From Nitrosopumilaceae archaeon (lineage in GTDB: Archaea > Thermoproteota > Nitrososphaeria > Nitrososphaerales > Nitrosopumilaceae), in assembly GCA_965203465.1 (NCBI GenBank), contig CBDBCR010000001.1:512001-576000 (forward strand): a DNA stretch of 64,000 bases, in the 5' to 3' direction. Under the pieces are notes generated by a model. The model made no database searches and was not told the origin of the DNA. It saw only the letters and a program-made list of their open reading frames with translations. This document shows, one piece after another, positions 1 through 64,000 of this stretch. Every line of letters begins with the position of its first letter. Within the stretch, counting starts at the first letter, position 1. Made by a program: the position numbers and the translations under genes.

Positions 1-1
1 C

Positions 2-3000
2 TCTGCAGAGCTGGACGAGGCAGAGGGCCGGCTCACCGTCGAGTTCAGCGAGACTGTACACGTGACCGGCGTGTCGCCCGAAATGGTCAGCATAACAAAG
101 AGCGGAGACGCCTCCATGTCGCTGGCGCTGGGCGAAAACCAGAGGTTCGACCTGGTCTTGTCAGACGGCGCCACAAAGTCGGTCCGGTTCATCATGACCG
201 AGCAGCAGAGGGTGTCCGTATCCGCGCTTGCGCCCCAGACGGTCGTGCTGTCGGCCGGGGCCGTAAACGACACGAGCGACAACGACCTGGACGCCGAGAC
301 GCTGATCACTCCGGGCAAGCTGACCGTCGTGCAGGACAGCACGCCCCCGTCTGTCAGCTCGGTCAGCATGATCCTCGACGCATCCTCGCCGAGCGCCTCG
401 GTCAGGTTCACCGAGTCGGTGCGCAACCTGGACACCGCGCAGCTCTCGGTGGCCGAAACGTCGCCGCGGACCGGATCGCAGGCCCTCTCGCGGAGCGCGG
501 CGCTCCACAACGGCGACAGGCTGGCGGTCATACCGCTCACCGAGGCCGAGCGCACCGCGATCTCGGGCTTTTCGGGGACGCTGCGGCTGGCCGGCGCGTC
601 CGGCGCCTGGTCGGACGCGGCGGGCAACTCGACTCCGGGCGACTCGGAGGACATCGACATGCGACGCATCGGCCAGGACACGCACGCCCCGGCGCTCTCG
701 TCGGCGGCGGTGAACCTGTCGGGCCTCACCATGTCCATGACGTTCGGCGAGACCGTCGACGTCTCGGAGTTTCAGCCGGCCAGGATAACCGTGCTGTCCT
801 CGAACAACAAGTCCGGCACGCTGCTCTCATCGGTCACGTCGACGGAGGACGGGAACACCGTCGTGCTGGGCCTGAGCGGCTCCGAGGCGCTCAGCATATC
901 GCGGGCCTCGCAGCTTTCGGCTCCGGCGGGGACCGTAAAGGTCTCGTTCGAGTCCGGAGCATGGAAGGACCTTGCGGGCAACCCCAACGCCGGCGGCCAG
1001 CTCGCGGGGGTGCCAGTCTCGGGCTCGTCCTCCGAGACCGTCCGCTTGGTGTACTCTGTCCTGAACGTGGAGGGGCGCCCGTCGCTCGATCTCTACTTTG
1101 ACGGCCAGGTGGACCTGTCTGCGTTCGACGCCTCAAAGATCGACGTAAAGGACGGCAGCGGCGCCAACAAGATGGACATGTCGGGCAGCCCCTTGCCCGA
1201 ATCGACCAACAACTTTTCGCCGTCCGGCGCGATCCCGTCTTCCGCCGCCTCCAAGGTGGTGCTGCCCCTGTCCCTCGCGCAGAAAAAGACGGCAAACGGG
1301 TACTCTAGCGCCACGCTCGACGCCGACCAGGGGGCGTGGACCAGCGTCCACGGCGTGGGCAGCGCGGCGCTCTCCGCGGTATCCGTAGACGGAATAGAAA
1401 AGGACGGCGCCGGCCCCCTGCTGGCCTCGGTCCACATGGCGTACGGCGCCGGCTCGCAGCCCGGCAAGCGGCTCCTGCTGACCTTCGAGGAGCCCGTCGA
1501 CGCCGCCACGTTCACGAAAGTCCACCACGCCGCGCTTTTCCTAGACTCGCTGCTGCTCAAGACGAACCTGTTCCAGTACAACGAGCCGGTGCGCGACAAC
1601 GGCGCGATCGTAAACTACGCCACCCAGGCGGCCGCCGACGCGGTCAGGCCCGGCGACTCTGACTGCGAGACGCGCCGCTACGACGCCAACATGACGACAA
1701 TATTCAGGCGCTTTTGCGTAGAGACGCTGCCAGAAGGACACCTGGGATCCCTGCAACTTAACAACTCATTCTCGGGCGCCCCGTCGCCCTCTAGCGGGTT
1801 CACCAGGACCATTACGATCGGCGTATACAACAACTTCGTCCAAGAGATGATCCGCGATCTGTTCGACCCGGCCACCCTCGGGGGCAACACGTACGATCTG
1901 AGGCCGGGCGCCACCTCGCTCCCACTGCGCCTGTGGGTGCCCAGCAACACCGTCTCGGACGTGGCGGGCAACCCGACGTCGCCGACCAGGGCGTTCACGG
2001 TGCAGAGCTCCAGCACCGACGCGATGCCGGTCTCTGCCTCGCTGGACCTTTCTGCGCCCAGCCTGACGCTGACCTTCGACAGGAAGCTCAGCTCGCTCGA
2101 CCCCTCGAAGATATACGTCGGGGGCCCGGCCAGCACGTCGGCGACGGCGCTGGACGGGGGCACCGCGCTCTCGGGCTCTGTCACCGGGCCGTCGGTAGTC
2201 GCTTCGAGCGCGTCTAGCACCGCCGTGATATCGCTGAGCGCCGCCGAGCTTTCGGCGCTGACCAACATGGTGACGGCCGACGGGTACCCGCGGCTCATCC
2301 ACTCGGACGCGGGGGCTTGGAGCGTGGCCGGCATCGCCAGCCCCAATTTCTTGCGCATGATGCCGGTACCGGTGAGCGCCGCCGCCGCCATGGCGTCGGC
2401 CCCGTCGCTGACTTCGGCATCGCTGGATCTCTCCTCGGAGCCGGCGGCCCTCTCGCTGGCCTTCGACCGGGCCGTCGACGTCTCCGAGTTCCGCACGTAC
2501 CAGCTGCACGTCTCGGCCGACGCGGCCGTCTCGGACGACGACGCGTCGCTCTTTCTGCCCACATCGACGGCCGCCGACGGCGCGGCCGTCTCGGTGCCGC
2601 TCACCGGCGCGCAAAAGGAGGCGGTGCAGGCGATGAGCGGGAGCCCGGTGCTGCTCTACGAGGCCGGCACGTGGCAGGACGCGCAGGGCAACAGGCTGGC
2701 CTCGGGAGGCTCGCAGGCGCTCTCTATAACGCCGGACGCCTTGAGGCCGTCGCTCTCGCGCTCGGAGCTGGACCGGGGCGCGGGCCTGCTGTCGCTGACC
2801 TTCAGCGAAAAGGTGGGCCTGGGCGGCGGGAGCGCGCTTTTGGTGGCCTCGGCCGGGCAGAGCTCGCAGACCTACACCATTCCGCAGGGCGCCTCGTCGG
2901 TGGCAGAGCCGGGCGCGCAGCATTCGACCCGGATAGACGCCCTTTTGACCGAGGCGCAGCGCTCGGCGATGAACGCGTTCCTTGCCGCGCCCGGCTCTAG

Positions 3001-6000
3001 CGTCTCGCTGTCCCTGGAGGCGGGGTACGTCTCGGACGTGACGGGAAATTCGCTGGCCGCCGTCTCTGGGGCAAGCTTGGACACCGACACGCCGGACACG
3101 CAGGTTCCGCTGCTGCTCAGCGCCACTGTCAGCACCGCAGACAAGATGCTCACGCTGGTATTCGACGAGACAGTCGATGCGGGTTCGCTGGACTTGACAA
3201 AGTTCGCGTTCAGCAACATCGGCGAGACCAGCCAGCTGTACCTCGACGATTCGGGCACGCTCGACGACGCGGCCCTGGCGGCCGGCCAGCAGGACAGCCC
3301 GACCTTGGTCGTCGAGCTGACCGACGCGCAGGCCGACTTTGCGGCCTCCCAGCGCGTGCCGCACCTAGATATAGATTCGGGCGCCTACCAGGACACGGCC
3401 GGCAACGCGCTCGCGTCCAACGCGCACGATCTGGACCTGCTGGTGCAGCAGGATACGGTGCCGCCGGTACTGCAGAGCGCCTCGCTCGAGGCGCATTCGG
3501 GCGTGCTAACGCTGGTCTTCGACGACGCCATCGACGCGGCGCCCTCGTACAACGTGGATCTGGCCGCCGTGTACCTGAGCCGGCCCGGCCAGGCAGACGA
3601 GCGCTCGCTGTCGGGCGCCTCTCTGGTCACCTCGACGGACACCGACACGCTCAGCGTAAGGCTCGACGAAAACTCCCGCAGGCAGGCCATAGACTGGGCC
3701 GGACAGGGCGGCGTAGAGGTGGACGTCTCGGCCGGCGCGTTTTCCGACATTTTCCGCAACAGGATAGGAAGCCAGCCGGACACCGGCGTGGCCTACTCTG
3801 CGGACGCCACGCCGCCCGAGCTGGTCTCGGCCTCGCTGGACGGCGTTACCGGCAGGCTGGTCATGACGTTCAGCGAGGCGGTGCGCTCCCCCGACCTGGC
3901 CAAGATTCTGATATCGTCGGACACCGGCACCGGCCTTGCCGGCGGCACCGTCGATACGGCCGGGCCCGGCGCGGCCGTGATCGCCACGCTCTCGGAGCGG
4001 GCGCGCCAGGACATAGCCAAAAAGACCGGCGCGCTGGACATCGAGCTGCAAAGCGGCGCCGTGGCAGACTATGCGGGCGTGCCCGTCGGCGCCCGCGCAA
4101 AGAACCTGGCCTCGCCGCTGCTGGCGTTCTCGCCCGACGCGTCTGCCCCGGCGCTGGAGCTGGCCGTGCTGAACCTGGGCTCGGCCGAGCTGGCATTGAC
4201 GTTCTCCGAGCCGGTCTGGCGGACCGACCTCTCAAAGATAACGGTGTCAGGCCAGGGCGGCAGCCACGCGATGACCGGAGCCAGCGTCGGGCGGCCCGCG
4301 CTCGATTCCGAGACCGTCACGATATCGGACATACCGGAGGCGACCGTCTCGGCGCTGGTGCAGCTCTCCGGCCTGTCGCTCGACCTGGGTTCGGGGGCCG
4401 TATACGATTCCTCCAACAACCCCGTCGCGGCCGCCCAGGGGCTGAGCCTGCGCACCTCGGCCGATTCCACCGCGCCGGTCCCGCAGTCGGCCTCCTTCGA
4501 CGAGGAATCCGGCGTGCTGACCGTATCGTTCGACGAGTCGGTCCGCAACCCCGACGCGTCCATGATCTCCATGTCCGTCTCCCTGCAGGGGGCGCAGGCC
4601 TCCGCGTCGGGCAGCGACGTGACAGTCTCGCTGACCGAGCAGCAGCGCCTGCGCGAGGTGGCCGCCATCGGGGGATCTTCCTCGGTGCGCGTATCCTTGC
4701 AGGCCGGCGCCGTGCTGAACCTTTCCGCTATTTCGGTCGAGGCCTCGTCGATCGACGCGGCCGTGTCCAAGGACTCTACGCCCCCGTCGCTCGTCTCGCA
4801 GTCGCTGGATCTAAACGACGGCGCCCTCGTGCTGCGGTTCAGCGAGACCGTGATCGTATCGAGGCTGTCGGGGATCTCGGCCGGCGGGCAGAGCCTCGGC
4901 TCTGCCAACCTCTCCGGGGACCGCACGGCCGAGCTGACCGTCTCGCTTCCCGAAAGCGCGCGCCAGGCCCTCATAGGGCAGAGCTCGCCGTCCGTCTCTA
5001 TAGAGGCGGGCGCCGTCTCGGACGCCTCGGGCAACGCCCCCGCGCTGAGCGGCGCGCTGTCCGTCGCGCCCGACACCACGGCGCCGGAGGTGCTCCGGGT
5101 CGGCGTCAACCTCAACACCGGCCTGGTGCGCATAGTGCTCGACGAGTGGGTTCAAAGTTCTGGAATAGACGCGTCGCTCATGGCCGTGCGCGGCGGCGGC
5201 GCGCAGGTCACGCTGGGCGGCTCGGCCTCGGCGGCGCAGGACACCGTGCGGCTGCAGCTCTCCCCCGAGGACCTGGCCACGGTGGCATCGGTGCAGACGA
5301 GCACGCTCGACTTTGTGATCGCCGGCGGGGCCGGCATCGCCGACACGGCCGGCAACGCGCTGGCCGACACGACCCGGATACTGCGCATCGACGATCCGGT
5401 GCCGCCGCAGCTCGTATCTGCCCGCATAACGGGGCCGTCGAGCATACTGCTGGAGTTCAGCGAGGACCTGATGGATTCGTCGGTATCGACGTCGGCGTTC
5501 CGGGTGGGCCAGCTTGCTATAACGTCGGCCGTAGAGACGTCGGGCGGCGCGGTGCTGCTGACAGTGCAGGACTTGCCGGAGGGCCAGCCGCAGCAGGTCA
5601 CCGCGCTGGCCGGCGGCGTGCGCGACAACTCGGACAACGCGCTGGCCTCGGACATGACGGTCAACGCGCCGTGGAGGCCGGCCACAATAGACATAGTCTC
5701 GCTCGAAATGTACTCCGACGGCCCCAACCCGCTGCTGGCCGGGATAGGGGACACGGTCAGGCTGGTCTTTTCGACCTCGACGGGCGTCTCTGCCATATCG
5801 GGCGCCGAGATCCGGCTGTCCGGAAAGACCACCGAGGTCTCCGTGACCGAATCGGGGTTCACCGCCGCGTACACCGTCTCGGCCGGCGACAGCGAGGGGC
5901 CCGTCTCGGTAGCGGCCGTCGTGCGCAACGAGGCCGGCTCGCTGCTGGCCCTCTCGGGGGCGGACCTGCGCGGCGAGCCGGTGCGCATAGACACCTCGCC

Positions 6001-8005
6001 CCCGGAGCTGGAGACTGCAATGTTCGCCGGATCCCGCTCTGTTCTGCTGGTCTTTTCCGAGCCGGTGCTGACCACCAGCAACGACTACGATCTGAGCGTG
6101 GACGGCTCGCCGGTCACTGCCGGCGCGGCCAACTCGGGCCTGCCCGTCATAATGCTCGTATGGACAGGCTCGGTGACGGCCATGTCGGGCACCTCGACTG
6201 GCACCCTGCAGGTATCGGCCTCGCTTACCGACGTGGCCGGCAACGCGTTCGAGGCGCGCGCGGTATCGGTCTCGGGCGCCCAGACGGAGATCTCGGTGCG
6301 GCCCCTGCAGGCAGCCGACGCGCCCGGCTCGGCGCCGGCCGCGCAGACCGGCTCGGGCAGGGCGCCGGTCACGCCGGTACCGGTCTCCGAAGAGGTGCGC
6401 TCGGTCTCGTTCGAGCCGGTCGGCGGGCCGGCGGTCCCGGCCATCGACCTTTCGCAGCTGCCCGACCTGAGCGCGCAGCAGGCGCAGCAGCTGTGCGCCG
6501 AGGCGGGCAGGCAGCTGAGCGCGGGGTGCTCTGCCAACACGGCCCTTGTCGGCCCCCTGACGGTCAGCGTGGGCGGGCTGGTAGAGCGCGTGGAGTTTGC
6601 CGCCGGCACGCGCGTGGCCGGGCTGCCGCCCAACGAGCAGCTGCGCGTGTACGCGGCCGCCGAGGAGCGCGCCGGCATCGCGCTCTCCGGATACGACCGC
6701 TCCGACGAGGCGCGGGGGTACCGCGTGGAAGATTCCAGGACGGTCGAGCTGGGCTCGCCGCAGGACAACGTGCTGTTCAGCGAGCCGGTCCGCGCCGTGT
6801 TCGATCCGCTGGCGCTGTACCGCGGCACGCTGGTGTACTCTATAGACGCCGACGGGCGCGTGCTCACTGTCCCCGAGTGCCGCGACGTATCGGATTCCGG
6901 CTCCGCAAAGGCGTTCATCGAGGGATCGGACGCGCGCGCCTGCGTCGACTACGGCAGCTCGTCGGTCTGGACGATGCACTTTACCGTGTTCGGCGTCGCC
7001 GAGCCGGTCCGCGGCGGCTCCGAATGCGACGACTGCACGCCGCCCACGCTCGGCTACGACGCGTACGGGGCCAGGCTGGTATCGGGCGGCTTTGCGTACA
7101 ACGGGCTGGTCTCGGACGTAGAGTACTTTTTCACCCCGTACCCGCTCATCGAATCCGAGGTCGGCAAGCAGAACAACATTACGCTAAAGATGTACGAAAA
7201 CGAGGGGCCCGGCAACGTGGAGCGCGTCTCGGTGGCGTTCGGGCTGCGCTCCGGCGAGGTCATATCGGAGAGCAGGGCGGTCATAAACTACGACATTTCG
7301 TTCGACGGGACCGGCTCCCTTTCGGCCATAGACCCGGAGAACGCCATCGACCTCGAGACGCTCTCGGCCGAGCACCGGACGGTGCAGTGCTCGCCCGGCT
7401 CGGAGCTGCAGTGCCTGTCGGTGTCGATAAGCCACTCGTTCCGCGCGCCGCTCGAGTTCGACATCGTGGGCACCGACGTGTGGGACACCCAGCGCAACTC
7501 GTGGCAGAACTACTTCAACCACGGCATACGGGTGACCGGCGAATCGCTCAACCCGGTGCCGGGCGTGCGCGTCAACGGCGGCGAGCTGCTCCTCCGCCCC
7601 TTGGTGGAGGGCTCCAACAACGTGGACGTGATGGCCGGCGAGGACGGCGCGCTGTACCGGCTGGCCCCCGACGGCCTGTACAAGCCGCTGCGCAACATCT
7701 CGTCGCTCTTCCACGAGGTAGACGAATCCATGTACACCTACGACGGAATACCGATGCAGGGCTACGACAGGTCCGATCCCCAGTTCCAGTCGGTCCTGGA
7801 GGAGCAGCTGGCGCTGGCAAGGGCGGTCCTGGAGCAGATGAACCTGGGCAGGCAGGGCTGGCAGGAGGGGTTCGAGGAGGCCGAGCAGTCCGTGCACACG
7901 GCCATAGACAGGATGGAGGCGCTGCGCGCCGACATACAGGCCGAGCGCGAGAGGGCCGAGCGCCTGTTCCTCGAAAGGTACGGCCCGACCGACAGGCCCG
8001 AGTGA
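2..8005 (+). CDS. Giant cell-surface protein with many tandem Ig-like (SbsA/Big_5-like) repeats and a thaumarchaeal C-terminal module; 5'-truncated by the window edge
   Basis: The frame is open from base 2. A ~120-aa motif recurs: D..[AP]P.L.SA.L[DN].....L.L.F.E.V...D...I...GA..D..GN. The protein is Ser/Ala/Gly rich. The C-terminal 'WTMHFTVFG...CDDCTPPTLG...YFFTPYP...WDTQRNSWQNYFNHG' module resembles the ends of large Nitrosopumilaceae surface proteins. Confidence 0.8.
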   Translation, partial: SAELDEAEGRLTVEFSETVHVTGVSPEMVSITKSGDASMSLALGENQRFDLVLSDGATKSVRFIMTEQQRVSVSALAPQTVVLSAGAVNDTSDNDLDAETLITPGKLTVVQDSTPPSVSSVSMILDASSPSASVRFTESVRNLDTAQLSVAETSPRTGSQALSRSAALHNGDRLAVIPLTEAERTAISGFSGTLRLAGASGAWSDAAGNSTPGDSEDIDMRRIGQDTHAPALSSAAVNLSGLTMSMTFGETVDVSEFQPARITVLSSNNKSGTLLSSVTSTEDGNTVVLGLSGSEALSISRASQLSAPAGTVKVSFESGAWKDLAGNPNAGGQLAGVPVSGSSSETVRLVYSVLNVEGRPSLDLYFDGQVDLSAFDASKIDVKDGSGANKMDMSGSPLPESTNNFSPSGAIPSSAASKVVLPLSLAQKKTANGYSSATLDADQGAWTSVHGVGSAALSAVSVDGIEKDGAGPLLASVHMAYGAGSQPGKRLLLTFEEPVDAATFTKVHHAALFLDSLLLKTNLFQYNEPVRDNGAIVNYATQAAADAVRPGDSDCETRRYDANMTTIFRRFCVETLPEGHLGSLQLNNSFSGAPSPSSGFTRTITIGVYNNFVQEMIRDLFDPATLGGNTYDLRPGATSLPLRLWVPSNTVSDVAGNPTSPTRAFTVQSSSTDAMPVSASLDLSAPSLTLTFDRKLSSLDPSKIYVGGPASTSATALDGGTALSGSVTGPSVVASSASSTAVISLSAAELSALTNMVTADGYPRLIHSDAGAWSVAGIASPNFLRMMPVPVSAAAAMASAPSLTSASLDLSSEPAALSLAFDRAVDVSEFRTYQLHVSADAAVSDDDASLFLPTSTAADGAAVSVPLTGAQKEAVQAMSGSPVLLYEAGTWQDAQGNRLASGGSQALSITPDALRPSLSRSELDRGAGLLSLTFSEKVGLGGGSALLVASAGQSSQTYTIPQGASSVAEPGAQHSTRIDALLTEAQRSAMNAFLAAPGSSVSLSLEAGYVSDVTGNSLAAVSGASLDTDTPDTQVPLLLSATVSTADKMLTLVFDETVDAGSLDLTKFAFSNIGETSQLYLDDSGTLDDAALAAGQQDSPTLVVELTDAQADFAASQRVPHLDIDSGAYQDTAGNALASNAHDLDLLVQQDTVPPVLQSASLEAHSGVLTLVFDDAIDAAPSYNVDLAAVYLSRPGQADERSLSGASLVTSTDTDTLSVRLDENSRRQAIDWAGQGGVEVDVSAGAFSDIFRNRIGSQPDTGVAYSADATPPELVSASLDGVTGRLVMTFSEAVRSPDLAKILISSDTGTGLAGGTVDTAGPGAAVIATLSERARQDIAKKTGALDIELQSGAVADYAGVPVGARAKNLASPLLAFSPDASAPALELAVLNLGSAELALTFSEPVWRTDLSKITVSGQGGSHAMTGASVGRPALDSETVTISDIPEATVSALVQLSGLSLDLGSGAVYDSSNNPVAAAQGLSLRTSADSTAPVPQSASFDEESGVLTVSFDESVRNPDASMISMSVSLQGAQASASGSDVTVSLTEQQRLREVAAIGGSSSVRVSLQAGAVLNLSAISVEASSIDAAVSKDSTPPSLVSQSLDLNDGALVLRFSETVIVSRLSGISAGGQSLGSANLSGDRTAELTVSLPESARQALIGQSSPSVSIEAGAVSDASGNAPALSGALSVAPDTTAPEVLRVGVNLNTGLVRIVLDEWVQSSGIDASLMAVRGGGAQVTLGGSASAAQDTVRLQLSPEDLATVASVQTSTLDFVIAGGAGIADTAGNALADTTRILRIDDPVPPQLVSARITGPSSILLEFSEDLMDSSVSTSAFRVGQLAITSAVETSGGAVLLTVQDLPEGQPQQVTALAGGVRDNSDNALASDMTVNAPWRPATIDIVSLEMYSDGPNPLLAGIGDTVRLVFSTSTGVSAISGAEIRLSGKTTEVSVTESGFTAAYTVSAGDSEGPVSVAAVVRNEAGSLLALSGADLRGEPVRIDTSPPELETAMFAGSRSVLLVFSEPVLTTSNDYDLSVDGSPVTAGAANSGLPVIMLVWTGSVTAMSGTSTGTLQVSASLTDVAGNAFEARAVSVSGAQTEISVRPLQAADAPGSAPAAQTGSGRAPVTPVPVSEEVRSVSFEPVGGPAVPAIDLSQLPDLSAQQAQQLCAEAGRQLSAGCSANTALVGPLTVSVGGLVERVEFAAGTRVAGLPPNEQLRVYAAAEERAGIALSGYDRSDEARGYRVEDSRTVELGSPQDNVLFSEPVRAVFDPLALYRGTLVYSIDADGRVLTVPECRDVSDSGSAKAFIEGSDARACVDYGSSSVWTMHFTVFGVAEPVRGGSECDDCTPPTLGYDAYGARLVSGGFAYNGLVSDVEYFFTPYPLIESEVGKQNNITLKMYENEGPGNVERVSVAFGLRSGEVISESRAVINYDISFDGTGSLSAIDPENAIDLETLSAEHRTVQCSPGSELQCLSVSISHSFRAPLEFDIVGTDVWDTQRNSWQNYFNHGIRVTGESLNPVPGVRVNGGELLLRPLVEGSNNVDVMAGEDGALYRLAPDGLYKPLRNISSLFHEVDESMYTYDGIPMQGYDRSDPQFQSVLEEQLALARAVLEQMNLGRQGWQEGFEEAEQSVHTAIDRMEALRADIQAERERAERLFLERYGPTDRPE

Positions 8006-8013
8006 TCCCGGCC

Positions 8014-9471
8014 CTACGCGGCCCCCGGATCCTCCACGCCGTAGTATTCCGAGGCGGCCGCAAAGACGCCCGCAGAGCCGCCCGAGCACCCCGAGACTAT
8101 GCGGGCCCTCCTCTCCAGGTCCGCGGCCGCGTCGCGTATCCCCAGGAACCGCGCGGCGCGCCCCAGGCGCAGGCTGCGGCGCGCAAGCTCGCCGGCCGAG
8201 CCGGGCAGCAGCGAATCCGAACCGGGATCGTAGCGGAACACCTCGCGCAGCGACGGGGCCCCGTCTCCGGGGACCACCTCCGAGACGCCCAGCACGCGCC
8301 TGGCCAGCCGGCCGCCGGGCAGCCGCGCCCTGCCGGCGTGCACGACGTAGTCTATGGCCGAGATCTGGGCACCGGGCACGCCCATGCCCTCGCCGCCGAG
8401 GCGGGCCAGCAGCTCGGCGGCCCCCGAGGCGTGCGCGCTCGAGGTGCAGCCGTGGCCGGTCAGGGCCACCTGGAAGAGCTGCCTCGCCTCCTCGCCGCGC
8501 ACCTCGCCGACTATGACCCAGTGCGGCTTTTTGCGCATGGCCGCCATGCCCAAGTCCATGATGCCCACGTCGTACTCGGACCTGACCAGCTGCGGGCTCT
8601 GGCGGGTCACCAGGTATTCGGCCCAAAAGTGCGGCAGCGAGAGCTCGCGCACCTCCTCGATGGCCAGCACGTGCCAGCGCGGGTTGGACAGGCAGGCCAG
8701 GGCGTTTATCAGCGTGGTCTTGCCCGCGCCGGTCTGGCCCACCACGAACGAAAATGCCCTCGCGTCGTTCATCAGCCAGACGTAGGCCGCCAGCAGCGGG
8801 CCGAACGTGCCGGCCCCCAGCAGGTCGGGCACCGCGTACGGCCGCTCGGGGAACTTGCGCACGGCCAGCGTGGAGCCGGGCCGCGAGACCTGGTCCCTCC
8901 ACGTTATGGTTATGCGGCTGTTGTCCGGCGCCGAGCAGCACAGCACGGGGCGCGCCGTGGTGGGCGCCTGGCCGTTGCGCTGCGACATCACCTGCAGCAG
9001 GCCGTCGAAGGATTCGCGCGTGGCGAACCGGACGTTGGTCTTTAGCATCTCGAATTCCTGAAAGTCGCGGTGTATCACCGCCGCCTCCCTGTCGTGCCTG
9101 GTGCATATGACGTCCTCCACGCGCGGATCCCTCATGGGCACGTCCAGCTCGCGGTACCCTTCGACGTCGCGCACCACATAGTACTCTACTGCTTCCCTCT
9201 CTTTGGCGTACTCTTCGTAGAGGCCAGCCTGCCTGGCTTCTGCCTCGAGCGATTCTATGACGGGGCGCGCCCCGCCGCCGCCCGAGTACGAATAGTAGAG
9301 GTTCTCCATGAGGCCGCGCCAGACCTTCTCTGCGCCCGAGCTGAGCCGCGGCTCGCAGACCAGGTACCTGCCCCCGCGCGTCACCCAGACCCTGGCCGGG
9401 CCCACCGAGTACGAGGCCGCTATCCGCGCCGGCTCGGCGGACTCTAGCCTGGCTATGGCGAACCCGCGCAC
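8014..9471 (-). CDS. Type II/IV secretion ATPase (TadA/VirB11/ArlI family)
   Basis: Walker A GQTGAGKTT, Asp box AIEEVREL, Walker B VIVGEVRGEEA, His box TGHGCTSSAHA. GTG at 9471 lies ~25 nt downstream of a CTTAAA box. Confidence 0.9.
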   Translation of the reverse strand: MRGFAIARLESAEPARIAASYSVGPARVWVTRGGRYLVCEPRLSSGAEKVWRGLMENLYYSYSGGGGARPVIESLEAEARQAGLYEEYAKEREAVEYYVVRDVEGYRELDVPMRDPRVEDVICTRHDREAAVIHRDFQEFEMLKTNVRFATRESFDGLLQVMSQRNGQAPTTARPVLCCSAPDNSRITITWRDQVSRPGSTLAVRKFPERPYAVPDLLGAGTFGPLLAAYVWLMNDARAFSFVVGQTGAGKTTLINALACLSNPRWHVLAIEEVRELSLPHFWAEYLVTRQSPQLVRSEYDVGIMDLGMAAMRKKPHWVIVGEVRGEEARQLFQVALTGHGCTSSAHASGAAELLARLGGEGMGVPGAQISAIDYVVHAGRARLPGGRLARRVLGVSEVVPGDGAPSLREVFRYDPGSDSLLPGSAGELARRSLRLGRAARFLGIRDAAADLERRARIVSGCSGGSAGVFAAASEYYGVEDPGAA

Positions 9472-9494
9472 GCAGACGCGTGCCGCGCGCGCCT

Positions 9495-9732
9495 TTAAGG
9501 GCGGGCCCGCTTTTTGCCGAACTCCAAGAGCCACTCGCGCGTCTCTTGGTCCAAGTCCTCCAGCCTAGTGATTCGGGGAGGCTCGTTGTCGATGAATATC
9601 CGCCTGGCCTCCTCCTCGGAGTAGCCGGTCCACTTTGTCGCGTAGTATATGGCCGTCTCCAAAATCTCCGCCTCGGGCGCGCTCCTTCCGCATATCTCGC
9701 GCGCGTTCTCTCATCCTGTCTCGGTATTCCAC
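9495..9732 (-). pseudogene. Small repeat protein, copy 1 (frameshifted by a 2-nt deletion)
   Basis: Reads GTG-EYRDRM, then ATGAGAGAAC where copies 2 and 3 have ATGATAGAGAAC. The shifted frame encodes ENAREICGRSAPEAEILETAIYYATKWTGYSEEEARRIFIDNEPP...REWLLEFGKK. Confidence 0.8.
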
Positions 9733-9817
9733 GCAGGTTTCCCGGCGAGCGCCAATTTATGGCTTGCATCCGCGCCGCAAAGGAGCACGTTCTGCGCGCC
9801 GGCAATCTGCACGACTT

Positions 9818-10090
9818 TCACGACGCGCCGGTTCTGGCGGGCTCAGCCTTGCGAGCCGCGGCCTGCTTTTTGTCAAACTCCAAGAGCCACTCGCGTGAAC
9901 TCGGGCTGAGATCGTCGAGCGTCACAATCTTCTCCGGCTCGTTGTCGATGAATATCCGCCTGGCCTCTTCCTCGGACAGGCCCGTCCACTTTGTCGCGTA
10001 GTATATCGCCTTCTCCAAGACTTCCGCCTCGGGCGCGCTTTCGCCGCATATCTCGCGCGCGTTCTCTATCATCCTCTCTCGGTACTCCAT
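9818..10090 (-). CDS. Small repeat protein, copy 2 (intact, ~90 aa); candidate immunity/antitoxin
   Basis: MEYRERMIENAREICGESAPEAEVLEKAIYYATKWTGLSEEEARRIFIDNEP...; CATATAAAA box ~25 nt upstream of ATG 10090; lies directly downstream of the ART-like gene. Confidence 0.8.
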   Translation of the reverse strand: MEYRERMIENAREICGESAPEAEVLEKAIYYATKWTGLSEEEARRIFIDNEPEKIVTLDDLSPSSREWLLEFDKKQAAARKAEPARTGAS

Positions 10091-10148
10091 GTGGGGGATT
10101 ACAGTCATGGTTTTATATGGTTTGTGATCGTGCACTCCGCAACCCCAG

Positions 10149-10907
10149 TCACAGGCGTATCAAGCGAACGCTCTCAGCGCGCGTTCTTGCCTCCAGCAGC
10201 CGGAGTACATTTCCATCGATCCGATCTACAAAGACCGCGATCGCCTCAAGCTCGGGGCCAGGCGCCATGACTGGAATCCGTGCCTCCCTTTCAGGCACTA
10301 GCGCAATCGCCATGGGGGTTCCAATCTTCTCGTCTGCGTCCAAATGCACGTGGCGGTATGTGTATTCTACCAGCGTGGCCCCTTCAACGCCGCGGATCGA
10401 GTCACCATTATACACAAGGAGGGCGTTTCTGAAATAGCGTTCGGCAGATCCAACGTCCCACGAGACTGCCTTGAACGGGTATTTTCCCATGTGGCCGCTA
10501 GTTCTAGTTTCTAATACGTCTAGCGCTTCTCTGACACTCGTTCCCCTAAACATGGCGGAGGCATTCCCATAGTCCCTCTTGTGCGCAGCGGCAACAGACG
10601 CCAAGTGCGCGTCCATCTCTTCCATGAGCTCTCTGCCGGCCGGCACGCGGGATACTTCCTCCCAGCTAGAGCCGTCATCGTCTGCCTCGCTGTAGCGCCC
10701 CAATATGCCCGCTTCCAGTTTTTTGGTTTTTTCGAGCCCCAAGTTTCTGACAGACTCGACATAGCCTGCGATCCGTAATTTGTGGACGCGCCGCCTCTCC
10801 CGCGTGCGCGCCTTTTCTCTATCAAACACGAGCCTGATCTCGTCGCGAGTTCCTCTGCGCCAAAAACTACCGCTGCCCGATCTGCTTCCGAACCCGTTCA
10901 CGTGCAC
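10149..10907 (-). CDS. Putative ADP-ribosyltransferase (R-S-E type) toxin/effector
   Basis: Motifs in ART order: MFRGTS (10542-10553), FKAVSWDVGSAERY (S at 10461-10463), PEREARI (ExE at 10284-10292). Lower GC than neighbours. TTTTAATTA box ~25 nt upstream of the GTG. Confidence 0.55.
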   Translation of the reverse strand: MHVNGFGSRSGSGSFWRRGTRDEIRLVFDREKARTRERRRVHKLRIAGYVESVRNLGLEKTKKLEAGILGRYSEADDDGSSWEEVSRVPAGRELMEEMDAHLASVAAAHKRDYGNASAMFRGTSVREALDVLETRTSGHMGKYPFKAVSWDVGSAERYFRNALLVYNGDSIRGVEGATLVEYTYRHVHLDADEKIGTPMAIALVPEREARIPVMAPGPELEAIAVFVDRIDGNVLRLLEARTRAESVRLIRL

Positions 10908-10941
10908 GATGCCCGCTCCGCACCGACGTAATTAAAACAAC

Positions 10942-11160
10942 CTACCCGTCCGGCTTTTTGTCGAACGACAAGAGCCACTCGCGCGACCTCGGGCTGAGAT
11001 CGTCTAGCGTCACGGGCCTTTGCGGCTCGTTGTCGATGAATATCCGCCTGGCCTCTTCCTCGGACAGGCCCGTCCACTTTGTCGCGTAGTATATGGCCGT
11101 CTCCAAAATCTCCGCCTCGGGCGCGCTTTCGACGCACACCTCACGCGCGTTCTCTATCAT
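10942..11160 (-). CDS. Small repeat protein, copy 3 (position of the paralogues' start codon reads GCG at 11178; next ATG at 11160)
   Basis: EYRERMIENAREVCVESAPEAEILETAIYYATKWTGLSEEEARRIFIDNEPQRPVTLDDLSPRSREWLLSFDKK; upstream promoter segment nearly identical to that of copy 1. Confidence 0.7.
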   Translation of the reverse strand: MIENAREVCVESAPEAEILETAIYYATKWTGLSEEEARRIFIDNEPQRPVTLDDLSPRSREWLLSFDKKPDG

Positions 11161-11195
11161 CCTTTCCCGGTACTCCGCGGAAGCTGCCGGCGCCC

Positions 11196-11224
11196 GCCAA
11201 TTTATCGCTTGCCGCCCCCTTAAA
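11196..11224. promoter_or_regulatory. Back-to-back TATA boxes for copy 3 (minus) and the VirB4-like gene (plus)
   Basis: ATAAAT on the minus strand at ~11199-11204 and CTTTAAA-like box on the plus strand at ~11218-11224, each ~25 nt from the expected start. Confidence 0.6.
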
Positions 11225-11245
11225 GCCGGCCCGCGCCCGCGGGCC

Positions 11246-13021
11246 GTGGAGTACACGGTCACGCCGGGCAACTTCGCCACCCTGCCCGAGGCCGAGCAGA
11301 GGAAGAAGGTCGGCGCGTTCCTGGAGCTGCTCAGGGCCATGACAAAGCCCGCGCGCATCACCCTGTCCCGCAAGGTGCTGCGCGTGCCGGTCGGCGGCAG
11401 CGAGACGGGCATGCCCGTGCTGCAGGTACGGATATCGAGCCCCGAGCCGCTCGGACGCGCGCTCGAATCGCTGCGCTACGAGTACGCCGAGAACCTGGGC
11501 TCGAGGGGGGCGCGGGCGGTGCGCGAGCACCTGGACTGCGTCGAGATAGAGGCCGGCGGCGCGCGGGCGTGGGCCAGGTGCCTCACGCTGGCCTCGGTCC
11601 CGCGCGAGCTGCCCTGGGGGTGGCTGGCCACGTCGGTCTTTCCGGCGTGCCACGAGGCATCCGTCTGGGTGGAGCCTGTCCCGCACGCCGAGGCGCTCTC
11701 GCGCGTGCGGCGCCGCCGCGACCTGGTGTACGAGGCCTCGCTGCGCTCGCGCGAATCGGCCGACGAGTACGCCGCGCTCGGGAGGGCCGAGGAGTCGATG
11801 CGCGCCAGCCGCTCCGGCCTGTACCGGTGCCGCGTGGTCTGCACGGCCGCCTCGCGCGAGCGGCGGGGCCTGAGGGGGGCCGTCCGGGCGCTGCGCGAGG
11901 CCGCCTCGGCCTCGGGGGCCGCCTTTGCCTGGCAGCGCGGCATGCAGGCGGCCACGCTGGGCGGGTGGGGCAAAAAGCTGGACTTTGACCTGGGCAGCAT
12001 GTCGTGCCTGTACCCGTTCGTCTCGGGCGACATGCTCGAGGTGCCCAACGGCCTGGCGCTGGGCATAAACGCGGACAGCGGCGCGCCGGTCATATTCGAC
12101 TTTGCGCGCCGCTCCAACTACAGCATGGCCATAATCGGCACGTCCGGCTCCGGAAAATCGTTCACCGCGAAGATGATCCTGCGCCGCCTGCTCTCAAAGC
12201 ACCCAGACAGCCTCTGCTTCGTGATCGACCCGATGGGCGAGTACCACCAGATATCGGCGGACTTGGGCCTCGAGGGGGTGCGCCTGACCGGCGGCGGCAG
12301 CCTGGGGCTGGACCCGTTCCGGCTGCTGGCCCCGGCCGACGCGGCGGACATACTGGGGCGCGTGACGCGCGCCCCCGAGGAGATAGTCAAGCAGTTCCGG
12401 CGCTTTTCGGACAGGGTCGGAAGCGTCGCGCAGCTGCACGCCTCGCTGGACCCGTCCTCGCGCAGGTGGCTCGACGATCTCGTCGAGGGCCCGCTCGCCG
12501 GCCTCATGCGCAGCGAGCCGCGCTTCCCCGACAGGCTGGTCATGTCGATGAGGAGGGCCGACGGCAAGCCCCACGAGGCGATGCTGCTGGTGCTCGCGCT
12601 GGCGCGCGTCTGGCGCCGCATAGAGGAGCTGCCGCAAAAGGCGCAGAAGATAGTCCTGCTCGACGAGGCCTGGATGCTCTTCAAGATGGAGGGGGCCGCG
12701 CGGTACGTCGAGCAGCTGGTGCGGATGGGCCGCAAGCGCAACGTGCTGTTTTTGTTCGTCTCGCAGAACGTCGGCGACGTGGCCGGCGGGGGAGGCGGCG
12801 CGCCGCGCATCATAGACAACATGGAGACCAAGATACTGATGAGCATGGAGGAGGACGCGGCCGACGAGTCGGCCCGGGTGCTGGGGCTGTCCGAAGAAGA
12901 GTGCTCGAGGCTAAAGTCGTTCGAGCCGGGCCACGCGATACTGATCACCAAAAAGCACCGGCTCCACGTGCGGCTCGAGCCGTCCGCCGAGGAGCTGGAG
13001 CTGTTCGACACGTCGCCATGA
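11246..13021 (+). CDS. VirB4/CedB-like (HerA-FtsK superfamily) ATPase
   Basis: 'LALGINADSGAPVIFD', Walker A GTSGSGKS, 'VIDPMGEY', 'LDPF', Walker B 'IVLLDEAW', 'RMGRKRN...SQN'. GTG 11246 follows a TATA box. Confidence 0.88.
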   Translation: MEYTVTPGNFATLPEAEQRKKVGAFLELLRAMTKPARITLSRKVLRVPVGGSETGMPVLQVRISSPEPLGRALESLRYEYAENLGSRGARAVREHLDCVEIEAGGARAWARCLTLASVPRELPWGWLATSVFPACHEASVWVEPVPHAEALSRVRRRRDLVYEASLRSRESADEYAALGRAEESMRASRSGLYRCRVVCTAASRERRGLRGAVRALREAASASGAAFAWQRGMQAATLGGWGKKLDFDLGSMSCLYPFVSGDMLEVPNGLALGINADSGAPVIFDFARRSNYSMAIIGTSGSGKSFTAKMILRRLLSKHPDSLCFVIDPMGEYHQISADLGLEGVRLTGGGSLGLDPFRLLAPADAADILGRVTRAPEEIVKQFRRFSDRVGSVAQLHASLDPSSRRWLDDLVEGPLAGLMRSEPRFPDRLVMSMRRADGKPHEAMLLVLALARVWRRIEELPQKAQKIVLLDEAWMLFKMEGAARYVEQLVRMGRKRNVLFLFVSQNVGDVAGGGGGAPRIIDNMETKILMSMEEDAADESARVLGLSEEECSRLKSFEPGHAILITKKHRLHVRLEPSAEELELFDTSP

Positions 13022-13437
13022 GGCGCGCCGTCCACGGCCTGCTCTCCGTGGCCATGCTGGCCGGCATGTCGCTGGCGCTGGCCGGCGCCGTCGCGGCGGT
13101 CATGTCCGACGCGTCCGACGTGGCCTCGCGCGAGGCGCGCTGCCAGGTCTGGCGCGCCGAAATCCACGCCACGTCCGACTCCACCTCGTACGCGGCCGTC
13201 TCGGCGGCAAACCTCGGGTCCGTCCCGTGGTCCTCGGCGTCTGCCAGCTTTGCCGGCGACGGCGGCGCGCCCGCGCGGCTGGCCGCGGAGGGGCCGGTGC
13301 CGGCCGGCGGCTCGTGGCGCGCGGCCGGGCCGGTCGCCGCGCAGGTCAGCCCCGGCGCCGAGTACCTGGTGCTCGTCTCGGCCTCGGCCGGGGACGGCTC
13401 CGAGGCGCTGTGCACGCGCCTGGCGCGCGCCAGGTAA
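13018..13437 (+). CDS. Archaeal pilin-like protein with class III signal peptide
   Basis: ATGA overlap with the VirB4-like gene; MRRA|VHGLLSVAMLAGMSLALAGAVAAVM hydrophobic N-terminus; 'VSAANLGS' and beta-rich C-terminus. Confidence 0.7.
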   Translation: MRRAVHGLLSVAMLAGMSLALAGAVAAVMSDASDVASREARCQVWRAEIHATSDSTSYAAVSAANLGSVPWSSASASFAGDGGAPARLAAEGPVPAGGSWRAAGPVAAQVSPGAEYLVLVSASAGDGSEALCTRLARAR

Positions 13438-13456
13438 GTAGTATTCAATGGGGGTA

Positions 13457-13509
13457 CCGGAATCGGCGAGGAGTTAAATGAATGGCATTTAAGCCGGCCG
13501 GAATCGGCG
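13457..13509. repeat. 12-bp direct repeat flanking a 7-bp inverted repeat
   Basis: CCGGAATCGGCG at 13457-13468 and 13498-13509, around TTAAATG-aatgg-CATTTAA at 13474-13492. Confidence 0.6.
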
Positions 13510-13575
13510 CACCAAAACGCGAAAACGGATTTTGTACAGAGCCTGCCTTAAATAACGCGCGCGGCGGGGCGCCGC

Positions 13576-13911
13576 GTGGAGCCGGTGAGCAGGTTTTGGG
13601 CGTGCTTTTTCGCCGCCTCGATCTTTGCGCTGCTCTGGACGCAAAAGATGAAAAAGACCAGGCGGTGGCTTGCGGTGTCGGCGCCGTTTTCGGCCGCGCC
13701 GTACTTGGTGATACTGGCAATGTCGTACCTCGAGCCCGGGTTTGCCGGCTTTGACGAGGCGCTGGCCGTGCTGCTTGCAAGCGTGGCGGTGTTCGTGTGG
13801 GTTCCGCACGTGGCCGTGGCGGTCTTGCTGATGTTGCGCTGGACGGCGCGCTACAACCTCGAAAACTTTGGCGCGCGCTCCAAAAAAGAGTGGAAGGCCG
13901 GCAGGCCCTGA
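13576..13911 (+). CDS. Small integral membrane protein (~3 TM)
   Basis: Three hydrophobic segments; TTAAATAA box ~25 nt upstream. Confidence 0.65.
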   Translation: MEPVSRFWACFFAASIFALLWTQKMKKTRRWLAVSAPFSAAPYLVILAMSYLEPGFAGFDEALAVLLASVAVFVWVPHVAVAVLLMLRWTARYNLENFGARSKKEWKAGRP

Positions 13912-13919
13912 TCTCGGCC

Positions 13920-14315
13920 TCAGCCGAACTCGAACATCTTGCCGCTCTCCGAGATCACGCGGACCGCCCCCGTCCCGTTGACGGCCAGCGTGCCGAGGCC
14001 GCCCGATTCTATGTAAGAGGCCGGCGCCCCGGCCTGGTCGGAGAGCGCGTAGGGGACGGCCGCCCCGTTCAGCACCACTCCGGAAACCGCCACGTCGCGC
14101 TCGCCTATCGACGACAGATAAACCGTGGTGGTTCCGTTGGCCGAATAAACCCACGTCTGGACCAGCAGCTCGCCGGCCCGGTTGCGCGAATCCTCCATCA
14201 TCTCCGAGACGCCCTGCGAGTGCGAGCCTATCTGGCGGCCCGATTCGGCCACGAGCGGGCCGAGCACCAGGGCCGCCACGCCGAACAGGGCCGCTGCCGC
14301 CATCACCTGGTTCAC
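13920..14315 (-). CDS. Pilin/ArlF-ArlG-like protein
   Basis: N-terminal hydrophobic helix, then 'RAGELL...VYLSSIGERDVAVSGVVLNG...VISESGKMFEF', typical of archaeal minor pilins. Confidence 0.6.
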   Translation of the reverse strand: MNQVMAAAALFGVAALVLGPLVAESGRQIGSHSQGVSEMMEDSRNRAGELLVQTWVYSANGTTTVYLSSIGERDVAVSGVVLNGAAVPYALSDQAGAPASYIESGGLGTLAVNGTGAVRVISESGKMFEFG

Positions 14316-14336
14316 GCATGAAGCGGCCCGGGCCCG

Positions 14337-14352
14337 TTAAAGGGCCCTTTAA
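14337..14352. promoter_or_regulatory. Perfect 16-bp palindrome forming a divergent promoter
   Basis: TTAAAGGGCCCTTTAA midway between the divergent starts at 14315 and 14374; AAGCGGCCCG repeated at 14321 and 14351. Confidence 0.65.
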
Positions 14353-14373
14353 GCGGCCCGCGCACCGACCCCG

Positions 14374-16053
14374 ATGCTCCACTGCCTGCTGCGGGCGGCA
14401 AGGCGCCGCCGCCGGGGATTCCTGTTCACGATGCCGCTCATGCTCGGCATGGGCGTCATCATGCTCGCCGCCATGGTTGCCATATCGCAGGTCTTCGTGA
14501 CCGTCGGCGGGCCGGCCGTCCCCGACCTGCTCTCGGACATGCCCACGCTCTTCGAGTACGAGGGGGGCAGGAGGGTGCCCGAGGGCCTGCCGCCCCTGTC
14601 GGGCCCGCCGGGCCCCGAGCTGGCAGAGAGCCACCCGTCGCTTGCCATGTACGGGCTGACCGTCCAGATAGCCTTCGGGATATTCGCGGCGCTGCTGATG
14701 CTGGCCGGCGTCTCGTACTTTTTCGAGGAGATGAGCCTGGTGCGGCCCGGCACGGCGCAGGCCATGGCCGCGCGCATGGCCGTGCTGGCCCCCCTGTACC
14801 TGGCCCTGCCGCTCGTCTGGGACACCGCGGCCCTGCTCATCGAATCCTCGTCCCTGTACCTGATGGATCCGTTCGGCGGCGACCCGCACGGCCGCGCCGC
14901 CCGGCTGTGGTGCATGATGGGGTCGGCAGCCTGCACGGTGGACGGGACCACCGTGAACCCCGTAGACGCGTTCGGCGAGATCGGCGCGTTCGACCGCGAA
15001 TCCGCGCTGAGCCTCGACTCGTGGAGCGGGGCCCTGCAGAGCCCGCTTGCCGGCGAGGGGTTCGCGGTCAACGTGCTGCTGGCCCTCTTCAAGGGGTTCG
15101 CGGTCATGTTCATGACGGCCATGATGTTCGTGCTCTCGGCGGTGCGCGTGGTGCTCACCGAGGTGGTCGTGGTTTCCTTTCCGCTCGTCACGGCCGTCGG
15201 CCTCATACCGTGGATAAACACGTCGGGCATCTCGGACATGTTCCAGCGCAACCTGGTGGGCCTCTCGCTGGCCCCGCTCATGTCTGCCGTGGTCCTGTCT
15301 GTAGGGATGTCGGCCATCGACTCCCAGCAGGTGCCGCCGCTGCGCGCTTGGTTCCAGATGCTCTCGGTGGGGTTCCTGGCCGTCTTCTTTCCGGTCATGC
15401 TCTCGCCGATGCTGGGCAACCTCTCCTCCAAGGTAGGCGAGATGGTCTCGACGTCGATAAGGTCGGCCACCTCGGCCGGCTCGGCGGGCCTGCAGGGGGC
15501 AGCGCGCGGGGCCGCGCGGGCCTCGGAGGGCCTGGAATCGGCTGCCGGGGGCGTGCCGTCCGCCCTCATGGGCTCGTCCGCTTCCGTCCCGCTGGGCGAG
15601 CGCGTGCGCGCGTACGCCGGGGCCGGCGCGGCGGGGATGCTGGGCGGCCTCGGCTCCGGCATCCTCTCCTCGTCGGCCGCGCGCCTCGGCGCCGGCGCGG
15701 CGGGGGCCTCGGCCGTGGCCTCGGCGGCCGACGGGAGGGCGCGCTCGGCGGGCCTCGGGGCCGGCGCGCGCGCCATGGCAGCGGCGGCCGCGCGCGACAT
15801 CGGGCCGGCGCTTCGGCCCGAGCCGCCGCGGGTGAGCGGGGCCACCCTGATGAACCCGGCCGTGCAGCTGGCCTCGCTCGAGGACGGCTCGGTCGATGCG
15901 GGCATGAGGCTGGCAGGCGACCCCGACGGGGGCGCGCGCCTAGCCCGCGCGTACTCGGGCCGCTCCAAGGTCTCGGCGGAGGAGGCGCGCGAGATGTCAA
16001 AGCTCATCGGCGCGAACCCGGCCGGCGCGGCCCGGCTCCTGGGCCGGAAATGA
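14374..16053 (+). CDS. VirB6/TrbL/CedA-like polytopic membrane protein
   Basis: Multiple TM helices, 'SAVRVVLTEVVVVSFPLVTAVGLIPW', and a long Gly/Ala-rich cytoplasmic tail as in TrbL/VirB6; near a VirB4-like gene. Confidence 0.65.
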   Translation: MLHCLLRAARRRRRGFLFTMPLMLGMGVIMLAAMVAISQVFVTVGGPAVPDLLSDMPTLFEYEGGRRVPEGLPPLSGPPGPELAESHPSLAMYGLTVQIAFGIFAALLMLAGVSYFFEEMSLVRPGTAQAMAARMAVLAPLYLALPLVWDTAALLIESSSLYLMDPFGGDPHGRAARLWCMMGSAACTVDGTTVNPVDAFGEIGAFDRESALSLDSWSGALQSPLAGEGFAVNVLLALFKGFAVMFMTAMMFVLSAVRVVLTEVVVVSFPLVTAVGLIPWINTSGISDMFQRNLVGLSLAPLMSAVVLSVGMSAIDSQQVPPLRAWFQMLSVGFLAVFFPVMLSPMLGNLSSKVGEMVSTSIRSATSAGSAGLQGAARGAARASEGLESAAGGVPSALMGSSASVPLGERVRAYAGAGAAGMLGGLGSGILSSSAARLGAGAAGASAVASAADGRARSAGLGAGARAMAAAAARDIGPALRPEPPRVSGATLMNPAVQLASLEDGSVDAGMRLAGDPDGGARLARAYSGRSKVSAEEAREMSKLIGANPAGAARLLGRK

Positions 16054-16340
16054 TATTCCTGCGCCCCGGCGAGAGGCTCGCCCTGAAAGCCCGGGTGCTC
16101 TCGCGGCACGGGCGCGGCGCGCTGTGCGTCACGGACAGGGCCGTGGCATGCGAGATAGACGGGCGCGGCCTGTTCCTCAACTTCGTGCCGCGCGGTTCCC
16201 TGCGCCCGCTCGAAAGGATGGGGCGCTCGCCGTCGGGCACGCGGCTGCGGCTGTCGTGGGAGGAGGGCGGCGCCGTTCACCGCTTCGAGTTCCGCGCCGC
16301 GGATCCGGGGCCGCTGCTCTCCGAGCTAGGCGGCCGGTAG
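16050..16340 (+). CDS. Small PH/GRAM-like domain protein
   Basis: ATGA overlap; 'LRPGERL...GALCVTDRAV...LRLSW...RFEFRAADP..LLSEL' fits a beta-sandwich plus C-terminal helix. Confidence 0.55.
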   Translation: MIFLRPGERLALKARVLSRHGRGALCVTDRAVACEIDGRGLFLNFVPRGSLRPLERMGRSPSGTRLRLSWEEGGAVHRFEFRAADPGPLLSELGGR

Positions 16341-16711
16341 GCCGGGCCGGATCGCGCCGGCGGACGGCGCGCGGCCAAGACGGCGGACCGCCTTGTCTGC
16401 CAGATCTGAGGTATGTTTTCCGATGGCGCCAAAATTGGCCCGCAGCACTCGGCGCTTTTCCTCGCCCGTCATGCCCTTCCCCGTCGCGGGCCACACGACG
16501 CGCATGACGCTTTCTACCGCCTCGCGTTCTAGCTCCCCGCGGATCTCTGGGCCTTCTATGGGCAGAGGCACGATGACGTCGACGAGCTCTTCGGATCTTT
16601 TTTCCACTCGACGGACTTTTTGTCGACGGCGGGGTCGCGCTTGACCGCCTTCAGCCTCGCGATCTCCCCATTCAAGCCTTCCACGGTACGGGAGGGTCGG
16701 GCCTTTTGCAC
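16326..16711 (-). pseudogene. Hypothetical protein split by a frameshift at an A6 run
   Basis: TTTTATAC box, GTG at 16711, MQKARPSRTVEGLNGEIARLKAVKRDPAVDKKSVEWKK; the coding-like sequence continues in another frame (RSEELVDVIVPLPIEGPEIRGELEREAVES...) after GGAAAAAAG at ~16597-16605. Confidence 0.5.
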
Positions 16712-16895
16712 GCCCCCGGGGCCGTTTTTGGGCGTATAAAAGATCTGGATCGGGGCAAAAACCGAGCATGCGCCTTGCCCCCCGCTGTCCGTACCGCGCG
16801 CCGGGCGGGGCCCGCCGTGCGCGGCTGCCCGAGCCGGCCGCCCCTTTTCGCAGGCTCGGCCAACGTTTATCAGCTCTGCGGGAGCGCGCGCGGCA

Positions 16896-17577
16896 TTGGG
16901 GCGCGACTTCATCGAGGCGCTGGGACGCCGAATACGAGCGCGGGCGGTACGCGGGAGAGCCGCCAGTAAAATTCACCGAAACGATACTGGAGGCGGTGGC
17001 CGGCTCGGCCGGCCTGTCGGGCGGCAGGGGCCTGTACGTGGGGTGCGGGAACGGGCGCGACTTCGCCCGGCTCGTATGCAGAGGGCTAAATCTAACGGGA
17101 ATCGATCCGTCGCCGGCGGCGATCGGGCAGCTTGCCGCGCGGTGCCCGTCGGCCGCCGGCCGCATGAAGTGCACCGACATGGAGAGCTTCGAGCCCGGCG
17201 CCCGGTTCGACTACCTCGTAGCCATACAGGTGTTCCAGCACGGGGACGCCGCTTCTGCGGCGCGGCATTTCGAGCGGGCCGCGCGGCTGCTCCGGCCCGG
17301 CGGCGCGCTGTTTTTGCGCGTAAACTCCGCGTCCACCGACGTCTATTTCGGCCACCGCGTAAAGGAGACGACGGCCGGCGGCAGCTCTACCGTCAGGTAC
17401 CTAGAGGGACCCAAGAGGGGCACCGACGTGCATTTCTTTTCCGGGCGGGATCTTGCGGGGCACCTACTGCGCGCCGGCTTCGAGCTTGAGGCCGGGCCCG
17501 ACGAGGACAGGTTGGCGCGCAGGCCGCCAAAGACCGGGACGTGGTCGCAGTGGGAGGCGGTGGCCAGCAAGGCGTGA
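16896..17577 (+). CDS. Class I SAM-dependent methyltransferase (start region probably frameshifted)
   Basis: Motif I 'LYVGCGNGR', 'GIDPSPAAI', 'FDYLVAIQVFQH', 'LLRPGGALF'. The TATA-supported TTG at 16896 is out of frame with 'WDAEY'. Confidence 0.75.
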
Positions 17578-17642
17578 TCGGCGCAGCGCCGATGCCGCGC
17601 GATCCGCCCGCCGGCGTTTCGCCGCCAATCCTGCCCGGCGCC

Positions 17643-17924
17643 CTAGGACCGGCCCGCACCGCCCGGGACGGGAGCGCGGCCCGCGCAGCCGGCCAGCAGC
17701 AGCTCGTGCAGCCTGCGCGCGCCGGGCGCCTCTACCGAGTACAGCACCAGCCGCCCGCCGATCTCGGCGTTGACCGTCAGGCGCCGCCGGCGCCTCTGCA
17801 CGCAGCGCACCGCCGAGTACGGCACCTCGCGGCAGCCGGCCCCGTGCTCTATGCGGAGCCTGTCGGCGCCCGCGTGCACCACGCAGGCGCGCCCGTTGAC
17901 CTCGGCCCTGAAGGGGGTATCCAC
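17643..17924 (-). CDS. Small PH-like domain protein
   Basis: MDTPFRAEVNGRACVVHAGADRLRIEHG...EVPYSAVRCV...LTV...LYSVEAPGARRLHELL; TTTTAC box ~25 nt upstream. Confidence 0.5.
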   Translation of the reverse strand: MDTPFRAEVNGRACVVHAGADRLRIEHGAGCREVPYSAVRCVQRRRRRLTVNAEIGGRLVLYSVEAPGARRLHELLLAGCAGRAPVPGGAGRS

Positions 17925-18043
17925 GACTGCCGCCGCCCGGTTCCGTAAAAGGGCCGGCCCCGCCCGGCCCCCCGGGGCCCCGCCTCGGGGTGCCCCCGCG
18001 GGGGGCCCCCGGCGCGCGCGTTTTTCCGCCGGCCATAAATAGG

Positions 18044-18064
18044 GGTACCGTACGGTACGGTACC
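18044..18064 (+). promoter_or_regulatory. GTAC-repeat palindromic operator-like site between the TATA box and the start of the TFB-like gene
   Basis: GGTACCGTACGGTACGGTACC (four GTAC at 5-nt period) directly after CATAAATA. Confidence 0.55.
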
Positions 18065-18065
18065 A

Positions 18066-18755
18066 TTGGCCGAGCCGTGCGCCCACCAGTCGCGCCTGAC
18101 CCGCACGCCCGACGGCGAGCTGGTCTGCCGGTGCGGCGTGGTCGTCTGCGAAAGGCTGCCCGACGAGGGGCCCGCGGAGCTGCCCGCGCGCGTCTCGCTG
18201 TACCACCGCGTGGAACTTGGCGGCAGCCAGACCGACGCAAAGAGGGCCGTCGGCAGGCGCGTGCACACGCACGCGCAGGTCTCGTCCGAATTCTCCAACA
18301 TCTGCTGCAAGCTGGGCATGCCCGAGTTCGCGCGGCTGCGGGCCTGGTCTGCCTACCACAAGCTGCGCAGCCGGACCGCCTACACGCGCGCAAAGTGCGC
18401 CATGTACGCCGTGTACGGGGCCTGCCGCGCGGCCGACTTTCCGGTCTCGGAGGAGAGCGTGCGCGAGGCGGTCCTGTCCGTCTTGTGCGTGCGCCGCGCG
18501 CCCACGATGCTCGGCGTGATATCAGAACTCCACGAGGACGCCGAGGCGCTCGGCCTGGATTCGGGCGGCCACTCGCCCTGGTTCTACCTCAACCTCGAGA
18601 TATCCTCGGCCCAGGGCTTCTTTTCGGACGACGGCGATTTCGACCGGTTCCGGGCCGCGGTCATGCGACTGTACCAGTCGCTGCGCGGCACCCACAGGAG
18701 CCGGGCGCGGCGGGCCGTCCAGTTCGCCCTGGACAGCATGGCGGTGATCCAGTGA
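18066..18755 (+). CDS. Short divergent transcription factor B (TFB/TFIIB) paralogue
   Basis: N-terminal Zn ribbon 'CAH...DGELVCRCGVV'; cyclin-like repeat 'FSNICCKLGMP...AMYAVYGACRAADFPVSEESV'; only 229 aa. Confidence 0.7.
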   Translation: MAEPCAHQSRLTRTPDGELVCRCGVVVCERLPDEGPAELPARVSLYHRVELGGSQTDAKRAVGRRVHTHAQVSSEFSNICCKLGMPEFARLRAWSAYHKLRSRTAYTRAKCAMYAVYGACRAADFPVSEESVREAVLSVLCVRRAPTMLGVISELHEDAEALGLDSGGHSPWFYLNLEISSAQGFFSDDGDFDRFRAAVMRLYQSLRGTHRSRARRAVQFALDSMAVIQ

Positions 18756-19816
18756 CGGAGAGGGTGCGGCTCTCGTCGGTCGGGCAGCTGCCCGCGCGCG
18801 CGAGGCACGTCTCGGAGAGGCTCGTCTCGGACGTGTCCAGGAATCCGGGCTCGGCCAGGCCGCTGCGCCTTGGCAGGGCCGGCGGCGCGCTGTACCCGCT
18901 CAACGACGACGAGACGGTCATGGGGCTGAGGCGCGCCAGAAAGGCCGAGGCGGCCGCGCACGTCTACGAGTACGGCTCGGTCCCCGAGCTGGTCGCCGCG
19001 CACGTAATGGAGAACACGCACCCCTCCTCGATAGACGCCCTGCTGATAGGCCCCCTGATGGGGTACCTTGCCGAGAGCGGCATGGGCGAGGCCGAGGCGC
19101 GCCGCAGGACGGGCCTGGAGCGGCGGCCCGAGCTGGCGGCGGCCGCGCGCGCGCCGGTCACCGACGAGGCGCGCAGGGTACTGCTGGACATGTGCCGCAG
19201 CTTCGCTGCCCGCCTGCACGATCCGGCCACGCCCCCATACGTGGCCGTGCAGCTGGGCAGGATCAGGCCCGAGCGCCAGGCGGCGGCCGCGCAGGCCCTG
19301 GTGGTGGCCTGCAGGATGACGATGAGGTCGGGCGCAAAGGCCTCGTGGCCCAGCGCCAACGGGGTCGAGCAGGTGCTGCGCGGCTTCGAGGGGGGCCGCC
19401 CGGCGCCGCCGGCGCGCGAGCGCGTCTGCGTGCCGGGCCCGGTGGGCGAGCTCAAGAAAAAGGGGCCGGCGCGCCCGGCCCCCGGGCGGGCGGCGGCCGG
19501 GGCGGAAAAGTACATCCGCGACGATCCAGACCTGCGGTACGTGCCGGCCAGCGGCTCGGATCTGTTGGTGAACAGGAGGACCGGCAGGGTGGCCGAGGTC
19601 TCGGAGGGCGGCTCTACGTACGTCGTCTCGGGGGACTTGGGCAGGCCGGTCCACTTTCTTCCCGACCACGTGCGCGAGTACCTGGGCGCCGACGGGGGCT
19701 CGGCCATACGGGTGACCCGGTACCCGTCGGCCGCGCGGGCCTCGCGCGCGCTGGCCAGGGCCGCCAAGAGCGGCGCCCGCGTGGTGGTGCTCAGCTCCTG
19801 CGCGCTCCCGCGATGA
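18752..19816 (+). CDS. Degenerate ParB/Srx-like N-terminal domain protein
   Basis: GTGA overlap; 'LVSDV..NPG..RPL.L...GALYPLNDDETVMGLR...AHV...ELVAAHVMEN' follows the ParB_N layout but lacks the GxRR motif. Confidence 0.45.
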   Translation: MTERVRLSSVGQLPARARHVSERLVSDVSRNPGSARPLRLGRAGGALYPLNDDETVMGLRRARKAEAAAHVYEYGSVPELVAAHVMENTHPSSIDALLIGPLMGYLAESGMGEAEARRRTGLERRPELAAAARAPVTDEARRVLLDMCRSFAARLHDPATPPYVAVQLGRIRPERQAAAAQALVVACRMTMRSGAKASWPSANGVEQVLRGFEGGRPAPPARERVCVPGPVGELKKKGPARPAPGRAAAGAEKYIRDDPDLRYVPASGSDLLVNRRTGRVAEVSEGGSTYVVSGDLGRPVHFLPDHVREYLGADGGSAIRVTRYPSAARASRALARAAKSGARVVVLSSCALPR

Positions 19817-20379
19817 CCGATTCCATGGCGCGCGCCCGCGGCGCGAGGCGCCGCCTCGCCTGCTCCTGGGCCGAGGCGTGGGTAGGGGCCGCGCTGCGCG
19901 GCACCTTTTCCAGCTCGGATCTTGCCGGCGGCCGGAGGGGGTACCGGGCAGCCTGCGTCCTGTCCCGCCTGGGCTACGCCGAGAGGCTGGGCCGGCGCTC
20001 GTCGGGGTGCAGGTACCGCGCCACGCTGCTGGGCAGGTGCATGGCCGCCGGCGCCCGCCTCGGCGTCGGGTTCGTGCCCCTGTGCGTGGCGGCCGAGGCG
20101 CGCGCCATGCACCTGATGCAGGACGAGTGCGGGGCCGACCGGGCGTACCCCGTGTACCTGCTGCAGGAGGCCCTCGAGGGGCTGTACTCTGCAAAGACGG
20201 TGCGCAACTCGGCGTCCGCGCTCTGCTCGGCGGGGATGGCCGAGCGCGTGCGCGGGGGGGCCCTGCGGCTCCTGACGGACGACTTTGGCGGGTTCGAGCC
20301 GGCGCTGGCCGAGCTCCACGAGTGGGTGGCCGGCGCGCGCGACCGGGCGGGCGCGCCGCGCCCGGGGGCGCGCCCGTGA
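19813..20379 (+). CDS. Hypothetical protein, probable tandem winged-helix
   Basis: ATGA overlap; 'LSRLGYAER...YRATLLG' and 'SAKTVRNSASALCSAGMAERV' resemble wHTH wings. Confidence 0.5.
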   Translation: MTDSMARARGARRRLACSWAEAWVGAALRGTFSSSDLAGGRRGYRAACVLSRLGYAERLGRRSSGCRYRATLLGRCMAAGARLGVGFVPLCVAAEARAMHLMQDECGADRAYPVYLLQEALEGLYSAKTVRNSASALCSAGMAERVRGGALRLLTDDFGGFEPALAELHEWVAGARDRAGAPRPGARP

Positions 20380-21020
20380 CGGAACTGCGGCTGGCAGCGG
20401 CCCTTGCGCTGCTGCTGGCGGCCTCGTGCTGGGACGCGCGCAGCCGCGAGGTGCCCGACTGGGCGTGGATGCTGGGCGGGGGCCTGGGGGCCGCCCTGTA
20501 CGCGCTGGACTGGGGGGACGTCGACGCGTTCTGGGTTTTTTCGATGGGCTCGGGGGCGCTGGTGTCCCTGTTCGCGTGGAGGCTCTTGCCGGTCGGCGGG
20601 GCCGACGTGCTGGCCGTCGTGTCTCTGTCGGTGCTCTGCCCCGCCTGGGGGCCGGTGCCGGTGCCGCCTTTCGTCTTCTTCGGGGGGCTGATATTGGAGC
20701 ACATGGGGGCGATGTGCCTCAACCTGCGCTACAACCTGGCCGACCTGGCGCGGGGAACCTCCCCGACGCGGGGCCTCGGCGGCTCTTTGTACGAGCGGGC
20801 CATGGCTTTCCTTTGCGCGCACCGGCGCAGGCCCGGCGAGCGGTTCACGTTCCGTGCAGAGTCGGGCGAGGGCGGCGAGAGGAGGATAGACCTGTCGGCG
20901 CCGCGGCCCGACTCGGAGTTCGAGCGGCGCGAGGGGGTATTGGTGAGCTGGGCCATGCCGGCCATGCCCTTTTTGTGCGCGGCGCTGGCCCTCGCGGCGC
21001 TTGTAGGCTCGCTGGCCTGA
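20376..21020 (+). CDS. Prepilin/preflagellin peptidase (A24 family)
   Basis: Catalytic Asp motifs 'WDARSREVPD' and 'GGADV'; C-terminal 'MPAMPFL'; multiple TMs. Confidence 0.88.
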   Translation: MTELRLAAALALLLAASCWDARSREVPDWAWMLGGGLGAALYALDWGDVDAFWVFSMGSGALVSLFAWRLLPVGGADVLAVVSLSVLCPAWGPVPVPPFVFFGGLILEHMGAMCLNLRYNLADLARGTSPTRGLGGSLYERAMAFLCAHRRRPGERFTFRAESGEGGERRIDLSAPRPDSEFERREGVLVSWAMPAMPFLCAALALAALVGSLA

Positions 21021-21023
21021 GCG

Positions 21024-21353
21024 CTAGAAAGTCCGGCACGGATCCTGCCAGTAGATGTGGTCTGTGAACACGCGTCTTCTGTCGATCCCTTTTCTGTCGA
21101 TCTCTTCGAGAACTTCCGGAAAGTCCTCGTGGCTGGCGCGGACTTTTTGATCGAGGACGGCTATGTACTTGCCGGCGTAGTCTTTTTTGAGCGCCTCGCG
21201 GTTGTCCGCCACCCAGTCCGCGTTGGCGCTGAATTCTGCAAGCTCGGCGCGCATCTTGTCCCAGTCTCTTGCGATCATCTTTTTTACCTGTTTTATGTGG
21301 GGGGAGGATGCCGCGTCGCCCACGTAAATGATGTCTGGTTCAGAGCCTGTCAT
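21024..21353 (-). CDS. DUF5678-like small protein
   Basis: 'NADWVADNREALKKDYAGKYIAVLDQKVRAS' signature; TTTTATT box upstream. Confidence 0.65.
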   Translation of the reverse strand: MTGSEPDIIYVGDAASSPHIKQVKKMIARDWDKMRAELAEFSANADWVADNREALKKDYAGKYIAVLDQKVRASHEDFPEVLEEIDRKGIDRRRVFTDHIYWQDPCRTF

Positions 21354-21584
21354 TGAGCACCGTGCCCACTTGCGCAGCGTCGAATAAAATCTCTTCTGGT
21401 TCCAAGAGGCGTGCGTACGAGCCTGTCCCGAATCCGGGAGGCACCGGCACGCGGGCCGGGTTAAAAGCGGGGCGCGCTTGTACGACGACCCTTCCGGGAC
21501 GCGGCCCCCCCTGCGGGGTGCATGCCGGGAGGGCGACTCGGCGCCGGGGGCGGATTTTAATACGGCCCGCCCGCGCGCGGGCGC

Positions 21585-21803
21585 ATGAGCGAGCCGGAGC
21601 TGTTGCCAGCAAAGTGCCCCGAATGCGGCAGGCGGAAGGGGGCCGAGATATTCTACGGGTACCCGGCACCCGACGCCTGGCCCCGGATAGAAAAGCTGGT
21701 CGAGGAGGGCAAGGCGGAGCTGGGAGGGTGCTGTGTGTCGGGTGAGGATCCAAAGTACAGGTGCGGCTCGTGCGGGCACGCGTGGGGCAGGGCGGAGCTC
21801 TAG
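21585..21803 (+). CDS. Small Zn-ribbon protein
   Basis: CPECG...IFYGYP...LGGCCV...YRCGSCGHAW; TTTTAATA box upstream. Confidence 0.75.
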   Translation: MSEPELLPAKCPECGRRKGAEIFYGYPAPDAWPRIEKLVEEGKAELGGCCVSGEDPKYRCGSCGHAWGRAEL

Positions 21804-21926
21804 TCCTGTATGCCGGCGTGCCCGGATACGATGAGGCTTTTTGAAACGCGCACGCAAGAACCACAAATGCCGCCCGGCCGGTAGTCGGTTTTGGCGGCGC
21901 GGCCCGGGATCGATCGTCTGTGGCGT

Positions 21927-23345
21927 TCAGGCCGCCTTTGGCGTTGTTGCCGAGCGCGTGTATCTCCAGCGGTCGAAGCCGTACTCTGAGCACACGTCGT
22001 AGTGGTGGCGCATCTCCTTCTTCCAGGTGTTCTTCCCCCTGGCAGAAAGCTGTAGTAGCGACACCCTCATTTCCGGCATGTTCTCTGCATACTCTTCGTT
22101 TCGCACCACCAGCTCCCCGAAATAGGGCTTTATCGGGGGCAGCAAGTCGCTCTTTTTCAGGTTGCATTCTGCGCAGGAGAGCACCAGATTCCACGCGTCG
22201 TCGTCGTAGATGTACGAGAAAGGTATGAAGTGATCTACGTGCATCCCGGATCTGTTGAACGAATTGAGGCAGTAAAAGCACGCGCGCTCCCTTTCGTAAA
22301 ACATGTTCCGGTACTTGGTGAGGGGCCCGCGCTTCCTTTCTTTCGACATGATCTTGGAGGCCAGCAGCGGCAGTCCGTGGTTCGCCTTTTCAAGATACAG
22401 CACCCACTCTGCCAGCAGGGCCTGGGTGAGAAGGTGGTTGTTCCTCCTGAAGAACGAATGAGCTTCGGGGCGCAGCGTGATCACCTGCCTGTCGTCGTCG
22501 TAATCGTAGAACAAGCCGCTGTCGCCCGCCCCTCCGTCGTCTGTCTCTTGGAACTTTGACACCACCACGCCCGTGCCTGTAGAGTGGCCGAAGACGCTGG
22601 ACAGGATCTGCTCCCTTGCCGACTTTAACTGGCCGTTCGGTATGTCCTCGTACCGGACGGGGGGCCTGTCCCCGAACGCCTTCTCCAGTATGCTTATGAC
22701 CACCGGCTGCCTCTTGGTGTGGAAGTCCTGCTTCATTCTGAACCTGAACCGCTGGTGCCAGTAATGCTTGAGAAATTCGCCCGCAAGATAGTCGTACGGT
22801 ATGTCGCGGGAGGCGCCGTCCGGCGCGTTGGCCTTGCAGTAGTCCAGCAGCGTCTTGCCCAGCGCGAACTTGTACGTGTTGTCTTTTTTGGACTTGGATA
22901 TTATCGACATGAACAGCCTTCTCATACCGGCGTCGGTTCCCTCGGTTGCGGCCTCCGGCGCGCAGGGCGCGCCGGCCACGGCGGGCCGATCCGCGCGCCT
23001 GTGCGGATCGGACAGCCTAAAGACGTTGATCCGCCTACCCTTGCGCCAGTCGACCAGCTCGCCGCGCCCGCGCATCTTGATGATTTCCCTGACCGTCGCC
23101 CTCCTCAGGTCGTTCGACTTGCGATCGGGCCCGTGCAGGGACGGCGGCAGGCGCAGCTCCTCTGCGACCATGGCGTCCAGCCCCGCCTTCGTGTGCCAGA
23201 TCCGCCTGGACCGCAGCCCAATCTGCGGCCGGTCTCCGGCTAAATCCGCGCCCAGCTCGTCTACGGTCCGGCCCCTGTTGGCCAGCACGTACGCCACCAT
23301 CTTGGGAATCGCGTCCCTCTGCTGGCGGGTTAGGGTTTTTTGCAC
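21927..23345 (-). CDS. HNH endonuclease, putative restriction/defence nuclease
   Basis: C-terminal 'CFYC...HVDHFIPFS...WNLVLSCAECNLKKS'; central 'NTYKFAL'; extra N-terminal domain. Confidence 0.85.
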   Translation of the reverse strand: MQKTLTRQQRDAIPKMVAYVLANRGRTVDELGADLAGDRPQIGLRSRRIWHTKAGLDAMVAEELRLPPSLHGPDRKSNDLRRATVREIIKMRGRGELVDWRKGRRINVFRLSDPHRRADRPAVAGAPCAPEAATEGTDAGMRRLFMSIISKSKKDNTYKFALGKTLLDYCKANAPDGASRDIPYDYLAGEFLKHYWHQRFRFRMKQDFHTKRQPVVISILEKAFGDRPPVRYEDIPNGQLKSAREQILSSVFGHSTGTGVVVSKFQETDDGGAGDSGLFYDYDDDRQVITLRPEAHSFFRRNNHLLTQALLAEWVLYLEKANHGLPLLASKIMSKERKRGPLTKYRNMFYERERACFYCLNSFNRSGMHVDHFIPFSYIYDDDAWNLVLSCAECNLKKSDLLPPIKPYFGELVVRNEEYAENMPEMRVSLLQLSARGKNTWKKEMRHHYDVCSEYGFDRWRYTRSATTPKAA

Positions 23346-23366
23346 TGTCCGGGGTCGCGATCGGTC

Positions 23367-24337
23367 TCATAAAAATGCGGGCGGCGGGGACCAGCTTCGG
23401 CGCGGCCGGGCCAGCCTCGCAGCCGGCGACCGAACCGGCGGCGCCCCTCCGAATCCGCGCGCGGACGGACATGCATACAAGCGCCAGATCTCGTCCGCGC
23501 AGGCCGCGAACAGCTCAGCGCTCCGCGATGGCGTTTCCAGCTCGCCTTGCACATCCCTGTCACCGCCGGCCCTGCCCAGCACGTGGTTCTTGATCAGGTT
23601 CGCCCTAGCCCAGCCCAGTCGTCGAGGCTTTTGACCACCTGGAACGCCGCCTCGTCGTCGGGCACCTGCGCGTTTATTACAAAGCCGTAGTTCCTGACGC
23701 AACGCGCGAAACTTGCCAGCGCCCGGGCATCCCCGGGCGGTTCTGCGCCCCCGAAGCCGCCTGCCAGCGCCTCGCTTATGCGCCCGTGCAGGAAAACGTA
23801 GTTGCTCTTTAGGAGCCTGGCCGAATCGGCGTCCGGCTCCATTTTCCGGAGGCGCGCCAGCTGGGTGGCGTGGCCACCGAGCTCGCGGCGCTGTATCTCC
23901 TCTAGCAACGCCCCGTCGTCTCCGTTGAGCACGAGCTTCCAGCCCACGCGGCGCCCGTCTATGTGGGTGTTTTCTATCATCGATTCTGCCAGCGCGTCGG
24001 CCTCGGCCCGGGCCCCGGCGTCCTCTGCAAGCACGTCGCGGATCACGCAGAACAGCAGCGTGAGGGTGGTCAGGATCTGCTGGCCCTCGACGACGCACAG
24101 GGCGTCTTTCTTGCAGGGCACCAGCACCACCCAACCCAGCAGGCGCTGCGCGTCCCTTGCCGCGCCCGGGGAACTTTTCGCCGCGCCGAACGCGCCCGCT
24201 AGCACGTCCCACAGGTGCTCCGCCGCCTCTTGGCTCCACGGGCAACCTCGCTGGAACTTTGGCACCTCGAACGTTACGCTGCCCGAGAACATGCCGTTTA
24301 CGGATTCGGTTCGGGTGTTGGAGAATCTGTTGATCAC
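23367..24337 (-). pseudogene. Degenerate DUF262 (GmrS-like) gene
   Basis: 'VPKFQRGCPW', 'VVEGQQILTTL' and 'FQVVKSLDD' are eroded forms of IPxYQRxYxW, DGQQR and FxxLN. A frameshift near 23610 leads into 'ANLIKNHVL'. No DUF1524 domain follows. Confidence 0.7.
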
Positions 24338-24481
24338 GAGAGGGCCTTGGGCGGCTCTCTTAATAATCTTGCATCGGGATTGTACGCTTGCATTGACTCT
24401 TCCTGATGGCATGCGCCGAAAGGCGCGCGCGGCGGACCGCCTTTGGACTGATTTTTAAGCAAGTACCTGCGCGGTGCCTGC

Positions 24482-25312
24482 GTGGACGATCTCGCATTGC
24501 GCCGTGTGGACTTGGACGCGATACTTAGGGGATCGTCGCACGCAAGGCAGACCAAAATAGATGTGGGCGTGACCGATCTGGCAGCCAGCATAGAGTCTAT
24601 AGGCCTGCTGCAGCCCATACGCGTGGCAGAGACGGGACAAGAGGGCGTCTACGAGCTGTTGGACGGCCAGCGCAGGTTCTTGGCATTCTGGCTGCTACGT
24701 AAAAAAGAGCCCGGCCGGTTCTCAAGAATACCCAGCCTCGTACATCCGGCAGAGATGGAAGAGTGGGAAAAAAAGGCGATCTCGCTGCACGCCAACCTGT
24801 CCCAGGTGCCTATGAACAAAACAGACAGGGTCAACGCCATGACCGTGGTCTTTGACAGGTTTGGGGGCGTGGAAAAGATGGCAGAGGCCACCTCGCTGCC
24901 GCGGCACGCCATACGCAGATACGTGGAGGCATCGCGCCTGCCCGGACTCCTGAAAAGCGCCGTGCTGGACGACGGGCTTGCGATGCGCGCGGCGCTCGAC
25001 GCTACAGACCTGCACGCGCGCGACCGTGACGATCCGGCCCTGATGCTCCAGACGGCCAAGGATCTACAGTCGCTCACGGGCAGGCAGATTTCATACGTAA
25101 AAAAGGCAAAGGCCGACAAGCCGGACAGGCCGGTCGCCGACATAATAGCCCACATAAGATCGCTTGATCTAGGAAGGCACGACATTTTGATATCCGCAGA
25201 CTCGGATACGTACTCGCGCATACAGCTTCACGGGGAGCAGAACAAGGCTTGGACGGTGGCCGATGCCGCGGCGGATCTGGTGGAGGACGGCCTGGCAGCC
25301 AACGAGGCGTGA
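24482..25312 (+). CDS. ParB/RepB/Spo0J family protein
   Basis: 'LAASIESIGLLQPIRV...YELLDGQRRFLA...ISLHANL'; HTH follows. Confidence 0.85.
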   Translation: MDDLALRRVDLDAILRGSSHARQTKIDVGVTDLAASIESIGLLQPIRVAETGQEGVYELLDGQRRFLAFWLLRKKEPGRFSRIPSLVHPAEMEEWEKKAISLHANLSQVPMNKTDRVNAMTVVFDRFGGVEKMAEATSLPRHAIRRYVEASRLPGLLKSAVLDDGLAMRAALDATDLHARDRDDPALMLQTAKDLQSLTGRQISYVKKAKADKPDRPVADIIAHIRSLDLGRHDILISADSDTYSRIQLHGEQNKAWTVADAAADLVEDGLAANEA

Positions 25313-25522
25313 TTTGGAGCCGCGCAAGCCGGGTCGGACGGCCCGGCAAAGTAGCGGCGCCGGGGAGCTCGTGCGGGTATTTCTGCCGGCCGGGCCGGAA
25401 CCGCGGGGCAACTTTGGCCGCATAGAGCGGTGCAAAAAGGCGGGCATGCCGATCATGGCGTTTCTTAGACGCAAGATGGGGCGCGCGGCTAAACCGCGCC
25501 GTAATGTCGGGGGCCGCCGATC

Positions 25523-26254
25523 ATGCCGCAGCTGACAGACGACTTGGTTCTTTACGCGAAACTGCTCTGCAGCGTAAACGCCTCCGGCAGGAACCGTCCG
25601 CTGTCGCCGGCCGAAGCGGCAGGACTGATCCATAGGATGATGAAAGAGGGCATGTCCGTGCAGGAGGTGTCCAAACGCGTGTCGGTGTCCGAGGACACGA
25701 TAAAGCGGTTCTTGAGCCTCTCAAAGTTGCCTCCCGAGTACTGGAACGCGGTCGTGTGGGGAACGTCCACCGACTGCGGCGTGTCGTTCAGCACGGCTGC
25801 AAAAGTCGCGCAACTATCTGAACTAGGCGACATGAGGATATTGCTGGGCGCGCCGATGGAGCACAAGTTCACCAAGAACTAGATCGAAAACATCGTGGCG
25901 CTGAGGCGGGCCAAGCGCGGCCCAGACATGGCCGGCTGTATAGAAAAAGTCAAGAGCGTCAGGGTGCGCGCGAGCCCCAAATACGTGTACGTGATCACGG
26001 TAAGCAGGGAGACGATGTCAAAGCTCGGGGCGTCGGCCCCGCCCGACGAAGCGACAGCTCTGCGCGGCGCCGTCTCAGAACGCTTGGGGCCGGACAACGT
26101 GCTGGCCGTGGTCGTCCGCGGGCTGCGGGTGGCGCTGAGCCTGAACGGCGAGGGCGCCGAGCGGTTCGCCGCGCTGCTGGAGCGCAACGGGCTGACGCTG
26201 GGCGACAGCGTGGCCCACTTTGCCGACGGACTGCGTGGCCAAGCTCCGGCTTGA
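25523..26254 (+). pseudogene. ParB-type HTH protein with an in-frame TAG at 25880-25882
   Basis: 'RPLSPAEAA...GMSVQEVSKRVSVSEDTIKRFLSLSKLP'; the frame continues past the TAG (IENIVALRR...) to 26254. Confidence 0.65.
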
Positions 26255-26486
26255 GCCTCGAGCGCACTAGAGCGCAATCTTTGCCCGCCGGGAATCCAGC
26301 TCCGCCCCGAAGCTCGGGCGCCCTTTTCGCACCGCGCGTCGGATCGTGCGGCACAAGCTGCGGCTGCCGGCCTTGCGCCGGCCTCGGGCAACCGCCGCTT
26401 GCCCCGCGCTCCCGGATCCGGCGCGCCAAACGAGCAAACTGTAGGCCTGGCAAGCTTATTACGAATGCGGCGCAGCGTCCCCACCC

Positions 26487-28328
26487 ATGACAGAGGCGCG
26501 CCGGGAGCTGTTCCGGGATCAGATCTCGGACATATGCGATCGGCTGGACATACCGGCCGGCGAGGCTTTTGCACGCTGGGTGCTCGGAAACGTGCTGGGC
26601 ATAACGGACGAGGCGGAGATCAACGAGTCGGTCTCGATAAGGGGAGGGGGCGGCTTTGGCATCGACGCATTCTGCGCCTACGAGAGCGGGGACGCCGGGT
26701 ACGTGTGCTGGATCCGGGCAAAGTACGGCGACGGCCACGATCAGAGGGTCACCAGGGAGGACGCGGAGTCTTTTGCCTCCACGCTGGACCACCTGCGCCG
26801 GTGCCCGGACGGCGCCAACGCGACTTTCCGGCAAAAGTCCGCCGAGTTTGAAATGGCGGAGGCGCGGCACCCGCCCATCAGGAAGCGGATGATCCTCGCC
26901 GTCACCGGAAAGGCGGACGGCCAAGTCCGGGCCCTGTCGGCCGATCCGAGGTGGAACGCAGAGAGGCTGGACGGAGGGCCAGCCTACGGCACAAGCTTCG
27001 AGATTCTGGACATGGACGGCATCCTGTCCCGCGTGAGAGTGCCGCACACCCCTGCGCTACAGGTAAGATTCGACGGCAAGACAATCTGCAGAAAAGACGG
27101 GGCCGACGGCAAGTCGGTCATAGGGCACATCGCCGCCGGCTCGCTGGCGGATCTGGCAAGGGAGTACGGGGAGGCGCTGTTTATGGGAAACCCGCGGCAG
27201 GCGCCGGAGGACGAGTCCCACGCGTACAAGGCCATGCTCAACACGCTGCGCGACGGCGGGGCGAGATCCAGATTCTGGAAGATGAACAACGGGATAACGG
27301 CGGTCTGCACGAGGCTCGACGCCGTGGACGGTTCCACTTACAGCGTAGAAAACTTCAAGATAGTCGACGGGAGGCAGACCGTGCGCGCTCTGGAAAACAC
27401 GACGCACCCGGCCGACGGCGTGCTAGTCTTGCTGTCCGTACACGAAGCGGCCGGCGACGGGGAGCGCCGCCTGATCGGCGAGGCTGCAAACACGCACAAC
27501 CCCGTCGAACTTGCGGCCTTGGTGGCAAACTATCCTGAGATGACCGATCTTGCCTCGCAGTGCCGGCAGGATTTTCCGGAGTTTTACTTTGAGCGCCGGC
27601 CAAACGGGTTCGCCTCGGCCATGTCCGCTGTCCGGAACCGGGTGACACGCCGGCGCGTCATGGAAACGGGTGCGGTGGCCAGGGCGTACTGCGCGTACGC
27701 CATAGACCCCAACGACGCGATCGCGCCGGACAAAGTACTGTTCTCGACCACAGACGGCCATTACGACCAAATCTTCAAGGACAGGCACATTCGGGATCTG
27801 ATCATACCGCACATATTCATGCAGCTGTTCGGTGAGCTCCACCGCAAGTGGTGTCGGGATCTCAAGGACGACCCATCCGACAAGGTGGCGCGAGCCAAGG
27901 GAATCATCAGCAAGGATGTCGTAAAGTACTACGCTTTGAGGTTCGTCTACGAGTCCATGATCGGACTAGACGGCTCCGTTCGTGTCTCGGTCGAAGACAG
28001 CTTGATAGAGACATTCCGCGGTCTGAAAAGGAAGGATCCCGTACCACAACAACTATTGGATGCGGCGGAGGCCGCCTACGACTTGTTTATGTCCGTCTTT
28101 AACATGGAGAGAAACAACACGTGGCCTGCCAATCTGATCAAAAAGATCGGAGCCAAGGGCTACCGAGCGACTGCCGACGGCGTGCCCAGCCCGTACGACA
28201 TTATGCAGGCGCTAAGGCAAAACGGGGACAAACTACTCCCGCACATGCTTCGTACGCGAGAGTACGCGGCAAAGCAGCTTGGCGATCCGGTGCAGGAAAA
28301 ACTACGCAGGCTCGCGGTTCAGCGGTAA
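26487..28328 (+). CDS. AIPR family (abortive infection phage resistance) protein
   Basis: 'FGIDAF', 'LFMGNPR', 'FWKMNNGITAVC', 'IVDGRQT', 'ANTHNPV'. Confidence 0.85.
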   Translation: MTEARRELFRDQISDICDRLDIPAGEAFARWVLGNVLGITDEAEINESVSIRGGGGFGIDAFCAYESGDAGYVCWIRAKYGDGHDQRVTREDAESFASTLDHLRRCPDGANATFRQKSAEFEMAEARHPPIRKRMILAVTGKADGQVRALSADPRWNAERLDGGPAYGTSFEILDMDGILSRVRVPHTPALQVRFDGKTICRKDGADGKSVIGHIAAGSLADLAREYGEALFMGNPRQAPEDESHAYKAMLNTLRDGGARSRFWKMNNGITAVCTRLDAVDGSTYSVENFKIVDGRQTVRALENTTHPADGVLVLLSVHEAAGDGERRLIGEAANTHNPVELAALVANYPEMTDLASQCRQDFPEFYFERRPNGFASAMSAVRNRVTRRRVMETGAVARAYCAYAIDPNDAIAPDKVLFSTTDGHYDQIFKDRHIRDLIIPHIFMQLFGELHRKWCRDLKDDPSDKVARAKGIISKDVVKYYALRFVYESMIGLDGSVRVSVEDSLIETFRGLKRKDPVPQQLLDAAEAAYDLFMSVFNMERNNTWPANLIKKIGAKGYRATADGVPSPYDIMQALRQNGDKLLPHMLRTREYAAKQLGDPVQEKLRRLAVQR

Positions 28329-28541
28329 GTCCAAGCCATTCCGCTTCGCGAGGGCGAGCCGAAGCCCACGATCTGAAACGCACCATGATCGGATCGCGCA
28401 GTCCGGGGGTGCGCGGCAGGCCGGAAAAGGGGCGCCGAGGCGATTGTCCAGGCCGCAGGCAAGACATGCCCGAACCTATTCTGCCGGTCATGGAAGATTT
28501 CGCCCCCGCCTGTCTGATGCGTGGAGGGGAAGGCGAAATTT

Positions 28542-31115
28542 TCAATGCTCGCTAGAATAGGCTTGGGTTCTGCACGGAAGCCGGGGCCACAGGCGCCGCT
28601 TCAGCAGCGCTGCCGACGATGCGGGTATCCCTACGTACATTGCGGCGTTGGCTAGCAGGACGGCGGCGCCGTAGGCCGCAATTTCGGCGTCCGACGAGGT
28701 GTCCGCGTGTTCCAGAACGGAAAGCGACCAGAGCATGGGGGCCAGCGCGTACAGCACCGCCTGCCTGAGAGCGGGGCTCTGCCGCTCCCAGTCGGACACC
28801 GTAGGCGAGAACGCATAGTACGCTAGGTTGAACCCCGTAATGAACGCCCTCCCGGATTCGGTGCCGTACACAGCGCCGTCGCGGATCTCGCGGAGCCGCT
28901 GCACCTGCGGCGCCAGCTCGGTGCCGTACGCCGCGGTGGCCACCAGGCATCCGCCCCCGCTTGGGGCAGAGATCAGCTGGCATATTCCGTCCCGGTCGAG
29001 CTCTTGGCCGGGCCCGCATCGGGGACTTGGTTCTTCGGTCGCGCCTGAACCCGTCTCTGCGGATCCGTCTTCGAGCGCCCGAGATCCGGCGTCAGGCGCA
29101 GGCGGGAGATGCCGTTGCGGCTCTTCAGGCGCGCCGTCAAGCTCCGCCTGCATGTCTTCGAGCGCCCCAGATCTGGCGTCGGGAGCCTGCGGCTCGGCGC
29201 CGGGCGTTTGTGGGCTCTGCGTGCGCGCGATCATCTTGCATGTCCCGTCCAAGCCGAGATATTCGTCAGGCCCGCACAGAAGACCGGGATCGGCCGCGCC
29301 CGCATCGACCTCCGCGGGCCCGTCCAAAGATCCGACGCCTGCGGGCGGAGGTTGCACCACATCGAACGAAGCCGTCCCGATTATCCTGTCTGCCACGGAT
29401 GCCATGACTTCGTACGTGCCCGCGGGCGAATCGTAGTTCAGGGGAATCGAGGCCTCAAAGTCGCCCGGCGGCACGTACGAGATCATTTTTCCATCGGTGC
29501 GGCCGTCCGGATACGTGTAAGTCAGCGCGACGCGTATTCCGGCATATCGGGGATCCACGGTTCCGCTCACCTTGACCTCCGTGTAGCCCTGCTGCCATAC
29601 GTCGTACATGTCGCGCTCTACCTCGAGCGTGCCGACCTCACCGGTTGTCCTAGACTCGGGTTCGGCTCTCGTGGGGATCGCGTTTGGCGAGCCGCCTTCG
29701 GAGACCAGCGCGGGAGCAGTGAACGTAAACGAGCCGATGACAGAATCGATCAGATCGTAAAACAGCGTGCCGTTCTCCAAGTCCGTCTCGGCCACCATGT
29801 ACCATGCAGTCGTTCCGGAATGTACCTCGGCCACCCTAGTGAACGTCTCGTAGCTCTGCCTATCCTCCCAGTGCGTCCACCCGTACTCGACGTTGTACGC
29901 CTTGAGGCCAGAGTCCAGCACGGACGTGTACGTGTCGAATACGAAGAAATCGGAGCACGCGTATCCGCTCTCGGCCGCCGTTTCACAAAAATACCTCTCG
30001 TCGTCGACTATCATGTCCAATATATCAGAATCGCCCAGCGTCGCGTAGTCGATGTCGTACAACAAGAGGGTTATGTTAGCGTACAGCTCGTCGTCAAAGA
30101 ACGTCACCAGACTAGGTCCATCGTACGCTTCGCCCAGCGTCTGATCGAGCGCCGGATCGTAGATAGACCACGACGATGGGTATTTTACGGTGTACATTTT
30201 CATCGGATCTACGAACAGCGTCAGCGACTCGTCCGCACTGAAAGCCTCGGGTTGCGCGGGTGCCTCGCGCTCTGGCTGTGCGATGCCCCTGGCAAAGCTG
30301 GGATCTACTTCTTGGAACTGCACCGTTATCGAGGTGAGCGGTTCTGTCAGTGTGTCGGGGCTAAGTATCAGCAGGCCCGCGTTCCTGGACACGCCGCTGC
30401 ACGTGCCACCGTAGCTCAGATAGTTTTCCCCAAAGCACGCGCTGTCGGCATAGTATTCGAACGACTCTCCATCGGCCCAATCGCTTAGCGCCGAGCCGTC
30501 GGGCACCACGTACACGTCTAACCCGTAGGTGGGATCCTCGATCGAGACATGGTAGGCGAACGAGCTCACGTCCTTTACGGTGCAAAACGGCTCAAAGTGG
30601 CCGTAACCTTCGGTGGTAGTTATCTCCCGCTCGACAAGGCCGTATTCTCTGTTCAGCGCTATCGGGTACATTATGTCCGACGGATCGTCGCTGTGCCCAT
30701 AACCGAGCACGTGCCCGATCTCGTGAGCCATGATTTCGGTTACGTACCGCGAAGAGTACGGCGACCATCTTCCCTCACAATCGCTGTCACCCAGACCCAC
30801 TTCTATAAACTGGGTTCCAAGGGCATACCCAACGTGCTCTACGCCGAACTCCTTGACCCACTGGACCCTAAAGTCCGCCTGCGCGGGATCGTCTACCTGG
30901 TAGAACGCCATTCCGGGCAGCCGTTCTTCCCAGTACTGCGTAGCTTCGTACATTACGTTCCCCGCGTACGAGGCCCATTCGGGAAGATCGTCAATGTACA
31001 CATACCTGTCGGTCTGGGCGTGCGCGTCCCAGACGCACGCGGCAGAAAGCGACGCAAGGGCCAGCGCGGCCAGCGAGGCGCCCAGAATCCCCCGCGCGGA
31101 CGCTCGGCGTAGCAC
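28542..31115 (-). CDS. Surface matrixin-like metalloprotease with CFI-box-CTERM
   Basis: Signal peptide; HEIGHVLGYGH zinc motif plus Met-turn 'IMYP'; C-terminal 'GGGCLVATAAYGTELAPQVQRLREIRD'. Confidence 0.85.
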   Translation of the reverse strand: MLRRASARGILGASLAALALASLSAACVWDAHAQTDRYVYIDDLPEWASYAGNVMYEATQYWEERLPGMAFYQVDDPAQADFRVQWVKEFGVEHVGYALGTQFIEVGLGDSDCEGRWSPYSSRYVTEIMAHEIGHVLGYGHSDDPSDIMYPIALNREYGLVEREITTTEGYGHFEPFCTVKDVSSFAYHVSIEDPTYGLDVYVVPDGSALSDWADGESFEYYADSACFGENYLSYGGTCSGVSRNAGLLILSPDTLTEPLTSITVQFQEVDPSFARGIAQPEREAPAQPEAFSADESLTLFVDPMKMYTVKYPSSWSIYDPALDQTLGEAYDGPSLVTFFDDELYANITLLLYDIDYATLGDSDILDMIVDDERYFCETAAESGYACSDFFVFDTYTSVLDSGLKAYNVEYGWTHWEDRQSYETFTRVAEVHSGTTAWYMVAETDLENGTLFYDLIDSVIGSFTFTAPALVSEGGSPNAIPTRAEPESRTTGEVGTLEVERDMYDVWQQGYTEVKVSGTVDPRYAGIRVALTYTYPDGRTDGKMISYVPPGDFEASIPLNYDSPAGTYEVMASVADRIIGTASFDVVQPPPAGVGSLDGPAEVDAGAADPGLLCGPDEYLGLDGTCKMIARTQSPQTPGAEPQAPDARSGALEDMQAELDGAPEEPQRHLPPAPDAGSRALEDGSAETGSGATEEPSPRCGPGQELDRDGICQLISAPSGGGCLVATAAYGTELAPQVQRLREIRDGAVYGTESGRAFITGFNLAYYAFSPTVSDWERQSPALRQAVLYALAPMLWSLSVLEHADTSSDAEIAAYGAAVLLANAAMYVGIPASSAALLKRRLWPRLPCRTQAYSSEH

Positions 31116-31194
31116 CGCCGCCCGGCCCCCCGCCGCCCTTTATAGCCAACCCCCGACCGGCACCGCTATAAGGAGGGGCCGTTCGCGCGGCGAC

Positions 31195-33285
31195 ATGAAG
31201 GCGAGGGGGCGCGGCAGGCCGGCGGGCAGGCGCGCACGGCCGCCGGGGTACCGCGCGCAGGCGCCCGGCTCGTGCACGCGCCTGTTCGGCGACGAGTGCG
31301 CCAAGGTGCTGGAGGGCCTCGGGCCCAAGGAGGCCGCCGCGGCCGACCGCATGGGGGCGCTCGCCTCCCGCATGAGCCGCAGGTACCCGTTCGTGTTCCT
31401 GCCCGACTTTGCAGAGGACCTCATGGACGGCATGTCGGGCAGCGCCATGCGCTCAAAGTACTGCATAGAATCGCCCATCGACTTTGCCAACCTCGTCCGC
31501 TACACCCTGAAGCTGGAGGGCTTCCGCTCCAAAAAGCACGGCGCCGACAACAGGCGCCGCAACCTCGCAAAGCCGGGGTGGAAAAAGACCTACGAGCTCA
31601 TATCGTCGCAGGCCGAGCTGCTGCGCGCCCCCCTCACCTCGCTGCTCTCCTGCCGGATACTGACCGCGGCGCTCTGCGAGGCGGTCCTCGAAAAGGGGAG
31701 CGTGCCGCTAAAGGACCTGGGCGCGCGCGTGGCCGCCTCGCACGCCCGCATGAAAAAGAGGGTCCACTTTCCGGCCGGCGCCCGCCTCTCGTACAGCGCG
31801 GCCCAGCTCGACTCGCTGGTCGAGCACCTCGTGGCGGCAAAGCGCCTAAAGAAGGAGGGCGGCAGGCTGCGCGCCCCGCCAAAGTACTCTGGCCTGCAGG
31901 ACGTCATGTACAGGATACTCGATTCGCGCACGGACGGGGCCTCCTACCAGAGCCTGATGACATCGACCGCGAAGGCGCTGCCGCTGCTGCGCTTCCTCCC
32001 AAAGATACCCGGCTTCGATCAGTGCCTCGAGGCGATGCTCGAATCGGGGCGCGTGCTGCAGACCGGCTCGCTCTCGACCAACTTCGGGTACAGCCGGCAG
32101 CTGTTCACGAAGAAAAACTACCAGAGGCTGGCGGCCCAGGCCAGGAAGGAGGCGCTGCGCGCCGGCCGCACAAAGTTCTTCGGCCGCAGCGTCGAGGCGC
32201 CCGTCTTCGTCTCGGAGCTCGACGGCCTCGGCCCCGAAGAGCAGGCCTCGAGGCTGGCGGGACTGGCCCTGGCAAGCTCGGCGCTGCTCTCGGAGCAGCC
32301 AGGCTTTGACTTTGCCGCCGACGTCTCGCAGCGCAGGGCCGGCCAGGACGCCCTCGAGGAGCTGGGCATAACCTCTGCGAAACTGTGCTGCAAGGCCTCG
32401 GTGGGCAGGCAGGTCAGCGCCTCGCTGGTGCGCAGGCTGGCGCGCGAGGCGCCGGCCGGCAGCCAGCCGGTCGTGTTCACGTGCGTCCCGGTCCCGCCGG
32501 CCGCCGCCGAGCAGGCGCGGGCCAGCTCCGTGCTGGTAATAGAAAAGGCCGACCTGCTCAGGTGGTGCTCGCAGGTGGGCACCGTCCCGTGCAGGCCCGG
32601 CTCGGTGGCCCGCGTCATGTACGGCGAGGGGACCGGCAGGGTGGGCACCGTAGAATCGGTCGACTGCCTGGCCGGCACCGCCCGGGTGCGGCTGATACCG
32701 GAGGGCTCCGGCGAGTACCCCATCCGGTGCCTCAAGGACCTGCTGTGCGCGCCCGACGCCGAGGGCGCCGACGGGGGGTACGCGCAGATGCTCGGCTCGC
32801 TGGCCCGCGCGGCCCCCGAGACGTTCGAGGACGGGATGGGCCTGCACGTGCTAAAGACGCACGCCACCGAGCGCGACATGCTAAAGAGCACAAAGCCGTA
32901 CCTGTTCGGGCCCGGCCCGCAGCCCGAGGCCGGCAGCAGGTCGCGCCGCCAGGTGTACGCCGAGTTCGAAAACTCCATATGCGTGCGGATGGATACCCCC
33001 AAAAAGCACGAGCTGGGCGAGGTCTCGTGCACGTGCGGCCACCGGCTCGACCAGGAGCACTATTTCACGCTCTGCAGGCACATCGTGGCCGCGGCCAACC
33101 ACGTGGCGCGCGGCGGCTCCGTCATGATGCCCGACAGGGCGCGCCGCATAGCCAGGGTGAAAAAGTTCGCCGACCGGTTCAGGGAGGAGAGCGCGGCCAA
33201 CGCCGTCTCCGCGCTGTGCGACGTGCTCGATCCCGAATCCAGGCGGGCCCTAGGAGAGTACCTGCTCTCGCGCGCCGGCGGCTAG
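31195..33285 (+). CDS. Hypothetical multidomain protein with C-terminal SWIM zinc finger and possible degenerate restriction-endonuclease-like domain
   Basis: 'CTCGH...LCRHIVA' SWIM motif; central 'GFDFAA...LCCKA...PVVFT...VLVIEKADL'; TATAAG box upstream. Confidence 0.55.
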   Translation: MKARGRGRPAGRRARPPGYRAQAPGSCTRLFGDECAKVLEGLGPKEAAAADRMGALASRMSRRYPFVFLPDFAEDLMDGMSGSAMRSKYCIESPIDFANLVRYTLKLEGFRSKKHGADNRRRNLAKPGWKKTYELISSQAELLRAPLTSLLSCRILTAALCEAVLEKGSVPLKDLGARVAASHARMKKRVHFPAGARLSYSAAQLDSLVEHLVAAKRLKKEGGRLRAPPKYSGLQDVMYRILDSRTDGASYQSLMTSTAKALPLLRFLPKIPGFDQCLEAMLESGRVLQTGSLSTNFGYSRQLFTKKNYQRLAAQARKEALRAGRTKFFGRSVEAPVFVSELDGLGPEEQASRLAGLALASSALLSEQPGFDFAADVSQRRAGQDALEELGITSAKLCCKASVGRQVSASLVRRLAREAPAGSQPVVFTCVPVPPAAAEQARASSVLVIEKADLLRWCSQVGTVPCRPGSVARVMYGEGTGRVGTVESVDCLAGTARVRLIPEGSGEYPIRCLKDLLCAPDAEGADGGYAQMLGSLARAAPETFEDGMGLHVLKTHATERDMLKSTKPYLFGPGPQPEAGSRSRRQVYAEFENSICVRMDTPKKHELGEVSCTCGHRLDQEHYFTLCRHIVAAANHVARGGSVMMPDRARRIARVKKFADRFREESAANAVSALCDVLDPESRRALGEYLLSRAGG

Positions 33286-34086
33286 CGCCTCGCGCCCAAG
33301 CCTCGCGACGGCGGCCCGGTCCATCGTGGCCAGCTGGGAATCGAGCTTTTCGAAGAGGGCCGCCATCTGCGGCTCGCCCCTCAGGGCGCCGAGCACGCGG
33401 GTGCGCCGGTCCCCCGAGGCGCGCGCCCTCTTTACGGGCTTGGGGCGGGCAGCCGGCTTTACTGGCCCGTCCTTCCTGTACCAGGGGTCGTAGCCGAGCC
33501 TCTCGAGCATGTGCTCCCACGAGCCGAACTCCTTTTCGTACTGCTCGGGGCCGAACCGCGGGCCGACCTCGTCCCTTGCCGGCACCCTGCCCAGCCTGCT
33601 CTTGGCTGCCTCGAACTCGGCCGCCAGCGACATCTTGTTGGGCTCGGGCGAGCGGGCCGTCTCCAGTATCCGGTCTATGGGGGCGCCGAACTCGTACTCG
33701 ATGTCGGCCACGCGCATGCGCGCGGGGAGCAGCTCGTCCATGCGCGCCGGATCGCCGGTCTGCGCCATGGCCCTGCCCAGGCCTGCCAGCATCAGGCCCC
33801 TGTGCTTGTTAAAGTAGGACAGGTCGGAGCTCTGGTGGCCCTCTTTTCTGGGCTTGTATATGGAGTTCCTCGGGACCCTGCGCAGCTGGTGGCCGCAGCA
33901 GCCGCAGAACCAGGCCGTCTTTTCGGGAGAGGCAGGCGAGCCGTCCCTCGAGCGGGCGCCGCGCCGGTCCAGCCAGACGTCGCAGGTCTGGCAGCGCACC
34001 TGCCCCGCCTGGTACCTGCTGCCGGTCCTGGGCCTCTTTGCGGCGTACCTCCTGCACGCGCCCTCGCACTTGCGCCCCTTTTCCAA
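33250..34086 (-). CDS. Cys-rich Zn-finger protein fused to a homing-endonuclease-associated repeat
   Basis: 'CEGAC...RCQTC...CGCCGHQLR'; 'LGRVPARDEV...YEKEFGSWEHMLERLG'. Confidence 0.6.
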   Translation of the reverse strand: MEKGRKCEGACRRYAAKRPRTGSRYQAGQVRCQTCDVWLDRRGARSRDGSPASPEKTAWFCGCCGHQLRRVPRNSIYKPRKEGHQSSDLSYFNKHRGLMLAGLGRAMAQTGDPARMDELLPARMRVADIEYEFGAPIDRILETARSPEPNKMSLAAEFEAAKSRLGRVPARDEVGPRFGPEQYEKEFGSWEHMLERLGYDPWYRKDGPVKPAARPKPVKRARASGDRRTRVLGALRGEPQMAALFEKLDSQLATMDRAAVARLGREALAAGAREQVLS

Positions 34087-34119
34087 CGCGGCCCCGGGGG
34101 GGCCCGCCCGTATATGAAC

Positions 34120-34889
34120 TCAGATCCGCGCGCCCATCGCGTCCGATACGGCCGCGCGGACGTATTCCGAAACGGCCTCGAACGGCGGCGGGCCGCCGGG
34201 CACGAGGTGCCTGAGGTCTTTTGTCCAGTGCCTCGACTTTTCGGGCAGCCTCTCGAGCAGCATGCCCAGATCGAACGCCTCGCCGTACGCCGACGCCGTC
34301 TTTGCCCTCAACCATGGCGGCGTCGATCCCGACGCCGCGCCGGTGCAGGAACCACACGTCGTGCAGGTGGCGCGGGTGCCTCGTGTACGCCAGGGCCCTG
34401 ACCTTTTCGGCCATGATCTCCCCTGCCGGCATGGCGGGGACGGAGAACGAGCCGAGGCCTTCGTACGAGTGCAGCACGGGCCTTGCCGCGCCCCCCGCCG
34501 CCACGTCCTCCCGCATGCTAGGTCTATCTTGATGTTCGTCGACCAATCGTCTGTCTGCCTGTACTTTACCTCGAACGCGGCGCTCTGGCCTTTTTTTCGA
34601 AATCGCGCACTTCGGTGAATTCGACGTCGAGGCCTTTCATGCTGTCCTCCACGAAACCTGCAAAATCGTCCGAAATGTCTTCCAGGCAGCTGAAATCCAG
34701 ATCCTCGGAGAACCTGAAATCTTCATAGTGCAACTTTTTGATCGACGTGCCGCCCTTGAAGACCATGCTGCCCAGCTTTGGGAACTCGGCTATCTTGGAC
34801 AGCAGGCTGGTGAGCGCGTAGTCTTTTTCCACGGTTCCATACGGCACGCAGTACCTGCCGGCCAGCGCCCTGACAAGGCCGATGTCCAT
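34120..34889 (-). pseudogene. AbiEii/AbiGii nucleotidyltransferase toxin with three frameshifts
   Basis: 'VEKDYAL...FKGGTSIKK..RFSEDLDF', then 'IKID', 'EIMAEKVRAL...RHLHDVWFL'; frame changes at the A7 run (~34591-34597), ~34519 and ~34311. Confidence 0.85.
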
Positions 34890-35683
34890 CAGTGATCCAT
34901 CCAGTCGAGCAGCTCGGCGCGGGTTGCGTTCACCACCAATCCGTACTCCTTGGACATCGTGGCACCCTTTCTGCCGTAGAGGGGATCCAGCAGGTGGACC
35001 GATGTCTTTTTCATCCTGGCTATCTTGCGCGAAATCTCCCCTTCTATGTCCAGTACGGAGAGCAGGTAGCCTAGCCGCTTCAGGACCACATCCACCTGCA
35101 CCCTCTCTGCGGCCTCCAGAACTTCATGCCAGCAGACTTCTTTGCGCGCGCTCCACATGGCCTTGGTTATCTCTACTATGCCCCCGCAGTATTCCGAGTG
35201 CATCAGGCCGTCCACTATGGTCTTCTCCCTCGACGAGACGTTGAACTTTTTGCCCGAACCCGCGTCTTGCTGAGTAAAGCCGAAGAACTTTCTCTCCGCG
35301 AGCCTCACGAACTCGAACCGCTGCCCGCCGTACTCGAAATTCCGCTTTTTCTTGGTGGTCGCTACCAGCACCGTGTACGGTATCTGATCGGTCATTCCCC
35401 AAAAGTTCATGGCCGTCCAAAACCCCACTAGTACTGATCTATCAGGCGGGGCACTATGACTCCCGGGCGCTCTGCCCAGTACAGATCCGGCCCGGCCGCC
35501 GCCGGGACGAGCAGGTACCTGCTCCGTTCTATCCTCTGTATTCTTCTCTTGCCCGCCAGCCTATGCAGTGTGTGCCAGACCGAAGAGTCGCCGGTCCCGA
35601 GTATCTCTTTCGCGTCGTCCGTGGTAAACACTGGCAGGTTCTTCTGCTCCAGGCTGAGCATCAGCTTCGTCTCCAGGTTGATA
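34889..35683 (-). pseudogene. AbiEi type IV antitoxin; 1-nt frameshift at ~35428, with the 5' end separated by the IS630 insertion
   Basis: wHTH 'VFTTDDAKEIL...LHRLAGKRRIQRIERSRY'; 'GFWTAMNFWGMTDQIP', 'SREKTIVD'. Removing the IS restores GTG-VRNINLETKL from 36845. Confidence 0.8.
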
Positions 35684-36832
35684 TAGTATCTTAGATTGAC
35701 TTTGGGCAAAGATCTAAATAGCGGCACGCCGGGGGGGCCCCGTGGCGAGGAAGTTCCTTCCCAAAGTGACCATGGCCCGCCTGTGCGACATGCATCGGAA
35801 GGAAAAAGATCCAAAGGCACAAAGCAGGCTGGTGGTATGCATACAAAGGAAGCAGGGAAAGACCATCATGGAAATATCCAAGGGCTTAAACATTCCGCGC
35901 AGCACGGTGACCAACTGGATAAGGAACATCGAGAAGAACGGTCTGAACAAGAGATACGACATAAAGAACAAAGGGGCAGCGTGCAAGCTCACCAAGCGCC
36001 AGCTCAAGGCGCTCGAGCGGGATCTGGAAGCTGGGCCCGCGGCGATCGGACTCGGAGCGGGTGCTTGGACGATACCGCTGATCAGGACGCACATCAAGAA
36101 AAAGTTCGGCGTAGAGTACCATGTCCACTCCGTCTGGGATCTGGTGAACCGGCTGGGCTTCGTGTACATCAAGCCCCGCCCCCGCGACGCACGCGGGGCG
36201 TCTCCGGCAGAAATCAAGGATTTCAAAAAAAAGCTCACAGAACCGTAGCAATCTACGCTGGGCGCGGGCATCTGGCCGTTTCCTTTGACGAAATGCACGT
36301 ATCCATGCAGAGCGTGGTCCGGAAAGGATGGTACCGCAAGAAAAGGAGGAAGGGCAAGCGCGCCGAACAGGTCAGGGTCGACGTCACGGGCAGGCGGAAA
36401 GGCCGGGCCACCCTGCTCGGAGTCGTGGCGGCCGGAGGCCAGAGCTATTTCGAGTTCTGCGACACGGGCAACGCCAAGAACGTAGAGGCGTTCCTCATGA
36501 GGGCCTACAAAAAGCTGGGCAAGCTGCTGATCTACACGGACAACGCCTCGTACCACAGCGAAGCCGTGTTCCGGAGGCTGTACGAGAGAACCGACGGCGG
36601 CATCGTGGCGAGGTTCCTGCCAAAGTACACGCCGGAGCTTGCGCCGATCGAGTCCCAGTGGAGGGAAGTCAAGCGCTACATCGCCAACCAGTTTTTCGAC
36701 GACATCGAGCAGACAAAGAGAGAAGTGTTGAAAGCTCTGAGATCCGGCCGCATCAAAATCATAAAGATGCACGACTATCTCACGGCCTGATCGTTCGTGC
36801 TAAAAATTACCCAAAGTCAATCTAAGATACTA
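35684..36832 (+). mobile_element. IS630/Tc1-mariner family insertion sequence (1149 bp)
   Basis: Perfect 23-bp terminal inverted repeats TAGTATCTTAGATTGACTTTGGG (35684-35706) and CCCAAAGTCAATCTAAGATACTA (36810-36832); TA target duplication at 35682-35683 and 36833-36834. Confidence 0.95.
35742..36790 (+). CDS. IS630 transposase, two ORFs joined by a probable programmed -1 frameshift
   Basis: orfA is HTH/winged helix (35742-36248); orfB is DDE ('FDE', 'DNASYH', 'LPKYTPELAPIESQW'); TTTCAAAAAAAAG slippery run with A8 at 36225-36232. Confidence 0.9.
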
Positions 36833-36834
36833 TA

Positions 36835-37097
36835 TTTCGAACCACGATACTTCCCTCTTGCGGAAGTATCGCGGCACAAAGTATATGAAAGTTGGTGTCG
36901 GGTACCGGGGGGAGGGGTGGACGAATTTCGGGATCACACGCGGGTTCGTATTTCGAACCACGATACTTTCGTTATACGGAAGTATCGCAGCACAAAGTAT
37001 GACGCCTGCGCCGGGCAAGGACGAGAGAGTCGGGATCGTGGGGGTTCTTTTGCGTCACGATGCTTCCCTTTTGTAGAAGTATCGCGGCACAAAGCAC
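36835..37097. repeat. Three diverged copies of a ~40-50 bp palindromic repeat (probable AbiEi operators)
   Basis: CGATACTTCC-N7-GGAAGTATCG-C[GA]GCACAAAG with cores at 36845, 36961 and 37058. Confidence 0.85.
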
Positions 37098-37309
37098 GAC
37101 ATCTACTGGTGTACAAAAAGTAGTATACCTCGCCGGCCCGCCCCCGGCCGAAAAGGGCCGGACGAACCGGCTGGCGGACTCTATTTCGGTACAAGACGTA
37201 CAGTCCCGAAATCATTTCGCGCGCCAGCCCTCTGTTGTCCCAAAAACAGTATCGCCCCCGTAGGGAGGGGGGCCGCCTCAGTTATTTAGGGCGGGGCGGC
37301 CGCGCGCGC

Positions 37310-37981
37310 GTGGCGGACGTGCTGGCCATACACAACACGTGGAGGGAGGGGCTGGGCGGCCTGCGCCCCCTGCTCGAATCAGACGGCTTTTCCGTAGAGA
37401 GCGTGAGCGCCATGTCGGGGATACCGGAAGCCGACCCGTCCCTCGCGATAATACTGGGCGGCCCGCAGAGCGTGTCGGACGGCTCGCCGCACCTTTTGGC
37501 AGAGCAGGAGGCCATACGCGGGTACATGGAGAGGCGGGTTCCCGTGCTCGGCGTCTGCCTCGGCTCCCAGCTGATAGCCGCAGCGGCCGGCGGCAGGGTG
37601 GGGCGCGGGCCGGCCCCCGAGATCGGCTTTTACGAGGTGGGCCGCTCGGCGGATCCGCTGCTCTCCGGCCTGCCCGACCCGATGACCGTCTTCCACTGGC
37701 ACATGGACGGCATCGAGCCCCCGCCGGGCGCCGAGGTGCTGGCAAGCTCCGAAAAGTACCCCTGCCAGGCGTTCCGGGCGGGCTCGGCCGTCGGCGTGCA
37801 GTTCCACCTCGAAGTCGACGAGGCCATGGTGTCGCTGTGGCTGGACAACTCGACGGAGCTGCTCGCGAGGGCCGGCATCGACGCCGGAGCCGTCAGGGCG
37901 CAGATGCCCGAGGCGATGCCGCGCGTCCGGGAGGGGCTGCGGACCTTTTACGGCAACTTCAAATCGGCGTTCAAGCTATAA
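37310..37981 (+). CDS. Type 1 glutamine amidotransferase (GMP synthase-like)
   Basis: 'LGVCLGSQL', 'HWH.D', 'QFHLE' catalytic triad motifs. Confidence 0.9.
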
Positions 37982-38007
37982 ATACGGAGCGCGGGGGCGG
38001 CGGGGAA

Positions 38008-40128
38008 ATGTCGGGCGTGTTCGAGCGGGCGATGAATTCGGAGCACCGCGTCATAACCGAAGACGACGCAAAGTCGCTGCTCAAAAAGTACGGCCTGCGC
38101 GTGCCCGAATGGGCGCTGGCCACCACGGCCGACGAGGCTGCCAGGCACGCCAAAAAGCTGGGCTTTCCGCTTGCCATGAAGGCGGTCTCGCCCCAGATAC
38201 TCCACAAGACCGACGTGGGCGGCGTCAAGGTGGGAGTCTCGTCTGCGCAGGAGGCAAGAAAGGTATTCGAGGACATGCACGGGCGCCTCTCCAAAAAGGG
38301 GCTGCGCGGGATACTGCTCGAAAAGATGGCGCCAAAGGGCGTCGAGCTGATAGTGGGGGTGCAAAACGATCCGCAGTTCGGGCCCGTCATCATGGTCGGC
38401 ATGGGCGGGGTGCTCACCGAGGTGCTAAAGGACGTCTCGTTCCGCATGTTGCCCATAACCCCGTCGGACGCGCGCTCGATGCTCCAAGAGCTGAAAGGGT
38501 ACCCGATGCTGCGCGGCTTCCGCGGCTCCGAGCCCGTCGATATACCGCTGCTCTGCAGGGCGCTGGTGCGCATGGGCAGGATGGCGATGGACCACGCCGA
38601 CTATATCGAGAGCGCCGACTTTAACCCGGTGATAGCCTACCCAAAGTCGCACTGCATAGTGGACGCAAAGATACTGCTCTCCAAGAAAAAGCGCCCCGCC
38701 GTCTCGCGTGCGCGGCCCGACAGGGAGCACATGGAAAAGTTCTTCACGCCCTCGTCGGTGGCCCTCGTCGGGGCATCGGCCACGCCCGGCAAGATAGGCA
38801 ACTCGATACTGGACAGTTTGGTGAACCACGACTACAAGGGCAGGGTGTACCCGGTCAACCCCAAGGTGGACAAGATATTCGGCAAAAAGTGCTACCCGTC
38901 GGTGGCGGCCATACCGGGCAGCGTGGACTTGGTGGTGATATCGGTGGACCTTTCGGTGACCCCGCAGGTGCTCGAAGAGTGCGCCAAAAAGGGGATACAC
39001 AACGCGGTGATCGTCTCGGGCGGGGGCAAGGAGCTTGGCGGCGAGCGCGCCGGGTACGAGGAGCAGGTGCGCCGCCTCTCGGCAGAGCACCGCATACGGA
39101 TAATCGGGCCCAACTGCATAGGCATGTTCAACGCGGCCAACCGGCTCGACTGCGCCTTCCAGGGGCAGGCGCGCATGGTGCGCGCCCGCAAGGGGGACGT
39201 GGCGCTGCTCTCGCAGAGCGGCACCATGGGGATAAGCTTCCTCGAGACGGCCGACGCGTTCGGCCTCTCAAAGATGGTCAGCTACGGCAACCGATCCGAC
39301 GTAGACGAGGCCGACATGATATGGTACCTGGCCTCGGACCCCGAGACGAAGGTGATAGCGCTGTACGTCGAGGGGTTCGGCGACGGGCGCAAGTTCGTGC
39401 GGACCGCAAAGCGCGTCATGAAGGAGGCCGGCAAGCCGGTCGTCGTGTGGAAGAGCGGGCGCACCGAGATAGGCGCCAAGCAGGCGGCCTCGCACACCGG
39501 ATCGCTGGGCGGCTCGGCCGCCGTCATAGCGGGGGCGTTCCGGCAGGCCGGCGTCATATCGGTGGACAGCTACCAGGAACTGGCCGCGGTCGCAAAGGCG
39601 CTCACCTGGCAGCCGCCGGCGAGGGGCAACAGGGCCGCCATGGCGAGCAACGGGGCCGGGCCCATGATAGGGGCCATGGACCACTTCGGGCGCCTGGGCC
39701 TGCGCGTGGCGCGCGTCTCGCCCGCCTCGCGCCGGGCCATGAAGTCGCACTTTCCGCCCACGTACGTGATAGGCAGCGGGAACCCGGCCGACGTGACCGG
39801 CGGGGCCAACGCCGACGACTACCGCTTCGTGATGCAGACGTTCATGGACGACGCGGGCGTCGACATCGTCATGCCCTGGTTCGTCTTCCAAGACGATCCG
39901 CTCGAGGAGACCATCGTGGACCACCTCGCGGCGTTCTCCAAAAAGCGCGAAAAGCCCGTCCTGGTGGGGGCAAACGGCGGGCCGTACACGCAAAAGATCT
40001 CGCGGCTCATAGAGAGCCACGGCGTGCCCGTCTACGACGACCTGCGCGACTGGGTGGCCGCCGCCTCGGCCCTCGCGCAGTGGGGGCGGCGGCTCGGGGC
40101 GGCTGGACGCGGGCGCCCCGCGCGGTAG
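38008..40128 (+). CDS. 3-hydroxypropionyl-CoA synthetase (ADP-forming) of the thaumarchaeal HP/HB carbon-fixation cycle
   Basis: N-terminal ATP-grasp ('[10 protein letters not shown]'), CoA-binding domain, 'GPNCIG', 'SQSG', 'SHTG'. Domain order and sequence closely resemble N. maritimus Nmar_1309 as recalled ('[10 protein letters not shown]', '[18 protein letters not shown]'). Confidence 0.88.
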
Positions 40129-40496
40129 GGCGCGGCAGGCCGGGCTGCAGGACAACTTTTCGCAGCGCGGAGGCCTGGCGGGCGGCGCGCATCCGACCGC
40201 TTTAGTTAGCGGTTGCCGCACCCGCATACTTTCGCCCGTGTCTGGCACGCGCGCGGCCTTGGCATCCCGTATCGGCTTGGATTCCCCGACAGGTTTTGTC
40301 AGGCGGCGCCCGAACCGGCATCTGCGCCTCGCCCGCTTGTTCGGGATCGTCGAGGCCCTCTGCCTATTCAGATCGCAGATACCGATCGAGCGCTTCGCTT
40401 GGTTTGTTTTTCCAGTTTGCGCTTCACGACAGAGCTTGACACCGCTCTCTCGCTAGGCGCTTGACGCATTCTATGCGTTCTTGTGCTGTCTGTACT

Positions 40497-41017
40497 TCAG
40501 CCAGCGTTTCCGGATTCGATCTCTTCTACCATGCGCTCGATTTCGGGGTTGAAGCACGCTCCGTCTTCAGAACCAACGTCCGTTACTTCGCCCTTTGTCC
40601 CATTCTTCGCGTATTGCGGGCAGCCTGCATATATTCCGCCGATGATCTTTTTTAGCGATTTTTTGTTGAGGTTGACAAACGTCTCGTAGGTGCGATTCGC
40701 GAGGCCGCCGTGGGCCTCCATCAAGCGCGGCTGTCTCTTGGCGCCTTTTGGCCCGAGGCTGTACACGTCCACCGCGCGGCACCCGATCTCGCGGGGCTCG
40801 ATCTTGACCGCCCCCGTCCTTACAGCTTTGTGTAGATCGCCCGCGAGATCCGCGCTGTACGGCCCGTAGCGGTACGCCTCCCAGTCGGAATAGAATCCGA
40901 GGGGCTTCAGTTCTGCACGGTAGAGCTGGCGTGCCAGAAACCGCATTTCTGCAACCGCGTCCTGCCCGCGACGGCGGTCCGTTTGATCAGAAAAACAAGC
41001 TTGTCGACTCTTTCCAA
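40497..41017 (-). pseudogene. SocA/Panacea (DUF4065)- or YwgA-like antitoxin, frameshifted
   Basis: 'GRTRLQKCGF' in one frame and 'LARQLY...WEAYRYGPYSADL...YSL' in another; 1-nt shift near 40935. Confidence 0.65.
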
Positions 41018-41239
41018 CGTCTGCCGCCTGCGGCGCCCGTATCTGAACCGGACGGCGATCCCGGGGCAACCGGCAGGGCCGGGCCCGCGTTCGGCCGCGC
41101 GTCGATCCGCGCGCGACGCGAATCGGGCCGTTTCGCGGGGGGCCGGCGGATCCCCCCGGCCGAACGCGCTTCGCGCCGGCGCCTGAGCGGGGCAAACCGC
41201 GCCGCCACGTTTTTGTAGCGGGGCCCGCCCGGGCCGGGC

Positions 41240-41419
41240 ATGAAGGAGGATCCCGGAATCAACGAGCTGAGCACCGAGCTTGCGCAGCGGGTGGTCGTCT
41301 TGGAGTTCAAGATAGAGCAGATGATGAAGGCGCTTGCCCGCATCGAGCGGGCCGTGGGCGCCGGCAGGCAGGGCCAGGCCCACCTGCGGCTGGACCAGCA
41401 CGCCTGGGCGCCTTCGTGA
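41240..41419 (+). CDS. Small coiled-coil protein (59 aa)
   Basis: MKEDPGINELSTELAQRVVVLEFKIEQMMKALARIERAV...; T-rich box ~25 nt upstream; too short for the ORF track. Confidence 0.55.
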   Translation: MKEDPGINELSTELAQRVVVLEFKIEQMMKALARIERAVGAGRQGQAHLRLDQHAWAPS

Positions 41420-41509
41420 ACCCGCCGGGTTCCGGGGGGCCCGGGCGCCGCGCCGGCTCAAGAGCGGCCGGCGCTCAAGGTTTTTAGCGAGCAGATCCGC
41501 GGGGCCCCC

Positions 41510-42037
41510 GTGGTCACGATAAACGAGTTCCTCGTCATGGGGGGGTTCATCACCAACCTGCTCGGCGTGGTGGTCTCGGCGGTGCTGACCGTGATAGTCG
41601 TAAAGTACCAGAACAGGCAGAGGGACACGGCCGAGCGCTTCCACGGGGTCGAGATAGACGACAACATACAGAGCATGGGGGACATCTTCGACGCGGTCAT
41701 ACACGCCTCCAGGCACTCGAGCAGCAGGCCCGAGGACGTGGAGCTGGCCACGTACGCGCTGGAAAAGTACTACAAGCACAACGCCAGCCGCATAACGGCG
41801 CTAGTGCAGTCTACCGAGACTCACATAGACCAGCTGCTCAGCATGGACCCCGAGCAGCGCGCCGACCTGCTCGCGGCCGTGAGGGCGCTGCAGTGGCTCG
41901 TAGAGGAGTACTATCCGCCGCGCACCTCGTTCAACACCAAAAAGAGGATCTGGGCCAAGCAGTACGACATGCTGTTCGAAAAGCGCAACGTGATCAGCCG
42001 CGCGCACAAGAGGATGGAAGAGGCGGGCATAACGTGA
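41510..42037 (+). CDS. Hypothetical membrane-anchored protein
   Basis: One N-terminal TM helix, helical remainder; TTTTTA box upstream. Confidence 0.7.
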   Translation: MVTINEFLVMGGFITNLLGVVVSAVLTVIVVKYQNRQRDTAERFHGVEIDDNIQSMGDIFDAVIHASRHSSSRPEDVELATYALEKYYKHNASRITALVQSTETHIDQLLSMDPEQRADLLAAVRALQWLVEEYYPPRTSFNTKKRIWAKQYDMLFEKRNVISRAHKRMEEAGIT

Positions 42038-42750
42038 GGCTCGGATGGCGCGCGGCACTGCTGCTGGCGCTGCCCGCCGCGCTCCCCGCGTGCGCCGAGG
42101 TGTACGTGGAAAACGAGCGCGTCTACGAGGGGCCGGACGGCAGCTACCGCATAGTCGGCGAGGTGGTCAACGGCCTGGAATACGCGGTCAGCGGCGTGAC
42201 CGTGCGCGCCTCGCACGGGGGCGGCGAGTCCTCGTCGGGCGCGCTGGCAAGGACGCTGCCGCCGGGCCTGAGGGCGCCGTTCGAGATAGCCGTCGAGGGC
42301 GGCGCCGGCGCGTACGATCTGGACGCGAGCTACGCCATAGGGGCGCCGCGCAGCCAGGTCATGGAGGTGACCGACTCGGAGCTTGCCAGCGCGGCCGGCA
42401 TGACGGTGATACGGGGGACCGTCGCAAACAACGGCGAGATCACGGCAAACGGGGTCTCGATAACCGCGACCCTGTACGGCAGGGACGGGGGCGTGGTGGC
42501 CGTGGCAGGCCCGCACGCCGGGCCCGACTACCTCCCGAGCGGCGGCGAGGCGCGCTTCGTGGTGCCGGTGCGCGAGGTGGCGGGCGAGGCGGTCTCGTAC
42601 TCGCTGGTCGCCGAATCCGAAGAATACGCGGCGGTCCCCGAGTTTTCGCTGGCGCCCGGCCTGCTGCTGGCCGGCTCGGCCGCCGGGTACGTGGCCGCCT
42701 CCAGGCTCACAGCAGGCCCGCCGCGCGCAGCCGGTCGAGCAGCGGGGTGA
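42034..42750 (+). CDS. Secreted FxLYD-domain protein with PEF-CTERM sorting signal
   Basis: Signal peptide; 'IVGEVVN', 'GTVANNG...ATLYGRDG'; C-terminal 'VPEF' plus TM helix. Confidence 0.75.
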   Translation: MRLGWRAALLLALPAALPACAEVYVENERVYEGPDGSYRIVGEVVNGLEYAVSGVTVRASHGGGESSSGALARTLPPGLRAPFEIAVEGGAGAYDLDASYAIGAPRSQVMEVTDSELASAAGMTVIRGTVANNGEITANGVSITATLYGRDGGVVAVAGPHAGPDYLPSGGEARFVVPVREVAGEAVSYSLVAESEEYAAVPEFSLAPGLLLAGSAAGYVAASRLTAGPPRAAGRAAG

Positions 42751-43147
42751 TCTGGGCCGCTATGGCGCCCTTTTCCAGCTCCACGGGGCGGCCGAACGAG
42801 ACGGGCAGCGTGACGGTCAGCACGTCCTCGTCGGTGTGCGATATGGATATCTGGTGGCCGGCCCCGCCAAGCTCCGCGCGCCACGCGCGTATGCGCTCCA
42901 GCGCGCCCGAGACGTGCCGCTCCAGAAAGTCGGCCTCGACGGGCACGGCCGCAAAGACGCCCAGCTTTACCATGGGGAGCGTCAGGTAGCCGCCCCGGAC
43001 CGGCTCGGACCGCTTGTGCATGCCCTCTATGCGGTCTGCGTCCTCGTCGGGGTCGGCGCCGTAGTCTGGATCGAAATAGCCGGCCACGTTCCTGTCCCCG
43101 TCGCGTATCCAGTACGCGTACCCCTCCTCCAGGTCGAACCGCCACAC
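42707..43147 (-). CDS. Hypothetical protein
   Basis: Coding-like frame MWRFDLEEGYAYWIRDG...; TTTATG box ~25 nt upstream. Confidence 0.65.
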   Translation of the reverse strand: MWRFDLEEGYAYWIRDGDRNVAGYFDPDYGADPDEDADRIEGMHKRSEPVRGGYLTLPMVKLGVFAAVPVEADFLERHVSGALERIRAWRAELGGAGHQISISHTDEDVLTVTLPVSFGRPVELEKGAIAAQITPLLDRLRAAGLL

Positions 43148-43255
43148 GGGAGGCCCCCGGGCGCCCCGCTTCATAAATGCGGCGCAGTCCGGAGGCCGCG
43201 GCGCCGCGCACAATTACCTACAAATAATTCGGCCGCGCCCGCCGGGGCGTTGCCG

Positions 43256-43534
43256 ATGCCGGAGGAGAGCCGCGAGTTCGTCTCGAGCCTGATAGACTAC
43301 TACGTGGGCACGGCCGGCTCCTACGTGGATCTTGCCTCGGCGTACCGCGGCGTGGCCGGCTCCGTGCGCGACGCGGCGCTGGGCATGATAGCCGGCAGCA
43401 TCTATTCGGGGTTCATGCAGTCGTACCAGTCCAGGGGGGCCTCGCCCAGCCTGGAGGAGGTGCGCGAATTCAACGAGATCATGCGCGAGTGCGCCCCGCG
43501 GATAATGGAGGCGGTCGAGGGGGCGCTGAAGTGA
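43256..43534 (+). CDS. Hypothetical protein
   Basis: MPEESREFVSSLIDYYV...; AAATAAT box upstream. Confidence 0.7.
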   Translation: MPEESREFVSSLIDYYVGTAGSYVDLASAYRGVAGSVRDAALGMIAGSIYSGFMQSYQSRGASPSLEEVREFNEIMRECAPRIMEAVEGALK

Positions 43535-43623
43535 AGGCCGACGGCAGCCGGCTCATATTCGTGCTCGGCGTGGCCTTTTCGCTGGCAGTCGCCGCCGTGA
43601 GCCTGGCGCTGGCGCTCGGATAA
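43531..43623 (+). CDS. 30-aa single-TM microprotein
   Basis: GTGA overlap; MKADGSRLIFVLGVAFSLAVAAVSLALALG. Confidence 0.45.
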   Translation: MKADGSRLIFVLGVAFSLAVAAVSLALALG

Positions 43624-43654
43624 AGATAAAAGCCGGCCGCGCGCGGCGCCCCCC

Positions 43655-43972
43655 GTGGGCGAGGTCACCGAGTTTCGGGTGCATCAGATAATAGACAACG
43701 GGCGGGCCGTGCAGATGACCGTGGTGGAGAACCTGAGCACCGAGCCCATCTCGCAGAAGCAGATGATAATGGAGTCGGTCGCAAAGCTCGACGAGGACAC
43801 GCGCAAGCACGTCACGCCGCTGCTCGCGGCCATACTCCAGGCGCAGCCGACCATAAAGATGAAGAGCTACGAGCAGACGACCATGACCATCGCAATGCCC
43901 AAGGGCAGGTACGAGCGCATGGGCAAGCCCGAGGTCGGCTCCATAATCGACATACGGATATCACCCAAGTAG
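43655..43972 (+). CDS. Arcadin-1-like protein
   Basis: 'VQMTVVE', '[14 protein letters not shown]' and 'MTIAM...[16 protein letters not shown]' follow the arcadin-1 layout as recalled. Confidence 0.5.
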
Positions 43973-45964
43973 AGCGCGCAGCTCTTCGGCCGAGCTGACC
44001 GGGGGCGAGCACGAGCCGTCCCTGCACACGTACGCGCGGGGCTGCCCGAACTCCTTGCCCTCGAAGAACGCCACGCCGGAGAGGGCCTCGAGGGCCTCCG
44101 CCGACGGCACCCGGACGGCTATGGCGCCGGGCAGGCGCCTGCGCCACACGCCCGCGGCCATGCCGTCACCCGAATCCATGACGGTCACCTCCGTCACGCC
44201 GCGCACGTACGCCGCCATCACGCAGAGCGTGTTGCCGAACGCGAACGGGTTCTCGGCGGCCTGCCCGGCGTGCGCCTCCAGCACGCATTCGCACGCGTCC
44301 ATGTATTTTTTTTCGCCCGTCAGGTGGTACAGGCGCAGCAGCAGCGAGGCCGACGCGGAGCTGCCCGACGGCAGCGAGAGGTCGTGCGAGCTCGCGGGCC
44401 TCGAGACCAGCTTTTCGTGGTCTTCCGACGTCATGAACAGCTCGCCGCCCTTGCGGAAGCGGTCCAGCACCGCGCCGGCCATGGCGCGCGCCCCGTCCAG
44501 GTACGCCAGCGACGGCGAGGCTTCGAACAGGTCCAGCAGCGCGCAGCCGTAGAACGCGTGGTCGTCGAGGTACCCGCCTATCTTGGAGGCGCCGCCGGCG
44601 CGTATGCGCAGCAGCCTGCCGCCCTCGAACATGCGCCCGCGTATGAAGCCGACGCACTCGGACGCCGCGTCCAGGTACGAGCGGTCCAGGCTTAGCCGGT
44701 ATCCGGCGACCAGCGCCGATGCCGCCAGCGCGTTCCACGACGTGATGATCTTGCCGTCGAGGCCGGGCCGCGGCCTGCCCGAGCGCTCCTTCAGCAGGGC
44801 GGCCCTGCCCTCGGCCAGTATCCCGGGCATCTGCCCCAGGTCCACGCCGGCGTGCGCTGCCGCGCGCGCGGCCCCGGCCGAAGCGCACAGTATGGTGCGC
44901 CCCTCCCAGTTGCCCCCGTCGGTGATGTCGTAATAGGCGCAGAACGCCTCGGCCTCGGGCGTGCGGCCCAGCGCGCCGAGCACCTCCTTTTTGGTCCACG
45001 TGTAGTAGGCGCCCTCGCCCCCCTCCGAATCGGCGTCGAGCGCCGAATAAAACCCGCCCTCGGGCGAGCGCATCTCGCGCAGCACGAAGTCGAGCGTGCG
45101 CAGCAGCGCCTCCAGGTGGGCCGGATCGCCGGTGGCCCGGTACGCGTCGGCGTACGAGACCGGTATCAGGGCGTTGTCGTAGAGCATCTTTTCAAAGTGC
45201 GGCACGAGCCAGCGCGCGTCCGTAGAGTACCTGTGGAAGCCGCCCCCGACGTGGTCGAAGATCCCGCCGCGCCCCATGCGGTCCAGCGTCTTGGCCGCGA
45301 AGCCGGCAAACCTGGGGCTTTCAGAATACGCCAGCAGGAACGAGACGCACGCCGAGTTTGGGAATTTCGGCGCCGAGCCGAACCCGCCGTTGACCGGATC
45401 TGCCATCTGCAGCAGGTTGACGGCCGCCTCGTCCAGGGACGACTCGGAGACTGGCGCCGACTGGGCCGCCGCGCGCGCAAGGCCCGCGGTGAACTTGCCG
45501 GCGGCCCTGCGCACGTCCGACGGGTTCTCTTTCCATGCCTGCGCCAGCCGGCGCAGCACGCTGCCGAAGCCGGGCCGGCCGTACGAATCCGACGAAGGGT
45601 AGAACGTGCCGACGTGGAACGGCTCCTGGCCGGGTGTCAGAAAGACGCTCAGCGGCCAGCCGCCCTGGCCGGTGGCCGCCTGGCAGGCGCGCTGGTACAC
45701 GTCGTCGATGTCGGGCCTCTCTTCCCTGTCCACCTTTATGTTGACGAAGTTGGCGTTCATGAAGCCGGCTATCTGGGCGTTCTCGAAAGAATCGTGCTCC
45801 ATGACGTGGCACCAGTGGCAGGAACTGTACCCGACGCTCAGGAATATGGGCATGTCCAGCTCGCGCGCGCGGCCCAGCGCCTCGGGCCCCCACGGGTACC
45901 AGTCGACTGGGTTGCCCGCGTGCTGCAGCAGGTACGTGCTCGTCTCGCGCGCCAGCCTGTTCAC
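43961..45964 (-). CDS. Thioredoxin domain-containing protein (YyaL/SSP411 family)
   Basis: '[24 protein letters not shown]', '[10 protein letters not shown]', '[12 protein letters not shown]'. Confidence 0.93.
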
Positions 45965-45996
45965 GCCGGCTCGCGCGGCGCGTCCATATTTGTAGG

Positions 45997-46203
45997 CTAG
46001 CCGTCCTCCCCCAGCTCGTACATGCGGGCGTTGATCTTTGCGAGCAGCTTTTTCTTGGACTTTTCGGCCTTGCGGTCGTGGCCGTAGTCCTTTCTGGAGA
46101 CCAGCTCTTCCAGCCTCCTGAGCTGCCCCGCGCTCATCTTTTTGATCTCGCCGCGCGAGACCAGCGTCAGCAGCGCGACGCGCTCCATGTCCTCGTTCTT
46201 CAC
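45997..46203 (-). CDS. Small hypothetical protein
   Basis: Coding-like 68-aa ORF; CTTAAG box upstream. Confidence 0.7.
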
Positions 46204-46276
46204 GCGGCGCCGGCGCGCCGGCCGGCCTTAAGTCTGGCGGGCCGGATTTAATAAGGCCGCCCGGCGGCGCCCGCCC

Positions 46277-47278
46277 GTGAAGGCCATGGTGCTCGAGAGG
46301 CTGGGCCCCATAGAGACGCGCCCCCTCGAGATGAGGGAGGTGCCCACGCACCGCGTATCGTCCCCCCGCCAGGTGCTGATCAGGATAGAGGCGTGCGGCG
46401 TGTGCCACTCGCAGCTTCACGGGATAGAGGGGGACTGGAAGGAGCTCGGCATACCGCCGCAGCTGCCCACCATACCCGGCCACGAGATAGTGGGCACCGT
46501 CGTGGAGGCGGGCCCCGAGGTCACCCGGCTGAAAAAGGGGCAGCGCGCCGGCGTCTCGCCCCTGCTCGAGACGTGCCGCGAGTGCGAGCACTGCCTCGCG
46601 GGCAACGAGCAGAGGTGCGCCGACTCGCAGACGCTCGGCGAGGGCATGCGGGGCGGGTACGCCCAGTACGTCAACGTCCACGAGGACTTTGCCGTGCCCG
46701 TCCCAGATTCCATGAGCCCCCAGTACGCCGCGCCGCTGTTCTGCGCCGGCATAACCGCATACAAGGCCGTAAAGGCGGCCGAGCCGGCGCCGGGCAGGAG
46801 CGTGGGGATATTCGGCATGGGCGGCGTGGGCCACATGGCCGTGCAGTTTGCCGCGCTCGAGGGCATGAGGGTCACGGCCGTCTCGCGCGCGCAGAGGCAC
46901 CTGGACGTGGCGCGCAGGCTGGGCGCGCAAGAGGCGCGCGGGTACGGCGAGCTTGCCGGGCAGCTCGATTCTGCGATCGTGCTGGCCCCGTCCGACGACG
47001 CCACCGAGGCCGCCATACGCTCGGTCAAAAAGGGCGGCACGGTCGTGGTCGCGACCATCGGGCAGATACGCGGGTTCGTCGCGTTCGAGGAAAAGACCGT
47101 CAGGGGCACCCTGATAGGATCCGTCCGGGACATGGAGGAGGTGGTCCGGATAGCGGACGAAAAAAAACTCGAGGTGGTGTACGAAGAGTTCCCGATGGAG
47201 CGGGCCAACGAGGTGCTGGAGCGGCTAAAGAACTCGGAGCTGGACGCCAGGGCGGTCCTGGTGCCGTGGAAGAGTTGA
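46277..47278 (+). CDS. Zinc-dependent alcohol dehydrogenase
   Basis: 'CGVCHS', 'GHE', structural Zn motif CxxCxxC...C, 'GMGGVG'. Confidence 0.93.
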
Positions 47279-47427
47279 ACTGCAGGCGGTGCCACCACGC
47301 GGGCGAGGCGCACGCAGAATCCGAGTGGGGCGCCTCGATGGCCGGCCTCGGCGAGTGCCGCGTGCCGGGGTGCGCGTGCGGGCAGTACCTGGATCAGATG
47401 GCGTCCATAGACGAGGAGCTGGTCTAG
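47275..47427 (+). CDS. Small Cys/His metal-binding protein
   Basis: TTGA overlap; CRRCHH...H...CRVPGCACGQY. Confidence 0.7.
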   Translation: MNCRRCHHAGEAHAESEWGASMAGLGECRVPGCACGQYLDQMASIDEELV

Positions 47428-47649
47428 ACGGCGCGCTCGCCCGCCGATCTTGCACGGCGCGACCTGGAAAACGCGCTCTCCAAGATAAACGCCCTGGAGG
47501 TCTCGGCGGCCGACGAGGCGCAGCGGGGGGCCGCCAAGGCGATGCGCGCCGTGGCAGAGGCGCAGCTCTACGCGGTCAACGAGATAGAGCACCTAAAGAA
47601 GGCGATAGACCTGCTCACGCAGATGCTCTTCGAAAAGAGGTCACTTTAG
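47428..47649 (+). CDS. Small coiled-coil protein; start codon unclear
   Basis: 'DLENALSKINALE...AEAQLYAVNEIEHLKKAIDLLTQMLF' lies in frame directly after the upstream TAG; first codon is ACG. Confidence 0.5.
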   Translation, partial: TARSPADLARRDLENALSKINALEVSAADEAQRGAAKAMRAVAEAQLYAVNEIEHLKKAIDLLTQMLFEKRSL

Positions 47650-48072
47650 CCGGGTGTCGGTCACGCCGCACGAGGGGCACCTGTACAGGCGGCTCTTTTC
47701 CATCTCGCGCTCGACGGACATGGACTTGCCGCAGCAGGCGCACGAGACCTCCTCTGCGTTGCACGGGGGCCTGTACTTTTGCAGTATCTGGCCCACCACG
47801 CGCTCCCTGCCCGTCTCGGACGATCCGAACATGGGCAGGACGGCCACGTGCAGGTTCTTTTCCGAGCCGGCCCGCCGCATCCAGCACCCGAACTTGGGGT
47901 TTTTGGTGAAGAACGCCGGATCGTCGGACTTTGCGCACTGGCCCGCATAGACGACCGAGAACCGCTCCCCGTCGACCGCGAGCAGCACGTACACGACCTC
48001 CTCCATGGGCGGGCCCCACTCGGACATGGGGACGGGCCCGAGAAACTCGTACTGGAGTATCTGCAGCGCCAA
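47641..48072 (-). CDS. Hypothetical protein with C-terminal Zn ribbon
   Basis: 'ILQYEFLGP...WGPPMEEVVY...YAGQ'; CACCG...CPSCG. Confidence 0.75.
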   Translation of the reverse strand: MALQILQYEFLGPVPMSEWGPPMEEVVYVLLAVDGERFSVVYAGQCAKSDDPAFFTKNPKFGCWMRRAGSEKNLHVAVLPMFGSSETGRERVVGQILQKYRPPCNAEEVSCACCGKSMSVEREMEKSRLYRCPSCGVTDTRLK

Positions 48073-48149
48073 CGGCCGCGCCGGGCGGCCCCCCGCTTTT
48101 ACACGTTGCCGTGAAACGGTTAAATTCCGAGCGCCCGCCGGCGGGGCCG

Positions 48150-48398
48150 TTGGAGGAGGATCCGCACAACTACCGCGCGGTCGGCTGGTCCATGGTGGCC
48201 GTCGCCGCCGGGCTGGCCGGCATCGGCCTGCTTGCGCTGTTCATCGGCGACGACGTGCTGTACTCGGACAACTTTCAGCGCGCAAAGACGGCCGAGTTCG
48301 AGCACTGCAAGACGATAGACTTCGAGGGGGCCATGTGCGAAAAGTACCGGGATCGCATAAACACGCCGATATCGGGCGTGTTCACCGGCGGCCAATGA
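48150..48398 (+). CDS. Small membrane protein
   Basis: TM helix, then 'GDDVLYSDN.QRAKT.EFEHCK...CEKY'; TTAAA box upstream. Confidence 0.7.
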   Translation: MEEDPHNYRAVGWSMVAVAAGLAGIGLLALFIGDDVLYSDNFQRAKTAEFEHCKTIDFEGAMCEKYRDRINTPISGVFTGGQ

Positions 48399-49446
48399 CC
48401 TCGATGTCGTCAAAGTCGAACCTTTCGCACCGGCACGCGTAGCCGAGCACGGACGAGGCGCTCGGCTCCACGCCGCCGCCCTCGACCAGGCGCTTTATCG
48501 GGATGCCGCCGTCCGAGACTATGCGCATGGTGAACCTGCCGCCCCGGCCCTTCCTGAACCGGACCGAGTGGACGGCGCGCTCGGCCCTGCGCCGCCCGTC
48601 CAGGACAGAGACTGCGCCTGCGAGCGAGCGCAGGCCGCGCAGGCTGGGGGCCCGCGTACTCGCGCGCACCGTCACGCCGCACCGTATGCGGGCCGGGCCC
48701 GGCGCCGACCCCGCGCGCCTCATGCGCGAGAGCTGCACGGGCCCCAGGTCGGAGCTGCGCGGGAGGCGCGCGTACCTTCTGGAAGGGTTTATCGCGCGCG
48801 CGAAGAACGGCCTGCCCCGCCCGCCCACCAGGCTGTCGCGGTCCTCGCTGCCCGACCACCCGATCCTTACTTGCGTGCAGCCGTACACGGACGCGATGTG
48901 ATCCGCTATGGCCGACTCCACGCTGCGGCAGCCGGCCTGCCTCTTCTGCGGCACGCCGCGCTCGGACTTTGCGTACCTTCCGCACACCACCACTTCCCTT
49001 GCGCGCACCGCGCACCTGCCCGAGCGCAGCTCCAGGACCACCGACAGATCCGGCTCCGCGCGATCCTGCCTCTTGCCGGAGATGCGCGCGATGCGCTCTG
49101 CCAGCTCGCGCGTGATCTCCGACTTTACGGGCTCGGCGCCGCGCGCGCGCAGCCTGGCCCGCACGGCGTCGTCGCGCTCTGCCACCGACGGGGGCAGCAC
49201 GGCCCCGACAAGGAACGTCTCGTACTGCGCGCGGCCCATCTCGGCGGCGGCGGCTTTGGCCAGCTCGTCCAGCGAGTCGGTCAGGCCGCCGCAGACGCGG
49301 CAGGCCCCCGAGTGCGGGCGCCGCCGCAGGCGGGCCCCGCGCCTGCGCGCGGGCCCGGGCCCGGGCGCGGCAATGCGCCCCAGGCAGGAGTCGCAGAGGC
49401 GGGCCCTTTCCGGCGTCCTGCCGGCCGCGGCCGCGCCCCTAGCCAA
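48382..49446 (-). CDS. pus10: tRNA pseudouridine(54/55) synthase Pus10
   Basis: 'LCDSCLGR', 'GRYAK..RGVPQK', 'GSEDRDS...GRPFF', 'DGGIPIKRLV'; adjacent to srp54. Confidence 0.85.
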   Translation of the reverse strand: MARGAAAAGRTPERARLCDSCLGRIAAPGPGPARRRGARLRRRPHSGACRVCGGLTDSLDELAKAAAAEMGRAQYETFLVGAVLPPSVAERDDAVRARLRARGAEPVKSEITRELAERIARISGKRQDRAEPDLSVVLELRSGRCAVRAREVVVCGRYAKSERGVPQKRQAGCRSVESAIADHIASVYGCTQVRIGWSGSEDRDSLVGGRGRPFFARAINPSRRYARLPRSSDLGPVQLSRMRRAGSAPGPARIRCGVTVRASTRAPSLRGLRSLAGAVSVLDGRRRAERAVHSVRFRKGRGGRFTMRIVSDGGIPIKRLVEGGGVEPSASSVLGYACRCERFDFDDIEVIGRR

Positions 49447-50752
49447 GCCCCATGCGGCGCAGCATGGACTGCCCCTGCCTCCCGCGCACCATCTTGGCCA
49501 TCTGCTTGGAGTTGTTGTAGCCCTTGCGCAGGTCCTTGACGTCGTGCTCGGTCCGGCCCGAGCCCCTCGCTATCCTCTTTATGCGCGAGGCGTTGAGCAG
49601 GTCGGGATCGCCCCTCTCCTGCGGGGTCATGCTCTGTATTATGTGGCGCCACGTCTCGGTCTTGCCCTCCAGCTTGTCTAGGTCGCCGGCCTTGCCGGCA
49701 AACCCGGGTATGCCCTCGAGCATGCCACGCAGCGAGCCGGACTTTGAGACCTCTTCGAGCTGGAACAAAAAGTCGTCCATGTTCATCTTGCCCGACGCTA
49801 TCCTGCGCATGCGCGTCTCGCCGGCCTCGTTCTCGAGGCGCCTCGCAAGATCCAGTACCGCCTGCACGTCGCCCATGCCGAGCAGCCTGCCGACGAACTT
49901 TGTGGGGGAGAAACTTTCCAGGTCGCCTATCCTCTCCCCGGTACCCACGTACATTATCCGGGCGCCGGTGGCAGCCGACGCCGCGATGGCCCCGCCGCCG
50001 TTGGCCGAGCTGTCGAGCTTTGTGACCATGATCCCGCCCACCGGCACCGCGGCGTGGAACGCGCGCGCCTGCCCCTCGCACTGCTGGCCTATGGTGCCGT
50101 CTATTACGAGCAGCGCAAGATCGGGCTCGGCGGCCCTGCCTATGCGCTTCATCTCCTCGAGCAGGCCCTTTTCCTCCTTGTGCCTGCCGGCCGTGTCTAT
50201 CAGCACCACGTCGGGAGACTGGCGCTCGAAGTGGCGCAGGCCCGCGCGCACGACCTCGTCGGGCTCGCCGCCCCCGCCGTACACTTCCACGTTCGACTTT
50301 TCGCACATGGTCTTCAGCTGCTCTAGCGCGCCGGGCCGGAACGTGTCGGCGCCGATGGCCGCGACGCTGTGGCCCTGCGACGAGAGGTGGTGCGCGAGCT
50401 TTGCGGTGGCAGTAGTCTTGCCGCTTCCCTGTATGCCGAGCATGACTATCCTGTTGGTGGCGCCCGCCCTCATCTGGAATTCGGGCTCGGTGCCCATCAG
50501 CCCGGCAAGCTCGCTGTACAGTATCTTCACGACGTGATCCTTGCGCGAGAGGCCGGGCGGGGGGCTCTCCTCGAGCGCCCGCTTTTTCAGGTTCTGAGAG
50601 ACCTTTTGCACCTGGGCCACGTTGACGTCCGAGCGCAGCAGGGCCGACTGCACGTCGTGGCACAGCCCGCCGACAAGCTCCTCGTCGATGCCGGACGACT
50701 TTACGACGCGCTTTACGGCCGCCCTCAGACTGTCGCGCAGCGAGTCAAGCAC
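49439..50752 (-). CDS. srp54: Signal recognition particle protein SRP54
   Basis: 'GIQGSGKTT', 'DTFRPGA', 'DTAGRH', 'TKLD', M domain 'RIKRIARGSG'. Confidence 0.96.
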   Translation of the reverse strand: MLDSLRDSLRAAVKRVVKSSGIDEELVGGLCHDVQSALLRSDVNVAQVQKVSQNLKKRALEESPPPGLSRKDHVVKILYSELAGLMGTEPEFQMRAGATNRIVMLGIQGSGKTTATAKLAHHLSSQGHSVAAIGADTFRPGALEQLKTMCEKSNVEVYGGGGEPDEVVRAGLRHFERQSPDVVLIDTAGRHKEEKGLLEEMKRIGRAAEPDLALLVIDGTIGQQCEGQARAFHAAVPVGGIMVTKLDSSANGGGAIAASAATGARIMYVGTGERIGDLESFSPTKFVGRLLGMGDVQAVLDLARRLENEAGETRMRRIASGKMNMDDFLFQLEEVSKSGSLRGMLEGIPGFAGKAGDLDKLEGKTETWRHIIQSMTPQERGDPDLLNASRIKRIARGSGRTEHDVKDLRKGYNNSKQMAKMVRGRQGQSMLRRMGLG

Positions 50753-51428
50753 GGGGGGACAGGCGCGCGCCTGATATTTCAAACCTTCCCCTGCACCGGT
50801 CCCAGACGGCGCCCCCCTCGAGTTCCACAGCGCGCGAGAAGAGGGGGCAGTCTAGCACGATCGTCTCGGCCTCGCCGCCCTCGAAGGCGGGGTTGAACGA
50901 GTGCCTTTCCGCCAGGCCCGCAAGGACGCCGACGTCGCCGGCCGTCACCGTCCTGCCGAGCCACTCGGGCCCGAGCCCGTCGGCGCCGACGCTGACTATG
51001 GCGAACCTGAACCCGTCGCGCAGCAGGTTCCGCATGTGCTCCTTTTGGTCGGCGCCTTGCAGGGGGGAGAGCGCGCCCATCCCCGCCTCGCAGGCGGCGC
51101 GGGCGAACTCGTCTATCTGGAAGCGGCTCGCGATGCCGCCGTGCACCGCCGCCCGCGCGCCGTGCGCCGAGGCCGCCTCCCTCAGCAGCTGGGACATCTT
51201 TGCGGATTCGGCCTCCGTGCCCCGGCCCGCCCCCGCGCGCAGGTGCGCCACGCCCATGGACTCCGACTGCAGGGCGGCCACGTGCGTGCCCGGCTCGTGC
51301 AGCATGTGGCTCTGGTCGGAGTGCGGCGCGACCGTGACGGTGCAGGCTATCTGGTGGCCCGCGCGGCGCGCGAGGTAGGCCGCGTACAGGCCGTCCTTGC
51401 CGCCGGATATCAGGGCCGCGAGTTTCAT
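50745..51428 (-). CDS. dph6: Diphthine--ammonia ligase
   Basis: PP-loop 'SGGKD', 'WLGR', 'EGGEAETIVLDCPLF'. Confidence 0.9.
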   Translation of the reverse strand: MKLAALISGGKDGLYAAYLARRAGHQIACTVTVAPHSDQSHMLHEPGTHVAALQSESMGVAHLRAGAGRGTEAESAKMSQLLREAASAHGARAAVHGGIASRFQIDEFARAACEAGMGALSPLQGADQKEHMRNLLRDGFRFAIVSVGADGLGPEWLGRTVTAGDVGVLAGLAERHSFNPAFEGGEAETIVLDCPLFSRAVELEGGAVWDRCRGRFEISGARLSPRA

Positions 51429-51567
51429 GTAGATGCCTCAGTACTCATAACCGTCATCACCGCTCAGATGGCTTTTCCGGTAATCATCGGCATCCTTGCC
51501 GGTGCCGGCCGGAGCGTATTTGTAAGTTTGCGGGCCCGCCCGCCTTGCGGGGGCGGGCAGGGGCCAG

Positions 51568-52140
51568 TCAGGGCAGCCTGAGGACTTTGAACGAGACGCC
51601 GGCAAACTCGGGATCGCCGTTGAGCGCGTCAAAAGCCATGTCTGTCGAGTAAAACTCCGGCACTCTGGCGTCCGATGCGAGATGGGCGTGTTCTATGTCT
51701 GCGTGCCCCAAGCCGGCGTACCTGTATCTGGACTTGAGGCCTCCCGTGATGCGCCCAGCATAGTCGGAGATCTTTGAAAGGACGCGGGAATGGTGGTCAA
51801 ACAGCGCATCTGAATAGTTTGCAATCTCGGCGTTTTTGTTATTCACTAGGCTGTTTACGTACCCTGCAAAGCGCCCCTCGATCGACATGCACTCCGATCG
51901 TATACCGGCGTGATCTTAGATCGTAGCGGAAGTTGGTTTGAACTCGCCAGTTGTAAGTTTGCGCAATGCGTGGATCGTCTCTGCCATGGCCAAATTGGAC
52001 ACTACCGCAAAACTCCGCCCGCGCTCGACTCTGTCGAACAGCGGCGAGCATACGCTAAAGAACCTGTCCCTGCCACCCCTCATGTACGCTACCCACATGT
52101 TCGAGTCGTAGTATACACGTTTGACGCCCTCAACCATCAC
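51568..52140 (-). pseudogene. PIN-domain (VapC) toxin with in-frame TAA at 51916-51918
   Basis: 'VYYDSN', 'SNLAMAE', then in the same frame after the TAA 'ADIEHAHLA...FYSTDMAF'. Confidence 0.8.
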
Positions 52141-52558
52141 GTATCTCTCTTATCAGCTCGGTCGCGTCCATGTCGCTTTCGTAGTGTGAGAGTATGCCCT
52201 TGATTGTGGGCGCCGGGCCTTTTCTGGGCTTCAACTTGAATATTCTCGCGAGATCCCTGCTCTGGGCCTCGCTGTCGTACGTGCCGTTGTGGCTGCTCAT
52301 CTTGTCGATCGCACCGCGTACGATCGAAATCTTGTCCTTGTCAGCGGGCGACAAGCTTGGCAGAACGCGGAGGTCGGATTCCCCTACCCTGCCCACAAAA
52401 AAACGTCGGAACGAGCGCACGATCCTGCCAACGTCCTCGTCGTCTACATCCTTTCCCAAAACCTCCCGCACCTTTTCTGCGCTGGTGGACTTTACCATCG
52501 CTTCGTAGAACACGTCCGTGAGCTCGCCGATCTGGTCGGCGGACAGCTTTTCAAACAC
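52130..52558 (-). CDS. Probable antitoxin of the adjacent PIN gene (start uncertain)
   Basis: Overlaps the vapC start; C-terminal 'IKGIL...DATELIREIRD' is typical of archaeal VapB-like tails; lower GC. Confidence 0.55.
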   Translation of the reverse strand: MFEKLSADQIGELTDVFYEAMVKSTSAEKVREVLGKDVDDEDVGRIVRSFRRFFVGRVGESDLRVLPSLSPADKDKISIVRGAIDKMSSHNGTYDSEAQSRDLARIFKLKPRKGPAPTIKGILSHYESDMDATELIREIRDG

Positions 52559-52649
52559 GGACAGGTCGGCCTTGGAGTATACGGGACGAAGCGGGCACCT
52601 GCGGGTATAACTCTTGCCATAGTGACCTTGGGCAGACCGCCCGCCGCGC

Positions 52650-53663
52650 CTAGTTGGTCCTCGCAAGCTGCCCGCCGCGCACCTCGAACTCGGCCACCAC
52701 GCCCCCGGCGCTGACGCTGACCCTGCCCGTCCGGGGATCCACGCTGACCGCCGGCGAGACTGCCGCGGACGCCGAGTCGCTCAGCTCGGGCGCGTCGCCC
52801 GCCCGCGCCTCGGTCTGCAGGCCCAGCCCGGCAGAGATGCGGTTCATCTGCTCCTGCGAAAGCTCCAGCTGCGCCACGTACGCGGCGCGCGCCTCGGCGC
52901 GCGTGCCGCCCGACTCGAGCGCGGCGGCCATGGCCGCGCGCGCCCTGCCCAGCGCCTCGGCAGAGTGCTCCAGCTGCCCCTCGATGATTCCGCGCACCGA
53001 CTTGTCCAGGCCGGAGACGAACCTGTCGTACCTCCACCCCTCGTACGAGCCGGCGCCCGGCGCCCTCTCTTCGATGGCCCTCAGCAGCGCGATGTGGGCC
53101 TGCGCCCTGCGCTCCTCGGCGAGGCGGCCGCTTTCCGCCTCGGCGGCCTCGCGCGCCAGCGCCTCGCGGTACTCGGACGCCATCGACGCGTAGTGCCGGT
53201 ACAGCACCAAGCCGAGCGGGTCGCCGGCATAGTCGGATTCTGTGGAGGCTAGGTAGCGCTGCGCGGTGGGCGTGTCCAGCTGGCGGGCGAGCTCGGCCGA
53301 GCGCAGCACCTTGCCGGAGACCTGCAGGTGCTCGCTCGCGGCCCCGTACCTCTGCCCGTCGGTGAACGAAACGTTGGCTACGTGCGTGCCGGGCAGGCCG
53401 TCAAAGCCGCCCAGCGCCACCCGGAACGCGCCGTCCTGCCCGCTCACCGCCGTGGCGGAGACGGCGCCAAGCCTGACGGTCACCTCGGCGCCCGGGACCG
53501 GATCGCCGGCGTGGTCCACCAGCCTGCCAGAGACGGCCGGAGCCTGCCCCGGCTCGAGCACCGTCGATTCCAGGCCGCCTTCCAGCAGTATGTCCCAGAG
53601 CTGGCCGTGCGCGGCCAGGGGCGCCAGGGCCAGGAGCGCCAGCAGTGCCGCCTTCACGCGCAC
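52650..53663 (-). CDS. Secreted protein with Ig/carboxypeptidase-regulatory-like domain
   Basis: Signal peptide; 'VSGRLVDHAGDPVPGAEVTV...DGAF'. Confidence 0.7.
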   Translation of the reverse strand: MRVKAALLALLALAPLAAHGQLWDILLEGGLESTVLEPGQAPAVSGRLVDHAGDPVPGAEVTVRLGAVSATAVSGQDGAFRVALGGFDGLPGTHVANVSFTDGQRYGAASEHLQVSGKVLRSAELARQLDTPTAQRYLASTESDYAGDPLGLVLYRHYASMASEYREALAREAAEAESGRLAEERRAQAHIALLRAIEERAPGAGSYEGWRYDRFVSGLDKSVRGIIEGQLEHSAEALGRARAAMAAALESGGTRAEARAAYVAQLELSQEQMNRISAGLGLQTEARAGDAPELSDSASAAVSPAVSVDPRTGRVSVSAGGVVAEFEVRGGQLARTN

Positions 53664-53755
53664 GTATCGCCGTGTTCCCTTAAAGGGCCCGCGGAGGCGG
53701 CTTCGGGGCGGGGCCGCCCGATCCGAAATAAATAGGCGGGCTGGCCAAGCGGCCC

Positions 53756-54415
53756 GTGAGGGTCGGGATCGTGGTCTTTCCCGGAAGCAACTGCGATCGC
53801 GACATGCACAGGGCGCTCTCGCTGCACGGCCACGAGCCGGTGTACTGCTGGCACGCGGATCCCCTTCCGCGCCTGGACGCGGCGGTGCTGCCCGGCGGCT
53901 TTTCGTACGGCGACCGGCTCAGGGCCGGGGCCATCGCGGCCAGCAGCCCGGCCGTTCCGGCGGTGCGCCGCATGGCGGAGCGCGGCAAGCCGATCCTGGG
54001 CGTGTGCAACGGCTTTCAGATACTGGCAGAGGCGGGCCTGCTGCCCGGCGCCCTGCTGCCAAACGATCCGCCCGGGTTCGAGTGCAGCTGGGTCGGGCTG
54101 GACGTGGAAAACTCGTCCACGCCGTTCACGCGCGGCATGCCCGCAAAGACCCGCATGCCGGTGGCATGCGGCGAGGGCAGGTACCACGCGGACGCGCGGA
54201 CGGTCGAAGAACTGGAGCGCGCCGGCAGGATAGTCTTCCGGTACTCGGGCAGCGTCAACGGCTCGGCCGGCGGCATCGCCGGCGTCTGCAGCGAAGACGG
54301 CAACGTGCTGGGCATGATGCCGCACCCAGAGCGCGCCTGCGAGCCGCAGACCGACCCGCTCGGCGAGGGGCCCTCGTCGGCCATGTTCGAATCGCTAAAG
54401 GGGGGAGGGCCGTGA
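53756..54415 (+). CDS. purQ: Phosphoribosylformylglycinamidine synthase subunit PurQ
   Basis: 'FPGSNCDRD', 'PGGFSYGD', 'GVCNGFQIL', 'MMPHPER'. Confidence 0.96.
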   Translation: MRVGIVVFPGSNCDRDMHRALSLHGHEPVYCWHADPLPRLDAAVLPGGFSYGDRLRAGAIAASSPAVPAVRRMAERGKPILGVCNGFQILAEAGLLPGALLPNDPPGFECSWVGLDVENSSTPFTRGMPAKTRMPVACGEGRYHADARTVEELERAGRIVFRYSGSVNGSAGGIAGVCSEDGNVLGMMPHPERACEPQTDPLGEGPSSAMFESLKGGGP

Positions 54416-56559
54416 GCCTCGACGGCGCGGAGCTTGACCACCTGCGGTCGCGCCTGCGCCGCGAGCCGAGCGAGGCAGAGCTGCACATCGTCTCGGCGGA
54501 ATGGTCGGAGCACTGCTCGTACAAGTCCTCGCGCCGCCACCTGTCCGCGCTGCCCTCCTCGGGCAGGCTGGTCATACGCGAAAGGGGGCACGACTCGGGG
54601 GCGCTCGACGCGGGCGGCGGGTACGTCGTGACGGTCCACATCGAGAGCCACAACCACCCGTCGGCCGTCGAGCCGTACGGCGGGGCGGCAACCGGCGTGG
54701 GCGGCGTGGTGCGCGACATACTCTCGTCGGGCACGCGCCCGGCCGCCGTGCTCGACGGGCTGCGCTTCGGGGATCTGGATTCGGATCCGCACGCGGCCTG
54801 GCTGCTGCGCGGAACGGTCGCCGGCATATCCGACTACGGCAACTGCATCGGGGTGCCTACGGTGGGCGGCGAGATAGGATCCGATCCGTCCTTCGGGGGT
54901 TACGCCATGGTGGACGTGGCCGCCGTGGGGCTGGGCAGAAAAAGCGACCTGATCAAGAACCGAGCCTCGCCCGGCGACTTGGTCGCGCTGATGGGCGGCC
55001 CCACGGGCATGGACGGGGTGGGCGGCGCCGAGTTTGCCTCCGACCAGCTGGAATCGGAGGACCGCTCCGCGGTGCAGATACCCGACCCGTTCGTCGAAAA
55101 GCTGCTGATCGAGGCGTTTTTGGAGGCAAACTCGTCGGGCATAATAAAGGCCGCAAAGGATCTGGGCGGCGGCGGGCTCTCGTGCGCCGTCTCCGAGACG
55201 GCAGACTCGCTGGGGGTGGGCATAGAGGTGGACGTGCGCTCGGTGCACCTGCGCGGCGGCTCGATGGAACCGCGCCACGTGATGACCTCCGAGTCGCAGG
55301 AGCGCATGATGGTCATAACGTCGAAGGCGGGCATGGAAAAGCTGCGCCGCGTCTGCGCGAGGCACGGCGTGCCCGTGTCCGCGATAGGGAGGGTCACCGG
55401 CGACGGCATCATGAGGGTGAGGGACGGCGGCAGGACCGTCGCCGAGATGCCCGCGGAGACGGTGGCAAACGCGCAGCCCCTCGACAGGCCCGCCTCGAGG
55501 CCCGCGTACCTGGACGGCATACCGCAAGAGCCGGATCTGCCCGAGCTGGACGCCTCGGAGTCGCTGCTGCGCCTGCTTGCCTCGCCCAACATATCTAGCA
55601 AGGAGGGAATATACAGGAAGTACGACCACGAGGTGGGGCTGCGCACGGTCGCAAAGCCGGGCGGCGACGCGGCGGTGCTGCGCATGGACAACGGCAGGTT
55701 CCTGGCCGTCTCGATGGACGGCAATCCGCGGCACTGCTATGTGGATCCGCGCGCCGGCGCGGCCGGGTGCTTTGACGAGGCGTGCAGGAACGTCGCGTGC
55801 GCCGGCGCCGAGCCTGCCGGCATGGTCGACCACCTGCAGTTCGGCGATCCCGGCGATCCGGGGGTCTTTTGGTGCTTTCTCGAATCGCTTGGCGGCATAG
55901 CAGAGTACGCGCGCGCGGCCGGCATCCCCTGCGTGGGAGGCAAGGTGAGCCTGTACAACGAGACGGCCTCGGGCCCCATAAAGCCCTCGCCGGTGCTGTG
56001 CGTGCTGGGGTTTTCCGACTCCGCGCCGCCGCGCGGGGGCGCGCGCGAGGGGGACCGCATGATAATGGCCGGGTACACGCGCGACGAGATGGGCGGATCC
56101 GAGTACTTTGAGCACGTGCACGGCGTGACGGCCGGCAGGTGCCCGCGCGCCGACGCGGCCGCCTCTGCCGCCTCGGCCCGCGCCGTCTCAAAGCTGGTCC
56201 GCGCCGGCGCGGTGCGCGCCGCGCACGACTGCTCACACGGCGGGCTGGCGGTGGCGGCAGCCGAGATGTGCATCGCGGCCGGCACCGGCTGCTCGGTGCG
56301 GGCTGGCAGCGTGCCGTCCGCGCGCATGGCCGGCGACCGGCTCCTGTTCTCGGAGAGCCACTCGCGGTACCTGCTGGCAGCCGAGCCGCGAAAGTCGGCC
56401 CGCGTGGTGGAGCGGCTGCGCTCGGCGGGCGCGCGGGCAGCCGAGGTGGGCAGGTTCGGCGGCTCGCAGATTTCGTTCGCGCGCGGCGGATCCGCGATAG
56501 CAAGCGTAAGCGTTGATAAGGCGCGCACGGAGTGGTCGGGAGGGCATGGGCAGCGCTAG
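54412..56559 (+). CDS. purL: Phosphoribosylformylglycinamidine synthase subunit PurL
   Basis: 'WSEHCSYKS', 'ESHNHPS', 'SESQERM'. Confidence 0.96.
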   Translation: MSLDGAELDHLRSRLRREPSEAELHIVSAEWSEHCSYKSSRRHLSALPSSGRLVIRERGHDSGALDAGGGYVVTVHIESHNHPSAVEPYGGAATGVGGVVRDILSSGTRPAAVLDGLRFGDLDSDPHAAWLLRGTVAGISDYGNCIGVPTVGGEIGSDPSFGGYAMVDVAAVGLGRKSDLIKNRASPGDLVALMGGPTGMDGVGGAEFASDQLESEDRSAVQIPDPFVEKLLIEAFLEANSSGIIKAAKDLGGGGLSCAVSETADSLGVGIEVDVRSVHLRGGSMEPRHVMTSESQERMMVITSKAGMEKLRRVCARHGVPVSAIGRVTGDGIMRVRDGGRTVAEMPAETVANAQPLDRPASRPAYLDGIPQEPDLPELDASESLLRLLASPNISSKEGIYRKYDHEVGLRTVAKPGGDAAVLRMDNGRFLAVSMDGNPRHCYVDPRAGAAGCFDEACRNVACAGAEPAGMVDHLQFGDPGDPGVFWCFLESLGGIAEYARAAGIPCVGGKVSLYNETASGPIKPSPVLCVLGFSDSAPPRGGAREGDRMIMAGYTRDEMGGSEYFEHVHGVTAGRCPRADAAASAASARAVSKLVRAGAVRAAHDCSHGGLAVAAAEMCIAAGTGCSVRAGSVPSARMAGDRLLFSESHSRYLLAAEPRKSARVVERLRSAGARAAEVGRFGGSQISFARGGSAIASVSVDKARTEWSGGHGQR

Positions 56560-57979
56560 GGAAAACTGCGGCGTGGTTGGCATATACAGCGCCTCGGGGG
56601 CCAACGTTGTCCCCATGGTCATAGACGCGCTGCGGGCCCTGCAGCACAGGGGCCAGGAGGCCTGGGGCGTGGCCGTGCCCGGCAAGGCGCCGCTAAAAAA
56701 GACGGGCCTAGTCTCGTCTGCCTCCTCGGAGCTCAAAAAGATAGCATCGGAGTACAGCTCGCCGTGCGCCATAGGGCACACGCGGTACTCGACGATGGGG
56801 CGCAGCTCGCTCGAGAACGCCCAGCCGCTGCGCGTCAAGGATCTGTGCGTGGCGCACAACGGCACCATCGCCAACGCCGAGGAGGTGGCCATGGTGGGCG
56901 GCTGCTCGTTCACGCCGCAAAACTCCAGCGACACGATGGTGGCGGCGCAGAGGCTCGTCTCGCTGATCTCCGAAAAGGGCGGCATGGGAAGGGCGCTGTC
57001 GGTTCTGAAGGACGAGATGGCCGGCTCGTACTGCTTTACGTTCATCACCGACGACGGCTCGGTGTACGCGGCGCGCGACCCGCTCGGCTTCCGCCCGATG
57101 GTTCTGGGCCGCAAGGGCGACGCGTTCGTGGCCGCCTCGGAGTCGTCGGCGCTCATGGCAGTCGGCGCCGAACTGTTGCGCAACGTCGAGCCGGGCGAGC
57201 TGGTCCGGTTCGGCGGCGGCGGCATGCAGTCCGAGAAGTTCTCCGACGAAAAGCGCCGCGCGCACTGCTCGTTCGAGTTTACGTATTTCGCGCACCCGTC
57301 CAGCAAGATGGAGGGCTCCAACATATACCAGGCGCGCAAGAACATCGGCAGGTACCTGGCCAAAAAGTTCCCCCTGGACGCCGACCTGGTCATACCGGTG
57401 CCCGACTCTGCGAGGCCGGCCGCGCTCGGGTACGCCCAAGAGTCGGGCATCGAGTTCGACGAGGGCCTGCTCAAGGACAGGTACAGCAAAAAGGGCCCGC
57501 TGCGCAGCTTTATCGAGCCGCACCAGAGCGACCGCGTCGAGATAAACAGGTGGATAATACCGATATCGGAGATCATACGCGGCAGGCACGTCGTGGTGAT
57601 AGACGACAGCCTGGTGCGCGGGACCAGCTCGCGCGCCATAGTCAAGGCGCTCCGCAGGGCCGGCGCCGAAAAGATAAGCATGCTCATAACCTACCCGCCC
57701 ATAACGTACCCGTGCTACGCGGGCATCGACTTTCCGTCCCGCGAAGAGCTCGCCGCGTACTCGGAAAAAGGGGGCGATCCGGTCGAGCGGGTCAGGCAGT
57801 CGATAGGCGCCGACTTTCTGGGGTACAACGACGCGCAGAACCTGGCCGACGCCATCGGGATGCCGCGGGATTCGCTGTGCTTTACGTGCCATACCGGCGA
57901 CTACGGCGCGCTGGGCATACGGCCCGACTTTGGGGCGCGCGGGCAGGTGAGGGCGGACGGTCCGCGCGCGCGGCCCTGA
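56546..57979 (+). CDS. purF: Amidophosphoribosyltransferase
   Basis: 'ENCGVVG', 'LQHRGQE', 'GHTRYST', 'DDSLVRGT'. Confidence 0.96.
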   Translation: MGSARENCGVVGIYSASGANVVPMVIDALRALQHRGQEAWGVAVPGKAPLKKTGLVSSASSELKKIASEYSSPCAIGHTRYSTMGRSSLENAQPLRVKDLCVAHNGTIANAEEVAMVGGCSFTPQNSSDTMVAAQRLVSLISEKGGMGRALSVLKDEMAGSYCFTFITDDGSVYAARDPLGFRPMVLGRKGDAFVAASESSALMAVGAELLRNVEPGELVRFGGGGMQSEKFSDEKRRAHCSFEFTYFAHPSSKMEGSNIYQARKNIGRYLAKKFPLDADLVIPVPDSARPAALGYAQESGIEFDEGLLKDRYSKKGPLRSFIEPHQSDRVEINRWIIPISEIIRGRHVVVIDDSLVRGTSSRAIVKALRRAGAEKISMLITYPPITYPCYAGIDFPSREELAAYSEKGGDPVERVRQSIGADFLGYNDAQNLADAIGMPRDSLCFTCHTGDYGALGIRPDFGARGQVRADGPRARP

Positions 57980-58025
57980 CGCCGCGCGCAGGGGGCAGGA
58001 CGCGTGCGGGTGGGCAGCCTCGCGC

Positions 58026-59252
58026 ATGCCCGTGCTCTCGGCGATGCTCGAGCGCATGGCCCCCGGCCTGCCGCTCAAGGGGGCCCGCATAGCCTCGTGC
58101 CTGCAGCTCACCAAGGAGACGGGCGTGCTGCTAGCCGGCGCGCAGAGGCTCGGGGCCCGCGTGACCGCATCGTCGGGCAACCCGCTGACAACGCAGGACG
58201 ACGTGGCCTCGTACCTGCGCAAGCTGGGAATGTGCGTGCACGGCAGGTCGGGGCAGAGCCGCGCCGAGTTCGAGGGGTGCCTTATGCGCGCCGCGCGCAG
58301 CGGGCCGACCATAGTCGCAGACGACGGGGGCCAGCTGCTGCGCCTCGTCGGGCGCGGGCCGATGGGCGGCACCGAGGAGACGCGCACCGGCGCGGTGCGC
58401 GCTAGGGCCGCGCACAGATCCGGCTCGCTGCCTTACCCCGTCGTCGTGGTGGACGAGGCGCGCACCAAGCGCCTCTTCGACAGCAGGCTCGGCACGGGCC
58501 AGAGCGCACTCGACGGGCTCTTGCGCGCAGCCGGCCTGTCCATGTCGGGCCGCGCCGCGGTGGCAGGATACGGCATGGTGGGGCGCGGCGTGGCGCGCAG
58601 GTGCCGCGCGATGGGCTCGCAGGTGACCGTGACCGAGACGGACCCGCGCGCGGCCCTCGAGGCGGCCATGGACGGCTTTCGCGTCGAGCCGATGGGCAGG
58701 GCCGCGCGGAGCGCAAGGCGCATAGTCACGTGCACGGGCATGAAGGGCGTAGTCTCGGGCGCGCACCTCGGGCGCCTGAGGCGGGGCGCCGTGCTGGCCA
58801 ACGCGGGGCACTTTGACGTGGAGATCGACGCCGGGCGCATGCTGCAAGGCAGGACGCGCAGCCCGCGGAGGCACCTGGACGAGTGCCGGTGCGGCGGAAG
58901 CGCCGCGTACCTGGTCTCGAAGGGCAGGGTCGCCAACCTGTCGGCGGCCGAGGGGCACCCGCCCGAAATAATGGATCTTTCGTTCGCCGGCCAGCTGCTC
59001 TCCATGGTGTACATACACCGCTCGGCAGGCGGCCTGCCGCTCGGGGTGTCCCCGATGCCCTCCGATCTGGACGAGCAGGTGGCGCGCGCGTGCCTTGCCG
59101 CGCTCGGCGCCGCGCGGGCCGGCGCGGGCCGGCGCGCCGGGCGACAGGCGGGCCGTTTTTCCGCGCCTGCGCACCCCGGGGCGCGGCGCAGGTTTATCAA
59201 GGCGGCCCCGGGCGGCCGCGCCGTTGGGGGCCACGGTGATATTCGACTTTGA
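58026..59252 (+). CDS. ahcY: Adenosylhomocysteinase (termini irregular)
   Basis: 'NPLTTQDDVA', 'EETRTG', 'KRLFD..GTGQS', 'GYGMVGRG', 'NAGHFDVEID', 'EGHPPEIMDLSF'. Confidence 0.88.
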   Translation: MPVLSAMLERMAPGLPLKGARIASCLQLTKETGVLLAGAQRLGARVTASSGNPLTTQDDVASYLRKLGMCVHGRSGQSRAEFEGCLMRAARSGPTIVADDGGQLLRLVGRGPMGGTEETRTGAVRARAAHRSGSLPYPVVVVDEARTKRLFDSRLGTGQSALDGLLRAAGLSMSGRAAVAGYGMVGRGVARRCRAMGSQVTVTETDPRAALEAAMDGFRVEPMGRAARSARRIVTCTGMKGVVSGAHLGRLRRGAVLANAGHFDVEIDAGRMLQGRTRSPRRHLDECRCGGSAAYLVSKGRVANLSAAEGHPPEIMDLSFAGQLLSMVYIHRSAGGLPLGVSPMPSDLDEQVARACLAALGAARAGAGRRAGRQAGRFSAPAHPGARRRFIKAAPGGRAVGGHGDIRL

Positions 59253-59844
59253 CGGCACGCTCGCCGACTCCATGCAGCTGTTCATAGACGCGGTCAACAA
59301 GTCGGCGGCCCGCCTGCACCACGGCGCCATAGATCCGGGCGAGGTCGCGATGCTGCGCGACAGGCACCCGCGCCAGATACTCCGGCACCTGCGCATACCG
59401 CTGCTGAAGCTGCCCCTCGTGATGAGGGGGGTAAGAAAGGAGGTTGGCAGGGGCGTCGCGCGCGCGCGGCCCGCCGCCGACATGGCAGGCACGCTGGGCC
59501 GCCTCAAGGAGCGGGGCTGCCGCATCGGGATACTCACGTCCAACGCCGAGCGCAGCGTCAGGGCTTTCCTAGAGGGCAACGGCATGGACGTGTTCGACTT
59601 TGTGTACTCGGGGAGGAGCGTCTTCGGCAAGGGCCGCACGCTGCGCTCCATAGCGAAGAGATCCGGCGGCAGAATATTCTACGTGGGCGACGAGGTGCGC
59701 GACATCGAGGCGGCCCGAAAGGCGCGCGCGACCATGATAGCCGTCTCGTGGGGGTTCAACACGTCCGAGGCGCTCATGCGCGAGGGACCCGACTACCTTG
59801 CCACGTCGCCCGAGCAGATAGAGCAGATAGTGCTGGGCGGATAG
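59224..59844 (+). CDS. HAD-family hydrolase (phosphoglycolate phosphatase-like)
   Basis: 'IFDFDGTLADS', 'ILTSN', 'YVGDEVRDI'. Confidence 0.9.
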   Translation: MGATVIFDFDGTLADSMQLFIDAVNKSAARLHHGAIDPGEVAMLRDRHPRQILRHLRIPLLKLPLVMRGVRKEVGRGVARARPAADMAGTLGRLKERGCRIGILTSNAERSVRAFLEGNGMDVFDFVYSGRSVFGKGRTLRSIAKRSGGRIFYVGDEVRDIEAARKARATMIAVSWGFNTSEALMREGPDYLATSPEQIEQIVLGG

Positions 59845-59875
59845 GTATATACCGGAACCGGCGGGCGCGCGCCCG

Positions 59876-60415
59876 GTGAGCAAGAACCTCTGGCACGACG
59901 TGGAGACGGGGATAGACGTGCCCGAGATAATCAACGTGATAGTCGAGATACCCAAGGGCTCGCAGAACAAGTACGAGTACGACAAAAAGCACAACATGGT
60001 GAAACTGGACAGGGTCCTGTTCTCGCCGTTCCACTACCCGGGCGACTACGGCCTGGTGCCGCAGACGCTAGCAGACGACGGCGACCCGCTCGACGCGATG
60101 GTGCTCGTCACGGCCGCCACGTACCCGGGCATACTCATAGAGGCGCGCCCGATAGGGGTGCTGCGCATGCGCGACGAGGGCGAGCCCGACGACAAGATAA
60201 TCTGCGCGTCCACCAGCGATCCGCGCTACCTGCACACGACCGACATCTGCGACATCGAGGAGCACTACCGCGCCGAGATAGCGCACTTTTTCCAGGTGTA
60301 CAAGGACCTGGAGGGCAAAAAGGTGGAGATAGCCGGCTGGGGCTCGGCGCGCGAGGCCAAAAAGACGGTGCTCGATTCGGCCAAAAACTACAGGGAGACG
60401 CTGCAAAAGTACTGA
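59876..60415 (+). CDS. ppa: Inorganic pyrophosphatase
   Basis: 'EIPKGSQNKYE', 'DGDPLD', 'DDK'. Confidence 0.96.
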   Translation: MSKNLWHDVETGIDVPEIINVIVEIPKGSQNKYEYDKKHNMVKLDRVLFSPFHYPGDYGLVPQTLADDGDPLDAMVLVTAATYPGILIEARPIGVLRMRDEGEPDDKIICASTSDPRYLHTTDICDIEEHYRAEIAHFFQVYKDLEGKKVEIAGWGSAREAKKTVLDSAKNYRETLQKY

Positions 60416-60456
60416 GCGTGGTAGAAATAAAAGGCGCGCCCCGGCAGCCGCGGCGG

Positions 60457-60528
60457 GCAGTTGTGGTATAGCTGGTAGCATGCTGGCTTCCCAAGCCAGC
60501 GACCCGGGTTCAAATCCCGGCAACTGCA
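60457..60528 (+). tRNA. tRNA-Gly (CCC)
   Basis: Acceptor stem GCAGTTG/CAACTGC; anticodon arm CTGGC-TTCCCAA-GCCAG; T arm CCGGG-TTCAAAT-CCCGG; CCA not encoded. Confidence 0.96.
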
Positions 60529-60564
60529 CATTGCTTTAAATCCGCCATGCCGCGGGGCGGAGCC

Positions 60565-62505
60565 GTGACGCGCAAATTCCGGCTGGTCTCGGAATTCGAG
60601 CCCACCGGGGATCAGCCCCAGGCCATCGAAAAGCTGGTGCGCGGGGCGCGCAAGGGCGCGGTCCAGACGCTGCTGGGCGTGACCGGCAGCGGCAAGACCT
60701 TCACGGTGGCAAACCTCGTGGAGCGCACCGGCAAGAACACGCTGGTCATATCGCACAACAAGACCCTGGCGGCCCAGCTGTACGAGGAGCTGAAGCAGTT
60801 CTTCCCACACAACAACGTGGGGTATTTCGTATCCTACTACGACTATTACCAGCCGGAAAGCTACATACCGCAGACGGACACGTACATCGAAAAGGACATC
60901 AAGATAAACGAGACCATCGAGAGGATGAGGCTGGAGGCCACGGCCATGCTCATGTCCGGCGAGCCCACGATCATAGTGGCCACCGTCTCGTGCATATACT
61001 CGCTGGGCAACCCCGACGACTGGAACGCCATGGCCGTCACATTCGAGGCGGGCGCCTCGCCGGGGCGCTCCAAAATACTGCGCAGGCTCGTCGAGGCCAT
61101 GTACGAAAGGAACGACGCCGCACCGCAGCCGGGCAAGTTCCGGGCCAAAGGCGACACCATAGACGTGGTGCCGGCCTACTCGGACGACGTCATACGCATA
61201 CAGATGTTCGGCGACGAGGTGGAGAGCATAGCGGTGCTCGACCACGTGACCATGGACGAAAAGCGCAGGGTCGGCAGGATCACGGTGTTCCCCGCGAAGC
61301 ACTACATAGTCGAAGAGTCGGTGCGGCAGAGGGCCATAGAGTCGATACGCGAGGAGCTGGAGGGGCGCCTGCCCGAGCTCGAGCTCTTGGAGCAGCAGAG
61401 GCTGCGCGAGCGCACGCGCTACGACCTCGAGATGATAGAGGAGCTGGGGTACTGCTCGGGGGTCGAAAACTACTCGCGCCACTTCGACGGGCGCAGGCCG
61501 GGCCAGAAGGCGTTCTGCCTGCTGGACTTTTTCGGCCCCGACTGCCTGCTGGTCATCGACGAATCGCACGTGACGCTGCCGCAGCTGCACGCCATGTACA
61601 AGGGCGACAAGTCGCGCAAGGACAGCCTGGTCACGCACGGCTTCCGCCTGCCTAGCGCCTACGACAACAGGCCGCTAAAGTACGAAGAGTTCGAAAAATA
61701 CATACGCAACGCGGTGTTCACCTCCGCCACGCCCGGCGACTACGAAAAGAAAATGTCGGCCAGCGTAGTCGAGCAGCTTGTCAGGCCCACCGGCCTGCTC
61801 GATCCGTCCGTCGAGGTGCGCCCCTCCGGGGGGCAGATGGACGACCTCATCTCGGAGATAAGAAAGCGCGCCGGCGCCGGCCAGCGCACCCTGGTGACCA
61901 CCCTTACGAAGCGGATGGCCGAAGACCTGGCAGAGTACCTCTCGCTAAAGGGGGTGCGGGTGAGGTACATGCACGCGGAGATAGACGGGCTCCAGCGCAC
62001 CGAGATAATACGGCAGCTGCGCCTCGGCGAGTTCGACGTGCTGGTCGGGATCAACCTGCTCAGGGAGGGCCTTGACATACCCGAGGTCTCGCTCGTCGCG
62101 ATCCTCGACGCGGACAAGGAGGGGTTTTTGCGCAACAACACCAGCCTCATACAGACGTTCGGCAGGGCCGCGCGCAACTCCGACGGGGCCGTCATAATGT
62201 ACGCCGACTCGGTGACCGGCTCGATGCGCTCGGCCATGGAAGAGACCGACAGGCGCAGGAAGAGGCAGGCAGAGTACAACCGCCTCCACAAGATACGCCC
62301 CACGACGATAGCAAAGCCGGTGCCCGAGGCGCGCGGGCAGGCAGACGACGTCAAGAACATGACGCGCCACGACCTAGAAGAATCCGCGGCCAGTCTGCGC
62401 GAGAGGATGAAAGAGTACTCGGAGCAGATGGACTTTGAGCGGGCCATCGAGTGCCGCGACCGGCTCTCGCGCATAGAGCGCCGGATGAGGGAAAAGCCGC
62501 GATGA
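60565..62505 (+). CDS. uvrB: Excinuclease ABC subunit B
   Basis: 'GVTGSGKT', 'YYDYYQPE', 'DESH', 'INLLREGLD', 'GRAARN'. Confidence 0.97.
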
Positions 62506-64000
62506 CGCGCGACCGGGCGCTGCGCGTGCGCGGGGCGCGCCAGAACAACCTGCGCAACGTCAGCGTGGACATACCAAAGTACAAGCTGGTGGTCATAACG
62601 GGCATCTCGGGCTCGGGCAAGTCCACGCTGGCCTTCGATACGATATACGCCGAGGGCCAGCGGCGCTACGTCGAATCGCTGTCGGCGTACGCGCGCCAGT
62701 TCCTCGAGGTGATGGACAAGCCGGCCGTCGACTCTATAGACGGGCTGTCGCCTGCCATATCCATACAGCAAAAGACGACCAACAAGAACCCGCGCTCGAC
62801 GGTGGGCACCATAACCGAGATCTACGACTACATGAGGCTGCTGTACGCGCGAATAGGCAGGCCGCACTGCACGAGGTGCGGCCTCGCCATATCGAGCCAG
62901 TCCGTCGACGCCATGTGCGACGCCATACTCAAGGGGATGGACGGCCAGGACGTGCTGGTCATGGCGCCGGTGGTGCGGCGCAAAAAGGGCACGCACGAAA
63001 AGACGCTGGCGCGCATAAAAAAGGACGGGTACGCGCGCGTGCGCATAGACGGCGCGACGGTGCGCCTCGACGGGGAGCGCCCCAAGCTGGAAAAGCAAAA
63101 GTGGCACGACGTGAGCATAATCGTGGACCGCGTGCGCGTCTCGGAGGGCGAGCGCTCGCGCGTGTTCGAATCCGTGCAGACCGCCATCCGGGCCTCGGGC
63201 GGCACCGCCTCGGTCGGGCCGCAGGACGGCGAGGCCCGGCTGTTCTCGCAGGCCAACGCCTGCCCCCGCTGCGGCATAAGCGTGGGCGAGATGGAGCCGC
63301 GCGCCTTTTCGTTCAACTCGCCGCTTGGCATGTGCAAAGAGTGCAACGGGCTGGGCACCACGTCGGCGTACGACCGGGACCTGGTGCTGCCCGACGCGGA
63401 CCTGAGCATACTGGAGGGGGGCATACGCCCGCTCAGCCAGCACGGCCTGTCGCGGTACTACAAGTACATGGCACGGCACGTAAAGGGCGTGTCTTTGCAG
63501 ACGCCGCTGCGCGACATAGCCGGCGAAAAGCTGGACGCCATGCTAGACGGCGACGGGCAGTTTCCAGGCGTCTTTGCCCTGCTGGACCGCGAGTACCGGA
63601 CCACCACCCGCCCGGCCAAGCGCGACTGGATAAAGAGGTTCATGCGCAACATACCCTGCTCGGCGTGCCGGGGGTACAAGCTGCGCCCCGAGATGCTGGC
63701 CGTGCGCATAGGCGAGTCGAGCATAATGGACGCCTGCCGCATGTCCGTCGAGGCGTGCCTCGCGTTCTTTACGACGCTCAAACTGGAGCCGGCCGAAAGG
63801 AAGATAGGCCGCGAGATACTCAAGGAGATAACCGAGAGGCTCGAATTTTTGAAGAACGTCGGGCTCGGGTACATCTCGCTTGACAGGGCCAGCTACACGC
63901 TCTCGGGCGGCGAATCGCAGAGGATACGCCTGGCCACGCAGATAGGGGCCAACCTGACCGGCGTGCTGTACGTGCTAGACGAGCCCACCATAGGGCTGCA
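62502..64000 (+). CDS. uvrA: Excinuclease ABC subunit A (3'-truncated by the window edge)
   Basis: ATGA overlap; 'GARQNNL', 'TGISGSGKS', '[11 protein letters not shown]', 'FSFNSP', '[12 protein letters not shown]', 'LDEPTIGL'. Confidence 0.97.

Follow-up and report, generated by a model that had tools for sequence, protein, structure and literature searches.

A probable transfer module of the thaumarchaeal ICE family, without integrase at the locus, in a Nitrosopumilaceae archaeon

Thaumarchaeal ICEs, with NCAV2-E1/E2, NitEve-E6, NitGar-E3 and NitVie-E3 as examples, comprise VirB4, VirB6, FlaI, a prepilin peptidase and pilins and no relaxase according to the portion of Krupovic et al. 2019 (PMC6563490) used here, which also lists TadC among the common parts and states that a ParB-like gene directly preceded by a TFIIB homologue forms a pair specific to these elements. 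ICE-2 of Ca. Nitrosocaldus cavascurensis was read by its authors as an immobilised, vertically inheritable element in the portion of Abby et al. 2018 (PMC5797428) used here. Other systems for comparison are the DNA importers Ced (Sulfolobales) and Ted (Thermoproteales) with Ups pili (Beltran et al. 2023, PMC9905601), whose Ced/Ted loci are not known to include type IV pilus genes, and the monoderm-type bacterial T4SS.

We analysed a 64,000-nucleotide stretch of a Nitrosopumilaceae genome (the window), of which positions 8014-21020 are probably the transfer (mating) module of the described thaumarchaeal ICE family, here immobilised or rearranged (Table 1). The host was confirmed as an ammonia oxidiser by an archaeal amoA match (1.9e-115) despite a genome GC of ~65-68%, and its genome is 96.9% complete. 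Because the raw ORF list at 68% GC is mostly noise, genes were called with an analysis-specific codon-bias model; these calls together with family and profile searches showed that the genes named in this segment by a first, sequence-only reading are real.

Table 1. Features of the transfer module and its downstream flank (window positions; identities are to the orthologue in the congener G003).
Feature	Position	Strand	Remarks
FlaI/ArlI-type type IV filament assembly ATPase	8014-9534	-	start may be 9471
Low-GC variable insert between both ATPase genes	9495-11245	-	three paralogous small genes and a 252-aa ORF
Paralogous small genes of insert	9495-9662, 9818-10135, 10942 to about 11200		paralogy 74-88%
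252-aa ORF of insert	10149-10907		
VirB4-like T4SS ATPase	11246-13021	+	single copy in genome
Pilin-like protein, class-III-type N-terminus	13018-13437	+	start overlaps VirB4 stop by 4 nt (ATGA)
111-aa protein	13576-13911	+	two hydrophobic segments
Second pilin-like protein	13920-14315	-	hydrophobic helix right at N-terminus, no basic leader
Candidate VirB6-like polytopic membrane protein	14374-16053	+	7 hydrophobic segments, long Ala/Gly-rich tail
96-aa protein	16050-16340	+	overlaps VirB6-like stop (ATGA); 42%
SAM-dependent methyltransferase	16768-17577	+	start may be 16996; Methyltransf_23 3.7e-14
93-aa ORF	17643-17924	-	weakly conserved (30%)
Short TFIIB/TFB-like protein, 229 aa	18066-18755	+	zinc ribbon and first cyclin repeat
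ParB-like protein	18752-19816	+	ParB/sulfiredoxin N-domain, helical DNA-binding part, extra C-terminal domain
188-aa Cys/Arg-rich protein	19813-20379	+	34%
A24 prepilin-type aspartic peptidase	20376-21020	+	51%
Lower-GC cargo/defence stretch	21024-36790	.	ends in IS630-like transposase 35742-36790

The ATPase previously called TadA/VirB11 is a type IV filament ATPase of the FlaI type, with matches to Pfam T2SSE (7.4e-21), to PDB FlaI 4ii7 (2.5e-48; CpaF at 6e-26) and to NCBIfam FlaI (2.1e-68, yet 231 bits where the cut-off is 550). Its G003 orthologue (58% identity) adjoins VirB4. The insert that follows it in the window (GC 0.59, GC3 0.64-0.82) is missing between these two genes in G003, an X13 contig joins position 10089 to 11189, and family searches with its genes gave no matches; it is outside the conserved module.

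The VirB4-like assignment held, with DUF87, TraG P-loop and AAA_10 domains, a match to the NCBIfam VirB4-like CD1110 family (2e-24, far below the family cut-off) and a profile match to PDB VirB4 4ag5 (2.1e-35). The start was moved from 11093 to 11246, as the homologues span no more than 92% of the long ORF. In a quick tree, from which the published ICEs were absent, this VirB4 grouped with that of G003 in a clade including Nitrosarchaeum and Nitrosopumilus (99% SH-aLRT), within Nitrososphaerota (97%) and beside Bathyarchaeia. All four congeners carry VirB4 (29-65% identity), and the copies of G001 and G004 were placed far from the window's copy. The nearest relatives beyond archaea were from Saccharibacteria (23-25% identity).

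Translational coupling of VirB4 to a class III pilin had been proposed; the overlap stands, and the pilin class comes from alignment of the N-terminus (a hydrophobic helix preceded by the basic stretch RRAVHG) with other pilin genes, of which 2/8 matched Pfam Pilin_N (best 1.8e-4) and 1/8 Arch_flagellin, the protein's own sequence matching only UpsA (E=0.045). It has a 34% orthologue in G003. The second pilin-like protein also aligns with other pilin-like genes, has a 45% orthologue at the same place in G003 and is, as originally read, divergent from the VirB6-like gene. The product of the latter has 77 homologues, of which the one with a name is from Nitrosopumilus sp., and no PDB or Pfam match at sequence level. 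The best seven PDB matches of its medium-confidence AlphaFold model (pLDDT 63) in Foldseek were all R388 TrwI/VirB6, although weak (E 0.033-0.77, TM 0.33-0.51), and we tentatively regard it as VirB6-like. The 111-aa protein has no orthologue in G003 and tblastn matched it in none of the loci; the methyltransferase is probably a local addition, since it was not found in the G003 module (tblastn, L095, no matches).

The four genes at the other end form an operon in which all junctions are 4-nt overlaps, and the coupled operon read earlier was upheld for the TFIIB-like, ParB-like and A24 genes but not for a winged helix in the 188-aa protein, which had no Pfam match up to E=5 and only sub-0.9 Atlas leads. 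The TFIIB-like sequence by itself gave E values of only 0.055-0.18; a 5-sequence profile matched 1pft (1.3e-4) and yeast TFIIB 3k7a_M (3.9e-4, query 20-159) in PDB, and Zn_Ribbon_TF was found in 4/5 family members. The ParB-like protein had no Pfam match as a single sequence; its 49-sequence profile matched sulfiredoxin (6.9e-8) and ParB 4umk (8.3e-8), and its model (pLDDT 90.6) resembled Noc/ParB/KorB (E 6e-7 to 4e-5). The last gene matched Peptidase_A24 at 7.2e-6 (26.8 bits, cut-off 26.5).

The congener G003 has collinear orthologues of 11 window genes (30-64% identity), four upstream genes, and ParM-like and VirD4-like genes directly beside the A24 end. Since the complete set is thus found again, collinear, in a second genome, it is not a chance assembly. 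In a Nitrosarchaeum MAG (L023) a VirD4-like fragment lies about 9.4 kb from VirB4. Of the 27 archaeal loci with VirB4, many on short contigs, 7 had FlaI beside VirB4, 10 had a VirB6-like protein and 4 had an adjacent TFIIB-like/ParB-like pair.

Likened by published parts list and not by sequence, the locus shares with the thaumarchaeal ICEs the VirB4-like, VirB6-like, FlaI, prepilin peptidase and pilin genes, the single operon in which a TFIIB homologue directly precedes the ParB-like gene, the absence of a relaxase, and neighbouring cargo and defence genes (PMC6563490, in the portion used). Since this list matches that of Krupovic et al. 2019, TFIIB-then-ParB pair included, the genes belong largely to already described ICE modules, an outcome that the sequence-only reading had named as counting against its proposal. 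Unlike those ICEs as there described, the locus is without integrase, att repeat and VirD4, the genome is without TadC, giant surface-protein genes interrupt the module and the host is GC-rich. The genome's four PF00589 matches are sub-threshold and all >140 kb off or on another contig, no direct repeat >17 bp is shared by both flanks, and no VirD4 gene is within the island. The genes flanking the locus were neighbours in none of five relatives searched for an empty site. Relaxase families PF03432 and PF03389 and the TadC/T2SSF platform family PF00482 had no match genome-wide. The reported lack of integrase and relaxase in the window holds for the families tested and that of TadC for the whole genome, whereas a separate coupling protein is missing only from the window: five VirD4-like genes lie elsewhere, in five separate integrase-like/ParM-like/VirD4-like cassettes (best NCBIfam model of the cassette ATPase CD1115, 5.8e-6, far below the family cut-off). 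Because integrase, att and VirD4 are not alongside, two giant genes with Big_5 domains split the module, IS630-type transposases lie on both sides of the island and the VirD4-like genes sit in separate cassettes, the module in the host chromosome is probably immobilised or rearranged. ICE-2, from another ammonia oxidiser, is likewise a conjugation module that lacks an integrase of its own, and it also encodes a divergent TFIIB but, unlike the window locus, retains att repeats within a tRNA gene as well as VirD4 inside the element (PMC5797428, in the portion used).

The sequence-only reading had offered, as one of two options, a compact, self-regulated equivalent of the Ups/Ced/TFB3 system, and this part is not supported. 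Ced membership was rejected (CedB model 27.8 bits, cut-off 700), as was Ups membership (UpsA 13.9 bits, cut-off 130; no UpsF/TadC-type platform protein in the genome). The locus resembles Ced/Ted with Ups pili in its VirB4-like ATPase, VirB6-like channel, possibly a VirB2-like pilin, a likely pilus-mediated contact step and the lack of a relaxase (PMC9905601); unlike them, it is patchy and lineage-variable, and the TFIIB/ParB operon and VirD4-like partners are ICE traits. Monoderm-type T4SS, known also from Patescibacteria (PMC12102498, in the portion used), supply the best NCBIfam models, C. difficile CD1110 and CD1115, yet all scores are far below family cut-offs, neither a relaxase nor components of VirB8 type or cell-wall hydrolases were observed here, and the pilus kit and TFIIB factor are archaeal.

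The other half of that reading, origin from a conjugative element, is favoured by the evidence, and with no integrase or att at the locus and host-like composition the module may be an immobilised or domesticated ICE. It is nevertheless unlikely that the T4SS and pilus kit have become a fixed host system, controlled by a TFIIB-like regulator of its own, that exchanges or imports chromosomal DNA between cells as a functional analogue of Ced/Ted and Ups. Besides the missing mobility parts, such a system would accord with intact module ORFs, with the A24 gene being the sole PF01478 match genome-wide, and with a module GC3 (0.83-0.96) equal to or above that of housekeeping genes (0.88-0.89), which fits long residence or transfer among similar hosts only. 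Near-identical copies of the locus occur in sequencing runs of six studies, whose contigs bridge the giant-gene/FlaI and A24/DUF5678 junctions, and the arrangement is therefore stable in these populations. Against it, VirB4 is present in only 13/41 related genomes (8/24 within the family), and one genus holds several unrelated VirB4 lineages. The chromosomal context also differs, the G003 module lying at 2.76 Mb and orthologues of the window locus's housekeeping flanks at 1.30 and 0.27 Mb. The flanks bear IS elements and defence cargo (DUF5678, HNH, GmrSD, ParB_N with HTH_ParB, AIPR, matrixin-like, HNH_repeat, AbiEii/AbiEi and IS630 genes, GC3 0.73-0.82 in most), CedB and UpsA scores are far under cut-off, the VirD4-like cassettes with integrase-like genes suggest mobile rather than chromosomal DNA as substrate, and the integrase-less, immobilised ICE is an already published category (PMC5797428, in the portion used).

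Less likely still is a decaying ICE remnant of IS-mediated rearrangement that no longer transfers anything. The splitting of the module by giant genes and the low-GC insert, the bracketing transposases and the missing integrase, VirD4 and TadC would agree with decay, but the conserved genes are free of frameshifts and internal stops, their 4-nt overlaps persist, and orthologues are intact at 32-64% identity in G003 and 67-94% in other contigs, which implies purifying selection. Least probable is that the pilus and T4SS-like channel, along with the giant Ig-like surface proteins, serve a host-associated way of life through adhesion or the delivery of proteins: the giant genes abut the FlaI gene and some runs with the locus are labelled sponge metagenome, but their family has dozens of matches throughout the genome, they are missing from the G003 module, homologous modules occur in Nitrosopumilus, Nitrosotalea and Nitrososphaera MAGs of free-living type, and the presence of ParB-like and VirD4-like partners suggests that the cargo is DNA.

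For the ICE transfer module, each functional step can be proposed by homology upon the gene identities, order, overlaps and distribution observed here. The short TFIIB-like factor would redirect host RNA polymerase onto element promoters, the A24 peptidase would process the pilin-like proteins by removing their class-III leaders, and the FlaI-type ATPase would build from these proteins a type IV pilus bringing cells together. The VirB4-like ATPase and VirB6-like protein would form the DNA-translocation channel, probably aided by further membrane proteins, among them a small VirB2-like one with two helices, whose genes lie 7-8.5 kb upstream of the window. DNA would be delivered to the channel by a VirD4-like coupling ATPase, and the ParB-like protein may mark or partition element DNA, with no relaxase involved, as in other archaeal conjugative elements. 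The locus is a fresh example of a described kind of element and not a new system.

The genome studied (2.26 Mb in four contigs, 63%–67% GC per contig, non-acidic proteome) contained an archaeal SSU rRNA gene (1442 bits), three TFIIB-family genes and a match to archaeal amoA (E 1.9e-115). These three lines together identify an ammonia-oxidising thaumarchaeon, as the sequence-only reading had it, and an unusually GC-rich one. The alternatives suggested by 68% GC, a haloarchaeon or a bacterium, were rejected on these lines and on the non-acidic proteome. GC content within the window (C1:512001-576000) ranged from 56% to 75%, and since the raw ORF list was mostly noise at such GC (126 ORFs in 20 kb), gene calling relied on GC at the third codon position together with a codon model fitted to the long ORFs. 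The features are collected in the table below.

Features of the transfer module, its flanks and the VirD4-like cassettes (window positions unless a contig of the genome, C1 or C3, is named; L105 is a locus on C1)
Feature	Position	Strand	Remarks
Class III pilin	within C1:503543-505441		Pilin_N 1.8e-4
Membrane protein, 235 aa	within C1:503543-505441		
Two-helix protein, 97 aa	within C1:503543-505441		nearest annotated Atlas clusters T4SS_pilin/TrbC, score 0.83–0.85
Membrane protein, 123 aa	within C1:503543-505441		
Giant gene, 2168 aa	C1:505792-512298		Big_5 Ig-like domain; in tandem with next
Giant gene, 2647 aa	62-8005	+	Big_5 Ig-like domain
FlaI/ArlI-type type IV filament ATPase	8014-9534	-	T2SSE 7.4e-21
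Low-GC stretch between ATPase genes	9495-11412		three paralogous small genes around a 252-aa ORF
VirB4-like ATPase	11246-13021	+	DUF87, TraG P-loop and AAA_10 domains
Pilin-like protein, 139 aa	start within VirB4-like stop (ATGA)		basic leader, then hydrophobic helix
Second pilin-like gene	13920-14315	-	no basic leader; divergent from 14374-16053(+)
VirB6-like membrane protein (putative)	14374-16053	+	seven hydrophobic segments
93-aa ORF	16326-16607	-	
TFIIB-like/ParB-like/188-aa/A24 operon	18066-21020		
Cargo/defence-type island	21024-36790		DUF5678, HNH, GmrSD_N, ParB_N + HTH_ParB, AIPR, matrixin-like, HNH_repeat, AbiEii/AbiEi
763-aa ORF	30994-33285		
IS630-type element	35600-36900		
IS110/IS630-type fusion ORF, 514 aa	C1:501230-502774		
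VirD4-like cassettes (five)	C1:670763-676570 (L105:6763-12570), C3:331561-338286, C3:923425-930857, C3:981591-988127, C1:211769-218114		

All elements of the gene inventory proposed earlier for 8014-21020 were recovered apart from a winged helix. The first ATPase, previously called TadA/VirB11, was resolved as FlaI/ArlI-type, with matches to the NCBIfam FlaI model (2.1e-68, under the family cut-off) and to S. acidocaldarius FlaI (4ii7, 2.5e-48). The second ATPase matched the CD1110 VirB4-like model (2e-24, 85.9 bits) and, as a profile, the PDB VirB4 structure 4ag5 (2.1e-35), and homologue coverage placed its start at 11246 rather than 11093. Its coupling to a pilin-like gene was borne out by the overlapping start and stop and by the pilin-type N-terminus of the 139-aa product, which aligned with a pilin-like gene set in which Pilin_N matched two of eight members and Arch_flagellin one of eight. 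The divergence of the second pilin-like gene from the putative VirB6 gene was likewise observed. The latter product had 77 homologues, of which two were named at source (one as 'hypothetical protein [Nitrosopumilus sp.]'), and it had no family at the sequence level, nor did its family profile give a meaningful match in the PDB. In Foldseek, the best seven PDB matches to its medium-confidence AlphaFold model (pLDDT 63) were each a TrwI/VirB6 chain from the R388 T4SS (E 0.033–0.77), a weak but consistent indication that the protein may be VirB6-like. The 93-aa ORF at 16326-16607 is one of a small family; nine more matches occur in the genome, of which three cluster at C1:368619-370703. A second T2SSE-family ATPase, in a 658-aa frame (E 4.6e-12), was found at the extreme start of contig C3 (C3:1365-1775) and was too divergent to be matched in tblastn by the FlaI-like protein of the window.

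The four genes of the operon are joined by three junctions, each a 4-nt overlap (GTGA between the TFIIB-like and ParB-like genes). In single-sequence Pfam and NCBIfam scans the TFIIB-like, ParB-like, VirB6-like, 188-aa and small proteins gave no significant match. A 5-sequence profile of the TFIIB-like protein matched 1pft (1.3e-4) and yeast TFIIB (3.9e-4) over the zinc ribbon and first cyclin repeat, and Zn_Ribbon_TF was present in four of five family members. At 229 aa the protein is short relative to the host TFB frames (309–409 aa); in Sulfolobales the short, zinc ribbon-containing TFB3 acts alongside a full-length TFB. For the ParB-like protein a 7-sequence profile found nothing in the PDB, while a 49-sequence profile (from 97 representatives) matched sulfiredoxin (6.9e-8) and H. 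pylori ParB (8.3e-8), and its structure model, of high confidence (pLDDT 90.6), resembled Noc, ParB and KorB (E 6e-7 to 4e-5). The fourth gene encodes the only A24 peptidase found in the genome. The proposed TFB-like assignment stood on profiles, the ParB-like one on a profile and a fold match and the A24 one on Pfam, and the winged helix suggested for the 188-aa protein was supported neither by family scans nor by Atlas matches, all of which scored <0.9 and served as leads only.

Four further module genes lie upstream of the window, and the likeness of the 97-aa protein among them to T4SS_pilin/TrbC is treated as a lead only because its Atlas score is below 0.9. In a congener genome (G003) the complete module was found in identical gene order, with the counterparts of these four genes directly adjoining the FlaI gene; in the genome studied the two giant genes separate them. 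Identities of the G003 orthologues were 51% (A24), 34% (188-aa), 32% (ParB-like) and 47% (TFIIB-like) in the operon, 30% (93-aa ORF at 17643-17924), 42% (a 96-aa protein) and 53% (VirB6-like) in the middle, and 45% and 34% (pilin-like proteins), 64% (VirB4) and 58% (FlaI) in the remainder. The G003 module lies at 2.76 Mb, and the orthologues of the housekeeping genes that flank our locus lie at 1.30 and 0.27 Mb. Beside the A24 end G003 carries a ParM/actin-like gene and a VirD4-like gene. ARAGORN predicted two tRNA genes at that locus (L095) without counterparts in the window. One, a tRNA-Asp (L095:7120-7193), separates the A24 gene from the ParM-like gene, and the other, a tRNA-Leu(AAG), falls between the pilin-like genes (L095:14710-14781). 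The former could be the point at which a ParM/VirD4 cassette that integrated separately joins the module.

In Krupovic et al. 2019 (PMC6563490), thaumarchaeal integrative-conjugative elements (ICEs) are described as carrying VirB4, with VirD4 in most elements, together with VirB6, VirB3, TadC (common, not universal), FlaI, PilT, prepilin peptidase and pilins, and as being without relaxase. The same paper reports a TFIIB homologue in all of these ICEs, mostly directly upstream of a ParB-like gene, a coupling called specific to them. Set against this account, our module shares the VirB4/TrbE-like ATPase, which falls inside Nitrososphaerota sequences, a TFIIB homologue directly upstream of the ParB-like gene in one operon, the FlaI ATPase, prepilin peptidase and pilins and, more weakly, the VirB6-like protein. 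On comparison of the identified parts with these published lists, the locus therefore agrees with a published kind of element in the genes that define it. The absence of a TadC platform protein noted earlier extended to the whole genome (PF00482, 0 matches; 96.9% complete), where a very divergent form is conceivable.

The VirB4-like protein had 58 database relatives, which included 6 clusters at 85%–90% identity, 21 clusters at 58%–65% and 20 at 30%–46%. Among 80 species-representative loci kept, 19 were archaeal (25%–38% identity; Nitrosopumilus, Nitrosarchaeum, Nitrosotalea, Nitrosotenuis, Nitrososphaera and Bathyarchaeia) and the other 61 were from Saccharibacteria, other Patescibacteria-type or unnamed bacteria (22%–25%). 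A VirB4-like match was present in 13 of 41 related genomes, in 8/24 of the family and in all four congeners (29%–65% identity). In a quick maximum-likelihood tree of 53 rows (the window, 22 of the 58 database matches and 30 of 90 VirB4-bearing loci, with Ced and Ted sequences outside the sample) the window and G003 fell within a 12-row clade (SH-aLRT 100%) nested with Nitrosarchaeum and Nitrosopumilus (99%) in Nitrososphaerota (97%), beside Bathyarchaeia. Two congeners lay on a distant branch, so that several lineages occur in one genus. FlaI adjoined VirB4 in 7, a VirB6-like protein was found in 10 and the adjacent TFIIB-like/ParB-like pair in 4 of the 27 VirB4-bearing archaeal loci, many of which are contigs of <10 kb. 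The TFIIB profile was built from those four pair-bearing loci and the ParB profile independently of them.

The 3.2-kb VirB4-pilin stretch occurred in 16 listed runs from six studies, and in 12 of these runs half or more of its words were present; run labels include sponge and marine metagenomes, and none of the listed runs was RNA. Contigs of four runs covered the module (mapped on 6000-24000) at 85%–100% identity and bridged both the giant-gene/FlaI junction (run X5) and the A24/DUF5678 junction (run X4). A contig of run X13 joins 10089 to 11189, skipping 10090-11188, so the low-GC stretch separating the two ATPase genes varies. No family was found for the genes of this stretch, which is absent from G003. 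Its three paralogous small genes have the motif AIYYATKWTGLSEEEARRIFIDNEP in common, and a fourth copy lies at C1:302621-302881.

On the left the locus runs from a housekeeping phosphoglucomutase gene through an IS110/IS630-type transposase ORF to the pilin genes; in the 514-aa ORF there, an N-terminal DEDD domain of IS110 type is joined to HTH and DDE_3 domains of IS630 type. On the right, 16 kb of lower-GC cargo follows the A24 gene and ends in an IS630 copy, beyond which housekeeping genes resume. Seven more copies of the IS630-type element were found in the genome: six, at 89%–99% DNA identity, are nearly full length, and one, at 84%, is partial. When five relatives were searched for an empty site, the phosphoglucomutase and acetyl-CoA synthetase genes that flank the island were neighbours in none of them. 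Among the cargo, the HNH endonuclease has eight further paralogous places in the genome, the matrixin-like protein is 857 aa long, and the 763-aa ORF has host-like GC3 and no family found. By tblastn the giant-gene family has dozens of matches, spread over all four contigs, and a C-terminal region of about 420 residues is conserved (58%–72% identity). The 3' end of the giant gene in the window lies 8 bp from the FlaI stop, and elsewhere giant-gene 3' ends adjoin integrase-like genes (C1:670719/670763 and C3:403458/403387).

Unlike integrative elements, the module locus had neither an integrase nor att direct repeats: PF00589 stayed below its cut-off throughout the genome and had no match near the module, and no direct repeat >17 bp was common to both flanks of the island. 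The only tRNA gene of the window lies 39 kb downstream. No VirD4 gene was found in the island, so that the initial remark that neither integrase nor coupling protein was visible agrees with these searches. Lacking integrase and att repeats, the locus is an ICE-type module, short of a demonstrated complete ICE, and we are reasonably confident that it is a thaumarchaeal ICE-type transfer module, in this genome probably immobilised or rearranged. In the account by Abby et al. 2018 (PMC5797428) of ICE-1 and ICE-2 of Ca. Nitrosocaldus cavascurensis, ICE-2, without integrase, is called an immobilised element.

GC3 of the module genes was 0.83–0.96, equal to or above that of housekeeping genes (0.88–0.89), and that of most cargo genes 0.64–0.82. 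Domestication of the module, a state that would not be unprecedented, appears to us improbable; Ced and Ted are defined as domesticated T4SS by Beltran et al. 2023 (PMC9905601), who cite conjugative elements in Nitrososphaeria as known.

The sequence-only proposal of a new system equivalent to Ups/Ced/TFB3 was not supported. The Ced system (CedA, CedA1, CedA2 and CedB) is chromosomal, lineage-conserved and DNA-damage-induced, and the Ups pili comprise UpsE, UpsF, UpsA and UpsB, with UpsF a TadC/T2SSF platform protein. Our VirB4-like ATPase scored 27.8 bits against the CedB model NF041017 (cut-off 700), well under its CD1110 score, and its occurrence in only 13/41 genomes departs from Ced-type conservation; the UpsA model gave 13.9 bits (cut-off 130) and T2SSF had no match in the genome.

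Five cassettes elsewhere in the genome, each with an integrase-like gene (421 aa), a ParM/actin-like gene (276 aa) and a VirD4/TraG-like ATPase gene (1033 aa), are the most interesting loose end, and they may use the single machine in trans. The ParM-like protein matched MreB_Mbl (6.1e-9) and ALP_N (6.9e-8), and the ATPase matched TrwB_AAD_bind (1.3e-5, 24.8 bits, cut-off 20.5) and CD1115 (5.8e-6), with 67%–97% identity among the copies. A 17-bit PF00589 match and an HxxR...GH...Y pattern seen by eye suggest that the 421-aa protein is integrase-like, a putative recombinase; it matched no Pfam or NCBIfam family at E≤0.01, and in the PDB only XerC-like 4a8e (E=0.81). Four weak PF00589 matches in the genome correspond to four of the five cassette genes. 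Integrase fragments also occur at C3:402947-403387 and C3:102444-102782. Upstream of the start of the integrase-like gene the cassette copies have a conserved sequence in common, and no flanking repeats ≥13 bp were found at the ends of the two cassettes examined. A VirD4-like gene adjoins the module in G003 and another lies <10 kb from VirB4 in a Nitrosarchaeum MAG locus. That the immobilised module is the only pilus/T4SS apparatus of the lineage and serves the five cassettes in trans is a speculative and rather unlikely reading, under which the one chromosomal channel would be shared by the cassettes, each supplying a coupling ATPase of its own.

In its present form the result is one of annotation and not a new mechanism. 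With this locus the published family of thaumarchaeal ICEs comes to include a high-GC ammonia oxidiser whose DNA occurs in sponge- and marine-labelled metagenome runs. The state of the element may be informative, with an intact transfer machine of host-like composition that is separated from any integrase and from its coupling ATPase, and with five coupling-ATPase cassettes elsewhere. Use in trans, if true, would make the arrangement an archaeal analogue of integrative mobilisable elements in bacteria and might open a way for chromosomal DNA to be exchanged within a host-associated population. The genome would then offer a natural setting in which to study what is transferred by archaeal conjugation and how transfer proceeds with no relaxase.
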